Shown: positions 1 to 64,000 of the stretch, piece by piece
Numbering within the stretch: position 1 is the stretch's first letter
Layout of the letters: every line of letters begins with the position of its first letter
Origin: Tubulanus polymorphus
Taxonomy: Eukaryota; Animalia; Nemertea
DNA: 64,000 nt
Direction: 5' to 3'
Assembly: GCF_964204645.1 (NCBI RefSeq)
Contig: NC_134033.1
Location: forward strand, 14,764,655-14,828,654
Program-made: the position numbers and the translations under genes
The notes under the pieces: generated by a model
Database searches by the model: none
The model's input: the letters and a program-made list of their open reading frames with translations, nothing else
What the model was told of the DNA's origin: nothing

Positions 1-682
1 GTCGACCATCCTGTAGAGTCATCACCCTGGTATGTAGGTTGTCGCTTGGCAATGGCTGTTGAATACGTCGCCTATCGAGGTTCTATTTTCTTGGAACTTC
101 TTTTTCATTTCCACACTACTACGCTTTCATGCTTCAGCTTGCGCATTTATACATTAAAACATTTCCAAATTCCCCGATTTACTCAATAATTAACTATATT
201 GCACTATAATGCCGTATATCGGACTCGTCCACTATACTGGTTGGGTTAGCCTTTGCGACATCAAGCTGTCAAGAGAAAGCGGACAAGTTCCATTGCTTAA
301 CAGCATGGAACGCTTTCTTTATCGCTACGATACCCCCGGTTCATCTATGACGAGTGCGCCTTTCACCGTCACATATCAATTCTTGCACACATCCCTAGGT
401 GAAGCTGTGCCTTAAAATACGACCATTTCTATACATACAAATCTGTGTACCGTTGGTTGACGGAATCAAATTTGTATGTCATTTGTAGACGACACGACCA
501 GATCAGATTCACCCTCGATTAGATCGTATTCGTTTTCTTTCATAAAAAAATAAGTCGATCGAAAAAACGTCCGGTGAGAACAGGCATCGAAGACGACGCC
601 GGGGACGCCGATGGGAAATTGGTAACCGGAGATCTGGGAGTCAGATATATCAGCATTCATTCCCACAGCTGATGATAAACTC

Positions 683-728
683 GTGTGTGCGTGCGTGTAT
701 GCGTGTCTGTGTGTGCGTGTGTGTGCGT
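683..728. repeat. Degenerate (GT/GC)n dinucleotide microsatellite
   Basis: gtgtgtgcgtgcgtgtatgcgtgtctgtgtgtgcgtgtgtgtgcgt. Confidence 0.7.
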
Positions 729-3700
729 GACGTTTTCAAACTTGTTTTCGCTCGCTGATTAATCGACGTATATTTGCCTTTTCACCGCGATTGCCTCCAC
801 GCACACACACACAGGACGACAACAGTTTAATCAATAGTCATTTTAATTCCGGATATCTTAAATGTTTGCAGTATTCGTGTCTTTTTTCGGGGACTGTCAT
901 TTTGATTGCGGACATCTCTCGTGTTCTGGTATATACGGCTAATAAAGTGAATACTGAATACCGACTGACACGGTCGATGCATCTGCTCCAATTCATATTG
1001 TAATTAAAGGAAATTATCAAGACGTAACGCAATTTCTACTGTTGCAGAGACGCCAAACACTGATTAACTTCGTGAATTCATTATCGAGATGAAGCTAATT
1101 CATAATGTCGGAGCTGGACTGTGATTGCGGCGTTGAATTAGGTCGATACACGTTACAATGTACTTTAACTAAAGGGCATTTGAATTTCTAGTAAATCATT
1201 ATGACACGCATTTTTCATTGGTTGCTGGAAACGGATATGGATATGACGAGCAACGCTTTTTTTGTTGGCGCCTTTGACGTCAAGATGTTAACAAAATGCT
1301 TATAAATTTGTGACGTCAACACCGATTAGACGAACATATTACATTTCTGCTTCTCAAGTGAAATCGATTCCGTTCGAAACCGAAGACGATGTTCATCCAT
1401 CCATTTTAAAGATGACATTTCACCAGGAATAGCGTCGATTTAGGTTGAATGTTTGCAATGGACTGGGATGGAATGGATGGATATTCATTACACAATGAAA
1501 AAAGGTGCCTTAGAAACTATTTAACCATTATTACTATTTGTATCGATAAAACAAAGATAGAAAGAGAAAGGAGCAATAGAAACTTACAATATGACGTCAT
1601 TCAATGCCGACACTTACCTATGAAGTAGTTGTTACCAGTTTTCAGACGGTCAGCAGGTATATCGATGTATCGAATGGTTGGTTTTTCGACCAGAGCCGTG
1701 CCAGAGTTTATACGACACAGGTGGAAATCCTGACGACGCACCGAGTACGGCTGTATGAACACAGGCTCCGTGTTATTGACTCCGATAAATCTGCAATTAA
1801 CAAATGAAACGAACTTCTCGGTAATTAACTATTCGTGCGAGGGTCCCTTTTCTAGATATCCCCCATTTGAAACGCCTTCGCTCGTTGCGAGATTCGTCCA
1901 GTGTAAACGTGAAAGCAAAATCAGGAAACATTTTCGTGCCCGATAAAGGCGTGGAATTACTTTTTGAGAAATTGAAGACGTTCATGGAATTGACTTATGA
2001 ATTGACAATATCTACATGTATTTCAAAATGAACTGGCCTTTTCGATCAGGAACATTTGATAATAATCATTGTTGCCCTATTCTCCATACTGCATGTACAA
2101 AATTCGAAATGTCTTGTCAAATATTGTGTCCCACAGCGATAGAAGTTGAAGCAGAGAAGATAAATCATTCAAAAAGGAAACATTTTCGCAATATTTTCTC
2201 TTTCAGCGTGTGATATTTCATTCATGTATTCGCCACTTACCTGGGAATCAGGGAAAGGTTTTCTTTGAGTGTATTTTTAGGTGGTAGTCAGGTAATTTTG
2301 TCGGGATTGCTATAGATCGCGCGTAGACTCGAACAGTCTCCGTCGATGTCTTACGTATATGACTGTATCTATTTATTGGATTCCGAACAGATGAAGTCAG
2401 GGAAACGATGCATATGTCAGCGAATAGTCGGGGGAAAACGTCGGAGTCAAATATAGAAGTACGACCTTTCTGTCATATTATCGTACAATCGGGACTGACT
2501 GTTTTTCATCAATGGTTGTATAGGTTCATATGATATACAAACATGGTCGATGACGTGTACAAGGACCACATCGTCTGCGTGTGATAAATGATGCACCGCA
2601 GTGCGTTAACGGTCGAGTGATTCTCACGAACAACTTTCTCGCCCCGCGTCGTTTTCCACGCTCCAGCGATTTGTTTGATCATCGCCGGAGGACAGTTCTG
2701 TACCCGGTGCGATAAACGGTATGAGCGTTCAATAACGGGAGAAAATATTTCAAATGGAATTAGTTTTTTCGTCCGAGCCCTAAAGCGCTGAAGGTCCCAG
2801 TTGGTTCTAAGTAATGTATAGACATGCTGAGAAAGTTCTAGTTGGTTCGATAGTCACAGGAAAAAAGGTACAGCGTTAGGGTTAACGGAGTTTTGAGAGC
2901 TGGATCAACTATATTGCCACGTAAGATATGGAGTAGTAAGTTGTTGCGTCTGTTGTGTTTAACAAAAAGATAGGTTTAATGCCGATCTGTCTGTTGGGCA
3001 ACTTTAAAGGTGTCAAGTTATTTGACGATGCAATGATTTAACTCGGCATTAACAGAACCTAACTCCATAATTATCAAACTCACTTAAAAGCTTAAGATCA
3101 TCATTAAACCCATTAACTTCAATGCGAAGTTCAGAATAAAGTATAAAATGCAGACGTTCCTGGATGCATTTTTCAAGGTATTCGATTTGTTCCAATATAC
3201 AAACGAAACATCGACATTTCATCGAAGCAGCTTTTAAGTCATTAGACCCGTTATCAACAGGAGTTAAACGAATGTTTGCCGAGTCAAATCCCATTTCGGG
3301 TAAGGCTAATGGTCGACTGGTTGAGTAAAGTGATTAGCAAGATCTTACTCATCGATAACATCTCGACGCTCGTCAAGGCATGTTCGGGTTATTCTGACTG
3401 TCTCATTTAAACACTACAGACAAACGTGCTGATGTTTGCCATCAGTATTTGAAGTGACATCGCGCAGTTTGTCGAGTATTTGGCCTCAACGGATTCTTGA
3501 CTTGGTAATTAGAAAACGTCGACGATTATGACACCACAGCTGCATCGCAATGTATTTAGATAGTCGGAGAAGCGACATTCGGGATGTTTATCCTTAAGCG
3601 ATATCTCTGCACCATTTCAGCATCGATGACATCATACTCGTTTGGAAATTAGACATGTACATGAAACTCATTCGCCGTCGTACAACATTCTTCTGTCAAC

Positions 3701-4000
3701 GTCATTTTTGTTGGTAAAATTACAAGCCAGAGATGCCTATGAGGACATGGAGCAATTTGCTTTTATTCGACGTGACCGCCGCCATATTGGTCGGCAAACG
3801 AAATAAGTGATCTACATGATGGACGCTCAAAGTTTGTAAATCCCCTGACTAGCGTTGTTTTAATTTCCTAAGAAGCTTCCTCTGAAGTCACTTGCCAGTG
3901 GCAATGCTTTGCCAGACATGACTAACAAGTTCTTCAGATTAAAAGTTGCTGCCAAGTGGAGGCGTGTAATAATCATGCAAAACTAGCACCGGCGGCTTTT

Positions 4001-4120
4001 AGTCGCTTGCCAGTGGTAAACCTGTACCAACACGAGCGACCTGATTAACAGTCGCTTGCCAGTGGTATACCCGTGCCAGCAGACGAGCGACCTCATTAAC
4101 AGTCGCTTGCCAGTGGTGAC
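4001..4120. repeat. Short tandem repeat, ~50-bp unit, ~2.4 copies
   Basis: agtcgcttgccagtggt at ~4001, ~4050 and ~4101, with acgagcgacc..attaac in the spacers; related cacttgccagtggc at ~3889. Confidence 0.75.
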
Positions 4121-4430
4121 GATGTGATTAATGGCTCAACCCGCAATCATCCCTGAGTTTGATCGCTCGGAAATGATATTATTACCACGAAGGTTTTTCA
4201 TACAATGTGGCTTTCCGGAATCGACGTTCTATTTGCCGACGGGGTTCAGCGTTCATCAGACACGTACTGGCGTACAGCCGACGAATAAATCATTCATAAA
4301 TTGGCCATCAATTCCTCAATTCTTTAAAATCCGACTCGAATAACACGAGCTTAAACAGTCATTACTGAGCCGTAATACACGTGGTGAAATCAGGAAAAGA
4401 CTCGTGTTGTCGCATAGCATAATCAATCCT

Positions 4431-4586
4431 GAGTGGTTAGAGCGTTCAACTCTGGGAAGCCAGGTCGTGGGTTTCGAACCCCGCACATAACCGTAGTGTC
4501 CTCGGGCGAGACACATTCCTAATTTCCTCTCTCCACCCAGGAGTAAATGGGTATCTGGTCTGATAGATGACTCCTGAGCGCCTAGC
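4431..4586 (+). mobile_element. tRNA-derived SINE fragment with CORE-like domain
   Basis: A-box-like gagtggttagagcg, B-box-like gggtttcgaacccc, then gtgtcctcgggcgagacac...ctctccacccaggagtaaatgggta, resembling the SINE CORE segment; no complete cloverleaf. Confidence 0.65.
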
Positions 4587-4979
4587 AACTGATTCTAATT
4601 ATCAATAATCCCGGAAAGAAGTAACCTGCATACCGTTTGGATCACGGTTGGGAAATTCAGTTTTGATTTAATAATATGCTTATTAGGTGCCACGCGATAA
4701 CGACGCCGACGTCCAAAGAATTGCGTGGTAAAGAAGCTAATTTCGAAGCTAATTTATCATTTTCGAGTGAATTCAATATCGCCAATGATTCCGCGGTGTT
4801 GGTACGTGTAACACGTCATGGCTTTTGATTGAGTGACATCCATACGGATTAACGTCATTACTCTATAGTTATCGATAGACTCCGCCTAAATCCTCATCGA
4901 ACACGACTTAATCACATCGGACAAGTGCGGATATTTACACGGTATGTGATGACGTCATCGATTATTGCGTCATTCTCGC

Positions 4980-5383
4980 TCACATCAATCTATTGACGAT
5001 GAACTGCATTTTCTGATCGACTGTTCATACTCCGACAGTGCCAGGTCTGATATTTTCACGTATTTGGACACTTTTACCGATTTCAGGACCCTGTCTCACT
5101 TTGATAAATTCGCTTTTCTGATGTCTTACAATAACAACGATCCCGAAAATGTCAAGACTCGACTCCATTTCATAGTAATTCCTCAGCTTTGCGACTGAGG
5201 GCGCTTTTCTAATTATTTCTTGTATAAGTGTTTTATTTTTTTTAATGCTACTATGTATTATGTATTCTCTATTTAATGTCATTCTTTAATGTTTTGTCCT
5301 GAAAATTTATTGCATGTCTTATCCTATGTATAAATGTTATATACGGCGCAATAAATATAAGTTCAAGTTCAAGTTCAAGTTCA
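4980..5383 (+). mobile_element. 5'-truncated non-LTR retrotransposon (CR1/L2-like) 3' end
   Basis: SIDDELHFLIDCSYSDSAR resembles the ExxxHFLxxC C-terminus of LINE ORF2; followed by AT-rich 3'UTR, AATAAA at 5350 and an (AAGTTC)4 tail at 5359-5382. Confidence 0.7.
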
Positions 5384-5939
5384 TGCGTAAACTGCGGAAT
5401 CCAGTTCCACAGTTCTGAACTCAGATGACCTAATTTCGACTCAGAAATAAAATCCGCTGAACTGGATCCAGCAAGCTAGGGACATCTAAATTATGCACGT
5501 CCACGCGAGGTTTCGTGAGCACCCATCGCTTCTGAAACAATATCCATCACCTCAGCAACCCATGTGTCAATCAGCTCCGACTTCCTTATAGTTTAGAGAA
5601 GAGAATTCCCCTAACAAATAAACAGAGACAAAAATTTCCTTTGATCAAAATAATCCAATCTATTTACACGTTGACGCCAGGACTACGTGGATGGAATTTG
5701 AAGTCTCGATTTTCTTTCAACGGTAGAACATAAATCGGCCTCTATTTCAAGCGGTGTATACGATGGGAATGACTTCCGGTAGCTTCCGGTGTCTGAGAGA
5801 CATGTAAACGGCGGACAGCAGACGATCGAGGTCGTTCTCGGATTTCTTCATTCTCGCATCGCAGACAATATGAAATAATGTTTGCGTTGTAATGAGTTTG
5901 AAGATGATTTACGTTCACTCCGACCGCGGATATCGACTA

Positions 5940-6710
5940 CCCGTCGAATCGGACATTGACTGATGGGAACTGGAACTTTGTAATCATAGTTAAATTGAAA
6001 ATTGAAGGCATCTTCGATATTTCATTTGAAAATGGTTACCCACGTTGTACAATCTTATAACGAAGGGTTCTTTCAAGGTTCTTTGAGTTCCAGTTCCCCG
6101 TCAGTCTCTTTCCAATTCGACAGGTTCTACTGTTAAATTGAAAGCATCTTCGATATTTCATTTGAAAATGGTTACCCACGTTGTACAATCTTATAACGAA
6201 GGGTTCTTTCAAGGTTCTTTGAGTTCCAGTTCCCCGTCAGTCTCTTTCCAATTCGACAGGTTCTACTGTTAAATTGAAAGCATCTTCGATATTTCATTTG
6301 AAAATGGTTACCCACGTTGTACAATCTTATAACGAAGGGTTCTTTCAAGGTTCTTTGAGTTCCAGTTCCCCGTCAGTCTCTTTCCAATCCGACAGGTTCT
6401 ACTGTTAAATTGAAAGCATCTTCGATATTTCATTTGAAAATGGTTACCAACGTTGTACAATCTTATAACGAAGGGTTCTTTCAAGGTTCTTTGAGTTCCA
6501 GTTCCCAGTCAGTCTCTTTCCAATTCGACAGGTTCTACTGTTAAATTGAAAGCATCTTCGATATTTCATTCGAAAATGTTTACCCACGTTGTACAATCTT
6601 ATAACGAAGGGTTCTTTCAGGGTTCGTTGAGTTCCAGTTCCCCGTCAGTCTCTTTCCAATTCGACAGGTTCTACTGTTAAATTGGAAGCATCTTCGATAT
6701 TTCATTTATA
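5940..6710. repeat. 136-bp tandem array (~5.3 copies) preceded by an inverted partial unit
   Basis: catcttcgatatttc at 6009, 6145, 6281, 6417, 6553 and 6689 (period 136); 5940-5978 is a diverged reverse complement of the unit segment gagttccagttccccgtcagtctctttccaattcgacagg. Confidence 0.95.
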
Positions 6711-9357
6711 ATGAAAATGTTTTACCCACTATACTCGAAGAACAAAGGGTTTTTTCGGGGTTCTTTGAAAACTTTTCTTGGTGGAGCTTTCGTGTTCTTC
6801 AACAATATAGACTGTAGGATTGGGGTTTCTCGGAACTTTTAAGATGATTGACAAAGGACCTTAAACTACTCCGTCGATTGCCAAGTAATTGGGGTTATAT
6901 GGTGTATAATCGATAGCGAATTTCATATTTCGCTATCGATTCGAATTCATTCTCCTTCGAATCCACCAATTTGACGATCGACTCTTGAAATGACGCACGT
7001 GCCCGATACAGACACAACGATTCAATTTTAGGAAAGATTCGCTCATTTCGAAGTGACGCCCCGTTCGGCCATTGTCAGGAGGAATTATGTGAGAGCTCTT
7101 CTTCAATACCCCACACTCCGCACAGCGCTGGTGTCTGGTTATTTTTATTAAAAAAACCGATAAATTACGCCCTAATTCAATTTTCAGCTTCGCGAGTGAA
7201 TCAAGTAAATTCCACGATGTTAACTCGTCATTTTCGACTTCGACGTTTTTGGCTAATGATAATTCAGTGTTTATCGACGGGCGCGTTCTGATTCGACAAT
7301 CGAAACAAAATTGCGATCGCACACAGTTTCACTGCAAAAGCTATCAATGCCGCTTTAGGTGTTTGATAATTTAACGCAAATCCTGGCGGCAACTTGCCGT
7401 TGAATAAATAACCATTCAGACTTTCGATTGCTGTAAAAAATGCCAGCAAACAGTCGTGATACATATTCGTGATTATAGCAGCAAACCGGATAAACAAAGT
7501 CTCATCGTTTTCAATCTGGGAAAACATGAACTCCTTGTTTTCATATCAATCAAAGGTTTTCTGTGTGAAGAGGATATGGTTTACTAAACAGCGCAGATCG
7601 GCGATGTAGCAATATCAATTCATCCAGAATATAGCTAGCTTTGCGCTTTTGATTCGAAATTATAAAGATGATAAGATGCCCGTTTACGAACAGTACAAAT
7701 CCTAAACGACCATTGTTTCATTTTGTTTATCTCGCTCTTAACGTCATTCGGATCGGGGTTTCCCGAGACTCTATTGAATTGATCACTTTGCTCGACGCGT
7801 TCAAGCACCCGTCCCAAACATCTGCGGTATGCACCTATTGTTTCCGATCTAATCAGCTTTACCATTCCGAGTATGATTGGGTATTACTTTAATTACCTCC
7901 TTCAGCAGAATTTCGCTGCCGGGCGAAATGGTAAACCAGATACACATTATTCTGCATACAACCGCGGACTCTAAAACGACGAGTCCGTAATGCAACAAAT
8001 GATAAACTAAGCATTTTCTAGGCGTTTGACTGTCGAGTCAAACCGAGGAAGGGCTATTGGTTTTACAAATCCGCTTCCGACAGAATAACGGTATAAAAAC
8101 AGTGCAGTTATTGCTACGCGATGGAAAGTATTGTGTTCAGAGCTGTATCGGTTACAGGCACAGAAACGATAGTTTTGCAGCAGCCTACAGCGCGCGGATG
8201 CCTGGCTGTCTTACCAGATCGAGTGCGGCAAAATATCAAAATATAAAAGTCAATTTTTCTCACTCCGCGGATCGTAAGAAATGACGTGAAGTATATATCG
8301 AAGAATGGAAAAGAACATAGCACGAGTTTATTGGTAAATATTTTGAAAATTCCATTCTTTTGTAATTTTTTAAGTGAGATTGACTTATTTATAATAAAGA
8401 TAACGTCGACAATACGCGAGTGTATCGAAGACTATTATTCCAGCCACCTCGCAATCATGCAGACAAGTAACATCAGAACGCTGTATAACTTGTGTATTTT
8501 CTTTTATAAGTCAAACTGAAAAAATATTCGTGTAAACACGGCTATCGCTGCTATGTTATTTTGTATATTCTATTTTTCACTCATATTGAGTTTGTCGAAC
8601 TGAAACTGAAACAACCCATATAACTGGCGTCTAGTAAAACACATACCTTAGTTCTGTGCCCTGCTGTATACTGAGTGGTGTCAACTGTATATCCATTAGC
8701 TCATGAGCTGTACCTACCAGCCCAAAACAGGTCTCGACGCTGTTGCAGGAACCCTATAATATCAATCACAACGGTAAGTGTCGGAGCATATATCTATGGA
8801 TGCTGTCATATTAACAGATCAAATCGGATGAAATACTACACGAAAAGTTTTCCTAAAGCTAGTATTTCATTAAACGTTTCGACTTAATCCGTATCGACAT
8901 CTTCAAGATACCAACGTTCAAAAAATTAGTATGTATAATCCAGAACAAAGATAATCGAGTAAACAGCAGGTTATATACAAATAGCATAAAAACAGTTGTA
9001 ACAACTAAACAAATTAAAAGTTGAGCAAACTGGATAATGAAATTTGAGTGAAAAATCAAACAGAAGAAGGGAACAAATCGGTGAATTTTAGCAAATTATG
9101 AAATCGCGGCAAAATCATACACATAACTTACTTCCGTTATATCCCATTCGACAGTGACCGGTTCGGTGTGCGTTGACCAGACGATGTTATCACCGCTTGG
9201 CTCCGGGCACGCTGGACCCGATTTCGTGATCCCGACCAGAGATAATACCACCAAAACGCAGCAGAGCATCGTCATCGAAGACTTCTCTGAAAAGAATTAT
9301 TTGATAATGCAGAAACTAACGAAACGGCATTGGCAATCTAATATTACGGGATAATGT

Positions 9358-9695
9358 CATCCTCCCTCTGCAGGGACTCGAACCTGATGGCATCGCTACA
9401 CTCAACCACGGCACGAACCCCTGCATCAGTAGACCGGGTGCGCAGGTACATGCGCAGCTTTCCGAACGAAAACTGGCGGCACCAATCAGATTGCTCGTTG
9501 TATAATCGTTGAGGCAAATTTCAAGGAAGAACTATAAATGGGAAAACCCGGGATAAAATAAAACGGGATTTCTGATTGGCTAAAAATCACATCACCTTAA
9601 CTGCGCATGTATCTGCGCACACGGTCGATTATGGCAGGGTTTCGTGCCGTGGCAATCGCGATGCCATCAGGTTCGAATCCCTGCCGGGGAGGATG
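9358..9695. mobile_element. Non-autonomous DNA transposon (MITE), ~100-bp imperfect TIRs starting CATCCTCCC
   Basis: Left arm catcctccctctgcagggactcgaacctgatggcatcgc...gtacatgcgc is mirrored at 9603-9695; flanked by direct repeat ggataatgt; shorter copy at 35095-35201. Confidence 0.85.
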
Positions 9696-12160
9696 GGATA
9701 ATGTTGAATCATCATATAGTAACATCCTACGAAAAAAACAAACGAGTCGGGAAGGTTTTCAAGAGTTTAGTAATTTAATTCAACATTTCGACTCTATCCG
9801 TTTAGTCATCAGCAATACTATAATATTCCCATACAGTAGATTATTCCTAAAGATGACTATTATGATATAGTCGAAACGTTGAAATAAACTACTTACTCAG
9901 GAAAACCTTCTTGGAATCGTTTTCGAACTGTGGGATTTTGCCGTATTTTTTAATTACTGGAAAATTTATATAATTATACAATATTATACATGCATTATAA
10001 CCACGTAATAATTCAGAAATAATCATCTGACAATATTATCAAACAGTGATTTTCTTGTCAATTTCTCATCGAAATCTCCTGAATTTTTAAGTTTATGCAG
10101 AACGGAAAGCCGAACAAAAAGGCAGCTGTCTTTTTCATCGCTTCTGGCTGATAACACACGACGGATGCAGACGTCGAGTCTTGACGGCGGAGACAATTTT
10201 TCTCCAACCGAAAATAGCTCGCAATTTCTCGGTAAAGGCTAACAGCAAATCGTATAGTTATTTACTAAAAATGACGTCACAGCGAGCGAGTCGCCGAGAG
10301 GATCATCCCGACTTCCTTGAGGGAAACACAGAAATTCCGGCGTCGAGCGACGAGACGGAATCACAGTCGCTCGCCACGTCGCGATACCGACTAAATCCGC
10401 AGAGGCTTACATACGTATAATGAAGGATTCTTCAAACGACACGTCGTTTATAGCTTCAGACACGCGACAAAATCCAACTTTACGAACGAACCGAAAAACA
10501 ATTTATAACAAACCGATCTCTCAGAGGATGCAACTTAGTGTTCGCGTAACTAATTGGATTTCGCGCGGGTTTTTCATGGTCAGACACGCGAACAGGTAAT
10601 GAAAAAAAAAACAATTCAATTCAGATCTTTTCGATGTGATTACTATCTGGTAAAGCTATTTTTAGCTATGTATCTCAATCTGTGTCAACGCAACACGAGG
10701 AATCTCTCTATATCTTCTATTACGTCAGACGTAAAAACGTGCATACGTCGGGTTTACGCGAAGGCGAGCGCCCTAGACACAAAGCCTCTTGCGGGGGTCT
10801 GGGGCCCTTCGCCATAAAATTTCCAAAAACCAGATGCATCCACATACATTGTAATGTATTCTAAAAATAGGATTGGCACTAAATGCCTAACACAGTCTTC
10901 GGATCATTTCTTCCACAAAATAGAAATATTTTTGGAAATTTCAAAAGAATCGTGTTTTTTTCATCATTGGTCCGACATTGTTGGAGCTGTAGTAACGTCA
11001 CTGGTGAAACAGTGTCATTAGGAGTGGCTATAAGTTAGATTAAATTTTCGTGGTTAAGTAGCTCTGCGTGATTCGATGTTAGAAGCCCTTATTGAACACC
11101 AAACTACAAGAATGTATCGGCTTACCTGTGATAGTTGAAGGGATAAACAGGAGATGAAACGTGTATCCCGCTAACTGCTTTTATGACTCCATTTTCACAT
11201 TCGCGATGGTAAGTTAAGCACTTGGCAGTTTACCGAGCTATCAGCGTTTAAATCCACTATAATTATCTAAACGCGGCTCGCAACCAGCGCGCCAGCAGCG
11301 GCACCAGCTCTTAGAAACTGTCGATCGTGTGCGTAACGATCAGATTTCAATTAATCCAGGTAATTAACGCTTAATGAATTTACAACATTGATCAGGGTTC
11401 GTTTGGCGGTATACGTTACTCTCGTCGCTATGAGAAAGGATTATCGATAGATGCCGGTCTAATCCACGGGTTTAGTGATAATCCGGTGAGGTGGATTTGT
11501 CGCGCCGGTTTATATAGGTGAAGCAGTGAGGACGATCGTTCCAGTCTGAGTAAATCAGCGTTAATCCTCTGCAGTGTCGTGTATTTGGTTGTGTGTATGA
11601 TCGCAATGTGATGCGACAGATGCCGTCAGTCACAATACCAGAAAACTGCAGAGACATCTAGCGGTATTGCAAACGACAATAATACAAAAGGCGATTCGAC
11701 GATTTGAAAGCAGATATTTAAATGCAGTTCTATAATGCAGCTAGCAATCTGCTGTCTGTAACTGTCAATCTGCTGTCTGTACCCAGCCCTTCAGACGATC
11801 AAGTTTTTAATGGCGAAGTCTGGACCGAACACGTTTTCACAAATGGTGAATATCTGTCTAAAATTTATGGTTCGGCCACCACACCCTTATGCATTTTCTG
11901 GGGTACTGCCATAGGGGGTGGCGACGCCTGGCCGAACATGTTTTGGGGAAATGGTAAATATCTGTCGAACGTCTGGAGGGAGGTGTACAGACAGCAGGCT
12001 GATATCTGCATAAGGACGACCTGAGCTGAAAACATCGGAGAACACTTTTGGTTAAATTTCCTGATCGAATTTGGACCTTTGAATGTGTTCCTCATGGGAT
12101 TATGCGGTACCAAACTTGTATCAAAATCCAGACCGTATTTCTATAATACAACAATGATAC

Positions 12161-12173
12161 AATAAAGTTTATT
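12161..12173. terminator. Back-to-back poly(A) signals (aataaagtttatt); the minus-strand one is the probable signal of the Dispatched-like gene
   Basis: AATAAA on both strands ~790 nt downstream of the Dispatched-like stop. Confidence 0.4.
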
Positions 12174-12959
12174 ACAATCAAAATAGATATTGGTACAAAG
12201 GATAAAGTCACAAAAATATACAAGAATATCATCAACAACATATATTATAATTAAAAAGACAAAGCACACTTTAAAAGACTTCAAAACATGTGATATTCAT
12301 TTAACACCATCAGTTATATTTCAATAACATTCAATAAACAGAATTGCGTTTGTTTATTTTTATTATTACATCATTCGGATTATGGGGCCTCTATTGGATT
12401 TTTCTCAGCAGAACGGCCTACTGAAATGTTACCCGCAAACTGTATGCAGCCAACAGGACCAGAACCCGTTTGTCACTGAGCAATGATAGTGAGTGAATGC
12501 AACAGCAACAAACTCAGACTCCATTCAGCATAGACATAACAAAAAACATCGTTTGTATCTTACACTAAAATCAGTATGTACATTATAGAAACGAACAAGG
12601 AATAAAGCATGATCAACAGACGACAAAATGATGAAAAATACGGAACATGTTAAGAAAAATACAGTGCGAGTAATCGCATAATATACGCCGAAAAACGTTG
12701 AAACGTTGGACGATCGCAAAACGAATTTGACGAACTTAGCTCTAGCTGAACGATACTGGCGTTGTCAAAAGTGCATCACGCATTATCCCACTGGGCTATT
12801 GAGGCTGCCTAAAACAATAGGAAACTTGTACATTTAAAACACAAATTACATGTACTGAATGAAAAGGTATCACAGATTTTCATGAGGCCGCATTAAACAA
12901 CATATGAATTATATATTAAACACTTATAATATACAATGTAGAATCTACAATGAAAAATT

Positions 12960-15900
12960 TCACAGATTTTCTTGATATTCAGGTTTTAGTTCGATCTCTT
13001 CCACTTTCTCGGTGACTATGGTCGGTACGTCCTCCTTACAGAAGTGTTTTCTGCAGCAACGCTGGAAGGAACAGTCTTCGTTTTCCGGTCCGAAAATCGC
13101 CAACAGCGACACGAAGAAAAACAACGAAAACAAAATCGAAAAGCCGATTGTGCAAAACATGAAAATACCGAACTGAACGAAAAATTGAATTTTGGCGAAT
13201 AGCATGAACACCGATGCGCCGAGTGTGGTGGCAGCACCGGACAGTACAGAAACCCCGACGCGTTCCAGCGTGTCTCGCAGACGATGTAAACGTTGTCGAA
13301 ATAGCGAGTGATGATATCCTTCCGCTAGATGAACGCAATAATCGATCGATAAACCAACAACTAAACACATGTTCAACGACTCTAGAACCTGAAATGAAAG
13401 CAATACTTTTTAGTACTTAAATGTATAGAACTCATTGTATGTTCATATTAGGCATATACACGTAACGTAGCTGTAGTAGCGAAAGATATGGACCCAGTCT
13501 TACAGTTGTTGCTCGCCTTAAAAATAGCAACGTAGTCAACCGTACCATCGCTGAACTAGGGCTCAGATTTATAGGATTGCATGATTCATGTACTAAAGCA
13601 GCAAAAGGCAATGTCCTCGAAGTTGTTGGTCAGCTTCGATGAAAAGCCACCATAGTTTTTAGAAACCCTACCATCGCCGAACAAGGACTCAGATTATAAG
13701 GACAGCTCGAGTAGCTACTTATGCCGACAAAGAATCTCAGCTTGAACGAGGAAGTGCGTATATAATTACCCCCAGTTTCCAACCGAGTAACGGTATCATG
13801 CCGCACACGCAAACAGTGATTCCAGCTAGCGTCAAGAACGATATGAACGTCAAAAGTACGTTTTGCGTGGCGAATAAAATCACAGGAACAGCCAATCCCA
13901 GTCCGATTCCGATACCGATCAATGCGTTATAGAATAAACTCTGCAAGATAGAATGATACGTGTTGAGATGATCGTCTGTTATATATTGGTATGAAGTAGG
14001 CTACAAATCGTTAATGATTTATTGCTCATCAGAATGAAGTGACCGTTACCTGTTGCACCTTTAACCAATGCCATATGAACCTCGTACATTGGAACCCGTT
14101 TTGTAGATCTGCGGGCATAGTTTTAAGTTGCTTTTGCATGAAATTTTCCCATTTCTGCATCAATGGCAAACCGTCAGTGAACGCCAACGATCGATAATTC
14201 ACCGTTGTGTTTATTTGTATAGCCATATAACGCAGTTTCGATCCGTACGTTCCTGTAAATTCAAAAAGCACTAGTACTACAAATAGTTGCCTACTGGAAA
14301 AAGGACAATATGAAGAGAAAACTGAGCGTGTATTTTGGTATTTTGACTCGATTCTAAGAGCTATTTTGAACATGACAAAACAGTTTTGAAAATGGCTCAA
14401 AGAATTGAGTCAAAACGTTAAATGCATTGTATCCTCCTAGTTGTTCTTCTTAATGGTGTGGGTTTTTCTTCAATTGCATTAGACTGTCATTTTTCTGTGA
14501 AAACCAAATAATTTGTTGATTCATCTTAACTTACCAGTAGGTGACACGGTCCCTGTATATGTATCATACACTTGTCCGAGAAGGCCGTTGTACATTTCCC
14601 AGTCGGACGTCCATTTGAATTGATACGCGTCTGTCAACCAGTGAGTGATACCGATCTAAATTCACGTTCATGAAATACAAACACGATCGTCAAGCAAACT
14701 CACAAAGACTCTAGTGAGGAGCTTCTTATGGATGATGCGGTTATGAGACGAGATTTAAGACCTTCTTTTTAACTTCGAAGGAACTTACCTCGGCGAAATT
14801 GTTGAATGAAGCCGGTAATGAACTCATGTTATATATGGAAGTTTGGTTGGTCATGAACGCCTTGGTATTCGTTGAAAGAAGCGGCAATGAGGTATTATAT
14901 ATCTAAGTAAGGGAACAAGGAAAATGAAAGCTTTTTCAATGATATGTTTCTATGTATATTTTCTAATATGAAAGTAGGCCGAGTTAAAATCAATATAATC
15001 AGTGTCTGTGATAATTTGTGATATTTTCTTCCATGATCTCAGACTTACGGCCATGTGACTTCGCAGCGGCTCGGCGAAACAAGCGACCTTCAATTCATTC
15101 GTCAACATGTGACGATCAATCCTCAAATCGGCGACATCTGCTGCATTGAGGTTCTTCAGGTTTGAACAAAGATCCTGAAGCCGAACGAGAATAACGTAAA
15201 TGCAACAGCAGAATATCGACGACACTTATCTAAAGAAGTTTTTACAAATTTTGGGGTTAGAAATGAATTGAATCTATTTAGAGTCGAAGTTTTAGGAGGG
15301 TCGAAGGTTTGAAAGATCTTTCCTTTTCTATACGTTTTATAAGTCAGTTTAAGATAATGATTGAAATCGGCACACCTACCATGATGGCTTGTTGATTGGC
15401 TTGTGTGTTCATTGTGAACGCGTTGTCCGCGCGGTACGTCCCTCTGCATTGGTAATCAGAGAAGTCACAATCGGAAAAATCTCGCGGAAGTAAACCCCAA
15501 ACGAGATAGATCGATAAAGACGATGGGTCGATTGCAAGAGGTTTGAACGAATACAAGCGTCTGTCGGCGGCTTTACCGAAATTATGACTATCGACAAAAA
15601 GGCGTACCTACAAATATTCAAAATTTCATTAAACAAAACAAGGTTCAGATCGTATTAGTACTTTGCGTTATGAAATATCTTATATCTGATTATCCAATTT
15701 CTAATCGTTGGTCCATCTTTCCAATTCTTACATAGCCTTCACCCATTGGGATTTTTGTCCAAACTGTACGTATCCCAAGTTGTGTGTAGTATTACAGATG
15801 TTGGTAAGTTTAGAATTAGGATAGAAAATAGATTAGTTTTCATTCAAATGATACATTATTGAATGGTATTGCAGATATAAAGAAGGCAAGAAAATGTAAC

Positions 15901-18052
15901 TACATAATTGGGCTACATGGACTGAAACAGGCCGCGAATAACTTAAAAACATCCACATCACATTTTGATACCACGACTTTACTATTACTTACACTTCTCT
16001 CATCCGGTTCCAACTTCGACACGAAGTATGAAGCCACAGCCGCCAGTGAAAGAAAAAATACGAATATGACCCATTTCATTACTTTATGGCTGACGAATCT
16101 GAAATAACCATCGCCGAAACAACGGACGATTCCGCGACTCGATCGCACCCACAGCTGCTGCGCGTCCGCTTCCGAATCGAAACAGTCGTAAAATCGATCG
16201 GCTACGAATTCTTTCATATTCTGCGATTTGGGCGCGTCGGCGAAATCTGTTCGGTCTCGTGAATCGTCCGGTTCAACAGTATTATCGCAGCAACCGTAAC
16301 AACACGAACACGTGCAGCACAGACAGTCGTATTTACTGAAGTAAACCTCGTGCAAGGTGACAACAGTCGGCAGGAACAAGATCACCGAACAATAGTTCGC
16401 GAAGATCAGAATTCCGGAAAATATTCCGAAAGTTTGGACGGCCAGAAGCGGCGAGAAAGCGCTGGCTAAAAACGCGATCATCGTCGTCAGGGAAGTGATC
16501 AGCATGGTCGCGCTCGATCGCCTGTACACGAAAGAAACGCGATGGGCCAACGATTTGAACGCCAGGTGGCGCGAGTATTTCCAGTTGTCGCAATAAACGA
16601 ATATGTCGTCGGCGCCGATGCCCAGAATTATGAAAATCGACAAGATGTGGAAGAAACCGAAATATTTGAAGCCGATCGCCATGGCGTAGACGATGTTCGT
16701 TAACAAGAAGCTGGATATGATGCCGAATACCGCCCAGGATGTAACCCATAACGAGCTCGTCTGTGCGTATATAACAACGAATATGAAGACCATACTCCCA
16801 ACAGCTAGTAACATGTCCCATATGGCCTGTTTCTGAATGCTGTCCGAAAACAGTAACGAACTATAATATATCAAATCCATGCCGCCTACTTTAGAATCGA
16901 CGTTTTTCTCCAGCAATGGCAGGAAATTACTTTTCATAAATTCCGTGATGTTATCTTTGTTAGCGTCCTTATTTCCATTGCCCTCTAGCGGCCAGCCGAA
17001 CGGTATTAACGATCGGGTGATACCCGACGTGGCCGCGAGAACCGTCAGGGTAATATCGTTCCCGAGGTGGTATTGTAACTGTTCTCTAGTAGCGGCCGTG
17101 TTATTCGCCAACCACATAACTGAATTAACGTTTTCGAAATTGGGATCGTTAAAACGCGAATCTAAATAACTATATGTGCCGTCGAAAAATCTTAATAGCG
17201 AGTCCGGTTTCTTACATTGTCCGTAGCTGTCCAGTTGGCAATAACCAGCCTGATAGGTGGCGTCGTTGTACAACTGATCCTCGAAGGACTTCATCGCTTG
17301 TAAATGGGCCTTTGTCAATATGTTATAACCGGGTTTCTCGTAGATCAACTCGAGTCCGTCGACGCTGTAACTTCGCGACCACGTGGGTACGTTAGTCCCG
17401 TTGGTGGGCACTATCGAAACGGAATAGCCAGTCGCTTGTTTCCGGTATCTCCACGCGTAGGCGCGCTGCCTCGTGACGTCATTCAAGTCTAACGGAAGTC
17501 CCGTGAATTCTACCGGAAACAACGAGTATCCGGAGACCATCAGCGCCGCCGTGATTATAAACGGCAGTGTTTGTAAACTGAGCATCACAGCTAAAAACAA
17601 CAAAATATGAAAATGGACATAATCATCTTCAACCTTGTCATAAAGTTATTTCCAAATTCTCAATGTATTAATTTAGGCAGCCAACAAAATGTACCCCAAT
17701 CAGACGCTGACCGGTTCAGACTGTCGGTCGAAACACCACAGTCGGAACCCCATTTTCAAATTGATAGATTTTAAGATGATCTAGTGGCTAATTCAGCAGT
17801 TTGGCTTTTCAGGTCATTGTAAAACTTGTCTTAGAATTTAGCAAGCGATATTCGTATGAATAACTCACCGAACGCAACCCTCGGAGACTCGGCCATCCAT
17901 CGACAGAACTTCAGCGGATCTTTATCGCGTTCTCTCACGAATTCGTACTTAATAAACTCCGCTTCTGTGAGTTCGGGTACAACCTTCGGATCTCCGCTGA
18001 ATGCGGCATCCTCGGTTCGGACTGTACCGTTTTTATCTACTTTGATTACCAT
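12960..18052 (-). CDS. Dispatched-like (Patched/RND superfamily, sterol-sensing domain) multipass protein, ~1057 aa, 9 coding exons
   Basis: Phase-consistent GT-AG exons 18052-17869, 17590-15993, 15607-15380, 15174-15049, 14902-14789, 14655-14535, 14252-14050, 13940-13770, 13388-12960 (3174 nt). RND motifs IILGIGADDIFV and VGLSIDYCVHL; SSD segment TMLITSLTTMIAF. Start codon less certain than internal exons. Confidence 0.92.
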
Positions 18053-18619
18053 CCTCGGGTATATGCCTGTAACCGTTGCTGCTATCGTCGCTGATATCAA
18101 ACTAAACTATTAATAATTCTTCGAACCTGTCCGTGTACTGAGTTATTGACATTATTGTTTTCTCGTCTATGTTGTCCAGCACTGCTAGTTAATAGTTCTA
18201 TGTGTCACGCGTTGGTTGTCACGTAACCCTATAAACCCGCTATATACAATATGACCAGTGGGTTCATTAAAACATTCATTAAGCCGAACCGACATGTTTA
18301 TATCAAAACTATAGAAAATCTTTTTCAAGACTCATAAACGTAGGCTCATATGACTGTGGTCATTCAAAAAACGTTTTTGAACGCCATACAACAAATACAA
18401 TGTATTTCTAAAACTATCAATATTATCTGATATTTATGTATATGCTCTAATTGCTATATCTCTGTTCCGAGGAAGTATACCTATTAACAGAGAATTCGAT
18501 ATTTTTTTTCACTCCGAGAAATATCTCTGTCTTTGATATACCGCCATGTTACGATCGATTAATACAATATGTATCAATTATTCATTGAAAAAAAGTATTT
18601 GTACGCACTAAGAAAAATT

Positions 18620-18712
18620 TCCCTCGAGCCGGATTTGAACCAGCGACCTAAGGATATCGGCAATTGCTATTGACTCTACAGTCCTCCGCTCTACCAACTG
18701 AGCTATCGAGGG
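18620..18712 (-). tRNA. trnY-GUA: tRNA-Tyr(GTA) with 20-nt intron (18675-18656)
   Basis: Reverse complement CCCTCGATAGCTCAGTTGGTAGAGCGGAGGACTGTAG[AGTCAATAGCAATTGCCGAT]ATCCTTAGGTCGCTGGTTCAAATCCGGCTCGAGGGA; 73-nt mature length, intron at the canonical position, T5 Pol III terminator just downstream. Confidence 0.97.
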
Positions 18713-19254
18713 AACATAAATGCTAGCGTGTTAACACTATTAATAAACCAGTTGACTAGACAATACGTCTCAATCGCGCGATACGCGCGTGGCTTACAAA
18801 TAATCTGTGTTCGCTTCACTTGAACTACACATGTATATATTACGAATATGATCGTCCCATCGAACGCCAGTGGTGCGTAATGTTACCACTGATAAATCCC
18901 TAAAATATTAATATTCTATGATACATACGATATTCATATACCTTGCCACTATATTTATTTTGTGTTACATGAACGATATTTGAATACTTAACTTCATTGA
19001 TAAGTTTAAAACCCTACACAAAATGTATACGATTAACAGCAATTTTTTTTCCAAAAAAGAAAATAATAACGTACGTACAAAGTCTCAATTAACTGAAATG
19101 TTTATACTGGTCGTAATCCGGTGTTAAGTAAGCCTTTATAACAACAATTTCATCGAATTTGATTGTCGACAGCAGCAATTTTTTTTTGCGTGAATATTTC
19201 ATAAAAAATGAAAGAAAATGTTGAAGAAATCAGTAATCATTATGGAGGTACACG

Positions 19255-19619
19255 GTAGATGCCAGAGGTAAATATGCAAAATGCCAGAAGTAAAAATGGC
19301 AGAGGTAAAAATGCTAGGGGTTTGATAATGCCAGAGGAAAAAATGCCAGAAGGAAATATGTACTATATTTGTTTATTCGTGTTCAAAATGATAACAACAA
19401 AAACAAGAATCTTAAACGGTGAAATAAACTACTAGCTCAATGAAATTGTTCGATCTAGTAAGAATATCGTGTATAATGCTAATAAATTCACATGTTTGCC
19501 AAGTCATTGCATATTTCATTCTGGCATTGTTACCTCTGGCATTTTTACCTATGGTATGAATTTTACTTCTGGCATTTTTACCTCATTCTACCTCATTCTG
19601 GCATTATTTCCTGGATTCC
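19255..19619. mobile_element. Foldback-type element with inverted arrays of ~15-bp subrepeats
   Basis: Left arm has repeated aaaatgccagaggta variants (19259-19360); right arm has tacctctggcatttt variants (19510-19612); AT-rich spacer between. Confidence 0.75.
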
Positions 19620-20201
19620 ATTATGGAGACACTCAAACCACGACTCTCTAACTCTTAAATTTCTCTTCGCTTTACAGATTTCTGCATTTTTACAGAGTTC
19701 AATGTGGTTAATGGTAAAGTTTTTACCCTCTAGAAAAACCTACTACCGATAAGGAGCCTAGGCCAGACACATTTTCTCACGACTTAAAATTCTACTGGCG
19801 TCGAACCTAAAAAGCTTGGAACGATGTCAAAAATGTTTTCGTCTAGAATCTATGGGTTTGTCAGGTTGTATTGATGTTTCCAATTGCAGTTGCTATTGTT
19901 CGCTTTGACATTAAATTATGCAGCAGTTGGTCAAATGGCTTCCTCACGTCGCGCCTACTAAATTATGAGCGAATGTCTATCACTTATTGTTCTGATAACG
20001 AAAGTATCAGTTAGTCGGATCTCAAGTACGTGCGTAAGGAATAGACGGACATTCATATTTCCCAATTTCTCACGCCGAATATCGAAACATAATTCTCGGA
20101 TGGAAAATTGACCAAACTATTTTCTAAACAAATGTATGTGTATAAAACGTATGTAACTCTTTTCTTTTAGGTGATTTTGTACGCTGGAGTGTGAAGGCAA
20201 C

Positions 20202-21359
20202 ATGAAGTTATTAGTGATTGGATTACTTCTGTGCTCATTAGCCAGTGGTCAGTATTATTGCAACGTGTATCGGACAAAATTATGTGGACATCAGATAATA
20301 TAGTTTTTATTTCTACAAATCTGGGTGGAGCGAGAAAAATCGTCTATTCATATAAATGACCAACCTTTGTTGCTTTTCGACGCTAGCGCTTTGTGAATAA
20401 TTGATAATGAATTACAACTATAATGTTGCCCTCTTTTGACAGTGCATGACGTAAGCGGGTATAGTCGTTCCGTTAGAACTGGATACAGCTATAGTAGTGT
20501 AAGCAGCGATAGTAGTGGTGGTGGCGGCGGCTATGGAGGAGGGTATGGCCAACCAAACCAGTCTAACTGGAAATCGCCGAACGGCGGAGGCAATAGCTAC
20601 AGTTACAGCTGGGATTCTAACAAAGGAGGCCGGGGCAATGGAGGTGGCTACGGCGGTGGTTATGGTGGTGCTGGTGGTGTAGGTGGAGTAAGAGGGGTAG
20701 GTTACGCAGGAGGAGCTGGTGGTGTAGGTGGAGTAAGAGGGGTAGATTATGCTGGAGGAGTTGGTGGTGTAAGTGGAGTAAGAGGGGTAGGTTACGCAGG
20801 AGGAGCTGGTGGTGTAGGTGGAGTCAGAGGTGTAGATTATGCTGGAGGAGTTGGTGGTGTAAGTGGAGTAAGAGGGGTAGGTTACGCAGGAGGAGCTGGT
20901 GGTGTAGGTGGAGTAAGAGGTGTAGATTATGCTGGAGGAGTTGGTGGTATAGGTAGAGTAGAAAGCGTAGATTATGCAGGAGGAGTTGGTGGTGTAAGTG
21001 GAGTAAGAGGCCCCAATTATGTTGGAGGGGTCAATGGAGTCGGAGGAGTCCGTGGTGGAAGATATGGGTATGGAGATGTCGGTGGTGTAGGAGGAGGCAT
21101 GAATTACGTAGGAGGGATAAATGATGTTGGAGGAGTCGGTGGTGGGTATGGAGGCTATGGAGGAGGAGTCGGCGGTATTGGTCGAGTAGGCGGAGTAGAT
21201 GGTGGTTATGGAGTTGGTACAGGATACGGAGGAATGGGAGGTGGATATGATATCGGTGGGATTGGTGCTGTCGGAGGCGGTGGTGGCCTTGGGGGCCTCG
21301 GGGACCTTAGCATTCCTGATATCCCTGCTGGTCAAGGAGACTATGATGTCAGTTGGTAA
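20202..21359 (+). CDS. Secreted Gly/Val/Tyr-rich structural protein, ~320 aa
   Basis: Exon 20202-20247 (MKLLVIGLLLCSLAS, phase 1) + exon 20443-21359; signal peptide; 90-bp repeat GVGYAGGAGGVGGVR-GVDYAGGVGGVSGVR; AATAAA directly after the stop. Confidence 0.9.
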
Positions 21360-22599
21360 AATAAACCAATAAATAAATGAAACCTTATCAAAACGCAATC
21401 TTCTCTATTCCTTTTTTTCCTGTACCTTTGAGACGTATTCTTCTCTGGTTACCTTTTCTCTATACTTTTGGGACTTATTCTTCACCGAATACCGGCTATG
21501 TGGGGCCACAGTATATTCCATGAATTTACTGGCAGCTGTAATACAATGGTTCGAACTAGACTGAGAGAAGAGGACTTGTTCATAATACCTTCCCCCTGGA
21601 ATATTATTTAAAAAGAGAGAAATGGACAATGGAGAATCCGGACGCATTCAATACAAGGGTGGCAAATTGGGCTAAAATGATACATTTTTTCTCCTAATCG
21701 GCCGAATAGTTTGTTCTGTTATGGTTAGCTAGATGATGGCGGCTGGCTGCGTCAACTTTGCAGCGCGGCAGAAATGAGAGAAACTATATGAATTTCTTTC
21801 AGCCTTATGCCCATGTATAAGATGTACCTGTATAACCATCGTTAACGCAGTGCATGCAGAAATGCGGTGGCTGAAAGATACGTACAGCTTCTGAGTTCTT
21901 CTAGCATGTGAAGCAACATATTAGTCCATCTACCGTTTCCTCATTGCAGGTAGAGGATTTGATGCAAGAACCCTCTAACCAGTTAACCCTCAACGCCCTC
22001 GGTAGCATATTTGATACACAAGGCTCCCTGGACAATATCTGAAAGCAACTAAATTTCAAGAATTTCTCGGGAAGAGCCAATGTTCCATCCATTATCTTAT
22101 CATTGCTGAATAGTACATCAGATTAAAAGATAGTAATTATACTAATCCAGATCGTGCACCTGTTCTTGAAATTAGGATTGACCCTGTGACTTGTTTGATT
22201 AGTAGATTTCGTTTGATTTGTTTTGATTTGGTGACCCCTCGCACCTACAGGGGGCTTGATTCTGAAATCGGAAATCGAAGTACTGATATAGTTGCGTTGA
22301 TCGGCGGTCGAATTTATCGAATTTTCTGTTTTAATCGAAGTAGGTAACCAAAAAAGTCGGTTCCAGTCCATCCAATGAATCGTCCAAACAGTCTGAACCG
22401 GCAAGCGGCTGATTGGGGTTAATTCTGTTGGCTGTCTAATTTAATGCACCGCGAATTCGGAAATAACCACGTTCCAAGGTTGAAGAACATTTTATCCATT
22501 TTTACGATTTAGGTCGTTTTCCACGTGCAAATAGTTACACAGTTTATTGCAAGACCTTTCGCTACTGCCAGATATCGTGCAAAGGTCTCGAGCCTCTGC

Positions 22600-22795
22600 A
22601 ATCCTTGATATTCACAAACAGCTAACTCACTGTTTTTAAATTCAATATTGTAATGTTTTTATCATCATATTTTATTGTACGTCGTATTTCTTTATTTGTA
22701 AGTGCTCTGGAGCAGTTTCATTAATCTGGACAGGGCACTAAAACATGTATAATAATAATAATAATCATAATAATAATAATAATAATATAATAATA
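22600..22795 (+). mobile_element. L2/CR1-type retroposon 3' tail
   Basis: T-rich UTR, gtaagtgctctggagcag...ggacagggcacta stem-loop-like segment, then (TAA)n tail at 22749-22795. Confidence 0.55.
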
Positions 22796-23540
22796 ACTCC
22801 ATTTGGATATCGGTGCAGTCCTAGCAGGATTGTTTTCATGACATATGCTCACCAGTGGACATCTGTGGATTCGAGGTAAACATTTCTATTCTACAATAAT
22901 TGTTGCCGAAACCAATCAAAATCTCGTTCGCTCATGATATGATTCAAACTAACCTAGATTAACGATACCTAACTTGATTTTCAAAATAAAAGGTACGATC
23001 TTCACAGCGATTCTTCAAAGATGATTGCTTCATAATCTATAACAAAGTAATCAGATGCAATATAGATATAGTACGTCTTCAGATGCAGCAATCCATTTCA
23101 TTTCTGGTGTACGTGTAACACAAGTACATACATTTTCCAATGCACTGCTTGTGCATACAGGTTTTATAATACACTTTGTCTATGGGGTATCAAGCATTTT
23201 TAACAAACTAAAGCAATTCCACCTTTGACTGGGAAGTGGTTGCACTTCCCTTGATTTAACAGATGTTGTTTCGTGGAGAAAATATCATATTCTGTCAACA
23301 TGACGCCGTCTGCATATCACTGAAAGTAGAACAACAACGCATTAGCTCACAAAGATCAGGTGCGAACTACAATATTTTCACATCTCTCTAAAACTCGGTA
23401 AGTACGATAGTTTTCATCATACCATTATGCAACAAATGATAGGCTTTACGCTTTTGTCAAATTCAAGCACTCGTATCAAGTAAATACTTCAATTCAACGC
23501 CATAAATCTTTGAACTTTCCAGTTGACAGTTGAGCAGAGA

Positions 23541-24276
23541 ATGGGAGTAGCAGTTGTTCTTATATGTCTGATGTTGTGTGGAGTCACCTTTGGTATATTG
23601 GAAAATCGGATTTAATTCTTACTCAGAATAAAAGAGTTATGCAGAGATTTAATGATGGCCATTCAATTTTTATTTTTTTCCAGCCAGTGGTGATAGATAT
23701 CGCGGAGGTGGCCATGGAGGTGGCTACGGTGGTGGCCATGGAGGTGGTCATGGTGGCGGCCATGGAGGCGGCCATGGAGGTGGCTACGGTGGTGGCCATG
23801 GAGGTGGTCAAGGTGGTGGCCATGGAGCTAGCTACGGTGGTGGCCACGATGGGAGGCACGGTGGATATGAAGGTGGTCACGGAATGGGACATTCACATCG
23901 GGGAGGTAGTAGCGGAGGTGGCCATTACAACCAAGGCCCGAAATCGTTTAGCTTCAGTTTTGGTGGTCCCACTAGTGGTGGGGGCGGGGGCGGTGGTGGT
24001 GGCAGCTGGAGTAGTGGAATCAGCACTGGGGGTGGCCCCGGCTATACCAGTCAGTCTTGGAGAAGTCCTGATGGTAAAAGCTTTGGAGGCTCGTTCGGAG
24101 AAAGCTACGGCGATGAAGGTGGCGGTGGTTCATTCGGCGGTAGTTCATTCAGCGGCGGTGGTGGAGGAGGCTACGGGGGAGGTCGGATGAGCAGCAAGGA
24201 AGGGAAGGCAATGATGAATACAATGATGAGTGGATTCGGCAACATGATGGGTGGAATGAGTCAATTGTTTGGATAG
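23541..24276 (+). CDS. Secreted Gly/His/Ser-rich protein, ~214 aa
   Basis: Exon 23541-23592 (MGVAVVLICLMLCGVTF, phase 1) + exon 23684-24276 (ASGDRYR then GGGH/GGGY repeats, in frame with ORF 23884); Met-rich C-terminus; AATAAA at ~24320; likely 5'UTR donor gtaagt at 23398. Confidence 0.88.
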
Positions 24277-24870
24277 ATGAATTTCCAAATTTCTTTCAAA
24301 GTTCTGTAGTATCAGTTGGAATAAACATGGATTATGATTTCATGCCTGGGAAATGTTTTATTTAAAGTTTAATGGTTTGAACGACTCTTTTCCTTGCGTC
24401 AACATACATATAACATATCAATACACCTTCTTACTAATTCAATTCGTGGGAAATTATGAAATCATTTGAAATTAAGCTTGAAGAAAATTCACCGTAAAGG
24501 TAAATTGTATAGAATATATGTATCAGAATAATCATTTCAAATGCATTTCTTAAATGACTAAGCCTAAGTCGACAAAGTTGAGGTGTCGTAAACACGATTG
24601 CATACGTTCGACTGCGCGCAACACGTGTCCAAGGCCAATAAATCTACAACAGGTTGGGATAACGACGCACGTCTTTGACAAAATACCTGTCGCAACCTCG
24701 TGCGCTGCTAGTGAATATATCATCACCTCCAACAGCTCATGTTGAAGCCTTTCCAAAGATTGACGTAGCTATTTTGAAAAAAAGACTATACGCTTTATGA
24801 ACCTATCATTAACTGAAAAAATATGATACGAATAATCTTAGGTTCAAATTCAAGTCTCGATCTCTTTTCA

Positions 24871-25473
24871 ATGCGGCCTTTGATTGTTTTAATTGCAGTC
24901 TTAATTTTCGACGGTAAGTCAAATGGTTTTGCCGGGAAAACCTCTCCAGTGATGGAGTCTAGAATGTAACAAATTTAAATCAATATCATTTACATCCACC
25001 CAAAGTCTATTTCGATAAATATATCATAGAATTTATTTGGCCCTTATCGAGATCATATGACTCAGAAACGACCAACAATCACGTAGATGTGAAATTGATT
25101 CGTCTTATTGGTAATTTTACCTTTTCAATTTTCATAAATTTCAGTGGCGTCTGCTTCTAACTTCTACAAACCGTATACTGCGGATGCTGCAAACAATGGA
25201 TACATAGATTATGCATTTCGTGGTGCCTTTGATGACGAGTATGAGCAACCCATCCGTGGAACATATCAGTGGCCCAATACCGAAGCTAATTACCAATCAA
25301 GCCCGAGACAAGGTGTCGATGGTGAAACCACTGGAATTGGTAGATTTGGTCGTATTCCCGGCAACGTATTCCGGCCATATGAGTACATCTATGGAGACAG
25401 CAAGTTGCCGGCTCACTCCTACAGACCTTACTATGCATTTTATAAACAATATGGAGGAACGTTCTTTGGCTAA
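24871..25473 (+). CDS. Small secreted Tyr/Gly/Pro-rich protein, ~123 aa
   Basis: Exon 24871-24913 (MRPLIVLIAVLIFD, gtaagt donor, phase 1) + exon 25145-25473 (VASASNFYKPY...YKQYGGTFFG). Confidence 0.85.
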
Positions 25474-26018
25474 AGACAAACTTTTCATTGATGAAATATC
25501 TTTTTCGAAATCAAATATACCCGTTCCATTACAATAATTGATACGTTTCTCTTTGATTACAATATGTCCATAAGCGCAGTTGCGTCCTTTTGTGAATTTT
25601 CAAATAGCAAGGCAAGTTGCCAATACGTTAAGTATTATGCTTAGATATGACCATGACAGTTGTGCGAGGGAAATATGCTTCGTTAAACAAAGCACGTGTG
25701 TTAAAATGGTGATGAAATTGGGACATTTACAAAACGTGTTTCTCTGTAAGTTGATCCACAGGTGGAGCAACGTAGCACTGAAAGACGTATATAAAAAGAG
25801 ACTGCCAGTAAGTATTGCATTAATTCCACAGTCCTAACCGCGGAATATCCGTTGATAGCAAATCGAGTTAATTAAGGTAGGTCAAATCATCTTCAAGATT
25901 ATTCGCTCCTGGATAGGGTTTAAAACTGTTCGCTTTGTAATATTAGCGTTTTTGTGATAATAATCATTGAAATAATTCTTTTATTGTTTCAATTATAGGC
26001 ACCTTCACTGAAACAACC

Positions 26019-26893
26019 ATGATGAGATATTTGATATTGCTTATTTTGGTGGCCAGAACAGTCGCCATTTATGGTACGTATTCACTCGGAGGTCCTATTC
26101 ATGTATTAGATGTTTATAGGGAATTGTCTTTTACTTATTCAAATATTCATTATTTTACTTATATGAATAACTTATCAAAAATTTTTTTTTACACATTTTA
26201 GGTGGATATGGCACAGGTATGGGCTATGGTGGAGTTGGTGGAATGGGAGGCGGAATGGCTTCCACGCACAATATGGGATATGGCGGTGCTGGCATGGGTG
26301 CTGGTATGGTTTCCAGTCATGGTATGGGTGGAATGGGTGGTGCTGGCATGGCTTCGTCCCACGGTATAGGACATGGCGCTGGAATGGGCGGTGCTGGAAT
26401 GGCTCATAGCATGGGTGGAATGGGCGGCGCTGGAATGGCTCATGGCATGGGTGGAATGGGCGGCGCTGGAATGGCTCATGGCATGGGTGGAATGGGCGGT
26501 GCTGGAATGGCTCATACACACAATATGGGATACGGTGGTGCTGGCATGGGTAGTGGTATGACATCAACTCATGGCATGGGTGGAATGGGTGGTGCTGGAA
26601 TGGCTCATAGCATGGGTGGAATGGGCGGCGCTGGAATGGCTCATGGCATGGGTGGAATGGGCGGCGCTGGAATGGCTCATACAAACAATATGGGATACGG
26701 TGGTGCTGGCATGGGTAGTAGTATGGCATCAAGTCATGGCATGGGAGGAATGGGTGGCGGTGGAATGGCTCATACAAACAATATGGGATACGGTGGCATG
26801 GGTTCCGGAATGTCTTCGACTCATGGCATGGGCGGCTATGGTATGGGTGGTATGGGCTCTGGTATGGCACATGGTGTAGGCATGTATGGTTAA
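26019..26893 (+). CDS. Secreted Gly/Met/His-rich protein, ~248 aa
   Basis: TATAAAA at ~25790; 5'UTR intron ~25877-25998; exon 26019-26073 (MMRYLILLILVARTVAIY, phase 1) + exon 26202-26893; 36-bp repeat MGGMGGAGMAHG; AATAAA at ~27039. Confidence 0.9.
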
Positions 26894-27752
26894 ATGAACA
26901 GTTAAAACCAATGCTGCTAACGGAATGAAACTATGTTGAAGAAAGCATACTAAAATCACATAAATGGATAGTCGGAATTTTCATTGTGTATTTGAATAAC
27001 GGGTATAAATATCCTTGTCAAAATCGTGGTTATTTGAAAATAAAGCAGTAACTTGAAAAATACTCTGATGAATTCTTATTTTTCATTTTTTCATCGTAGT
27101 TTTCTGCATTGGTTCATTACTGTCGTCATTCATCCTTTAGGTTGTATCTATCAGCTATTGTTTACCTTTTCCTTATTCAGTAAGCTTTAAATGGCTTGTG
27201 CATTTATCCTATATATGTGTTCAAGGCATACGCATTATGCTTCTATAAAAGCAAGAGCCACAAATGGTCCATTCTTTTCCGCTCAATTCTTACGTAAAAG
27301 CTAGTACTAGACCATATGAGTTTATTCTAAAAAAAACAAACACGTTTCCTTAAAATAACTAACACCTATGCCTCAGTACCAAATGGCTGAAAGGAGAAAT
27401 GCTTGGTAGAACTTTTCCAATGCCAATTGATACTACTTTGTTAGAAGCATGATGTGATGACTATCCAACAGTACAATGCGCTTAAGAGTTACAAAACAAT
27501 TTTTGAAGCAATGATACGAAGATTTTTCAAAAAATAACACTCATGAAGCTCGTGACACACTGACGAATTCGGTAACTGGTGTCACAAATTCGGCGAATAT
27601 AATAGCTTGATTCGTGTGAATCACTTTTGTCGACTACAAATGCATATTAAAGAATACAATGTACGGAGAAGATCGATTCATCGAATGAATGTCACCCTAA
27701 AAAGTTCGCCTAGTGTGTCGCCAGCTAAATATATTTCTGATATTATGTATAG

Positions 27753-29641
27753 GACATGGTGGCAACATTGGGGTTACTGGCATGTATGGAGGACACCAAG
27801 CCGCGGCAATGGGTGCTGGCGCAGCTAATGCAGGTCACGGCGGTGGCTTCGGAGGCCACATGGGAACTACAGGAATGTATGGAGGACATCAAGCCGCTGC
27901 GATGGGTGCTGGTGCTGCTAATGCAGGTCACGGCGGTGGCTTCGGAGGCCACATGGGAACTACAGGAATGTATGGAGGACATCAAGCCGCTGCGATGGGT
28001 GCTGGTGCTGCTAATGCAGGTCACGGAGGTGGATTTGGTGGCCAAATGGGAGTCACCGGCATGTCAGGAGGACACCAGGCCGCTGCAATGGGTGCTGCAG
28101 CAGCAAATGCAGGTCACGGAGGTGGATTCGGAGGCCAAATGGGAATCACTGGCATGTCAGGAGGACACCAGGCCGCTGCAATGGGAGCTGCAGCAGCAAA
28201 TGCAGGTTACGGAGGTGGATTTGGAGGCCAAATGGGAATCACTGGCATGTCTGGAGGACATCAGGCTGCTGCAATGGGAGCAGCAGCAGCAAATGCAGGT
28301 CACGGAGGTGGATTTGGAGGCCAAATGGGAATCACCGGCATGTCTGGAGGACACCAGGCCGCTGCAATGGGTGCTGGTGCTGCTAATGCAGGTAACGGAG
28401 GTGGATTTGGAGGACATATGGGAACTACAGGAATGTCAGGAGGACACCAAGCCGCTGCAATGGGTGCTGGTGTTGCTAATGCAGGTAACGGAGGTGGATT
28501 TGGAGGACATATGGGAACTACAGGAATGTATGGAGGACATCAAGCCGCTGCGATGGGTGCTGGTGCTGCTAATGCAGGTCATGGAGGCGGATTCGGAGGT
28601 CACATGGGAACAACAGGAATGTCAGGAGGACATCAAGCCGCTGCAATGGGAGCTGGTGCTGCTAACGCAGGTCATGGAGGCGGATTCGGGGGACATATGG
28701 GAACTACAGGAATGTATGGAGGACATCAAGCCGCTGCAATGGGAGCTGGTGCTGCTAATGCAGGTAACGGAGGTGGATTCGGAGGACATATGGGAACTAC
28801 AGGAATGTCAGGAGGACATCAAGCCGCTGCAATGGGTGCTGGTGTTGCTAATGCAGGTAATGGAGGTGGATTCGGAGGTCACATGGGAACAACAGGAATG
28901 TATGGAGGACATCAAGCCGCTGCAATGGGTGCTGGTGCTGCTAATGCAGGTCATGGAGGCGGATTCGGAGGTCACATGGGAACAACAGGAATGTCAGGAG
29001 GACATCAAGCCGCTGCAATGGGTGCTGGTGCTGCTAATGCAGGTCATGGAGGTGGATTCGGAGGCCATATGGGAACTACAGGAATGTATGGAGGACATCA
29101 AGCCGCTGCAATGGGTGCTGGTGCTGCTAACGCAGGTCATGGAGGCGGATTCGGAGGTCACATGGGAACAACAGGAATGTCAGGAGGACATCAAGCCGCT
29201 GCAATGGGTGCTGGTGCTGCTAATGCAGGTCATGGAGGTGGATTCGGAGGCCATATGGGGACTACAGGAATGTATGGAGGACATCAAGCCGCTGCAATGG
29301 GAGCCGGTGCTGCTAACGCAGGTCATGGAGGCGGATTCGGAGGTCACATGGGAACAACAGGAATGTATGGAGGACACCAAGCCGCTACGATGGGTGCTGG
29401 TGCTGCTAATGCAGGTCATGGAGGTGGATACGGAGGCCATATGGGAACTACAGGAATGTATGGAGGACATCAAGCCGCTGCGATGGGTGCTGGTGCTGCT
29501 AATGCAGGTCATGGAGGTGGTTATGGAGGCCACATTGGAACTACAGGAATGTATGGAGGACACCAAGCCGCTGCAATGGGCGCTGGAGCCGCTGGTACTG
29601 GTGTTGTTGGTACAGGCGGTGCTGGTATGTACGGTCGCTAA
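27753..29641 (+). CDS. Large Gly/Ala/Met/His-rich exon, ~20 copies of a 31-aa (93-bp) repeat; own signal exon not found
   Basis: Phase-1 acceptor tgtatag|GACATGGT; unit GHGGGFGGHMGTTGMYGGHQAAAMGAGAANA; variation among units largely at third codon positions in this frame; ends MYGR*. Confidence 0.85.
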
Positions 29642-32600
29642 AATGGCGTTTGGTGTCATGCCATTCTACAACAATTTCAAAGTAGACATATTCTGTTATG
29701 TAATGGAAATTCCATGAGAAGAAAATTAAAAAGATGAATGATAAAAAATTATGCATACTCTTTCTTTGTACCTTTCGAAATATATGAACGAATGGTTAGG
29801 ATCTCCGTCAAGGAAATGTCATTGATGTACATAAATGGGTCTAAATATCAACGAGTATTCACCAGGCAGCCGGAATAGAAAGGACAACGAGAAACTTTAT
29901 TTATTAAACGAGAACAGTCAAGTCCATTAACAGAAGCCTTTAAAAAGCCTTGAAATAAAAGTAAGGTGTCTCGATTACCATTCAAACCACGGTATAGTTA
30001 TTATCATATTTATGATATTATATTATAAAGTTTTTATTATATAAACTTGATACGTCCATGGCTGGCTTAACCTATTGCATAGACTGCAAACGGGCCTGCT
30101 GCTTTAACCAGTGAGCATCGGCTATAGAAATTGACCATGATACACGAATTCGTGTTGTGTTATATTGTGCTGAATGTCTAGAACCATACCATCCCAAACT
30201 ACAGAGGTTCCATGGTATATATAGTATAAAACTAGATTCCTTCTACAGGCCAGTGGGACAAAAAAGAACTTCATCAAAAAGAACTTGCAACATGAACAAT
30301 TCAATTCGTTGGTGAAGATGGCCATCCCTATCATTATAGGTATGCCCATGTAACACCTGAGAATAATATCAAACCTTTGTCGTAGTTTTGAACAACTGTT
30401 ACTGTCTGACATAAAGCTTTTACAGTTCTTCTGAACTTAGAGCTGGATATTAGTGCCTGGAAAATCCAGCCAGAAACTCATTATTCATGATTAATATGTC
30501 TACGATATGCAACAGGTCTATAATGACACGAGCAGAAACTGAATCTGAGGTAAAATACAAAATTGGACAAATAAATTGCAGACGATAGACCGATTGAAAA
30601 CGGGTTTTCACGTGTCCCTCGACCTTCATCTTCATCAAACCATTCATGAAAATTAGGAAAACGAAATATATTTCCTTTCAATGTAGATTCCGTACACCGT
30701 GTCTCACCAGATGGCATTAAGAGCAGTCAGTCATTCATTAAAGAGACGAGTTCATTCTGATTTATTTGGAATGTCGAAGAAATCGAACGTGACGATCCGA
30801 CTAACTACCTACCAGCCAACCTGGCGGATCTTCGCCTGCCATACGTGGATTCCTCGATTTGGCAGTACCGCCACTTATAGTTGGACGTCAACCTTACGCT
30901 CCTCTGTAACTCTAGCACCATCTACCCATCCCAACCCGCAGGAGTTTCACCATACAGTCAGTGCAAGCACTAGATTCATTTTACAGGCCAGGACTAGTTT
31001 AAATGTTGATAAAAGGAACTTGCAACATGAACAAATGAATTTGTTGTTGAAATTAAAGATCATTCCTATCATTGGAGACTATGTGTACGTATAACCCGCA
31101 AGAACGATTATAAATTGTTGTCGTATTTTGAACAACTGCTACCGTCTGGTATACAGATTATTCAGAATTTTGAGCTGGAGATTATTCAACAAAAAATCAT
31201 CTGTTTCATACCATCAAGCTCAGATGACAATTTTTTCGTAACATTTGTCATTATAAAAATCCTCGCACTGTATAATGATAAAGTAGGCCCTATCTGTACG
31301 GGAAACAAGACACGGAAACCACACCTAAAGGGTGGTCGTCAATATAGAAATGGATTGGTGTTAGTCAAGGATGGTTCGATAGAACCACAGATTGATCTGC
31401 ATATCAATCAATAATAGATTTCTACGTGATGAAAATTACACTTTTGGCATTGTGTTAGGGTATGAAGGAAATATGTTCTTATTTACAAATATCGTGACGC
31501 CCTCTAAAAACCGTTACAATAATGCATGAGAACATTGATAACCGCTACGCCTTATCTAAGGGGTTCTGTATGAGTCGATGTGCACAACGTCATCAATATC
31601 GGCGTTTCAAAACAACTATAACAATAGTGAATTTTTACGTTTGCTTTATAATAAAATATATTTCATAACTCTTATTCTATATTTCATAAATTTTGATTAT
31701 CATTTTTGAGAAGATGAGCACTACCTACGTATTAGGCCTAGACTGGTTGCCAGTCAATTCAATTCAATTATCGATATTCAAATTCAAATTAACTTTGATT
31801 GGTTCGTTCCAAGGCACTACTACGTGTCGCTTTTAGGTTTTCTACATCATAACATATCAATGCTCAAATGTTATCCTCATCGGACAAGGAGTAGTAAATT
31901 CATGAAAATATCCGGGAAAAGTTACTGTATTCTACATTTTGGATATAGAAATGAATTAGGGTCCAACATTTACTTTCAGAATATGTATTTATAAGGCCTT
32001 ATGTTTATGGTCATTGGCGCCAGTTTTGTTCAAAGTTATCCTGTGATCCGAGACTAGTTATGAATTAAATAAAAAACCTATATAGAAGCTTGAAAACAAT
32101 TCATAGGAATTAAGTTACTGTTTAAACTCTCATGCAGAAAATCCTAGTGAATATCGTCGTTCTGACGACTTACCCTCAACAAACCAGGGCTTCATGAAAA
32201 TAAAATGAAAACGAATTTATTTTTCCGGCACGGTTGCGTGAAAATATTCAGCAGGATTATTTGAATGTTTAACACAACTCTGATGATTTATGCAAAAAAC
32301 TCACAAGCTGCTTATGTGAAAAAAAGTCAATTTACATGTACTCCATTGCATATACTGACTATTTTCTGCTTTTAGTCAATTGTTGTAAATCTCGAGCATC
32401 AACAAGACGATAAAAAAAATCTGAGGTAAGTGACAAAACTTAACCAGTAGCAGAAGCTGTGGTGACTCGGGAATGAACCAGGCCCTAAGCTACAATGGAG
32501 CGTACGTTTGCCCTGACAGGGTTTCGTGTGAAGGCAGTCACTGTCAAGATATCAGGTTCGATTGCCAGTGGGCCGAGTATGACTCGGAGAGTAAAACGAA

Positions 32601-33616
32601 AACAACGAAAAAGGTCAAATATTCTATTAAATTCCGTTTTGGGGGGAAATCTTTGTTTAAAACGGACTTTTCGTTTTGGCTTTCTGGCATCCTAATTTGC
32701 GTACTAATAATTAGGAGTTTCATGTTATGGAATTTTTCAGCCACCATTACATGCAATTCATCATTCACTTTCAGAATATGTACAAGACTCTGTTCATCGC
32801 ATTGGCTTTGTTTATGGTCATTGGAGCCATCGCCGCAGAAGGTAATTGCTTGCTCGATTCCGTTCACTTGTATATGATTCAGTACTAGTTCCAGCGGAAA
32901 ACCCGTTAACAGTCAAATTAAATTCAGAACTGCATACATGAACCGAGTCCAGTAGCTTGGTAAATGCACCCCTAAATATCTCAATTTATTGTTATCGCAG
33001 AAGTTAAGGTTGTAAAGAAGAGAGAGCATACTTGCATGTGTAATGGAAAGAGTGGAAAATACTCGATGAAAGGTGGATCAGGCTGTTGTAAAACGTTTGG
33101 CTATTGCTGTCCTAACTAATTTCGAAATAAAAAATTCCTGATCATCAAACAATTGACTGTCGTGTTTCAATGATAACCGGCGGTAAGATTAGTAATGACA
33201 CCAGCCAAGCAGTCGTACTTCACCAATTGTCTGGAAAGGGTCGATCGACTTCTGAAGGTTTGGGCCCAGACTGCAGATGATACCTTTGCATAAATTTCGG
33301 CAAGCGGAAGAAGACACCGATTCGTGTTCAATAAAACAAACATAAAAATCCGTACATTTTTCGCAATTCATTATCAGTAATTTATTCGTAATAATATCGA
33401 CATATACACGCAATGAATGCACACACAAAACATCCAAATCACAATCAGGCAATTGCATACGTACATTCCAACATCGGTTCTACACTAACGAGGCCTAAAC
33501 GACGAAACACAATAGAGTCACCTTACATAAGAGGCGTGGAATCATCTTTAGTATGAAATTGTGTTCAACTGTAGAATAATCGACTAAAATAGACGATTCC
33601 CGGTTGTCCAACGATA

Positions 33617-33791
33617 TACAGTAAAGCCCCATTAAGTTGGATCGTTTTGGAGCCGGGATTTTTGTCCGACATACTAAGTGAAAATCCGACTTAACATCGC
33701 GAGTAAAGGAAATGGCCCAAACAATCTACTGATACGACCCGTGTTGAAATACGACTTAATAAACAATCCTACTCAAGCGGACTTGACTGTA
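33617..33791. mobile_element. Tc1/mariner-type MITE
   Basis: TA|CAGTAAAGCCCCATTAAGTTGGAT ... ATCCTACTCAAGCGGACTTGACTG|TA: imperfect TIRs and TA target duplication. Confidence 0.6.
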
Positions 33792-34810
33792 TAAGCATAA
33801 CGTTATCCCGAGGCGCTAGCTTTGTATGTTCTCATACGACTGCGCTACCTACATGAGGTTCGAGTCACAGCATATCGACAGTTTTCTACTCCGTCTAAAT
33901 GATGCTGGACATTCTTTGCTTTGTTATCAACAGAACTAATTTCTAAAACTACTGTATTCATATATTAAACTTAAACTTGCATTGCGATCATAACCAATAT
34001 CAAAACACCTACTTATTCATTGTTAAACTTGATTTTTATGTATCGATCAAATGATTAAATGATTTCTTTGGTGTTACTTAAAAATGCATAACCTGCCGGA
34101 GCGACAAGTTCAGTAGATATTAAGTACAAGTGAGGTACCTTCACTGCCTAACTGGGATCACTCACTTACTGAATGATAATTATGAAAATTCCGCCGAATA
34201 AAAAAATATTGCATCATTTCATTAGATAAAAACTTCTAAAACATTTCACGAAGATATAATCATAAATACCAGCAAAGCCGAATCGATGCATATCGGAAAA
34301 AACAATCGTACAATCAAAAGCATTATTTTTCGTTAATTTATAAGATGATAATCATATTTACAAAAAAAACTCATTAAATATAAATCCACGATAGAGACAC
34401 GAGTTCAGTTAAAATTCATTGATTGAATCGTCAACCTTGCACAAGTCTGATCTCAATGAGAAGGCAATATCGGTGTACAGCCATGGACATGTGCGACACA
34501 AATTTGCTTGAAAAATCTTCATTTTCGAAATGAGTCCGAAATGATGGCTTCAGATTGCGTAGCTGCCAAAGAAACCACCCGGTTAAAAACATATTGACTA
34601 TGAAATTAAAACTTGGCTTCAAAATCGCGTCATTGTAAATCAATTCAATCATTATTAGGGTAGGCTACATTTCAATTTCAGATACATAGTTCGAAATTTC
34701 TTCTTTTTCTCGGAGAACAATTTCTTTTAGTAGATCTGCCCACATCCCGATTGAGTTAAAGTTTAAAATGTCGAGCGACGACCACCGGTCTCCGTCGACA
34801 ACCGTGATCA

Positions 34811-37800
34811 TCAGTCCGATTGTTGCACGTCGAAATCCGATTCGGGCACGGCCGGCGTTTTAGCCACTTCGAAAAACACCCTGAAACGAGAAACAAACCG
34901 ACGATAAATAATAACCGGCCGACGTTGAAAATTCATGTAAAGGTTTTCAACATCTAACAGGCTTTCGGTGACCATTGTTGAAACATTAATGTAGTAGTAG
35001 TAGTGCGTTGAAGATGGCATCAACTAATGACTAATTTAGGACGCAATCAAAACGTGGTAATACACTTCAAGCAGGGTTCATAGTCTCCATGACCCATCCT
35101 CCCTCTGCAGGGACTCGAACCTGATGGCATCGCTACACTCAGCCACGGCACGAACCCCTGCATCAGTAGACCAGGTGCGCAGGTACATGCGGGGGAGGAT
35201 GCCATGACCAGTCTCATTCCACGACTTTCAAGCACCTTTTTGACCCCAATTCAATGACCCGATTCGTCGATCAAATAGACAATAATAGTTCTTTATTAAC
35301 TGACTTCGACTATTAAATGGGTTAACGGTAAAAATCCCCCTACTTGGTGGAAGTGACTTCTACCACGGAACCTTGTTATAACAACCTCAGATACACGTAC
35401 ATGTATACGAATCTAAAAATTTGTCCAAAACCGGAAAATTTCAATCATTTCATACCAGATATAACGAACTATCAGTTATGACTAACATATCTCTCGGATT
35501 GGCCATAACCGGGTGGCCACTTCCTAGCCTTTTACAAATCCCCTGAGTTGAAAATGGGCGTATCAAAGATTTCACCCGGTCCTGGCAGTGCGGTTGTCTC
35601 CAGAGAGATCTCACTCTACCACCCTAGTGTAGCCATCAGATGCTAAGGTTCCCGGTGAAATTTTAAAGTTATGCGTGCGCATTTTATCTCACTTACTTAT
35701 GAGAGTATTTCGTCTTGATTGTTTGCACGTTTTTGAACGGCGGGACGGCTAGCATTCGATTGAGTTTTTTCGCGAGTGGCATCAGTTGCCGTTCCGTGAA
35801 ACCGGTGTAAAACACGAGCGTCTGTGACTGAAAATAGAACGACGACGGAACATCCGTTTTAGAAAATTGCTCGTCGAAGATTCGAGTCGAAACATTAACA
35901 CTGGCAGTTTTACTTCAATTGTGGTTTACCAAATATATTCGTCAACAGAATTAGTGATGTATCTCAGAAAAACTGAAATACGCGTGCTTTCATTTTTTTA
36001 CAAGCATTATGTAGACTTTTAAGTTCCTGACTGGTAGATCTTCGTTTCTGTTCATAACCTTCCTTAGTAACATCTATATTTCTTAACTACTGGGCAGAGT
36101 TTTATAGACTGGTATCATCTTTAACCCGGGGCTGACTCAATTGAAAATCAATTGAGTTAGCCCCCGGGTTAGACATAATACCAGTCTAAAAAGCTCCAGG
36201 GGGCCAGTTCCATAATGAGGGCTTAGACTTAAGACCAGTCTAAGACCAACTTAGTTCTATAACCGATCAAACAACTTAAGTTCAGGCTTAAGATTTAAGA
36301 CCACTTTTGGTCTTAAGTCTTCACTATGGAACCGGCCCCTGATTATTAGGTTTCTTTCTCTGATGATGAAGTTTGTCAACGTTTTTTCATTCATCCCTGT
36401 TCCGAGGAAAACTATGACTCTACTCAGGATGATTTGAAATTAACATACACCGGTAAATCCGATCTATAGAACTGATTGTCCTAATTCGTAAAACATCATT
36501 TTACGCTTGCATTAGTCACATCGGTGACATATCATAATAAATTGAAAACAATCCGAGTGCAGGTTCTACTCACCCAGGCTCCTGATTTCTTCATTTTGAA
36601 AGCGAGCAGCAAACAAGCGGCCGCCAGTTCCGAGTCGGTGTAAATCAGGTAGTTATAATCCATCTGAGAATATTCGAGAATGTACCGAGCCATCGTTAAC
36701 AGTTCCATCGACGATTTACAACACTGGAAAAAATTGTTTTTTAAAGATTTGATGCAACTAGCTAGAGAAGCAAACTTTGGAATAATTGGAACTTTAGTAC
36801 TTCGATGCACTTGCTATTACTGTTTGTATTGAAGGTTTTGAGATTTTTCAGAAAAGGAAAATATTTCATAAGCCAGGGTTCTTACAGGTTTCCCAATTAC
36901 ATTTTCAATAGTTTTTCCATACTCAGATTATAAACTTCCTATGCCCCTAAGTTATACATTGCCAAACTAGAACAGGCAATTGTCAATCAAAGCAAATAAG
37001 TACCAATTATCAGTACCATCGACGAAGGTGTTTCCCATGGAAACGTCCTGGGGATATGAGAAAAACATCTCAAATTCCTTGTCTCTTCCCTGATCTGTGA
37101 AAACCCTGGTGTCGGACAAGTTAAACGTACCTTCGAGAAACGCCGCAAGAATCTGTACGACGAAGGAAGCCCGATGTCGAAACACATCGTGCGTAAAATG
37201 TGCTGTTCCATGCGTATGATCTGTTCACGGTTGTACGCGTCGTCGCATATATACAGAAAATCATCGAGCAACGGCGGACACCTTTCCTGAAATCGGTAGC
37301 GAAAAAACAATCATATTTCATCGACCACAAATCATTGAGAGAAGTAACGCACTCCCCGAGATGACCCCCCCGAAACATTTAGAAATCAACGGCACAATAG
37401 TCCTCTTATCAACTTCAATAACCATCATTTCTTAAAAAACAATATTCCAAGTATATATCTGAAGCCTGCATACCTCAAGACATTTTTAATTGAAAATGAA
37501 CTACAAACACCAGACATTAGACATTTTATCAGCACACTTTCTAAAACTGATCATCCACACTGTGTTCAGAACTTTACTGGAGATATTTTTAATTGAAAAT
37601 GAACGACAAACACCAGACATTAGACATTTATTTTTATCAGCACACTTTCAAAAACTGATCTCTTCACTTCACATGTGTCCAGGACTTCAGTCAAGAAACT
37701 TTCAATAGAAAATTAACTACTAACACATTAGACATTTTATCAGCTCACTTCCGAAAACTGATCGTTCAAATTTTGCATGCGTTCACGACTTCAATCGCCT

Positions 37801-40800
37801 GAGACAATCTTTATCGATAATGAACTACTCACACCAGACATTGATTCAGAAATCAGCAAAACAGATCAATCTTAAATTATACTAGCGCCCAAATTACTGA
37901 CGCGCCATTGCTACACTCAGATAAGGGGTGATATCGAGGAACTTACGTCGAATTTACACGAGATAAACAAAGCGGCCGTCGCGACCAGTTGCAGTTTCTC
38001 ACGTCTGACGACGACCTTCGATAAATACAGATCGAACAGACGGATCGCCAGATACAACGTCTCGTGGTTCAACTCGAAGTTCTCTTGTATTTCGACGAGC
38101 CAATCGACGACGATCGCGCGCATCTGAATCGTGATCTCGGTTTGTCGTTCTAAATACGGCGACACCATGAACTTCATCTGAAAATGTAGTTTGAGGAAAA
38201 ATTCTAAACTTGATGAATCACTAAACAAGTTTTCCCTAAGTGAATCTGCAGCAGGTTAATGGAGAAATTCCCAGAATCTGCAGCAGGGGAATGGAGAAAT
38301 TCCCAGAGTGAATCTGCTGCAGGGGAATAGAGAAATTCCTAGAATCTGCAGCAGGGGAATGGAGGAATTCCCTGAGTGAATCTGCTGCAGGTGAATGGAG
38401 AAATTCCCACAGTGAATCAACTGCAGGTGAATGGAGAAATTCCCCAAGTGAATCTACTGCTGGGGAATGGAGAAATTCCCCGAGTGAATCTGCTGCAGGT
38501 GAATGGAGAAATTCCCCGTGTGAATCAACTGCAGGTGAATGGAGAAATTCCCCAAGTGAATCTACTGCTGGGGAATGGAGAAATTCCCCGAGTGAATCCG
38601 CTGCAGGCGAATGGAGAAATTCCCCAAGTGAATCTGCAGCAGGGGAATGGAGAAATTCCCCGAGTGAATCTGCCGCAGGCGAATGGAGGAATTCCCCAAG
38701 TGAATCTGCAGCAGGGGAATGGAGAAATTCCCCGAGTGAATCTGCCGCAGGCGAATGGAGGGATTCCCCGAGTGAATCTGCAGCAGGGGAATGGAGAAAT
38801 TCCCCGAGTGAATCTGCCGCAGGCGAATGGAGGAATTCCCCAAGTGAATCTGCAGCAGGGGAATGGAGAAATTCCCCAAGTGAATCTGCTGCAGGGGAAT
38901 GGAGAAATTCCCAGAGTGGATCTGCTACAGGTGAATGGAGAGATTCCCAGAGTGAATCTGCTGCAGGTGAATGGAGAGATTCCATGAGTGAATCTGCTGC
39001 AGGTGAATGGAGGAATTTCCTGAGTAAATCTGCTGCAGGGGAATGGAGTGAATCCTGATTTTCTGTGATCTGTACGAACCCTGTATCCATCATCCACTCA
39101 CCTCTCTTTCTTTGTAATATTCAAATATATCGTAAGCGTACTCTCCTACATGGAATAAATCCGACATATTCTCTTTGTCCACGTCGACAATTCCCTAAAA
39201 AAGAAGCAAAATACTGCAGATAACTTAACGCCCGGAGGACCTGACACACTTCAGCGCAACCTCTGATCAGTAACACTCCATAATTTTCAATAATTAGAAG
39301 CCTACCATTTTGTTTTTGTATTGTTCTAGGCTGGATTTTGTATCGTCGCTGTTCTCATTAGTTTTCACATCCTTTTCATTTTCTGACCTAAAAGGCGAAA
39401 ATCAAATCAACATCATTGAAAAGTTAAAACGACTATTTTTAGCCCGATTTCGCACACTTGTGTATACTTTAACTAAACTAAACTAAATATGAATAAGTAA
39501 GCCCCAGGTTAAAGGTTAAATACCAGTCTATACAACTGGCGCCAGTGTTGCTCTTAAAAAAGTTTTTAGGCTTTTATGATTTTTTCAACTTAAACACAGG
39601 GACTAACTGAATTGAATTCGAATAAGTTAGCCCCGGGTTAAAGTTAAAAGTAAAGCACCAGGCTTGGTTTCATAGATGTGGAAGAAAAATAGTCCCTGGG
39701 AACATTTTAAAATTTGTCTGTTATAACCATGGTTTCTCATTGTAACTATGGTGGTTGTCACCCAGATTGAGGATTTACCCCTAGGGATAACTTTGATACT
39801 CGGTCTATGAATCCAGGATCCAGTTCCACAGTAGTGAGTTTTGAGTTGAAGTTAGTTCATTTTCAATTAGTTAACTAGTCAGCCCCGGGTTAAAACACCA
39901 GTCTATAGAAATGGGCCCAGGGTTGTTGGATGATTTCCAACAAGTCAAGGGCTCGAAGAATTCACTCACTCGATATTTTTAACGGGTGAATTTTCACAGC
40001 TATTCGGCGCTTGTATGACGTGCGCGAGCGTATCGGTGAACTGTTCACACGTGTAATAACTATCCTCCTGAGACGACTTCGACTCCTGCGAACTCTGACT
40101 AGACGACTCTTGAGACGACTGCGACGAACTCCTCTGCGACAAACTGATCTCGTTATTTTCATCTTTGTTTTCGACTTGATTTCGCGACGCGGATTTCGTC
40201 GTTTTTTTCGTCGCCGTCTTCCGCGATGCTTTCAGCGTCGTTTTTTTAGCGGGCGCCGTCGCGTTGTTGCGCGATAGTTTATTCTCCCTCTAGAAGTAGA
40301 CGAAAATCGACAGAAAAATGAATTCGAGTTTATGAGTTTAGAGTCACCGTTCAAATACAGGGTCGGTGGCCACTTTTATTCTAATTGCTTTTTTCACTAA
40401 GAATTCAATCAATTAACACGTAGTCAAATACTTAAGACATAAATGGAAACTGTTGGATTATACACACAAAATTAGCAATCTCAAATTTCTCCGAGTGATT
40501 TCCAGGTAAGTGGCCACCCAGAAATACGTTCTTAAAACGCTGCTTGTAGTAGTCGAACCGCACTTAAGCACTTTTTTCTGAATCCAGAATTCGAAGACAA
40601 TTTCCAGGAATACAACAGACTTTTATTTTACTTGCTTGGTAGTAGGCCCAGTGGAATTTGCACATTAGAGAAATTAGACAGCAATTATACCAGTCAGTAG
40701 AAATTTCCTTTGATATTGAGTTAAAAAAGTACTTTTCAGCAATATCGAGATTTCACCGCAATAGTAACACTAATCTGTAAGCCTGTTTTTCCGAAAGTTA

Positions 40801-41204
40801 AAAAGTAAGCACTTCGCTCTATTCGCGACAATAAACCGCGTTAAAAGCAAATTTCTTACATTCGTAATATCTCCGAGCATTGATCGTTTGTTCGGTTGTT
40901 TGTTAGGAGGCGATCTGTCGGCCGGACGCTTCTTATCAATGCCCAAGAACGCCTTCAAACCTTGACCTATAAAATAAAAAAAGAAATTCAAACCTTACAG
41001 TTTTGTAGTAGATTCAATTCAAACATAACAATTTTTGCTGCACTCTACTAAACGAACCAGCTAAAAATTAAAAAAACTAATCTAAGACTAACAAATTCTA
41101 AATCTAAATTTTCTAACAAATTTACCTTTCAAGTTCATCAAACTGTTTTCATTTTTCATCTGTTTCAAGGCGAGGGCTGCAGCAGCTTTCCTCGTAGTCG
41201 TCAT
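34811..41204 (-). CDS. CCNB3: G2/mitotic-specific cyclin B3, ~472 aa, 10 coding exons
   Basis: Phase-consistent exons 41204-41126, 40966-40860, 40289-39970, 39387-39306, 39194-39102, 38177-37947, 37286-37131, 36723-36574, 35827-35697, 34880-34811 (1419 nt). D-box RSMLGDITN; cyclin box MRAIVVDWLVEIQENFELNHETLYLA; B3-type KFDERCPP and KYSHKVFFEVAK. Confidence 0.96.
35095..35201. mobile_element. Internally deleted copy of the 9358-9695 MITE
   Basis: Left arm near-identical to 9358-9453, joined to terminal GGGGAGGATG; perfect 8-bp target duplication CCATGACC. Confidence 0.9.
36088..36341. mobile_element. Two abutting hairpin MITEs (PIF/Harbinger-like)
   Basis: Hairpin tatagactggtat..aacccggggctgactcaattg / caattgagttagcccccgggtt..ataccagtcta (36090-36199), then ggggccagttccata...tatggaaccggcccc (36200-36339), which recurs at 51263-51404. 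Confidence 0.8.
37483..37850. repeat. Degenerate ~100-120-bp intronic tandem repeat (3-4 copies)
   Basis: Recurring aaatgaac.acaaacaccagacattagacatttt..atcagcacacttt..aaaactgatc. Confidence 0.7.
38238..39056. repeat. 36-bp minisatellite (~23 units) in a cyclin B3 intron
   Basis: Unit gtgaatctgctgcaggggaatggagaaattccccga, with a few shortened units at the left end. Confidence 0.95.
39500..39921. mobile_element. Stack of short MITE copies and fragments
   Basis: Fragments of the 36090 family (agccccgggttaaa..accagtctata), a copy at 39660-39820 that recurs at 51406-51565, and a ggatccagttccacagt terminus shared with ~5397 and ~50987. Confidence 0.75.
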
Positions 41205-41495
41205 TCTACAGCGATAAAACAAATCTAGGCTATATTAAAGCTGCTGAATTAAATTGCTTGAATTGAAATTTTTCACGATCCGCGGCGGGAGAGAAAGAGT
41301 AAAAAACTGTACAGCAGGTCTTTTTAAAGCCGGCAAAATTGGATTCAGATTTTTTAGAAAGCTGAGTTCCTCACCTGGTGATACTGGTTATCGTTTATCG
41401 AAATTTGTGATGTTAAAATTCGCTTTAAAAACCGTTTTAAACCCTTTAATATCCTAAAAATATTTCCTCGCTTTGTTTCTTTTAGCGATTCACAA

Positions 41496-41560
41496 TTTCC
41501 GCCTTTCAAAGCTTTCTAAAAGTTGAGCTCATTGGCTGTACGGTTGGAACATTGGCCAAT
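41496..41560 (-). promoter_or_regulatory. Cyclin B3 promoter: CHR plus multiple CCAAT boxes
   Basis: TTTGAA on minus strand at 41510-41505 next to GGCGGAAA; CCAAT/ATTGG at 41531, 41551 and 41556; probable 5'UTR donor cag|gtgagg near 41375. Confidence 0.55.
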
Positions 41561-42339
41561 CACGGGCGATTTAACAAAATTCCATTGCGGACCAAATTCA
41601 AATTCATATTTCTTTATTGAAACCAATTTAGCCATCAATTCAATTCAAACCATTATTGATCCTACTAGTTTGTAACAAGGCCTGCTAGGGCTGCATCGGA
41701 ATGTGAACGGTCAAGTTATCAAAAAACAACGGTCAGTTTAAACTAGAAAGGAAAAAAGAATAGAAATGGGAGCAGCAGAAAGATTTCAGTCGTAGAGGAA
41801 AGGTGGCAGCACCATACAAATCAATGTTCGAAAACGAAACCTTCTCGAAAATATTATAACGTGTAATGATTAGAATTAAAGAAAAGCACAAAAACAAGCA
41901 TAATTTTTTAAAGATACAAAGTGAAATTCGAGGTACCATACTAAATTAATGTTTTTTTGTGGAATTCGGCTTTTACCTGTATAGCCTATACACACAGTGA
42001 GAGCGGCGGTTCATCCTCGTGCCTCTACGTATCTCATTGACTTGAAACTCAACGCTAGCTATGTTTGCCTTTTAGATTCGAAGTTAAAATGTTTACAGCA
42101 GAATAAACATTTTACATTCACCGAAGCAAAAAAGTATTTAATTTGATATTGTTGTCAAGCTCCGATAGCTCCGGTGATTGGAAGCGTGGATGAATGCGGT
42201 GCAGAAGGTAATCATGCATGTTTTAAACACCATGGGAGGGTTTCAGGTATAAGAATATACTTCGATCCGGAAGAAAGGGGTTCATTGTGATTTTTCTGCC
42301 GTCAAATTGATAGCTACATTTGTCTGGACTGGAGGAGAC

Positions 42340-43314
42340 ATGACGAACGCATCTCATCATTGTCCAACAATCAGAACTAGTTATAAGTTCGTTCATTACA
42401 TGTTCGTCTACGGAATAGGAAGTGTTTGCGCGCTTGGTATAGTCGGCAACGTACTCAATTTGATCGTGTTCAGTCAAGACAAAAAAGCCTTACTATCGGT
42501 GAAAATACTGAAGGCGTTGGCTTGTTGCGATATGTCGTTTCTGACAGTTTGTTTCGTGTACTTTTTTGTGAGACACGTTCGGTACAGAATTGAATTCGGA
42601 GATATGGTTTACAGGTATGGCGACTACAACATCGGTGCGAAATTGGCATATTCCACTGTCGTGATGTATTACATCACGCAACAAACCAGGAACTGGATAA
42701 CTGCTTATATTTCTGTCGTTCGATTCTTGAATGTTAAATTCCCACTCTGGTCCAGACGAGTTTTGACGTGGAAGTTATCTAAAGTTAGCATTGGTTTCGT
42801 GTTTTTGCTTGCCGTCACTTGTCACGGCCCGCGTTATCTATTTTTCCACATCGAATATGAGCTACTGCGAGACTGCTCATTCTCTATATTGATACCTATT
42901 ATAAAAACCACGCCTGTTTTATTAACTCGTTATGATGTGACGATCTATTTCGGATTTCTGGTCGGATTTCCGATGCTTATCCTCTACGTTACGAATCTAG
43001 CCTTGTTGAGTTCTGTTAATTTTGCTCGTTCTAAGCGTTCGAAACTTCTCGCAAGTGGTCCGCCACGAAAAGGCAGCGAACGACAAGCCGATAAAATGGT
43101 GACGGCGATTTTACTGATTTTTACGATTTGTGAAACGCCAGCCTGCATCGACCGAGTTGCAAGCGTAGCGGGTTTTGAATTCAAATTTGCCGATTTCAAA
43201 CAATTTGCCAGAAAATCTGGGCTCTTTCTGGTAGTTCTCGATTCGGCGTTGAATTTCGTTGTCTATCTCTCCATAAATTCAAAATTCAGACAAAATCTAA
43301 AAGGACTAATTTAA
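42340..43314 (+). CDS. Intronless rhodopsin-class orphan GPCR (FMRFamide-receptor-like expansion), ~324 aa
   Basis: Seven hydrophobic segments; GIVGNVLN (TM1), LACCD (TM2), TRNW..ISVVRF (TM3), FTICETP (TM6), DSALNFVVY..NSKFR (TM7/H8); first ATG at 42340. Confidence 0.9.
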   Translation: MTNASHHCPTIRTSYKFVHYMFVYGIGSVCALGIVGNVLNLIVFSQDKKALLSVKILKALACCDMSFLTVCFVYFFVRHVRYRIEFGDMVYRYGDYNIGAKLAYSTVVMYYITQQTRNWITAYISVVRFLNVKFPLWSRRVLTWKLSKVSIGFVFLLAVTCHGPRYLFFHIEYELLRDCSFSILIPIIKTTPVLLTRYDVTIYFGFLVGFPMLILYVTNLALLSSVNFARSKRSKLLASGPPRKGSERQADKMVTAILLIFTICETPACIDRVASVAGFEFKFADFKQFARKSGLFLVVLDSALNFVVYLSINSKFRQNLKGLI

Positions 43315-44335
43315 AAGCATGTAATATAATCACTAATGGTAACAATTATTATCATTCATCCCTATCAATAGTATATTGAAAAAAGTTATCGAATGTTTGA
43401 ACCACACAAAAACAGAAAATATTTCGACAGAAAAGATTTTTAGGTTTACAGAAAGCAAAGATCTTTATGAAATCAGTAAAAGATCCCCAAAATGTACGCT
43501 ATTCTCAAACTTATATCGCAAATCTTAAAACGGAATCGAATCATTTGATTTAAGAAAGCGAATATCTTTTTGTAATTATCCAACCATCCCCAATACAATA
43601 TTCTCAAACGTATTTCTCAAATTCAGTTAAATTAATGAGTGTAGCTGATATATGTAACGTTTGTTAAACGTCAAAATCTTTTTCCAATATTTCGAAAACC
43701 AGACTTTAATTTAGCAGACCAAACATAATGGGAATTTGTTTCCAAGCGTTTTTCGAATAATGTGTCATTGCCGCTATTATATTTTTGCATTACTAAAAAC
43801 AGCACTACCTTGTCCGATGTTTTCATTATGAAGTTTGATGAACTCTGCTTGAACAACGCAGAGCTTTGGGGTACGCGAAAGTATTCGATTTATGCTCGGA
43901 GGCAAATTTCTAGCTAAGTGAACATTTTTCCCACCTTACCACGCATTAAAGGCATTCAATTCGATCCGCTGGTACATTACAAAAACATCACCGGGCAAGC
44001 GAAAATATACCGCGCATTCATGCATATATGTTCTTGTTATTTCAAGTAATGAACGAAATTATGGGCGTCTAAAGCAAACAGCGTCGCATTTAAAATCTCA
44101 TTTATTTGCGAAGTCGTGGCTAAAAGACAAACTGTTCATTCAAATTCACAATTATCAGAGTTTATGAATTAAATCATGCGTAGAAATACGTATTGCCAGC
44201 GTTTCCCACATAATAATATAGGCATCGGCGAATTTCTGAGTGACGCTTTTCGTTTGCAAAAATGCCCTGCCAGAAAGTTTCTGAGTTTAGTTGGTTTGAT
44301 ACCACTTGGAAGGGATGAGTCGGTCGCGGGACATC

Positions 44336-47300
44336 ATGAAACGTATCGGCGGCTTTTCTTGCATGCTTGTGTTTCTTATGTGCTTAACATTGGCGGTAGG
44401 TTAAATATTCTATGAATCTATGCTTTCATCGGACAAATTTTTTGTTCATAAGACTCATTCGATCGAGTTGACCATACGACGATAGACCATTTTAATGAAG
44501 GGGAGACAAAATCATAGACAATCATTCTGAATAATTTCTAATACAGTTTTAATAGCCATCGCCAGGTGGTTTCATTTATTTGGCCGTTATGCGAGGTTCT
44601 ATATGAGAGGATGCTCAGGGATGAGAGATTGCAACTCACCATCGCATTGGAATTTTACCGTCCAACCAGAAGACTTGGGTCGCCCTCCGTGTGACGCTAA
44701 ATGTATATGTTATGAAACTTCGTTATTTTAACGAAAATATTTTAGATTTTTCTTTTGTTTTCTTCAATGGATGATATCGAAAATCGTCATTATTCTTCAA
44801 TGCGTATCTTTTCATTGCAATTAACAGGACGCCGAACACGCTCGTCGGAAAAGGGCAACGCCGGATGTTCAGGTCACCAGTCACAGACGAATCACTTGGA
44901 GTGTTAGCAATGGTAAATACTCCGGTATGCAAATCCTCACCGTCCTTTGCGGATCGAGAATGGGGGGGGGGGTCTCATAAAAATTAAGATGATCGTGTTG
45001 TATAGAATGTTAACGCCTTTTATAATATACTGATTCAAGTTATGGTATCTTCTATTTCTTAATACAGAACATTTCGCCGGCTCCATCGCACGAGCCTTAA
45101 GACAATTTCCGGCGTGCATTTCTTTCGAAAAGCACCCTAGACCTACAGCAAACCTTAACTACATCTTCGAAAAATCGTAAGTACTTTTTCTCACATGAAG
45201 ATGAAACGTATATCAGCAATGTCCACGGCTGCACATTTTGTCGGTGGCTAAACATGAAAATATACATATATTTCATTCGGATTTTTGATACAGAACAGCT
45301 ATGCTCGGTGAGATTAAAACGATATGAATAATAATGATTCTTTAACAAAACGTAGGATTTCTGTTTAGGCGTGGTGATTTCACTGTGTACACCAAAGGCG
45401 TCGGACTCAAAAAAATTAATTCTGATATTTACCAGCAGGTTGTCTTCATCAAAAGTAGGCATGATTTAAAATATGTAAGTTCAACATCCTTTTAAAATCT
45501 GTTCTAAGATGATTTTGATAATGGATCACGATGCACCGGCTTTTGAAGCTTTAAGGCAAGGGGCATATGTAAAAGTACATCACCGAATGGAGTAAAAATG
45601 CTTTTTTTAACTACAAATCTAATTTGCATCATCTACATTGAAGTAAAAAGTTGCTAGAAAGCATTATATACAGGTATAATGTATTAAAGCATGGACGTAT
45701 AAACTTTCTAGTTTATACGTCCATGATTAAAGTATACAGACCTATGTAAGTTTGTGTATATTTTCATGTTTCATCTGTGCCCTAGTTACTTGAGAACAAT
45801 ATAAAATTGGTGACGCAACAAACTCTACGAGCCCTCGGATTCTATTACGAACACCAGCGACCGGACTCGAACAGATACGTGAAATATAACTTCTCAATGA
45901 GAAAACCACCATATTATGATATGGACACACGCGTGGCTTATGATGTGTCTTCAATTATGCATATTGATGAGATGGTAGGTGCAACTATGGACGTATAAAC
46001 TAGACTAGTTTATACGTCCATGGTGCAACGTGGTTGTGTCACGTGAAGTCGACCAGGCCGATCAAAAGGCAGTAATGCATTCATGTTCTTCAGAGATACA
46101 GCAATGCGCACCTGCGCATGGGAATTAAATATAATTATGTTGGAGGCCTCTGAATCAGCTTCGTAGATTCACAGTTAAAAAGATTCTTGAACGAGTTCAG
46201 TGGGCGTTTCTCCAACTCAAATGTTTAGCTGTAGTTCGTTGGTCATATTTACAATAAACCTGACACTTAAACCTTTCTGTCCTATAATCCGAATTGTTTT
46301 CGTATGACTTGTGTCAGTGGTCAGTCACCAATCACTGTAATCTATCCTCGAATACCCGAAGAAAGATTTCCAGACGCGTTTCCTTCATCACTCACGTACC
46401 GATCGTATTTCAAAATTTCAGTCATACGTAAACGAAGAAGGTGTGGTGAAAAAGCAGAACCGACCAATTATGCAACTACGTCCAACACTGTTGTTCAATA
46501 ACAGGCGACGTCACTACGGTTACATAGGATTTCGGCAACCGGGCGACAGTCTTCTAAGCTTCCGCGACAACAGAACGGTGACCAATAAGCTGTGTCGAAG
46601 GATGGACAATTCGATCGCAGGTATTTATGGAATATTGGCTTAATTCGTATATTTTTCAAATATTCGGTTTACACGTTTCATTAGCTTGGTGAATCGTCCG
46701 CAGTTGTTCCCAGTCGAACCGGTGAGTTTTACTTTAGTCCTTTGATGATAAAGCAGCAATCAATATTAGTTACCTAGGGACTTGGGTTCGACCTTTGGTG
46801 GATTAACTATTCGAACAGCTTCATACATATTCACACCCGAACTACGGCTAGGCCTTACTATCATTCGTACTTTTTAATGATGATAACGTTTTTTCTTCGT
46901 AATATAATTCCTTTGTGATAACATTCAATAATTCAACTACTTATTAACCACTTCGTTGACATTTGTGACGTATATTCACAAAAAAAATAGTCAAAAATAA
47001 TTACCTTCTCTCGCTCATCTCACCATACATGACGTATGTTTACGTAAATGAAGATACATTTCAATTCCAGTGGTCCATTCCTCTTTCGTCCAAATTGCTA
47101 TATGTATTAGATTTAGATTTTGTGCTGAGCTGTAGAAAATGAAAATTTCATTCATGTATTTGTACGTTCATTTGAAGGAACGACACCAGTCACTGCGCAA
47201 TGCCCATCACCGATTGAACCGTGTGCAAACGGAGGCTATGTTGACAAAAGCGTAAACGGGAATTTATGTCGATGCGTCTGTCCTCCGAGATTCGAGGGAA

Positions 47301-49925
47301 TGCGATGCGAAGAGTATCATCCTGGTACGACTTTGCCGATGGAATGCATTATTTTCTATCACGAATCAGCGTCGAAGAAACTCTTTTGAGCAATGGGATA
47401 CCGGCAATGCTAATGTGATCAGTGACAATTCCACCAGGTGTCGCTACTGGCACTGGGTTACCGCGCATCGATTCCTTTTACATTTCGATAAAATTCGAAA
47501 AAGCCTTTCTGATTCTGTGAAATCAATATCATACTCTGAGTGATAAAGTGAATCTTATATCTATTCAATGAATGGTTTGATGATTTTCGGATTTGAAGCT
47601 TAAAAATCAAGTCATCGAAAATGAACTGATTTTCACAATAAATGACCCAGTGCTTTTGTTAGCGCATCTAGTGAGTGCGGGTATCCCATTGCTTTCCATG
47701 CGATCAGCTCATTTGTGTTTCTCTGCACTATTTTCAGGTGAATGCGGTGGAGTTATTTCAGTAACCAATGAGATTGTTGCACACACTTCACGTGGTTATC
47801 CCTATGGTTGGAAGAGATACGAACGGTGTTATCACATCCTTCGCGTAAGTCGAGAGAAAATGTAAAACACGATTAAAGACCTACTTGAGTAGCGTGTTGT
47901 CCTATTGCATCAATTTATTGTAAAGCATTTATTTGACTTCAGCTAAGGCCAAGGGTTGGATGGTAATTTTTCTTGTACTCGTTTTCTAGGCACCAGCTGG
48001 TAGGCGGGTGTTGTTCCGTGTCGTAGACTTACAGTGCACCCAAGCGGAGTTGTACCTGCTCATTTTCGGGACCGATGTCAGTCTTCGCAAGTAAGTCTAT
48101 AAGTATAGGATTCCGCTGGCATAAACAGACTTGGGGTTGTCATTAAGCTCGAAATTATGGAATACTCAAGTTATTCGGAAAAAGATAGATGTAAGATCTG
48201 TATCCAATTGAACAGTTTCCATCTATGTTTAACGTATTTGACTGTGATAATTGATTGGATTCTTAACAGATCTAGTCAGGTGAACAACTGCTCAAATACA
48301 AAATGCCATTTTGAAAGTGTCATCTGCAAATGCCGTAGGGATGGAGATAATTGATAAAGAACAATATAATGATTCGAAGGCTAATGTTTTTGGCAAAACG
48401 AAGTCACAAATAAAATCATCTAGACGGATGAGAAAGTCTTTAAGATCTGAGAAAGATCAGAACTCGCCATTGAAGTACGGACGAGGAACTACAATCATTT
48501 TGTTTCTAAACTTCAGTATTACTTGTGACGACAATTTGATCGAAGAATTACTGGGCGTTTGGTTCCTTTCTGACGGGTCTTACATGGAAGTGAACTACGC
48601 GACGAAAAACTCCAGCGGGCGCGGTTTTAAGTTGGAATACACCGAGGCCTGTCGAACTAACACATCACACAACAACAACAAGACGTCGATGTTTGAAACA
48701 ATTGATTCCGAAGAGGAATCCCCGTGGGGTGAGTGGTTATACATGTTTTCGAGCGGCACTGTATACATAACAGCAAAACAGCAAACACAGAAATTGACAA
48801 TGTATAGGCTAAACAAAAATGATACCTTGTTTCTCCGCAGCGGCCGGGTAATTTTTGTAAAATATGATAAAATTTATAAACAGTTCATTTCTATAGCGGC
48901 CGGGTCTGTTATGGTAAAATTGATCACGATTTAAAAAAAAGTAATGTATAGGGTAGATAGGCGGCCGGCCGGGTCAACATGTAAGCTCAGTAGAGCGGAG
49001 AAACAAGGTATCAATTTTTTTTAGTCATATTTGTAGTTTTTTCAGTTTCAAGGAAGTTGTCCTTCCTAAAGCCCGACGCACGCGATACATTGGCAAACAC
49101 GGAAGCAGGAGGCAGACATATGTATCTTACTGCGTCGGTGCATTTAGGAAAAACGAGACGAAACAATTCTTCAAACATGTTTGATCCTGTGTGTGTCTGT
49201 TTATCTCTTGTTACCATGTCGTGTGCGTTGGGCTTAAAAGAATGTTTTTGGTTAATCTGTTGAAGCTTTCTTGAGGCAGTAGATATCGTTTTTGAAATGG
49301 GAAATCTAAATCCTCAGTTCTGAGTACATCAAATAACGATCGAGCTAGACGTCTAGGTATATTTGTCTTTTCTGATTAAAATAATGATTTTTATTTCACA
49401 GTTTCGTGTAAGGATTTGAATAGTGAAACAGTCACAACGCCCGCTACTACCGATGCGCGTCCCAAATGTCGATTCTGCGATTCAAGGTCGGATAAATATT
49501 GTCTAGTAACGCAAACCAAGGATATGGATGAAATTCAATGTGAAGACCATGAAATGTGTGGTGTACGTATTATATATAGATATACGAAGTATTAATTTGT
49601 AACTTTGACGTCACGGAGTCCTTTGATGAAACATACGTGGTTTTATTTTTAGATCGAGGCAGTGGTTTCCCCTTGCGGAGACGTACGGCAGATGAAACGA
49701 GGCTGCTATTCGACGAACCTTTGCCAGCAATCTCACTGCAAAATGGACGCCGACGGTGCCCATATCTGCGTACAGTGCTGCCACCATTCGACCGATTGTA
49801 AAACGCTAGGCATAACCGATTTGAAATTTGATGTCGTAAACATCCACAGGAATTCCGCAAAGCTTCTGAATGCGTGTTACACGGCGAATGCATTATTGCT
49901 GATGGTTTATCTATCAGTAAACTGA
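44336..49925 (+). CDS. Inactive astacin-like + EGF + CUB + Ly6/uPAR-like protein with signal peptide and probable GPI signal, ~590 aa
   Basis: Phase-consistent exons 44336-44395, 44828-44924 (or -44912), 45068-45176, 45369-45474, 45786-45974, 46422-46620, 46704-46721 (tentative micro-exon), 47178-47324, 47738-47844, 47990-48090, 48517-48728, 49402-49562, 49653-49925. Motifs: RRKRA; CISF; LRALGFYYEHQRPD; YDVSSIMH; LSFRD; CANGGY..CRCVCPPRFEGMRCE; CGG..SRGYP..C..APAGRRV..SGRGFKLEY; CRFC..KRGC..CVQCC..DC; hydrophobic tail. Confidence 0.82.
45690..45725. mobile_element. 36-bp palindromic mini-element with 7-bp TSD
   Basis: attaaag|catggacgtataaactttctagtttatacgtccatg|attaaag. Confidence 0.85.
45986..46022. 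mobile_element. 37-bp palindromic mini-element with 7-bp TSD
   Basis: gtgcaac|tatggacgtataaactagactagtttatacgtccatg|gtgcaac. Confidence 0.85.
47389..47693. mobile_element. Intronic MITE-like element
   Basis: TIR agcaatgggatacc / ggtatcccattgct; inner inverted pair gcactgggt / acccagtgc. Confidence 0.6.
48807..49026. mobile_element. ~220-bp MITE, copy 1
   Basis: Near-identical to 52031-52251; TIR core gataccttgtttctccgc / gcggagaaacaaggtatc. Confidence 0.85.
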
Positions 49926-50454
49926 GTGTACATTTTATCTCTAGCGATCTGCAGCCTGGAACAGCACCATCCCTCCAGACATGCCTAATGTCTGGTAATT
50001 GTCAATTAAAAACTCCTTAGTTGAAGTATTGAGCACACATGAAGTGCGGACGATCAGTTTTATTTTCAACTGCGCTGATTTATCCATTTATGTCTAAGGT
50101 AAAGATCAAATATCGGGCGAATCGTTGTCTGAGGGGATGATTCTAAGCTGCAGATTGAGACCTACCTACTTAAACTGTCCAAGGAAAATGAGGACAATGG
50201 TAAAACTATTTATTTAGCAAGTGCCCAGCTGTTTGTAATTTTATTATGTGATATTATAGTTCTACGTAGTTATAATTATCGTATTTTCACAGTTAAAATA
50301 TGAAGGATCCATTCCGCAGCTGTGTTGAGGTAAAAAATTGAACAAAAATGTTACTCAGTTTTTGAAGCAAACTAATTTCAAACTCCTAGCCCAAATCTCA
50401 CTCACAACCGCGGAATCTGGTCCAGATGTATGGGATAGTAGGCTACAATACATT

Positions 50455-50661
50455 TCACATACATGGGGGATTCTGGTCACAACTTTTCGGGTCATTGCAA
50501 CATTCTTGAAATTGAACGGAACATTGTTTCTCGCAGGCGACACAAAACGGAGTTAAATTGGTGTTCGCGCATTCATCACCAGCCGACGGCGTCGGAGCGA
50601 AGATCGCTATGCTCAGCAATGTCGCAACTACAAGAAAACCACTCATGAATTTCGGCGTCAT
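50455..50661 (-). CDS. Secreted 8-Cys peptide precursor, divergent paralog (68 aa)
   Basis: Signal peptide + DECANTNLTPFCVACEKQCSVQFQECCNDPKSCDQNPPCM; same Cys spacing as the 60046/63777 copies; ATG directly after acceptor tttttgtag; candidate upstream donor gtaagg near 51589. Confidence 0.88.
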   Translation of the reverse strand: MTPKFMSGFLVVATLLSIAIFAPTPSAGDECANTNLTPFCVACEKQCSVQFQECCNDPKSCDQNPPCM

Positions 50662-50985
50662 CTACAAAAATATATGATAACCATTCATGAAATGAGTGAC
50701 AGCGTTTTACAAATCATCAATTGACTGAGCCCGACTCGTGGTTCGTAGTTTTTCGTTTCCCCTAGCCAAAGAACTCTGCCACCACCTGAATTCGAACCCA
50801 TGAACCCTACTGAAAAAATGATTGTGGAATCATTTATAGAAGCAATATCCATGGTGGTTATATTTTTTTATACAAAACATGATTTTCATCTCGACAACCA
50901 TGAACTTTTGCGGATTTGGACGCAGTTTTAGTATTTTCTAATTGAATCTATTATGAATAAAGAAAAGTCTTGATTTTATTTTTTC

Positions 50986-51567
50986 ATGGGGCCGGTTCCA
51001 CAGTTAACTCTGAGTTAGAATCTGTTCATTTTCAATGAGTTTATTCTGAGTCAAATCTTACGTAAAGGCCCCCGCACACGAGCCGAAAACTGCGCTGCGC
51101 CATTTTCGTACGCAATTTTCGGCTCGTATGCGGGGGCCTCAACTCACAACACTGTGGATTTGGATCCTGGCTCGGCGCGCATCAGATTCGCTCGAAGAAA
51201 CGATGGTAGATTAGAACAAGAAATCTCATGCGAGACCATTTCATCGTTCATATTTGTAACCTGGGGCCGGTTGCATAGTCATGGCTTAGACTTAAGACCA
51301 GTCTAAGACCAACTTAGTTCTATATAGCCAATCTAACAACTTAAGACTGGTCTTAAGATTTAAGACCACTTTTGGACTTAAGTCACGACTATGCAACTGA
51401 CCCCAGGGCTGGGTTTCATAGATGTGGAAGAAAATAGTCCCTGGGAACATTTTGAAATTTGTCAGTTATAACCATGGTTTCTCATTATTACTATGGTGGT
51501 TGTCACCCAAATTGAGGATTTACCCCTAGGGATTACTTTGATACCAGTCTATGAAACCGGGCCCAGG
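50986..51567. mobile_element. Cluster of four MITEs (one nested) in the presumed 5'UTR intron of the peptide gene
   Basis: 50987-51168 element interrupted by hairpin aggcccccgcacacgagccgaaaa..ttttcggctcgtatgcgggggcct (51066-51139); then 51263-51404 and 51406-51565, both with second copies in cyclin B3 introns. Confidence 0.8.
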
Positions 51568-52030
51568 AAAATTGAATTTCATCACCTTACCTTTACTTGA
51601 TTGAATACAGTAAATGTTGAAACACAAAGAACTATTAAATCCACCTAAAATCTCACCATTCTTTATACTGTTCGTTCCTTTTACCCTGATACTTGTAAAA
51701 CACTTCATTTCTTAGGTCTAGGAGATTAAACATATTTTATTGACGAATTTATTATTTGTTTTCTTTCATATTCTTCGATATTCTAAGTCGAACGCTTAAA
51801 TGAGTTTGTACTTCATCGAGTTCATGCTTTGATCTACTCGATATAGATTGATATTCGCAAAGGAAAACCGATATCAGTGCGAACATTTTCTCTCAAGTGC
51901 TACGTGAGAGTCGATATGAAAGTATCCATTGTAATAATCCTGCTACTGAATTGATTGCTAAAGAAATGGAAAACCATGTGTTTCAGATCGACGAATAAAG
52001 TTTATACGAAGAAATCGATTCGAACGTTTA

Positions 52031-52251
52031 GGCTAAACAAAAATGATACCTTGTTTCTCCGCAGCGGCCGGGTCATTTTTGTAAAATATGATAAAAATTT
52101 ATAAACAGTTCATTTCTATAGCGGCCGGGTCTGTTATGGTGAAATTGATCACGATTTTTAAAAAAGTAATGTATAGGGTAGATAGGCGGCCGGCCGGGTC
52201 AAAATTTAAGCTCAACAGAGCGGAGAAACAAGGTATCAATTTTTTTTGGCC
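52031..52251. mobile_element. ~220-bp PIF/Harbinger-like MITE, copy 2
   Basis: TTA|GGCTAAACAAAAATGATACC...GGTATCAATTTTTTTTGGCC|TTA: TIRs with 3-bp TTA duplication. Confidence 0.88.
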
Positions 52252-52998
52252 TTATGGTTTTGCGAGAAAGAACGACTCGCATGAGAACGTTTGGAATCAC
52301 GTTCTCTAATGTTTATCGCTAAAACGGAAATGCATTCACAAATCGTAACTCGCCCAATCGATGTACCATCCTGAAAGTATCAATCCGCGGCCTGATGGAA
52401 CCACCCTTAAGATGACCAGCAGCTGAAATAACCCCCTTCTGAAATTCGCTGATGTAAAGTGGCGAGGATATCAACACTAAATTTGCTTTTATTCGAGGTT
52501 TGTTTTAGTCTTTCATTACATGAAAAGCCTGCAACCAGACCGGGAATAATCGCCTATGACGTTTTATTTCCTATATGTCGATGAAATTCCGCCCTGAAAC
52601 TGAAACGATTCATGTATAGAGTTCCGTTTGCAGTCTTAACGAGACAATTATCACAATTGGGTTTTTGGTAGTTTTTAAAGAGGCCGATGTCAAGAGGCAA
52701 CCTACTACCAGTCGCCACTGCGCGCAAATGGAAATCATTCTGAACTGCCGGGCTTTAAAAAGATGAAATCATCCCAGTCATGTGATACATATCGTACATA
52801 AATATCGTCAATTTAATTCAATAATCGAGTAGTATTTTTCCAATCTTTAGTTGAAATACTGTTCAAAGATATTTAAATGATTATGTAATCTACGTAGTTT
52901 ATTGATTCGAAGAAAAAAGGACACCGTATATATCCGAATCTTCATGAATATAAAACCCAGCAGTCACGTAATCTAGAAATCTAGACTATCGACATCAG

Positions 52999-54138
52999 AT
53001 GGATGATTACACAAATTCAGCAAACCGGCATAACAAAACCAACTTAAAGAATGCGTTCGCAGCAGCCTCCGACATCTTTCATAATATCACTTATAAAGAC
53101 GACGCATTGGTATCGTTGTGTCAAAGGATACAAGCCCGTCCTGCAACACGAAAAAACAAATACAGCGTTTTAATGTACTTGGTTTGGTATCTACCAGCGT
53201 CTCTATTGGGTATAATATTCAACGCATTCACGCTGTTGGTTCTAAAACAATTCAAATCCGATAGTTATTTTCTCATCAAAATTCTCGCTTTAAACGATCT
53301 GTTGTTTATGATCGCTACATTCGTTCTTTATCCGCTGAGAACTGTGTACGTGTACGCCGTATTGGGAGATATTCTGTTTCGTACAAATAATTGGAATTTA
53401 GGCTGGATTTTCATCTCGGTCGCCTTGCCGTTTTTCTACATGTTTCAGATGACACGTAACTGGTGCACTGTACTGCTAAGTCTCGAGCGGTTAATCGTCG
53501 TATTGTTTCCGATAAAATCTCGAATATTTCCCCTGAAGTCCATATCGCTATACGCGATGCTTTTCATATCGCTACTCAGCTTTTGCGGACATTTCGTTTT
53601 GTTTCTGCCCGAATATCCGCTTGGCTTTCTGAACTGCCCCGACTATTGGCCATATGTAACTATACGCAAGAAGTACCGATTCAAATATGGGATTATACAA
53701 TATAAATGGCGTTACGAGATTTCCGAACGTGATTTGTTTCTCTATCTTACCGTCATGTTTCCGATTTGCTTTTTAGTTTTCGTCAATTCCATTCTTATTT
53801 CGCTGACATTTTTCCGACACGTCTTTCGACATTCGGAGCTCGGCGTAGTAAACGACAAATCGGCGAGAAAAGAAATGAAAGTTTTGAGGATGGTTTTATC
53901 CGTAGTTCTGTTGTTCATCATCTGCGAAAGTATCGGTTTCGTCGATCGTCTGAAATACTTTGTCGCAATTCCTGCTCTTAGAAATTCAGGCATAAGGCTG
54001 ATAGCCTTAGGACTTTCTATCGTCGATTCTTCTGTAAACTTTTTCGTGTATTGCGTAACGAATGCAAGGTTCAGAAAGTCGGTTTTTGGTACATTCGCCT
54101 CGCCGCGTCAGGAACCTGAGCAAAAGAGGAAACCCTAA
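52999..54138 (+). CDS. Intronless rhodopsin-class orphan GPCR 'A' (FMRFamide-receptor-like), 379 aa
   Basis: GIIFN, LALND, TRNW..LSLERL, FIICES, DSSVNFFVY..NARFR; shares TRNW, ICE..DR and DSxxNF with the 42340 receptor. Confidence 0.92.
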   Translation: MDDYTNSANRHNKTNLKNAFAAASDIFHNITYKDDALVSLCQRIQARPATRKNKYSVLMYLVWYLPASLLGIIFNAFTLLVLKQFKSDSYFLIKILALNDLLFMIATFVLYPLRTVYVYAVLGDILFRTNNWNLGWIFISVALPFFYMFQMTRNWCTVLLSLERLIVVLFPIKSRIFPLKSISLYAMLFISLLSFCGHFVLFLPEYPLGFLNCPDYWPYVTIRKKYRFKYGIIQYKWRYEISERDLFLYLTVMFPICFLVFVNSILISLTFFRHVFRHSELGVVNDKSARKEMKVLRMVLSVVLLFIICESIGFVDRLKYFVAIPALRNSGIRLIALGLSIVDSSVNFFVYCVTNARFRKSVFGTFASPRQEPEQKRKP

Positions 54139-55454
54139 AATGAGCACAGCGCGCACGTAGTGACGACTTCGAAATATGACGCCCTTCATAGAAAACACAC
54201 TTCGTCTCTTTGTACGTGTCATGAACCACAACTGAAATAAGATCTACTCCCTAAATCAAACCAATATCAAAATATAATTCAAGGATATTGATATTTACCA
54301 AAGAAGTCAATTAAACTAGCTTTTGAGTGTTGGTTCTTGACCATCTCAACTTCAAAATTGTACCTGGTGGGAACTTAAGGTTAACGTTGAAAAGACCAAG
54401 ATTATCATTTTTAGAACAATGGGGTGTAGGAAGCTCAACGTTTTCGTGTGGGTTATCAAAATGTAGATGAAGAAGTTGATTATCAATATGATGTTATTAA
54501 GTTTAAACAAAATGAAGTTTCTTTGAAGGCAAAATAACTGTTAGTAAACAAGGCAAAATGCGCATAGATAAAGTCTGGTATTTGAGAATATATTCCCTAG
54601 ACCCACCATTAGATTACCAGTTTGAATAATTCGATCAGACGATCAATTTGGGAATAATGTTGAACAACGCAAAAATATGCTCTAATCGGCCACATGTTCT
54701 GTTAATTGATTATTGGTTTTAATTCAGAGTTCTCATAACATGTATATACACAACCGAAGACTCTTCAGATACAATTTATCCCTTACAATATTTTCTTTTG
54801 AATACCGTGTACCGATAACTGCGTACTCAAAGACAGATTGTGTAGCTCTCGAAAACCTGATCGTTGAGGATAAGAGCGCGTAGGAACAATAGCGTCATCA
54901 ATAGAAAACATCGTTGACGAAGAAAGCGTAGTACTTGTTTCAAGAGGGTAAGCGGGATATGATTATTATAGATACGAACGATTCACCAGGGATCAGTGGA
55001 AAGTTCCACAAGCTCCACTCTGCAGATAGACAATTAGTCCAGCAAAACAACCAGTTAAATAGAAGTAAGTTTTCTATTTATTATTTTTTTTATTAAAGCA
55101 TCTCCTGGGCATGTGTGTGTAAACATTAAAATGCACCCAGTAATATTCAACATAGAAAAATAATTCTTTTTTTTCATTACTAGTAAAGCTGCTTTCGAGG
55201 TTTATTCCGAGTTTGCTCGAAGTAAAATTCGAAAATGATATTTCAGTTGAAAAAGAAGTTTGCATATTTGCTAACAACGATGTCATCATTTTCCGATATG
55301 ATGGCAGCCTTGTTTCTCGATTCAGTCCAGACATAGAAATCCTAGGCTACCGATGCGTTGCATCGATCTGTAACTTGGAAATATTATTAATATAATACGA
55401 GTCGTTTTATGCATCGATATTTTCATTCATTTGTTCGCTTGTCCATCTTTGTAG

Positions 55455-55642
55455 ATGACGCCGAAATTCGCCAGTGCCTTCCTTGTAGTCGCGTTACTCG
55501 TTAGCGTGACCATTCTTGTTCCGACGCCAGTGACTTCTGATTGACCGGCTATTGCGTCAACTGCGAGAAACAATGTTCGGTTCAATTCGAGGAGTGTTGC
55601 AATGACCCGTCTAGTTGCATTCAGGTTCCTCCTTGTCTGTGA
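55455..55642 (+). pseudogene. Frameshifted copy of the 8-Cys peptide gene
   Basis: 26 nt (ggccgggcagcaatgtgccaatcgaa) of the 60046 copy replaced by ttct (net -22), removing Cys1 and giving VTSD* right after the signal peptide; rest nearly identical. Confidence 0.9.
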
Positions 55643-56338
55643 AATGCTATCGATATCGTGTATTCGCTGAATTCGATGAATTATCGATATTCTAAGCATA
55701 AACGTATGAATTAGTTCTACGTATAATAAAGAATTCACAAAAATAAAATGTCCTTCGTCGATCTTACGTATGTTGTTATGATCAGGGAGGTGGGTTCACT
55801 CCCACCTCTCTGTTATGATTGACCTTTCATCCGTATCAACATACATATATATTATGTATTTTTCGTATCAAGCATTACTGGAATTCTATGGTCCATCATC
55901 CAGGAGCGTCGTTCATCCTTGGGGTTCGAGGATTGTCAGTACGATTGAATATCAATAGTGAAATAAAATGATTACTCGCGAAAATGAAATAAAACAGAAT
56001 TGAAATGGAATTTTGCTCAGGGATATTCAATATAACGTGTAAACTACATTGTGGAAATAGCTTTTGATGTGACTTCTGTATTCCGAAAGTGGAATTCATT
56101 CAACTAGTATTGCCTGACTATCTCGGAGGCCTTTCTTTGCTTTTCCAACAATGGCTAGGCATACGTACACGGAGGAATCCTATGGAAATATACGAGTTGG
56201 CCTATATGTCTCTTGTTCCCACTTCCTTGAAATTACCGAGCTACGCCATGGCGCTTGATGCTGTGTAAGCGTTCTTGAAATCACAGAGCAGTGGAACAGA
56301 TGCAAGAATAGTTCGCACAGTTACCGGTACCTGTAATC

Positions 56339-57565
56339 ATGGATAACTTGACGAACTTCACTACTACAACTTTTCGGGTTTATACTGTTGCAGAAAGACC
56401 TCGAAATATCTTCTATCCATTCGCCAGATTTGTGATCCGTATGGATTACTACTATATAACGCCAATCATTCACTTGTTAGTCTATCCGCTGGGCTGCGCG
56501 TTTAACTGGTTTACTATCATTTTGTTGCTTAAGTGTCGTAGATTTCAATCGGTTCGTTACACATTTCCTTATCTAATGACTCTCGCTGTTTCAGATCAAC
56601 TCGTCGTATTGTTTGGTTTGTCCAGGTTTTCAGATTGGATGCGACACCTACTGAAAACGATTGGACTCGTTCCGAGGGACTGCGGTGGTCAAATGATTTA
56701 TCTTCATCAACGAAACAAATGTCCTATACTTTACAATTTTTGGTACTATTTTTCCTATCTTCCACAAAGATGGATCCCTATCTGTTTACTAAAATCACTA
56801 TTCTACAACCAGTCAATATCTATATCTAACTACATAGTTGTTGTAATTGCTATTGAAAGATTCGTTTCTATTCGTTTCCCTTTCTTTCACATGAGACATT
56901 TCACAGTCACCAAACGTAGAATAGCTGTATGTGTTGTGTTAATGGTTTCATATATAATTAATTGGCATGACACTATTAGATACAATGTCGTTATTGTCGT
57001 CAATAGAGGAGGATATAACGAAACATTAGGTTTCATTATGTGCAGCACCACCCAATGGATGCGGATTACCCGTTCTCAGGAAGGAATGATTAAAACTGTT
57101 CAATCATTCTTTCAGAACATACTGCCATCATTCTTGATCGCCATAGTATCAGTTCTAACTGCTGTATCACGTGCTAGGAAGTCGAGAGTCCTGATCGAAA
57201 CGAGAACAGATCGTAATAAATCTTCAGCCAGTAAAACTCTTGTTGTTGTAGTAATTATGTATATGTTACTGGTGTTACCAAATTCGATGTGTACCTTAAT
57301 GGGCAACTTCAACGAATTCATTATGGATACTCTCTGGATCAATCGGGGCATACCGCTTTACTCGGTTCTATCTCGCACCAGCTATTACGTTCTCAGAAAT
57401 TTCGCGTACGATTTAGGTCGATTATTTAAAATACTTCGTGAATCCGTATATTGCATTAATTTCTTTATATATTTGGGGACACTGGGCGTTTTCAGGAGAC
57501 AATTCACCACATTTTTCACCGGTAATTTTTGTTTAAAAAAATCGAAATCAAAACCGAATGAATGA
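56339..57565 (+). CDS. Intronless rhodopsin-class orphan GPCR 'B1', 408 aa
   Basis: PLGCAFN, LAVSD, IAIERFVSIRFP, MLLVLP, CINFFIYL..FRRQF; long ECL1 and ECL3. Confidence 0.92.
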   Translation: MDNLTNFTTTTFRVYTVAERPRNIFYPFARFVIRMDYYYITPIIHLLVYPLGCAFNWFTIILLLKCRRFQSVRYTFPYLMTLAVSDQLVVLFGLSRFSDWMRHLLKTIGLVPRDCGGQMIYLHQRNKCPILYNFWYYFSYLPQRWIPICLLKSLFYNQSISISNYIVVVIAIERFVSIRFPFFHMRHFTVTKRRIAVCVVLMVSYIINWHDTIRYNVVIVVNRGGYNETLGFIMCSTTQWMRITRSQEGMIKTVQSFFQNILPSFLIAIVSVLTAVSRARKSRVLIETRTDRNKSSASKTLVVVVIMYMLLVLPNSMCTLMGNFNEFIMDTLWINRGIPLYSVLSRTSYYVLRNFAYDLGRLFKILRESVYCINFFIYLGTLGVFRRQFTTFFTGNFCLKKSKSKPNE

Positions 57566-58086
57566 AGACGCGTTGAAGTGGAATACCCACAATTACGAAG
57601 AAATGATAAAGAGAGTAGTGACGTTTCAAATAAATTCTAGGGAAAGATTTTCAAAACAAAGAGAGAAGTTACGTTTCAATTGAATTCTAGGGAAAGATTT
57701 TCAAAACTAAGAGAGAAGTGACGTTTTTGACTTCATCAGTCATGGAGTTGGTCTATTTCTTGCCAATGGGTATGGTATCACATATATCTGTTTGACCAAT
57801 TCTATGGCTGTCAATCACCCACGTAAGTCTGGCTTTGCTTGACATTTGACGTCCATTATGACGTATGTGTGTCGTAGAGCTTACACGTAACGTGCATAGC
57901 AATATAGAGAATGCGTGCCTTGTATTAGAATCTATCGCACTACTTTGATCGAATGATCCTTGAATTCTTTTGACAAGTTTATACGCGACTAATTCTTTAA
58001 GCAGATTGTATCGGCACATTACTGCGTGACGTTTTAACCTTGTGTCTTATTGACTGAGCAATGCTTTTGGTTAAAACAAAGTTTTT

Positions 58087-58468
58087 TACAGTGCCGGTAC
58101 CGATATCCCGGTCAATCATATTCAGAGTGCCGATAAAACAAAATGGCGGCTTTTTCAACGGTAGAAAATTAGGGTTTAGTGTCTAGAGGGTGAGAAAAGG
58201 GTCCAGGGGTTAGGGCTAGGATTGGGATAAGGTTTAGGTTAAGGATTAGAGTTAGTCTTTGCATTATACTAGGATAAGGCTAAAACTATTTGAAAATGCT
58301 GGGATTCGTCAGGTGCCCCGATGGCTCAAGAGGATAGAACTCTGCGCTAGTATAACATATGCTTGCGTGTTCGAGTCCCAAATTTCGTGCTTTTGTTACT
58401 TAGATTTTCTAAGTACAGCGTTGCCGGCACTGTATAAATGATGATCGGAGTACTTTACCAGCACTGTA
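58087..58468. mobile_element. TA-flanked MITE with degenerate TTAGGG-like internal tract
   Basis: TA|CAGTGCCGGTA...TACCAGCACTG|TA; internal ttagggtttag..gggttagggctaggattggg..tttaggttaaggattagagttag. Confidence 0.7.
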
Positions 58469-58514
58469 GGCACGGCGTTTTCTAAAATGGCGGTTCTGCG
58501 CGCGTCATCAACTT

Positions 58515-58728
58515 CGAAAGTATCGGTTTCGTCGATTGTCTGAAATACTTTGTCGCAATTCCTGCTCTTAGAAATTCAGGCATAAGGCTGATAGCCTTAG
58601 GACTTTCTATCGTCGATTCTTCTGTAAACTTTTTCGTGTATTGCGTAACGAATGCAAGGTTCAGAAAGTCAGTTTTTGGTACATTCGCCTCGCCGCGTCA
58701 GGAACCTGAGAAAAAGAAGAAACCCTAA
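58515..58728 (+). pseudogene. 3' fragment (end of TM6 to stop) of GPCR-A carried by the duplication
   Basis: Near-identical to 53925-54138, with no upstream coding part. Confidence 0.92.
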
Positions 58729-60045
58729 AATGAGCACAGCGCGCACGTAGTGACGGTTTCGAAATATGACGCCCTTCATAGAAAACACACTTCGTCTTTT
58801 TGTACGTGTCGTGAACCACAACTGAAATAAGATCTACTCCCTAACGAGCTAACCAATTTCAAAATATAATTCAAGGATATTGATATTTACCAAAGAAGTC
58901 AACTAAACTAGCTTTTGAATGTTGGTTCTTGACCATCTCAACTTCAAAATTGTACCTGGTGGGAACTTAAGGTTAACGTTGAAAAGACCAAGATTATCAT
59001 TTTTAGAACAATGGGGTGTAGGAAGCTCAACGTTTTCGTGTGGGTTATCAAAATGTAGATGAAGAAGTAGATTATCAATATGATGTTATTAAGTTTAAAC
59101 AAAATGAAGTTTCTGTGAAGGCAAATTACTGTTAGCAAACAAGGCAAAATGCGCATAGATAAAGTCTGGTATTTGAGAATATATTCCCTAGACCGACCAT
59201 TAGATTGCCAGAGTTTGAATAATTCGATCAAACGATCAATTTGGGAATAATGTTGAACAACGCCAAAATATGCCCTAATCGGGCACATGTTCTGTTAATT
59301 GATTATTGGTTTTAATTCAAAGTTCTCATTACATGTATATACACAACCGAAGACTCTTCAGATACAATTTATCCCTTACAATATTTTCTTTTGAATACCG
59401 TGCACCGATAACTGCGTACTCAAAGACAGATTGTGTAGCTCTCGAAAACCTGATCGTTGAGGATAAGAGCGCGTAGGAACAATAGCGTCATCAATAGAAA
59501 ACATCGTTGACGAAGGAAACGAAGTGCTTGTTTCAAGAGAGTAAGCGGGATATGATTATTATAAATACGAACGATTCAGGGATCAGTGGAAAAGAAGTTC
59601 CACAAGCTCCACTCTACAGATAGACAATTAGTCCAGCAAAACAACCAGTTAAATAGAAGTAAGTTTTCTATTTATTATTTTTTTTATTAACGCATCTCCT
59701 TGGCATGTGTGTGTAAACATTAAAATGCACCCAGTAATATCCAACATAGAAAAATTCTTTTTTTCATTACTAGTAAAGCTGCTTTCGAGGTTTATTCCGA
59801 GTTTGCCCGAAGTAAAATTCGAAAATTGATATTTCAGTTGAAAAAGAAGTTTGCATATTTGCTAACAACGATGTCATCATTTTCCGATATGATGGCAGCC
59901 TTGTTTCTCGATTCAGTCGAGACATAGAAATTCTAGGCCGTCAATGCGTTGCGTCGATCTGTAACTTGGAAATATTATTGATATAATACAAGTCGTTTTA
60001 TGCATCGATATATTTATTCCTTTGTTCGCTTGTCCATCTTTGTAG

Positions 60046-60255
60046 ATGACGCCGAAATTCGCCAGTGCCTTCCTTGTAGTCGCGTTACTGGTTAGCGTGA
60101 CCATTCTTGTTCCGACGCCAGTGACGGCCGGGCAGCAATGTGCCAATCGAAGATTGACCGGCTATTGCGTCAACTGCGAGAAACAATGTTCGGTTCAATT
60201 CGAGGAGTGTTGCAATGACCCGTCTAGTTGCATTCAGGTTCCTCCTTGTCTGTGA
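60046..60255 (+). CDS. Secreted 8-Cys peptide precursor (69 aa)
   Basis: Signal MTPKFASAFLVVALLVSVTILVPTPVTA + GQQCANRRLTGYCVNCEKQCSVQFEECCNDPSSCIQVPPCL; TATAAATA at 59560, donor gtaagt at 59659, acceptor tttgtag|ATG, AATAAA at ~60338. Confidence 0.9.
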   Translation: MTPKFASAFLVVALLVSVTILVPTPVTAGQQCANRRLTGYCVNCEKQCSVQFEECCNDPSSCIQVPPCL

Positions 60256-60917
60256 AATGCTATCGATATCGTGTATTCGCTGAATTCGATGAATTATCGA
60301 TATTCTAAGCATAAATGTATGAATCAGTTCTACGTATAATAAAGAATTTATAAAAACAAAATGTCCTTTTTGTGGATCTTATACGTATGTTGTTATGATT
60401 GAGCTTGCATCCGGCGTATCAAGAATGACTCGATTTCTGCGTATATCGTCCAGATGGGTCTATTATCCTATAGGTTTGATAGTCTTTATGCTTTTCTGAT
60501 TAAATTTACTTTCGAGGATTCTCTGGACGTTTGAATATCAATAGTGAAATAAAATGATTACTCGCGAAAATGAAATAAAACAGAATTGAAATGGAATTTT
60601 GCTCTGGGATATTCAATATAACGTGTAAACTACGATGTAAAAATAGCTTTTGATGTGACTTCTGTATTCCAAAAGTGGAATTCGTTCATCTAGTTGTGCC
60701 TGATTATGTCAGAGGTCCCCTTGCTTTCCTTTCAACAATGTCTAGGGGCACACGTACACAGTGGAATCCTATGAATATACGCATACATGTCTCTTGTTCC
60801 CACTCCCTAAAAAATGATCACACCAAGCTATGCCATGGCGCTGATGTTGTGTAAGCGTTTTTTAAATTACAGAGCAGTAACAGGGAGCGGAGGCAAGAAT
60901 AGTTCGCGCAGTCACCA

Positions 60918-62153
60918 ATGCCTGTAATCATGGATAATTTGACGAACTTCGCTACTACAACTACTCGAGTTTATACCGTTGCAGAAAGACCTCGAAATAT
61001 CTTCTATCCATTCGCCAGCTTTGCGTTTCGTATGGAATACTATGTAGCGCGGATCATTCACTTGTTAGTCTATCCGCTGGGCTGCGCGTTTAACTGGTTA
61101 ACTATCATTTTGTTGCTTAAGTGTCGTAGATTTCAATCGGTTCGTTACACATTTCCTTATCTTATGACTCTCGCTGTTTCCGATCAACTCGTCGTATTGT
61201 TTGGTATGTCTTGGTTTCCAGGTTGGATGAGAGGCCTACTCGTCGATATTGGACTCATTCCGAGGGAATGCAGTGGTTTCATGATTCATCTTCAACAACG
61301 AAACCAATGTCCACTACTTTACAATTTTTGGTACTATTTTTCCTATCTTCCACGAAGATGGATCCCTATCTGTTTACTAAAATCACTATTCTACAACCAG
61401 TCAATATCTATATCTAACTACATAGTTGTTGTAATTGCTATTGAAAGATTCGTTTCTATTCGTTTCCCTTTCTTTCACATGAGACATTTCACTGTCACCA
61501 AACGTAGAATAGCTGTATGTGTTGTGTTACTGGTTTCATATATAATTAATTGGTATAACACTATTAGATACAATGTCGTCACTGTCAGCAACTATCGCAG
61601 ATTTAACGAAACATTAGGTTTCATTACGTGCAGTGGACCCCAATGGATGCGGATTACCCGCGCTCAGAGGGGAATGATTGAAACTGTTAAAGTGTTCTTT
61701 CAAAACATACTGCCGTCATTCTTGATCGCCGTAGTATCAGTTCTAACTGCTGTATCACGTGCTAGGAAGTCGAGAGGCCTGATCGAAACGAGAACAGATC
61801 GTCATAAATCTTCAGCCAGTAAAACTCTTCTTGTTGTAGTAATTATGTATATGTTACTGGTTTTACCAAATTCGATGTGCGCTTTAATGGCCAACTTTAA
61901 CGAATTCCTTATAGATACTCTCTGGCTCAATCGGGGTATACCACTTTTCTCGGTTCTATCTAACACCAGCTATTACGTTCTCAGAAATTTCGCGGTGGAT
62001 TTAGGTCGATTCTTTAAAATACTTCGTGAATCCGTATATTGCATCAATTTTTTTATATATTTGGGGACACTGGACGTTTTCAGGAGACAATTCACCACAT
62101 TTTTCACCGGTATTTTTTGTAGAAAAAAAATCGAAACCCAACTGAATGAATGA
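60918..62153 (+). CDS. Intronless rhodopsin-class orphan GPCR 'B2', 407-411 aa
   Basis: Paralog of 56339-57565 with intact ORF; the start equivalent to B1 is ATG 60930. Confidence 0.92.
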   Translation: MPVIMDNLTNFATTTTRVYTVAERPRNIFYPFASFAFRMEYYVARIIHLLVYPLGCAFNWLTIILLLKCRRFQSVRYTFPYLMTLAVSDQLVVLFGMSWFPGWMRGLLVDIGLIPRECSGFMIHLQQRNQCPLLYNFWYYFSYLPRRWIPICLLKSLFYNQSISISNYIVVVIAIERFVSIRFPFFHMRHFTVTKRRIAVCVVLLVSYIINWYNTIRYNVVTVSNYRRFNETLGFITCSGPQWMRITRAQRGMIETVKVFFQNILPSFLIAVVSVLTAVSRARKSRGLIETRTDRHKSSASKTLLVVVIMYMLLVLPNSMCALMANFNEFLIDTLWLNRGIPLFSVLSNTSYYVLRNFAVDLGRFFKILRESVYCINFFIYLGTLDVFRRQFTTFFTGIFCRKKIETQLNE

Positions 62154-62961
62154 AGACGCGTTGAAGTGGAACACCCACAATTACGAAAAAATGATAAAGA
62201 GAGTAGTGACGTTTCAGCTATATTCTACGGAAGATTTTCAAAACTATAAAAGCAGTGAAGTTTCAATTACATTCTAAGAAAAATATTTTAAAAACTAAGA
62301 GAGAAGTGACGTTTTTGACTTAATCCGTCATGGAGTTGGTCTATTACTGGCCAATGGGTATGGTATCATGTATATTATGTTTGACCAATTCTATGGCTGT
62401 CAATCATCCACGCAAGTCTGGCTTTGCCTGACATTTGACGTCCATTATGACGTATGTGAGCTTACACGTAACGTGCTTAGCAATATAGAGAATGTGTGTC
62501 TTATATTAATATTAACATCTATCGGACTACTTTGATCGAATGATATGGAAATTGACCAAACAAGTCAATTAAACTATCTTTTGAATGTTGGTTCTTGACT
62601 ATCTCAACTTGTTAGACATACGAAGATTATCGTTTTTAGAATAGTGGGGTGTAGGAAGCTCAACGTTTTCGTGTGGGTTATCAAAATGTAGATGAAGAAG
62701 TAGATTATCAATATGATGTTATTAAGAATAAACAAAATGAAGTTTCTGTGAAGGCAAAATAACTGTTAGTAAACAAGGCAAAATGTGCAAAGATAAAGTC
62801 TGGTATTTGAGAATATATTCCCTAGACCGACCATTAGATTGCCAGTTTGAATAATTCGATCAGACGATCAATTTGAGAATATTGTTGAACAACGCAAAAA
62901 TATGCCCTAATCGGCCACATGTTCTGTTAACTGATTATTGGTTTTAATTCAAAGTTCTCAT

Positions 62962-63095
<134 letters not shown>

Positions 63096-63776
63096 ACCGA
63101 AGACTCTTCAGATACAATTTATCCGTTACAATATTTTCTTTTGAATACCGTGCACCGATAACTGCATACTCGAAGACGGATTGTGTAGCTCTCGAAAACC
63201 TGATCGTTGAGGATAAGAGCGCGTAGGAACAAGTGTCATCAACAGGACGAAGAAAACGAAGTGCTTGTTTCAAGAGGGTGATATGATTATCATAAATACG
63301 AACGTACACCAGGGATCAGTGGAAAAGAAGTTCCACAAGCTCCACTCTACAGATTGACATTTAGTCCAGCAAAGCAACCAGTTAAATAGAGGTAAGTTTT
63401 CTATTTATTTATTTTTTAATCAAAGCATCTCCTGGGCATGTGTGTGTAAACATTAAAATGCACCCAGTAATATTCAACATGGAAAAACCCTTTTTTTCAT
63501 TACTAGTAAAGCTGCTTCGAGGTTTATTCCGAGTTTGCTCGAAGTAAAATTCGAAAATGATATTTCAGTTGAAAAAGAAGTTTGCATATTTGCTAACAAC
63601 GATGTCATCATTTTCCGATATGATGGCAGCCTTGTTTCTCGATTCAGTCCAGACATAGAAATCCTAGGCCACCAATGCGTTGCGTCGATCTGTAACTTGG
63701 AAATATTATTAATATAATACGAGTCGTTTTATGCATCGATATTTTCATTCATTTGTTCGCTTGTTCATCTTTGTAG

Positions 63777-63986
63777 ATGACGCCGAAATTCGCCAGTGCC
63801 TTCCTTGTAGTCGCGTTACTGGTTAGCGTGACCATTCTTGTTCCGACGCCAGTGACGGCCGGGCAGCAATGTGCCATACGGAGATTGACCGGCTTTTGCG
63901 TCAACTGCGAGAAACAATGTTCGGTTCAATTCGAGGAGTGTTGCAATGACCCGTCTAGTTGCATTCAGGTTCCTCCTTGTCTGTGA
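63777..63986 (+). CDS. Secreted 8-Cys peptide precursor (69 aa), third cassette copy
   Basis: Identical protein to 60046 except N>I and Y>F between Cys1 and Cys2; same 5'UTR intron (donor 63392, acceptor at ATG). Confidence 0.9.
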   Translation: MTPKFASAFLVVALLVSVTILVPTPVTAGQQCAIRRLTGFCVNCEKQCSVQFEECCNDPSSCIQVPPCL

Positions 63987-64000
63987 AATGCTATCGATAT

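What the first reader, a model, noticed from the sequence alone, without database searches (positions are those of the whole stretch)
44336..49925. Hidden catalytically dead astacin fused to EGF, CUB and a Ly6/uPAR-like domain with a GPI-type tail
Reconstructed from 13 phase-consistent exons. The astacin motif HExxHxxGFxHExxRxDR reads QQTLRALGFYYEHQRPDS: all three Zn-binding His and the catalytic Glu are replaced, and the Met-turn SIMHY reads SIMHI. The reading frame, furin site RRKR, EGF and CUB domains are intact. Astacin-EGF-CUB is the known BP10/SpAN-type layout, but a C-terminal three-finger-like domain (CxxC...RGC...CxxCC-x4-C) plus hydrophobic tail on a dead protease is an architecture I do not recognise. 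Inference: a surface-tethered pseudoprotease acting as binding protein, decoy or co-receptor. It ends ~530 bp from the convergent 8-Cys peptide gene and lies between two related GPCRs.
Basis: partly seen in the sequence, partly recalled or inferred. Interest (0 to 1): 0.75.

Follow-up and report, generated by a model that had tools for sequence, protein, structure and literature searches.

The report
Dead astacin with Ly6-like membrane tether
A gene from what is likely a ribbon worm has an open 13-exon reading frame for an astacin protease look-alike that has lost every zinc-binding residue and is followed by an EGF, a probable CUB and a likely Ly6-type domain, so it likely works as a non-cutting binding protein, predicted to be tethered to the cell surface; no RNA confirms the splicing yet.

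Summary
Thirteen GT-AG exons at 44336-49925 give an open 588-aa frame: signal peptide, RRKR site, astacin domain (Pfam 25.5 bits from exon 5 alone), EGF, probable CUB, Ser/Thr linker, Cys-rich Ly6/uPAR-like domain and a GPI-like tail. Three zinc His, the catalytic Glu and the Met-turn Tyr are replaced. The second disulfide and the pro-domain aspartate switch are also gone, while structural residues remain, so catalysis was lost in a gene that stayed coding. The host is probably a palaeonemertean: a neighbouring GPCR is 65-70% identical to Tubulanus polymorphus proteins. A second haplotype keeps the frame (7 of 7 frameshifting indels intronic) but shows no amino-acid constraint (9 nonsynonymous, 2 synonymous codons). 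No orthologue and no RNA run were found. Dead astacins have precedent: a Strongyloides ratti protein has nearly the same broken motif. An astacin joined to a Ly6-type domain did not appear in my literature searches. CUB, Ly6 and GPI calls are leads, not significant matches. Best reading: a fast-evolving, surface-tethered pseudoprotease used for binding or recognition. A link to the neighbouring peptide and GPCR genes is unsupported. New variant of a known kind; interest 0.45.

The parts
44336..44395 (+). Exon 1: predicted signal peptide (aa 1-20)
   Evidence: ATG, hydrophobic core with Kyte-Doolittle peak 2.75; no predictor run
44828..44912 (+). Exon 2: 9-residue pro-segment ending in RRKR (furin-type site, 44843-44854), start of astacin domain
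   Evidence: no aspartate-switch-like motif in any + frame of 43400-45070
45068..45176 (+). Exon 3: astacin backing helix and conserved C65 (CIxF)
   Evidence: alignment to 10 astacin domains
45369..45474 (+). Exon 4: astacin strand region; both Cys of the second disulfide absent
45786..45974 (+). Exon 5: dismantled zinc motif (45816-45869) and Met-turn SIMHI (45951-45965)
   Evidence: Pfam PF01400 25.5 bits; crayfish astacin E 0.0038
46422..46620 (+). Exon 6: astacin C-terminal subdomain with C241; holds 7 of the 13 exonic differences between haplotypes
46704..46721 (+). Exon 7: 18-nt phase 1-1 micro-exon in the linker; dispensable for the frame, least certain exon
47178..47324 (+). Exon 8: EGF-like domain, six Cys; in-frame 3-nt indel in second haplotype
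47738..47844 (+). Exon 9: probable CUB N-terminus (CGG...C)
   Evidence: weak match to first CUB of neuropilin-1, E 1.2
47990..48090 (+). Exon 10: probable CUB middle
   Evidence: position and Cys pattern
48517..48728 (+). Exon 11: probable CUB C-terminus (RGFxLxY) and Ser/Thr-rich linker
   Evidence: weak match to cubilin, E 1.3
48804..49026 (.). 223-bp high-copy insertion in intron 11, absent from the second haplotype
   Evidence: joint; depth spike; second copy at 52023-52255
49402..49562 (+). Exon 12: linker end and first half of the Cys-rich Ly6/uPAR-like domain (CxxC at 49467)
49653..49925 (+). Exon 13: second half of the Ly6/uPAR-like domain, candidate GPI omega site N565 (49851), hydrophobic tail, stop
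   Evidence: ESM Atlas neighbours in Ly6/uPAR/Quiver clusters 0.85-0.91
50455..50661 (-). Neighbour, not shown to be part of the same system: single-exon secreted 8-Cys peptide gene, 68 aa
42340..43314 (+). Neighbour: intronless rhodopsin-type GPCR, 65-70% identical to Tubulanus polymorphus proteins
52999..54138 (+). Neighbour: intronless rhodopsin-type GPCR, 27% identical to the upstream one

Best explanation
This is likely one gene for a catalytically dead astacin that is predicted to be GPI-tethered to the cell surface and likely binds an extracellular partner instead of cutting it. Shown by the sequence: open frame, astacin ancestry, loss of all zinc ligands, of the general base, of the second disulfide and of the pro-domain latency motif, with the C65-C241 pair, family Glu142, Arg145, Asp147 and Met178 kept. 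Inferred: the signal peptide is removed, furin cuts at RRKR, and the tail is exchanged for a GPI anchor near N565. The Ly6-like domain would sit at the membrane, the Ser/Thr linker would act as a stalk, and CUB, EGF and the zinc-free astacin head would face outward as binding surfaces. Because the frame is kept while amino acids change freely and no orthologue is detectable, the partner is most likely a fast-changing surface (gamete coat, non-self or mucus proteins), as with the dead ADAMs and the Ly6 proteins of sperm and egg. That partner is a guess.
For: Open 588-aa frame over 12 GT-AG introns with strong splice sites. Astacin domain complete from about aa 30 to 241 with fold residues kept and catalytic residues lost. 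Matched loss of the latency motif, which PMC9848320 lists as a family feature. In a rough simulation 1% neutral drift leaves such a gene intact in 1.5% of runs and 2% drift in 0 of 2,000, so the deep divergence from active astacins happened in a coding gene. Second haplotype: 7 of 7 frameshifting indels listed are intronic (p about 0.06) and the only exonic indel is 3 nt. One gene: exon 11 has a strong phase-1 donor, exon 12 starts in phase 1, and the only signal-like leader in intron 11 has a weak donor and loses its ATG in the second haplotype. Exon 13 falls among Ly6/uPAR/Quiver clusters. Dead astacins exist elsewhere (P0017).
Against: No transcript supports any junction. Between haplotypes 9 codons change the residue and 2 do not, over 1,037 and 295 sites; exon SNP density (13 per 1,333 bp) equals intron density (35 per 3,322 bp); omega of 0.2 or less is rejected (p about 0.008), while 0.5 and 1 are not. 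Recent relaxation or a young pseudogene fits that as well. No orthologue was found although T. polymorphus proteins are in the searched collection. CUB matches are not significant (E 1.2-1.3; none in Pfam). The Ly6 hits with a family name score under 0.9, which the tool calls a lead only, and the terminal Asn is missing. The tail is only moderately hydrophobic (peak 1.97). Nothing here tests binding or tissue.
Confidence: 0.55

Rival explanations
1. A once-functional gene that has recently lost constraint (young pseudogene or dispensable paralogue). The frame survives only because little time has passed.
For: pN about 0.9-1.1% against pS 0.7% and intron 1.05% between two haplotypes; no orthologue found.
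Against: Both haplotypes keep the frame as far as listed; 7 of 7 frameshifting indels are intronic; simulation gives about 1.5% survival at 1% drift; most changes are conservative and none touches a Cys among the 11 codons. Even if true, the dead architecture was functional until recently.
Confidence: 0.15
2. Two genes: a secreted dead astacin-EGF-CUB ending in exon 11 and a small GPI-anchored Ly6 gene with its own leader exon in intron 11.
For: Both halves are common stand-alone layouts (PMC2824743 subgroup III; PMC11595613, mostly single-domain GPI proteins under 150 aa). Exon 11 reads on for 68 codons past its donor. A hydrophobic ATG leader exists at 49177 and one ATTAAA at 49375.
Against: The leader's best phase-1 donor scores 5, below all 12 model donors; the second haplotype changes that ATG and deletes 2 nt at 49204; the read-through of exon 11 runs into a polymorphic insertion; phases match across intron 11.
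Confidence: 0.1
3. A co-receptor, decoy or carrier for the neighbouring 8-Cys peptides and their GPCRs.
For: The gene lies among four intronless GPCRs and four peptide gene copies. Ly6 domains occur on GPCR-like receptors in starfish (PMC11595613, passages).
Against: The peptide-plus-GPCR unit duplicated in tandem without this gene; flanking GPCRs are 27% identical; adjacency in animal genomes seldom implies partnership (own knowledge).
Confidence: 0.08
4. A secreted or shed component of mucus or venom in which the dead head acts as scaffold or inhibitor sink, with no lasting membrane anchor.
For: Astacin-like transcripts and three-finger-domain proteins were reported among putative ribbon-worm toxins (PMC9132205, passages). 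The tail is only moderately hydrophobic.
Against: Small residues at N565-S566-A567, a spacer and a hydrophobic end with no cytosolic tail fit a GPI signal (pattern recalled).
Confidence: 0.12

Closest known systems
[quoted passage not shown]
   Same: Signal peptide, pro-segment, astacin domain, one EGF, one probable CUB; family Glu, RxD and Met-turn Met kept.
   Different: No zinc ligands, no general base, no aspartate switch, one disulfide lost. An added Cys-rich Ly6-like domain and GPI-like tail stand where nematode subgroups IV and V carry ShK or TSP1. Ly6/uPAR is not among the domains named in the Figure 1 legend of PMC9848320.
Strongyloides ratti astacin-like protein P0017 (CEF69935.1 / XP_024509134.1)
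   Same: All three zinc His replaced, short pro-segment with a basic cleavage site, second disulfide lost, EGF-like Cys cluster after the domain; 19 of 28 residues identical around the motif.
   Different: 387 aa, keeps the Glu at the general-base position, no Ly6-like domain or hydrophobic tail, no significant match outside the astacin core. It was the pick of 1.84 billion proteins, so parallel loss is the likelier reading; no tree was built.
ADAM pseudopeptidases (ADAM2, 11, 18, 22, 23, 32, unc-71; M12B)
   Same: Metzincin fold, first His often replaced by Gln, Met-turn kept, membrane-tethered, act by binding in sperm maturation and at synapses (PMC11266112, passages incl. Tables 1 and 2).
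   Different: Other subfamily (astacin, not reprolysin), no disintegrin domain, predicted GPI instead of a transmembrane helix with cytosolic tail. The review's M12 pseudopeptidase list holds ADAMs only.
Ly6/uPAR three-finger proteins (Quiver/sleepless PF17064, LYPD6, Lystar, Bouncer/SPACA4)
   Same: CxxC start, RGC, CxxCC...C end, GPI-like tail; ESM Atlas neighbours.
   Different: Here the domain would be the membrane-proximal module of a 588-aa mosaic protein. It has 13 Cys over aa 467-547, CC-x5-C spacing and no terminal Asn. None of 48 starfish Ly6 proteins described in PMC11595613 (passages) is said to carry a protease domain.
Membrane-bound astacins: meprins; ascidian sperm Tast proteins
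   Same: Astacin domain held at the cell surface (PMC9848320; PMC9265791, passages).
   Different: Those are active enzymes with transmembrane anchors (type I or type II); this one is dead and predicted GPI-linked.

Membership tests
Astacin homologue (PF01400 domain) | Sequence match to the astacin catalytic domain | tested here: met
   Pfam 25.5 bits over cut-off 22.5; 50 bits against best shuffle 5.7; 13 of 16 phmmer hits carry PF01400
Active astacin peptidase (M12A) | HExxHxxGxxH zinc motif | tested here: not met
   Q131, Q132, R135, Y141
Active astacin peptidase (M12A) | Family Glu followed by xxRxDRD | tested here: met
   E142, R145, D147 kept; the following RD reads SN
Active astacin peptidase (M12A) | SIMHY with Met-turn Met and zinc-binding Tyr | tested here: not met
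   Met kept, Tyr replaced by Ile
Active astacin peptidase (M12A) | Pro-domain with zinc-blocking aspartate | tested here: not met
   9-residue pro-segment; no switch-like motif in any + frame of 43400-45070 (motif letters recalled, feature from PMC9848320)
Active astacin peptidase (M12A) | Two or three disulfides in the domain | tested here: not met
   Only C65 and C241 in the domain
Active astacin peptidase (M12A) | Zinc binding and proteolysis | not testable with these tools
   needs recombinant protein
EGF-like domain | Six-Cys EGF pattern and sequence match | tested here: met
   C264-C299; Notch EGF repeats E 8.6e-5, factor VII EGF E 0.003; Pfam EGF_2 E 0.0055, below cut-off
CUB domain | Significant match to CUB over about 110 aa with four Cys | tested here: inconclusive
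   Four Cys over aa 307-377; exon 9 matches the start of a neuropilin CUB (E 1.2), exon 11 a cubilin stretch (E 1.3); no Pfam hit on single exons; the three exons were not scanned as one domain
Ly6/uPAR (LU) domain | Match to LU families | tested here: inconclusive
   ESM Atlas: best hit 0.91 unnamed, named hits 0.85-0.89, 10 of 10 best named hits in one family or clan, which a third of shuffled proteins also get; no Pfam or PDB sequence hit for either half
Ly6/uPAR (LU) domain | Terminal CC-x4-CN signature (recalled) | tested here: not met
   CC-x5-C followed by Lys
Ly6/uPAR (LU) domain | Three-finger fold | tested here: inconclusive
   Only exon 13 (half the domain) was folded; pLDDT 38, uninformative
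GPI-anchored protein | Signal peptide, small-residue omega site, spacer, hydrophobic C-terminus | tested here: inconclusive
   Pattern present by eye and hydropathy; no GPI predictor available

The most novel reading that the evidence does not exclude
The first GPI-anchored pseudo-astacin and first astacin-Ly6 fusion: a ribbon-worm lineage rebuilt a protease into a fast-evolving cell-surface recognition receptor, with a zinc-free astacin cleft as ligand trap on a three-finger membrane base, combining in one chain the roles that dead ADAMs and Bouncer/SPACA4-type Ly6 proteins play in gamete recognition.
Probability: 0.15. Interest if true: 0.7.

Novelty: new variant of a known kind. Interest (0 to 1): 0.45.

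Why it matters
Dead metzincins with known jobs are nearly all ADAMs (PMC11266112), and the main astacin survey kept only sequences with an intact zinc motif (PMC9848320), so dead astacins are under-described. A surface-tethered one with a Ly6-type base would be a new domain combination and a tractable case of a protease turned into a binding protein. The near-identical broken motif in a threadworm protein suggests that astacins lose catalysis along a repeatable path. As it stands this is one lineage-restricted gene with no transcript, orthologue or ligand, which limits its weight.

Tried and rejected
No whole genome is held for this window, so paralogues outside it were not searched; inside the window tblastn finds no second copy. 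No RNA holder was listed; the one run guessed to be RNA laid a single short contig piece in an intronic repeat; neither is evidence on expression. Word-based homologue searches with exon 5 and with four stacked Cys-rich exon pieces (14 candidates, none scored) found nothing; a simulation suggested the stacked query could score a 50%-identical orthologue (a similar but untrimmed set), but the word filter makes the blank weak. The phmmer search used exon 5 only; 3 of its 16 hits (P0007-P0009) carry no astacin domain and were dropped as repeat-driven; names were looked up for 2 of the 16. Metagenome scan with exon 13: 210 pattern matches, 0 confirmed. Folding exon 13 alone failed; no fold of the whole protein or whole Ly6-like domain was made. 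A stacked CUB profile against the PDB gave only a lectin at E 0.31. Local alignment of the EGF-CUB part to P0017 is within shuffle range (39 against mean 30.6, max 55). A scan for hidden in-frame cassette exons with strong sites found none. The Pro-Trp-Gly-Glu-Trp reading across the exon 11 donor resembles a TSP1 start but comes from the GTGAGT donor itself; rejected. Horizontal transfer from a nematode to explain the P0017 likeness: rejected, since the match is confined to the astacin core and the neighbourhood is nemertean-like. No complex prediction was run, because neighbourhood was the only reason and the domains are split over exons. Literature searches for an astacin-Ly6 or GPI-anchored dead astacin listed nothing that describes one; they cover open-access text only. 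One search returned 0 papers.


Full report
Observation. I rebuilt the model from coordinates. Thirteen exons between 44336 and 49925 give 1,767 nt and an open 588-aa frame; all 12 introns are GT-AG and phases match. Exons are 46% GC, introns 36%. On a crude consensus score the donors lie at the 91st-99th percentile of 350 GT sites in the span, and neither the donor nor the acceptor mean was reached in 100,000 random draws. That test is partly circular because the sites were chosen to keep the frame. The 18-nt exon 7 is the least certain. No transcript was available to check any junction.

Source. The intronless GPCR upstream is 65-70% identical to three Tubulanus polymorphus proteins (3 of 5 hits), so the window most likely comes from a related palaeonemertean ribbon worm (inference).

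Astacin domain. Exon 5 alone passes the Pfam Astacin cut-off and matches solved astacins (best E 0.0038). The model scores 50 bits on a profile of 10 astacin domains from the hits, against 5.7 for the best of 500 shuffles, and aligns from about aa 30 to 241. PMC9848320 (parts 1-2 of 12 read, plus passages; Figure 1 seen as legend only, supplements not read) defines the family by HEXXHXXGXXH, a following Glu-x-x-Arg-x-Asp-Arg-Asp, SIMHY, two or three disulfides and a pro-domain aspartate. Here the three His read Gln, Arg and Tyr, the general base reads Gln and the Met-turn Tyr reads Ile. The C65-C241 pair, Glu142, Arg145, Asp147 and Met178 are kept. Losing the latency device together with the zinc site is what one expects of a long-dead enzyme kept for its fold (inference).

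Other domains. EGF is supported. CUB rests on position, four Cys and two non-significant matches at the right ends of the domain: neuropilin-1, E 1.2 and cubilin, E 1.3. The Cys-rich end has 13 Cys over aa 467-547 with CxxC, RGC and CxxCC-x5-C. Exon 13 falls among Ly6/uPAR and Quiver clusters in the ESM Atlas (best 0.91 unnamed; named 0.85-0.89), which the tool rates as a lead. Pfam and PDB sequence searches of either half gave no Ly6 hit, and the usual terminal Asn (recalled) is Lys. The tail has N565-S-A, a spacer and a hydrophobic end (peak hydropathy 1.97), a plausible GPI signal judged by eye.

One gene or two. Exon 11 ends in a strong phase-1 donor and exon 12 starts in phase 1. Of 12 candidate leader exons in intron 11, those with a hydrophobic core have donors scoring 5 or less, below every model donor. 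In a second haplotype (run X1, DNA contigs, about 1% different) the nearer ATG is changed, 2 nt are deleted at 49204, and a 223-bp insertion in the intron is absent. One gene is favoured but not shown.

Selection. Of 9 indels listed over 44800-50750, 7 would shift a frame and all 7 are intronic (p about 0.06 for a 33% exon share); the only exonic one is 3 nt. A rough simulation leaves the gene intact in 1.5% of runs at 1% drift and in none of 2,000 at 2%. Against this, of 48 substitutions listed over 44336-49213, 13 are exonic (1,333 bp) and 35 intronic (3,322 bp), the same density, and 9 of 11 affected codons change the residue. Omega of 0.2 or less is rejected (p about 0.008); 0.5 and 1 are not. 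Seven of the 13 lie in exon 6, inside a locally divergent block. Ten further differences beyond 49213 were not shown, so exons 12-13 were not scored for substitutions. The pattern is frame kept, residues free. It fits a fast-evolving surface protein and also recent relaxation.

Relatives. Two word-based searches found nothing. phmmer with exon 5 against 1.84 billion representatives gave 16 hits, 13 with an astacin domain, none with a Ly6-clan Pfam family, and none matching the model outside aa 78-201. One hit, P0017, is a Strongyloides ratti astacin-like protein with all three His replaced, the same disulfide lost and 19 of 28 residues identical around the motif. Dead astacins therefore have precedent in databases. 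No orthologue was detected although T. polymorphus proteins are in the collection; only exon 5 was searched sensitively.

Neighbourhood. Four intronless GPCRs and four copies of a secreted 8-Cys peptide gene lie around the gene. The peptide-plus-GPCR unit is tandemly duplicated without it, and the two flanking GPCRs share 27% identity. Nothing ties the dead astacin to them except position.

Mechanism. I commit to a GPI-tethered, non-cutting binding protein (0.55). Shown: frame, ancestry, loss of catalytic residues. Inferred: splicing, furin cleavage, GPI anchoring, a membrane-proximal three-finger domain, a stalk, and binding by the outer domains. Guessed: a fast-changing partner such as a gamete coat or non-self surface, by analogy with dead ADAMs (PMC11266112, passages) and with Ly6 fertility factors (PMC8488580, search listing only). 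Rivals: recent loss of constraint (0.15), secreted mucus or venom component (0.12; PMC9132205, passages), two genes (0.10), partner of the neighbouring peptides or GPCRs (0.08).

Comparison and novelty. It works like a dead ADAM built on an astacin. It is an astacin homologue but not an active M12A peptidase. Astacin-EGF-CUB is the C. elegans subgroup III layout (PMC2824743, passages). Membrane-bound astacins are known as active, transmembrane enzymes (meprins, PMC9848320; ascidian Tast, PMC9265791, passages). Ly6/uPAR and GPI do not occur in the text of the astacin survey, which also filtered for intact zinc motifs. Starfish Ly6 proteins are mostly single-domain and none is described with a protease domain (PMC11595613, passages; its Table S1 not read). 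Ten keyword searches listed no astacin-Ly6 fusion; they cover open-access text only, and no architecture database was searched. Other papers seen as passages and not used: PMC10674772, PMC13409769, PMC10828956, PMC8191133. Verdict: real, new variant of a known kind, interest 0.45.

Noticed in passing
window 50455-50661 (-), 55455-55642 (+), 60046-60255 (+), 63777-63986 (+): Four copies of a single-exon secreted peptide gene, framework C-x8-C-x2-C-x3-C-x6-CC-x5-C-x5-C, mature parts about 71% identical; the 55455 copy is frameshifted after its signal peptide. No PDB sequence hit. AlphaFold gives a small helical fold (pLDDT 71) whose best structural matches are the centipede peptides k-Ssm1a and mu-SLPTX-Ssm6a at Z 3.0 and 2.9, rmsd about 3, 40 aligned, too weak to trust. 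Candidate toxin, pheromone or GPCR ligand family.
   Followed up: partly
window 53915-64000: Tandem unit of about 4.6 kb holding one peptide gene and one intronless rhodopsin-type GPCR (56339 and 60930, 84% identical), repeated two to three times at 86-94% DNA identity. A co-duplicated peptide-receptor pair may be a ligand-receptor cassette and may deserve its own look.
   Followed up: partly
window 48804-49026 and 52023-52255: 223-bp high-copy element, polymorphic for presence in intron 11, with a 94% identical second copy. Further high-copy repeats at about 51000-51530.
   Followed up: partly
window 46144-46776: Block with about 3% difference between haplotypes (20 substitutions in 633 bp) next to a stretch (44831-46143) with none listed; covers exon 6.
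   Followed up: partly
window 20424-29641: Cluster of long Gly-rich repeat ORFs (GGVGGV, GGGHGG, GMGGMG and GGHQAAAM repeat types), possibly secreted structural or tube/mucus proteins.
   Followed up: no
window 12960-18106 (-): Multi-exon Dispatched/Patched-type sterol-sensing membrane protein, judged by eye from the ORF list (label recalled).
   Followed up: no
window 36532-40289 (-): Cyclin B3-like gene with a long 13-residue tandem repeat region at 38236-39120, judged by eye (label recalled).
   Followed up: no
protein P0017: Strongyloides ratti astacin-like protein labelled as a metalloendopeptidase by its sources but lacking all three zinc His; suggests many annotated nematode astacins may be dead.
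   Followed up: partly

Follow-up and report, generated by a model that had tools for sequence, protein, structure and literature searches.

Outer-face divergence and mixed patches in a tandem pair of class A receptor genes from the ribbon worm Tubulanus polymorphus

In a 64,000-nucleotide stretch of the Tubulanus polymorphus genome (contig NC_134033.1; hereafter the window), two neighbouring GPCR genes, B1 and B2, raise the question of whether their divergence reflects positive selection on ligand specificity with conserved G-protein coupling, as a sequence-only reading had proposed, or the evolution of an ordinary duplicate with exchange between copies. Since outer-face change does not exceed the silent rate and mixed versions of the genes occur in other animals of the species, we consider the latter likely and tuning of the two receptors not proven.

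Two receptors in a tandem array

B1 (56339..57565; 408 aa) and B2 (60930..62153; 407 aa) are each a single ORF on the forward strand, on which all features given below lie, and the interval 42340-62153 holds four such single-ORF GPCRs. B2 has an extra in-frame ATG at 60918 (+4 residues) that B1 lacks. Both proteins match Pfam 7tm_1 (E 3.5e-10 and 3.2e-11; 40.2 and 43.6 bits, above the curated cut-off of 30.5). B1 carries N56, D86, C149, ERF at 173-175, C235, P263, P314 and NFFIY at 374-378, anchors that we take to correspond to the class A motifs N1.50, D2.50, C3.25, E/DRY, P5.50, P6.50 and NxxxY, with ERF and NFFIY as variants of E/DRY and NxxxY. A B2 model built with an 18-row alignment (pLDDT 75.5, pTM 0.76; single-sequence folding gave pLDDT 41.9) has seven long helices, an ECL2 hairpin and helix 8. 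Both genes thus encode intact class A (rhodopsin-like) GPCRs.

No homologue of B2 was found among 6562 candidates, and a full-library search with B returned five matches at 26-29% identity, none at E 1e-10; these distant matches argue against B being a conserved orthologue of a true FMRFamide (RFamide) neuropeptide receptor. Atlas feature matches (0.95-0.96) were mostly to Srw/7tm_1 clusters and some prostaglandin-receptor clusters; B gave no Pfam Srw match at E 0.01, and profile matches were also found among comparisons with the FMRFamide-receptor-like/Srw-like group. The TM3-ICL2 core reached read depths of hundreds to thousands, with in-frame homologous loose ends. Because the GPCRs stand in tandem, the TM3-ICL2 depth is high and a close database relative is absent, the pair appears to belong to a lineage-specific FMRFamide-receptor-like (Srw-like) expansion, and B1 and B2 are likely chemoreceptors of the smell or taste type.

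Lophotrochozoan class A expansions are described as candidate chemoreceptors that vary most at the extracellular TM ends and loops, and nemertean ones as very large, two species having about 1,904 and 764 genes of this kind (PMC11886862). Like them, B is a tandem class A system without close relatives elsewhere; unlike them, its ECL1 spans about 40-50 residues rather than the typical 15-20, and it has cysteines in TM3 and ECL2, which the expansions are reported to lack (PMC11886862). The FMRFamide-receptor-like clusters of Lymnaea stagnalis share the same broad annotation and comprise 4-26 tandem genes (PMC11589774), whereas no database protein exceeds 29% identity to B.

The B cassette with its flanks (55925..57957) is homologous to 60511-62544. 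Beside the gene, 56/405 upstream positions (13.8%) and 36/383 downstream positions (9.4%) differ, which corrects the earlier description of much of the flanking DNA as nearly identical, and we rejected near-identical flanks as a neutral baseline. An upstream block, comprising the 3' end of GPCR A and intergenic DNA (53915..55782, homologous to 58505-60399), diverges by about 3.5%, and its stretch 54139-55782 (58/1636, 3.5%) is the only part of the flanking DNA this similar. The non-coding DNA falls into two age classes, far-upstream block versus near flanks (p 1e-13), which suggests that the block is younger or was homogenised more recently than the cassette. A third partial copy of the block (62539..64000), about 5% from the other two, runs off the window.

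Outer-face divergence and its silent background

B1 and B2 differ at 115 of 1224 coding bases, giving 64 amino-acid differences plus one codon indel, in line with the 65 or so counted previously, and 23 purely silent codons. The N-terminus and loops hold 40 of the 64, short of the approximately 50 that had been assigned to the N-terminus and extracellular loops, a figure reached once outer TM halves are counted. With a generous outer-face boundary that includes those halves and was drawn after data inspection, 50/230 outer codons differ versus 6/151 inner ones (p 5e-7), and the claim that divergence lies mainly on the outer face stands. The outer/inner odds ratio of 6.7 exceeds those of two control pairs of the family (1.7 and 2.2; p 0.014 and 0.028), which lean outward too.

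The differences are unevenly spread. The TM2 top and long ECL1 (56624..56773; B2 61212-61361; codons 96-145) contribute 15, alongside two extra cysteines (115, 128) kept in both copies; ECL2 (56972..57088; B2 61560-61676; codons 212-250) contributes 11 in two patches, and 6/36 ECL3 codons differ. The ECL1 and ECL2 motifs quoted earlier are present, but the first sits on an extended TM2 helix in the model. Helix 8 and the intracellular C-terminus (57482..57562; B2 62070-62150) are as divergent (8/27), four of the eight differences stemming from one compensated one-base frameshift. Residues 59-93 and 144-201 are identical in the two proteins, as had been noted for ICL1-TM2 and TM3-ICL2; the accompanying statement of few silent changes fits only TM3-ICL2, TM2 having three (pS about 0.16). 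The segment from TM3 through ICL2 to the start of TM4 (56768..56941; B2 61356-61529; codons 144-201) has one silent change, absent from three other samples, and its core is common to many other paralogs. Many of the changes had been called radical, and we rejected this as evidence: 18/40 have BLOSUM<0 and 12/40 alter charge, where random single steps would give 51% and 28%, so the share of radical changes does not exceed chance.

Constraint on the inner face was borne out (dN/dS 0.33-0.49), whereas the outer face gave no excess of replacements. Extracellular dN/dS was 0.88-1.06 (confidence interval spanning 1; ML 1.00), and extracellular dS was 0.16-0.18 versus 0.07-0.09 in TM+ICL, about twofold (p 0.04-0.06). 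The sequence-only reading had itself said that extracellular dN/dS of at most 1 with equally high dS would point to patchy gene conversion rather than selection, and this is essentially what we observed. In addition, outer pN did not exceed divergence in the flanks beside the gene (p 0.15), inner pS was lower than that divergence (7/128 vs 92/788, p 0.044), and silent changes clustered near replacements (p 0.022). A recent duplication followed by positive selection that fixed two ligand specificities would account for the strong outer/inner skew and, against the 3.5% far-upstream baseline, for an outer dN four to five times as high; outer dS and both near flanks are, however, as high as outer dN, and in other samples neither locus has a fixed set of patches. 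Silent divergence and mosaics have already largely refuted this scenario, which we regard as highly improbable.

Multi-base changes and candidate specificity residues

Site models at first sight favour selection: M2a outperformed M1a for the outer face (p 4e-6), assigning a very high omega to about 9% of sites, and the signal persisted once three block changes were dropped (p 0.001). It rests on whole-codon changes and is lost once multiple hits are modelled (p 0.82), and a two-age null does equally well (LRT p 0.39-0.82 across the multi-hit and two-age nulls). No significant regional or site dN/dS above 1 survived when multi-base mutation and variation in the silent rate were taken into account. 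The three blocks, each of 5-7 adjacent changes, include silent changes, and for one of them a template lies nearby (p 0.023; one of 16 tests). Every one of the four isolated three-base changes falls in codon phase (p 0.012), and extracellular codons changed at all three bases number seven versus 0.5 expected; a near-neutral outer face predicts neither. For runs of at least three adjacent changes, the gene showed no significant excess over the flanks (7/108 vs 3/128, p 0.19), although no such run is left in the near flanks after masking columns next to gaps.

The TM5 top (57080..57106; B2 61668-61694; codons 248-256) carries E248R, K252E, Q255K and S256V, at about 5.35, 5.39, 5.42 and 5.43 when counted from the P263 anchor, three of them charge changes, and these are the best candidates for specificity residues. 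Using a list of generic class A pocket positions, which we assume applies to B1 and B2, 10/35 TM pocket positions were changed versus 8/58 other outer TM positions (p 0.07). Helix-face clustering was significant in 0/5 helices. At codon 256, samples X4 and X1 show a stepwise intermediate (Leu), and codon 116 occurs in three states. Selection for ligand range may have acted on a few residues at the pocket rim (TM5 top, 118, 357), and two sequences cannot tell such selection from multi-base mutation.

These codon-level signals are the natural support for diversifying or balancing selection, under which old ligand-face variants would be kept despite conversion and reshuffled, dS being raised only by linkage as a peak of divergence; a variant has two balanced alleles joined by unequal crossing-over. 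The M2a result, the phased triples, codons 256 and 116, the TM5-top charges and the pocket counts all fit, as do third-state variants in other samples (8/10 replacements) and a far block at roughly allelic divergence with the gene region as the peak. Against this, the multi-hit and two-age nulls fit equally well, the adjacent-change blocks bring silent changes along, 8/10 replacements is not above neutral (p 0.47), no helix shows significant face clustering, and the non-coding flanks match the outer face in divergence. We hold this explanation to be possible but doubtful.

Mixed patches in other samples

We compared B1 and B2 with reads and Logan contigs from three other samples, X1 and X4 among them; each contig collapses variants and gives an averaged depth, X4 is covered by 3-19 reads, and the detailed comparison covers B1 codons 1-277 (40/45 rows). 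For codon 32 (V/A) and the codon-37 deletion, all four combinations are present (B1, B2, an X1 contig and X4 reads). An X1 contig (depth 45.6) has only 2/19 B2 letters over 57012-57140, and X1 has zero B1-type depth over the ECL2 patch directly before that interval. In X4, the B2 letter appears at codon 219 (9/9 reads) and codons 129-130 (13/13), yet sequence over codons 227-267 is B1-type, and 8/9 reads hold A268V and V270A, found in neither window copy. ECL2's two patches thus occur in mixed combinations, and because copies in the three samples are mosaic, many B1/B2 differences are not fixed.

That two alleles of a single locus were wrongly joined in tandem is suggested by the upstream block, which at 3.5% is near allelic level. 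An X1 contig nevertheless runs with no differences across the unit junction, at the duplicated GPCR A 3' fragment that starts the second unit (58505..58730). In X1, each promoter type has single-locus depth (22-23.5) and shared coding parts have about double, and in X4 B depth is about 1.8x that of GPCR A with three TM1 types. On this evidence we rejected such an artefact as extremely improbable. The array comprises two real loci; B1-type, B2-type and third-state patches are mixed within their copies.

Possible signs of gene conversion are the four-gamete pattern, the mosaics, the shared third states and the two age classes, with tract permutation weak at p 0.01-0.33. Between the two window copies, the silent-tract test gave p 0.33 for the largest gap and 0.07 for spacing; minus letters private to the window's B1, it gave 0.05-0.07 and 0.01-0.02. 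A single old duplication with inner purifying selection, relaxed outer loops and chance silent variation, involving neither conversion nor positive selection, would agree with outer dN/dS near 1, the non-significant window test and the outward lean of the control pairs. It is at odds with the two non-coding age classes, the depressed inner dS, the four-gamete pattern and the shared third states, and we judge it quite improbable.

We favour, at a probability of roughly 55%, an old tandem duplicate in which purifying selection acts on the inner face, likely together with homogenising conversion, and the outer face is about neutral on average, with patches likely swapped between the copies. The cassette would have been duplicated when the neutral divergence of about 10-15% began to accumulate; later conversion would have flattened the upstream block and the TM3-TM4 and TM1-TM2 stretches, and would also have moved outer-face patches between copies, so that the window's B1/B2 contrast would be one haplotype's snapshot of a polymorphic two-locus cluster. 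Published patterns count for this history (PMC11886862, PMC3924837, PMC2880985); besides the codon-phased triples, the weak silent-tract test, an odds ratio above the control pairs and the possibility that B2-type letters at single B1 sites are simply ancestral count against it.

Parallels are partial. Like human red/green opsins, the pair shows local divergence peaks in a tandem GPCR pair with other parts homogenised, but the opsin differences are fixed and functionally proven, whereas B patches segregate and near flanks are diverged too (PMC3924837). CCR2/CCR5 and CCR1/CCR3 are likewise neighbouring class A paralogs, in which conversion is described mainly in TM regions and occasionally in extracellular loops, with selected sites outside; they have known ligands and multi-species omega>1 tests, versus omega about 1 from sequence alone for B1/B2 (PMC2880985, PMC8877049). 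The term 'gene conversion' is absent from the main text of the lophotrochozoan expansion study (PMC11886862). In primate CEACAM, conversion similarly shifts extracellular sequence among paralogs to yield polymorphic variants, although these are immunoglobulin-fold adhesion receptors with tested pathogen binding and offer B only an analogy (bioRxiv 10.1101/2021.08.24.457561).

A hypervariable GPCR locus resembling MHC or CEACAM, with balanced old ligand-face modules (about 15% diverged) dealt between two loci by conversion, strikes us as rather unlikely. Its modules would be the N-terminus/TM1, TM2-ECL1, the two ECL2 patches and the TM5 top, and each worm would have a private assortment of at most four chimeric receptors, all sharing an unvarying signalling core and serving cues such as mate, self or pathogen. 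The B pair is a further example of the documented outer-face variability of expanded lophotrochozoan GPCRs, and a clear case in which such variability plus a significant site test is not proof of positive selection. Patch shuffling is the part worth following: if confirmed and selectively maintained, it would offer two intron-free genes as a compact setting in which to study how conversion and selection build the receptor repertoires of individual animals in a marine invertebrate, and natural chimeras for mapping ligand specificity.

Two further observations concern the sample reads. Variants at 56822-56895, likely from other paralogs, were set aside. A 57534 T>A change would create a stop if alone, and the reads that carry it have six other differences.

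Tandem layout and family of the receptor pair

Both copies of the tandem pair, GPCR B1 (56339-57565, forward strand) and GPCR B2 (60930-62153, forward strand), are intact single-ORF class A receptors with Pfam 7tm_1 matches above cut-off. The tandem unit that carries B spans ~4.6 kb and begins within the 3' end of the neighbouring upstream gene, GPCR A (52999-54138, forward strand), and at 62539 a further, incomplete unit begins, the third in the series. GPCR A and a fourth receptor gene (42340-43314, forward strand) are likewise single-ORF class A GPCRs with 22-23% identity to B, and the fourth shares 67% identity with a 'FMRFamide receptor-like' protein of Tubulanus polymorphus, which points to a ribbon worm close to Tubulanus as the likely source animal. 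The B1/B2 duplication is real, since in X1, a sequencing run from another sample, one contig crosses the unit junction with 0 differences, and the B1-type and B2-type promoters each show a depth of 22-23.5 compared to 43-55 in the shared coding stretches.

No close relative of B was found among 6562 database candidates, and a search of the full protein library returned five matches at 26-29% identity. Feature matches in the protein atlas fell mostly in Srw/7tm_1 clusters from molluscs, nematodes, nemerteans and rotifers. Read depth over the TM3-ICL2 core of B reached hundreds to thousands, with loose ends carrying in-frame homologous ICL2-TM4 sequence, and B is therefore likely a member of a subfamily with many paralogs. 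Within this core (56852-56909) and at the ICL3/TM6 junction (~61790), contig depth is very high, with other paralogs as the source; single contigs of 31-43 bases, at ~20-40x the depth of one locus, suggest that the family has many near-identical members. Judged from the analogous expansions described in PMC11886862, B would likely serve in external chemical sensing.

Divergence of the outer face

B1 and B2 differ by 64 amino acids and one codon indel, and a further 23 codons differ only silently. The N-terminus and loops hold 40 of the replacements (in 166 codons), rather than the roughly 50 counted in the sequence-only reading; the remainder fall in the TMs (14), the ICLs (2) and the C-terminus (8, four of them from one compensated frameshift). 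The claimed observation is thus partly confirmed, and the outward skew itself is real: with the outer TM halves included, changed codons number 50 of 230 on the outside and 6 of 151 on the inside (p 5e-7, with the boundary set after the data had been seen). An outward lean is also present in two control pairs drawn from this broad family, with odds ratios of 1.7 and 2.2 versus 6.7 in B1/B2, where the skew is stronger (p 0.014 and 0.028). The flanks, much of which had been described as close to identical, are so only in the far upstream block (3.5% divergence), whereas the near flanks diverge by 13.8% immediately upstream and 9.4% downstream.

The skew had been ascribed to positive selection on ligand specificity. 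Extracellular dN (0.159-0.167) is similar to dS (0.157-0.180), giving dN/dS of 0.88, 0.99 and 1.06 at kappa 1, 2 and 3, with every bootstrap interval including 1, and our own implementation of a codon likelihood model returned 1.00 for the outside. In the TMs and ICLs, dN is 0.036-0.038 and dS 0.074-0.086, a contrast in dS with which the four-fold sites agree (8/51 changed outside versus 6/90). Compared with the near flanks, replacement divergence outside is not higher (p 0.15) and silent divergence inside is lower (p 0.044). Silent changes sit clustered near replacements (p 0.022), which are no more radical than random single steps, contrary to the initial impression. Taken together, these results do not show positive selection on the extracellular face, and they essentially reproduce the pattern set in advance as refuting that reading and pointing to patchy gene conversion.

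Near the B1 C-terminus, X1 and X4, a further run from other samples, carry a T>A change at 57534. It is a third state, located in a stretch of poly-A next to the compensated frameshift, where slippage may be especially frequent. Shortly after each stop codon lies a 50-51 base tandem repeat (57608-57726 and 62197-62314), where many read joints suggest a dispersed or length-variable element.

Site models and candidate pocket residues

On the B1/B2 pair, M2a was favoured over M1a (p 4e-6), with ~9% of sites at an omega near 50. This support stems from codons in which two or three bases differ; it was gone once multi-base changes were permitted (p 0.82). A null model that assigns two ages to the sites fitted within one log unit of M2a. 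The signal is an artefact of the multi-base mutation type described in bioRxiv 10.1101/165969. Three blocks of 5-7 adjacent changes, silent changes included, occupy codons 105-107, 222-224 and 236-238, and one has a matching template ~50 bases upstream (p 0.023, one of 16 tests). A real site signal at a few codons is possible, as the isolated three-base changes at codons 118, 248, 256 and 357 are all in codon phase (4/4, p 0.012), a stepwise intermediate at codon 256 is present in two other samples, and the site test still gives p 0.001 with the blocks dropped, but this becomes p 0.39 when multi-hits are also permitted.

Changes at the top of TM5 comprise E248R, K252E, Q255K and S256V. Of 35 generic TM pocket positions, 10 are changed, compared to 8 of 58 outer TM positions beyond that list (p 0.07), with TM7 numbering uncertain by up to 3 residues. 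The TM3 pocket face is invariant between the copies, and helix-face clustering of changes was significant in none of five helices. AlphaFold2 modelling on an alignment of 18 rows (pLDDT 75.5, pTM 0.76) predicts seven long helices, of which TM2 and TM6 reach outward, together with helix 8 and a hairpin in ECL2. ECL1 (56624-56773) is unusually long and is also the most variable stretch; its extra cysteines, 115 and 128, are conserved and could form a loop disulfide.

Probable exchange between the copies and other elements of the window

Four runs, representing at most three samples from two studies, were compared over B1 codons 1-277, excluding reads <91% similar to B1. Among the 40 of 45 rows listed, reads and long contigs of every covering sample carry the B2 state at codons 58, 79, 189, 202 and 210, so that the window's B1 allele is likely alone in having its letters there. 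All covering X4 reads carry the B2 letter at 18 of 23 listed diagnostic sites, which differ between the copies by construction. X4 is B2-type at codons 219 (9/9 reads) and 129-130 (13/13) but B1-type over codons 227-267, and an X1 contig at depth 45.6 has 2 of 19 B2 letters over 57012-57140, preceded by a B2-type ECL2 patch. All four combinations of codon 32 with the codon-37 deletion were seen. The rows listed hold at least 10 third-state variants, of which 8 are replacements and 2 are silent, a ratio that does not exceed neutral (p 0.47). Two of these variants each occur in 8/9 X4 reads and thus likely sit on both loci. Such mixed patches, combinations and third states are likely marks of exchange between the copies, read from contigs that blend variants, at low depth in X4, and with lone B2-type letters possibly ancestral. 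Silent-tract permutation of the window pair alone was weak (p 0.07-0.33; 0.01-0.07 with private letters removed).

Conversion between B1 and B2 is likely. An older duplication of the cassette, the B gene with its near flanks, at ~10-15% neutral divergence would have produced two receptors, their signalling core being kept by purifying selection. Conversion likely homogenised inner stretches as well as the upstream block, and it likely also shifts outer patches; the outer face is neutral on average, possibly masking a few selected pocket-rim residues. That B1/B2 hold a balanced, shuffled ligand-face repertoire seems unlikely to us. For tandem GPCR expansions of lophotrochozoans, variability of the outer face has been described in PMC11886862, the main text of which lacks the phrase 'gene conversion', and in PMC11589774. 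Conversion with extracellular divergence is documented for pairs of chemokine receptors (PMC2880985, PMC8877049) and opsin GPCRs (PMC3924837). In the literature searched, which covered main texts outside subscription journals, we found no report of a lophotrochozoan receptor pair whose alleles are shuffled by conversion.

Elsewhere in the window, two Gly/Met/His-rich repetitive ORFs lie on the forward strand at 26219-26893 and 27782-29641, the latter containing a 31-residue unit repeated ~19.6 times. A third repeat region, rich in Gly, lies near 23704-23864; these likely represent secreted proteins with a structural role in tube, mucus or cuticle. On the reverse strand (15900-17585), an exon of a Dispatched/Patched-related transporter forms a long ORF that encodes Patched and sterol-sensing domains. 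Simple repeats comprise a 136-base tandem array (5999-6707, 5.2 copies), a 36-base array (38232-39048, 22.9 copies) and an AT microsatellite (62965-63091).
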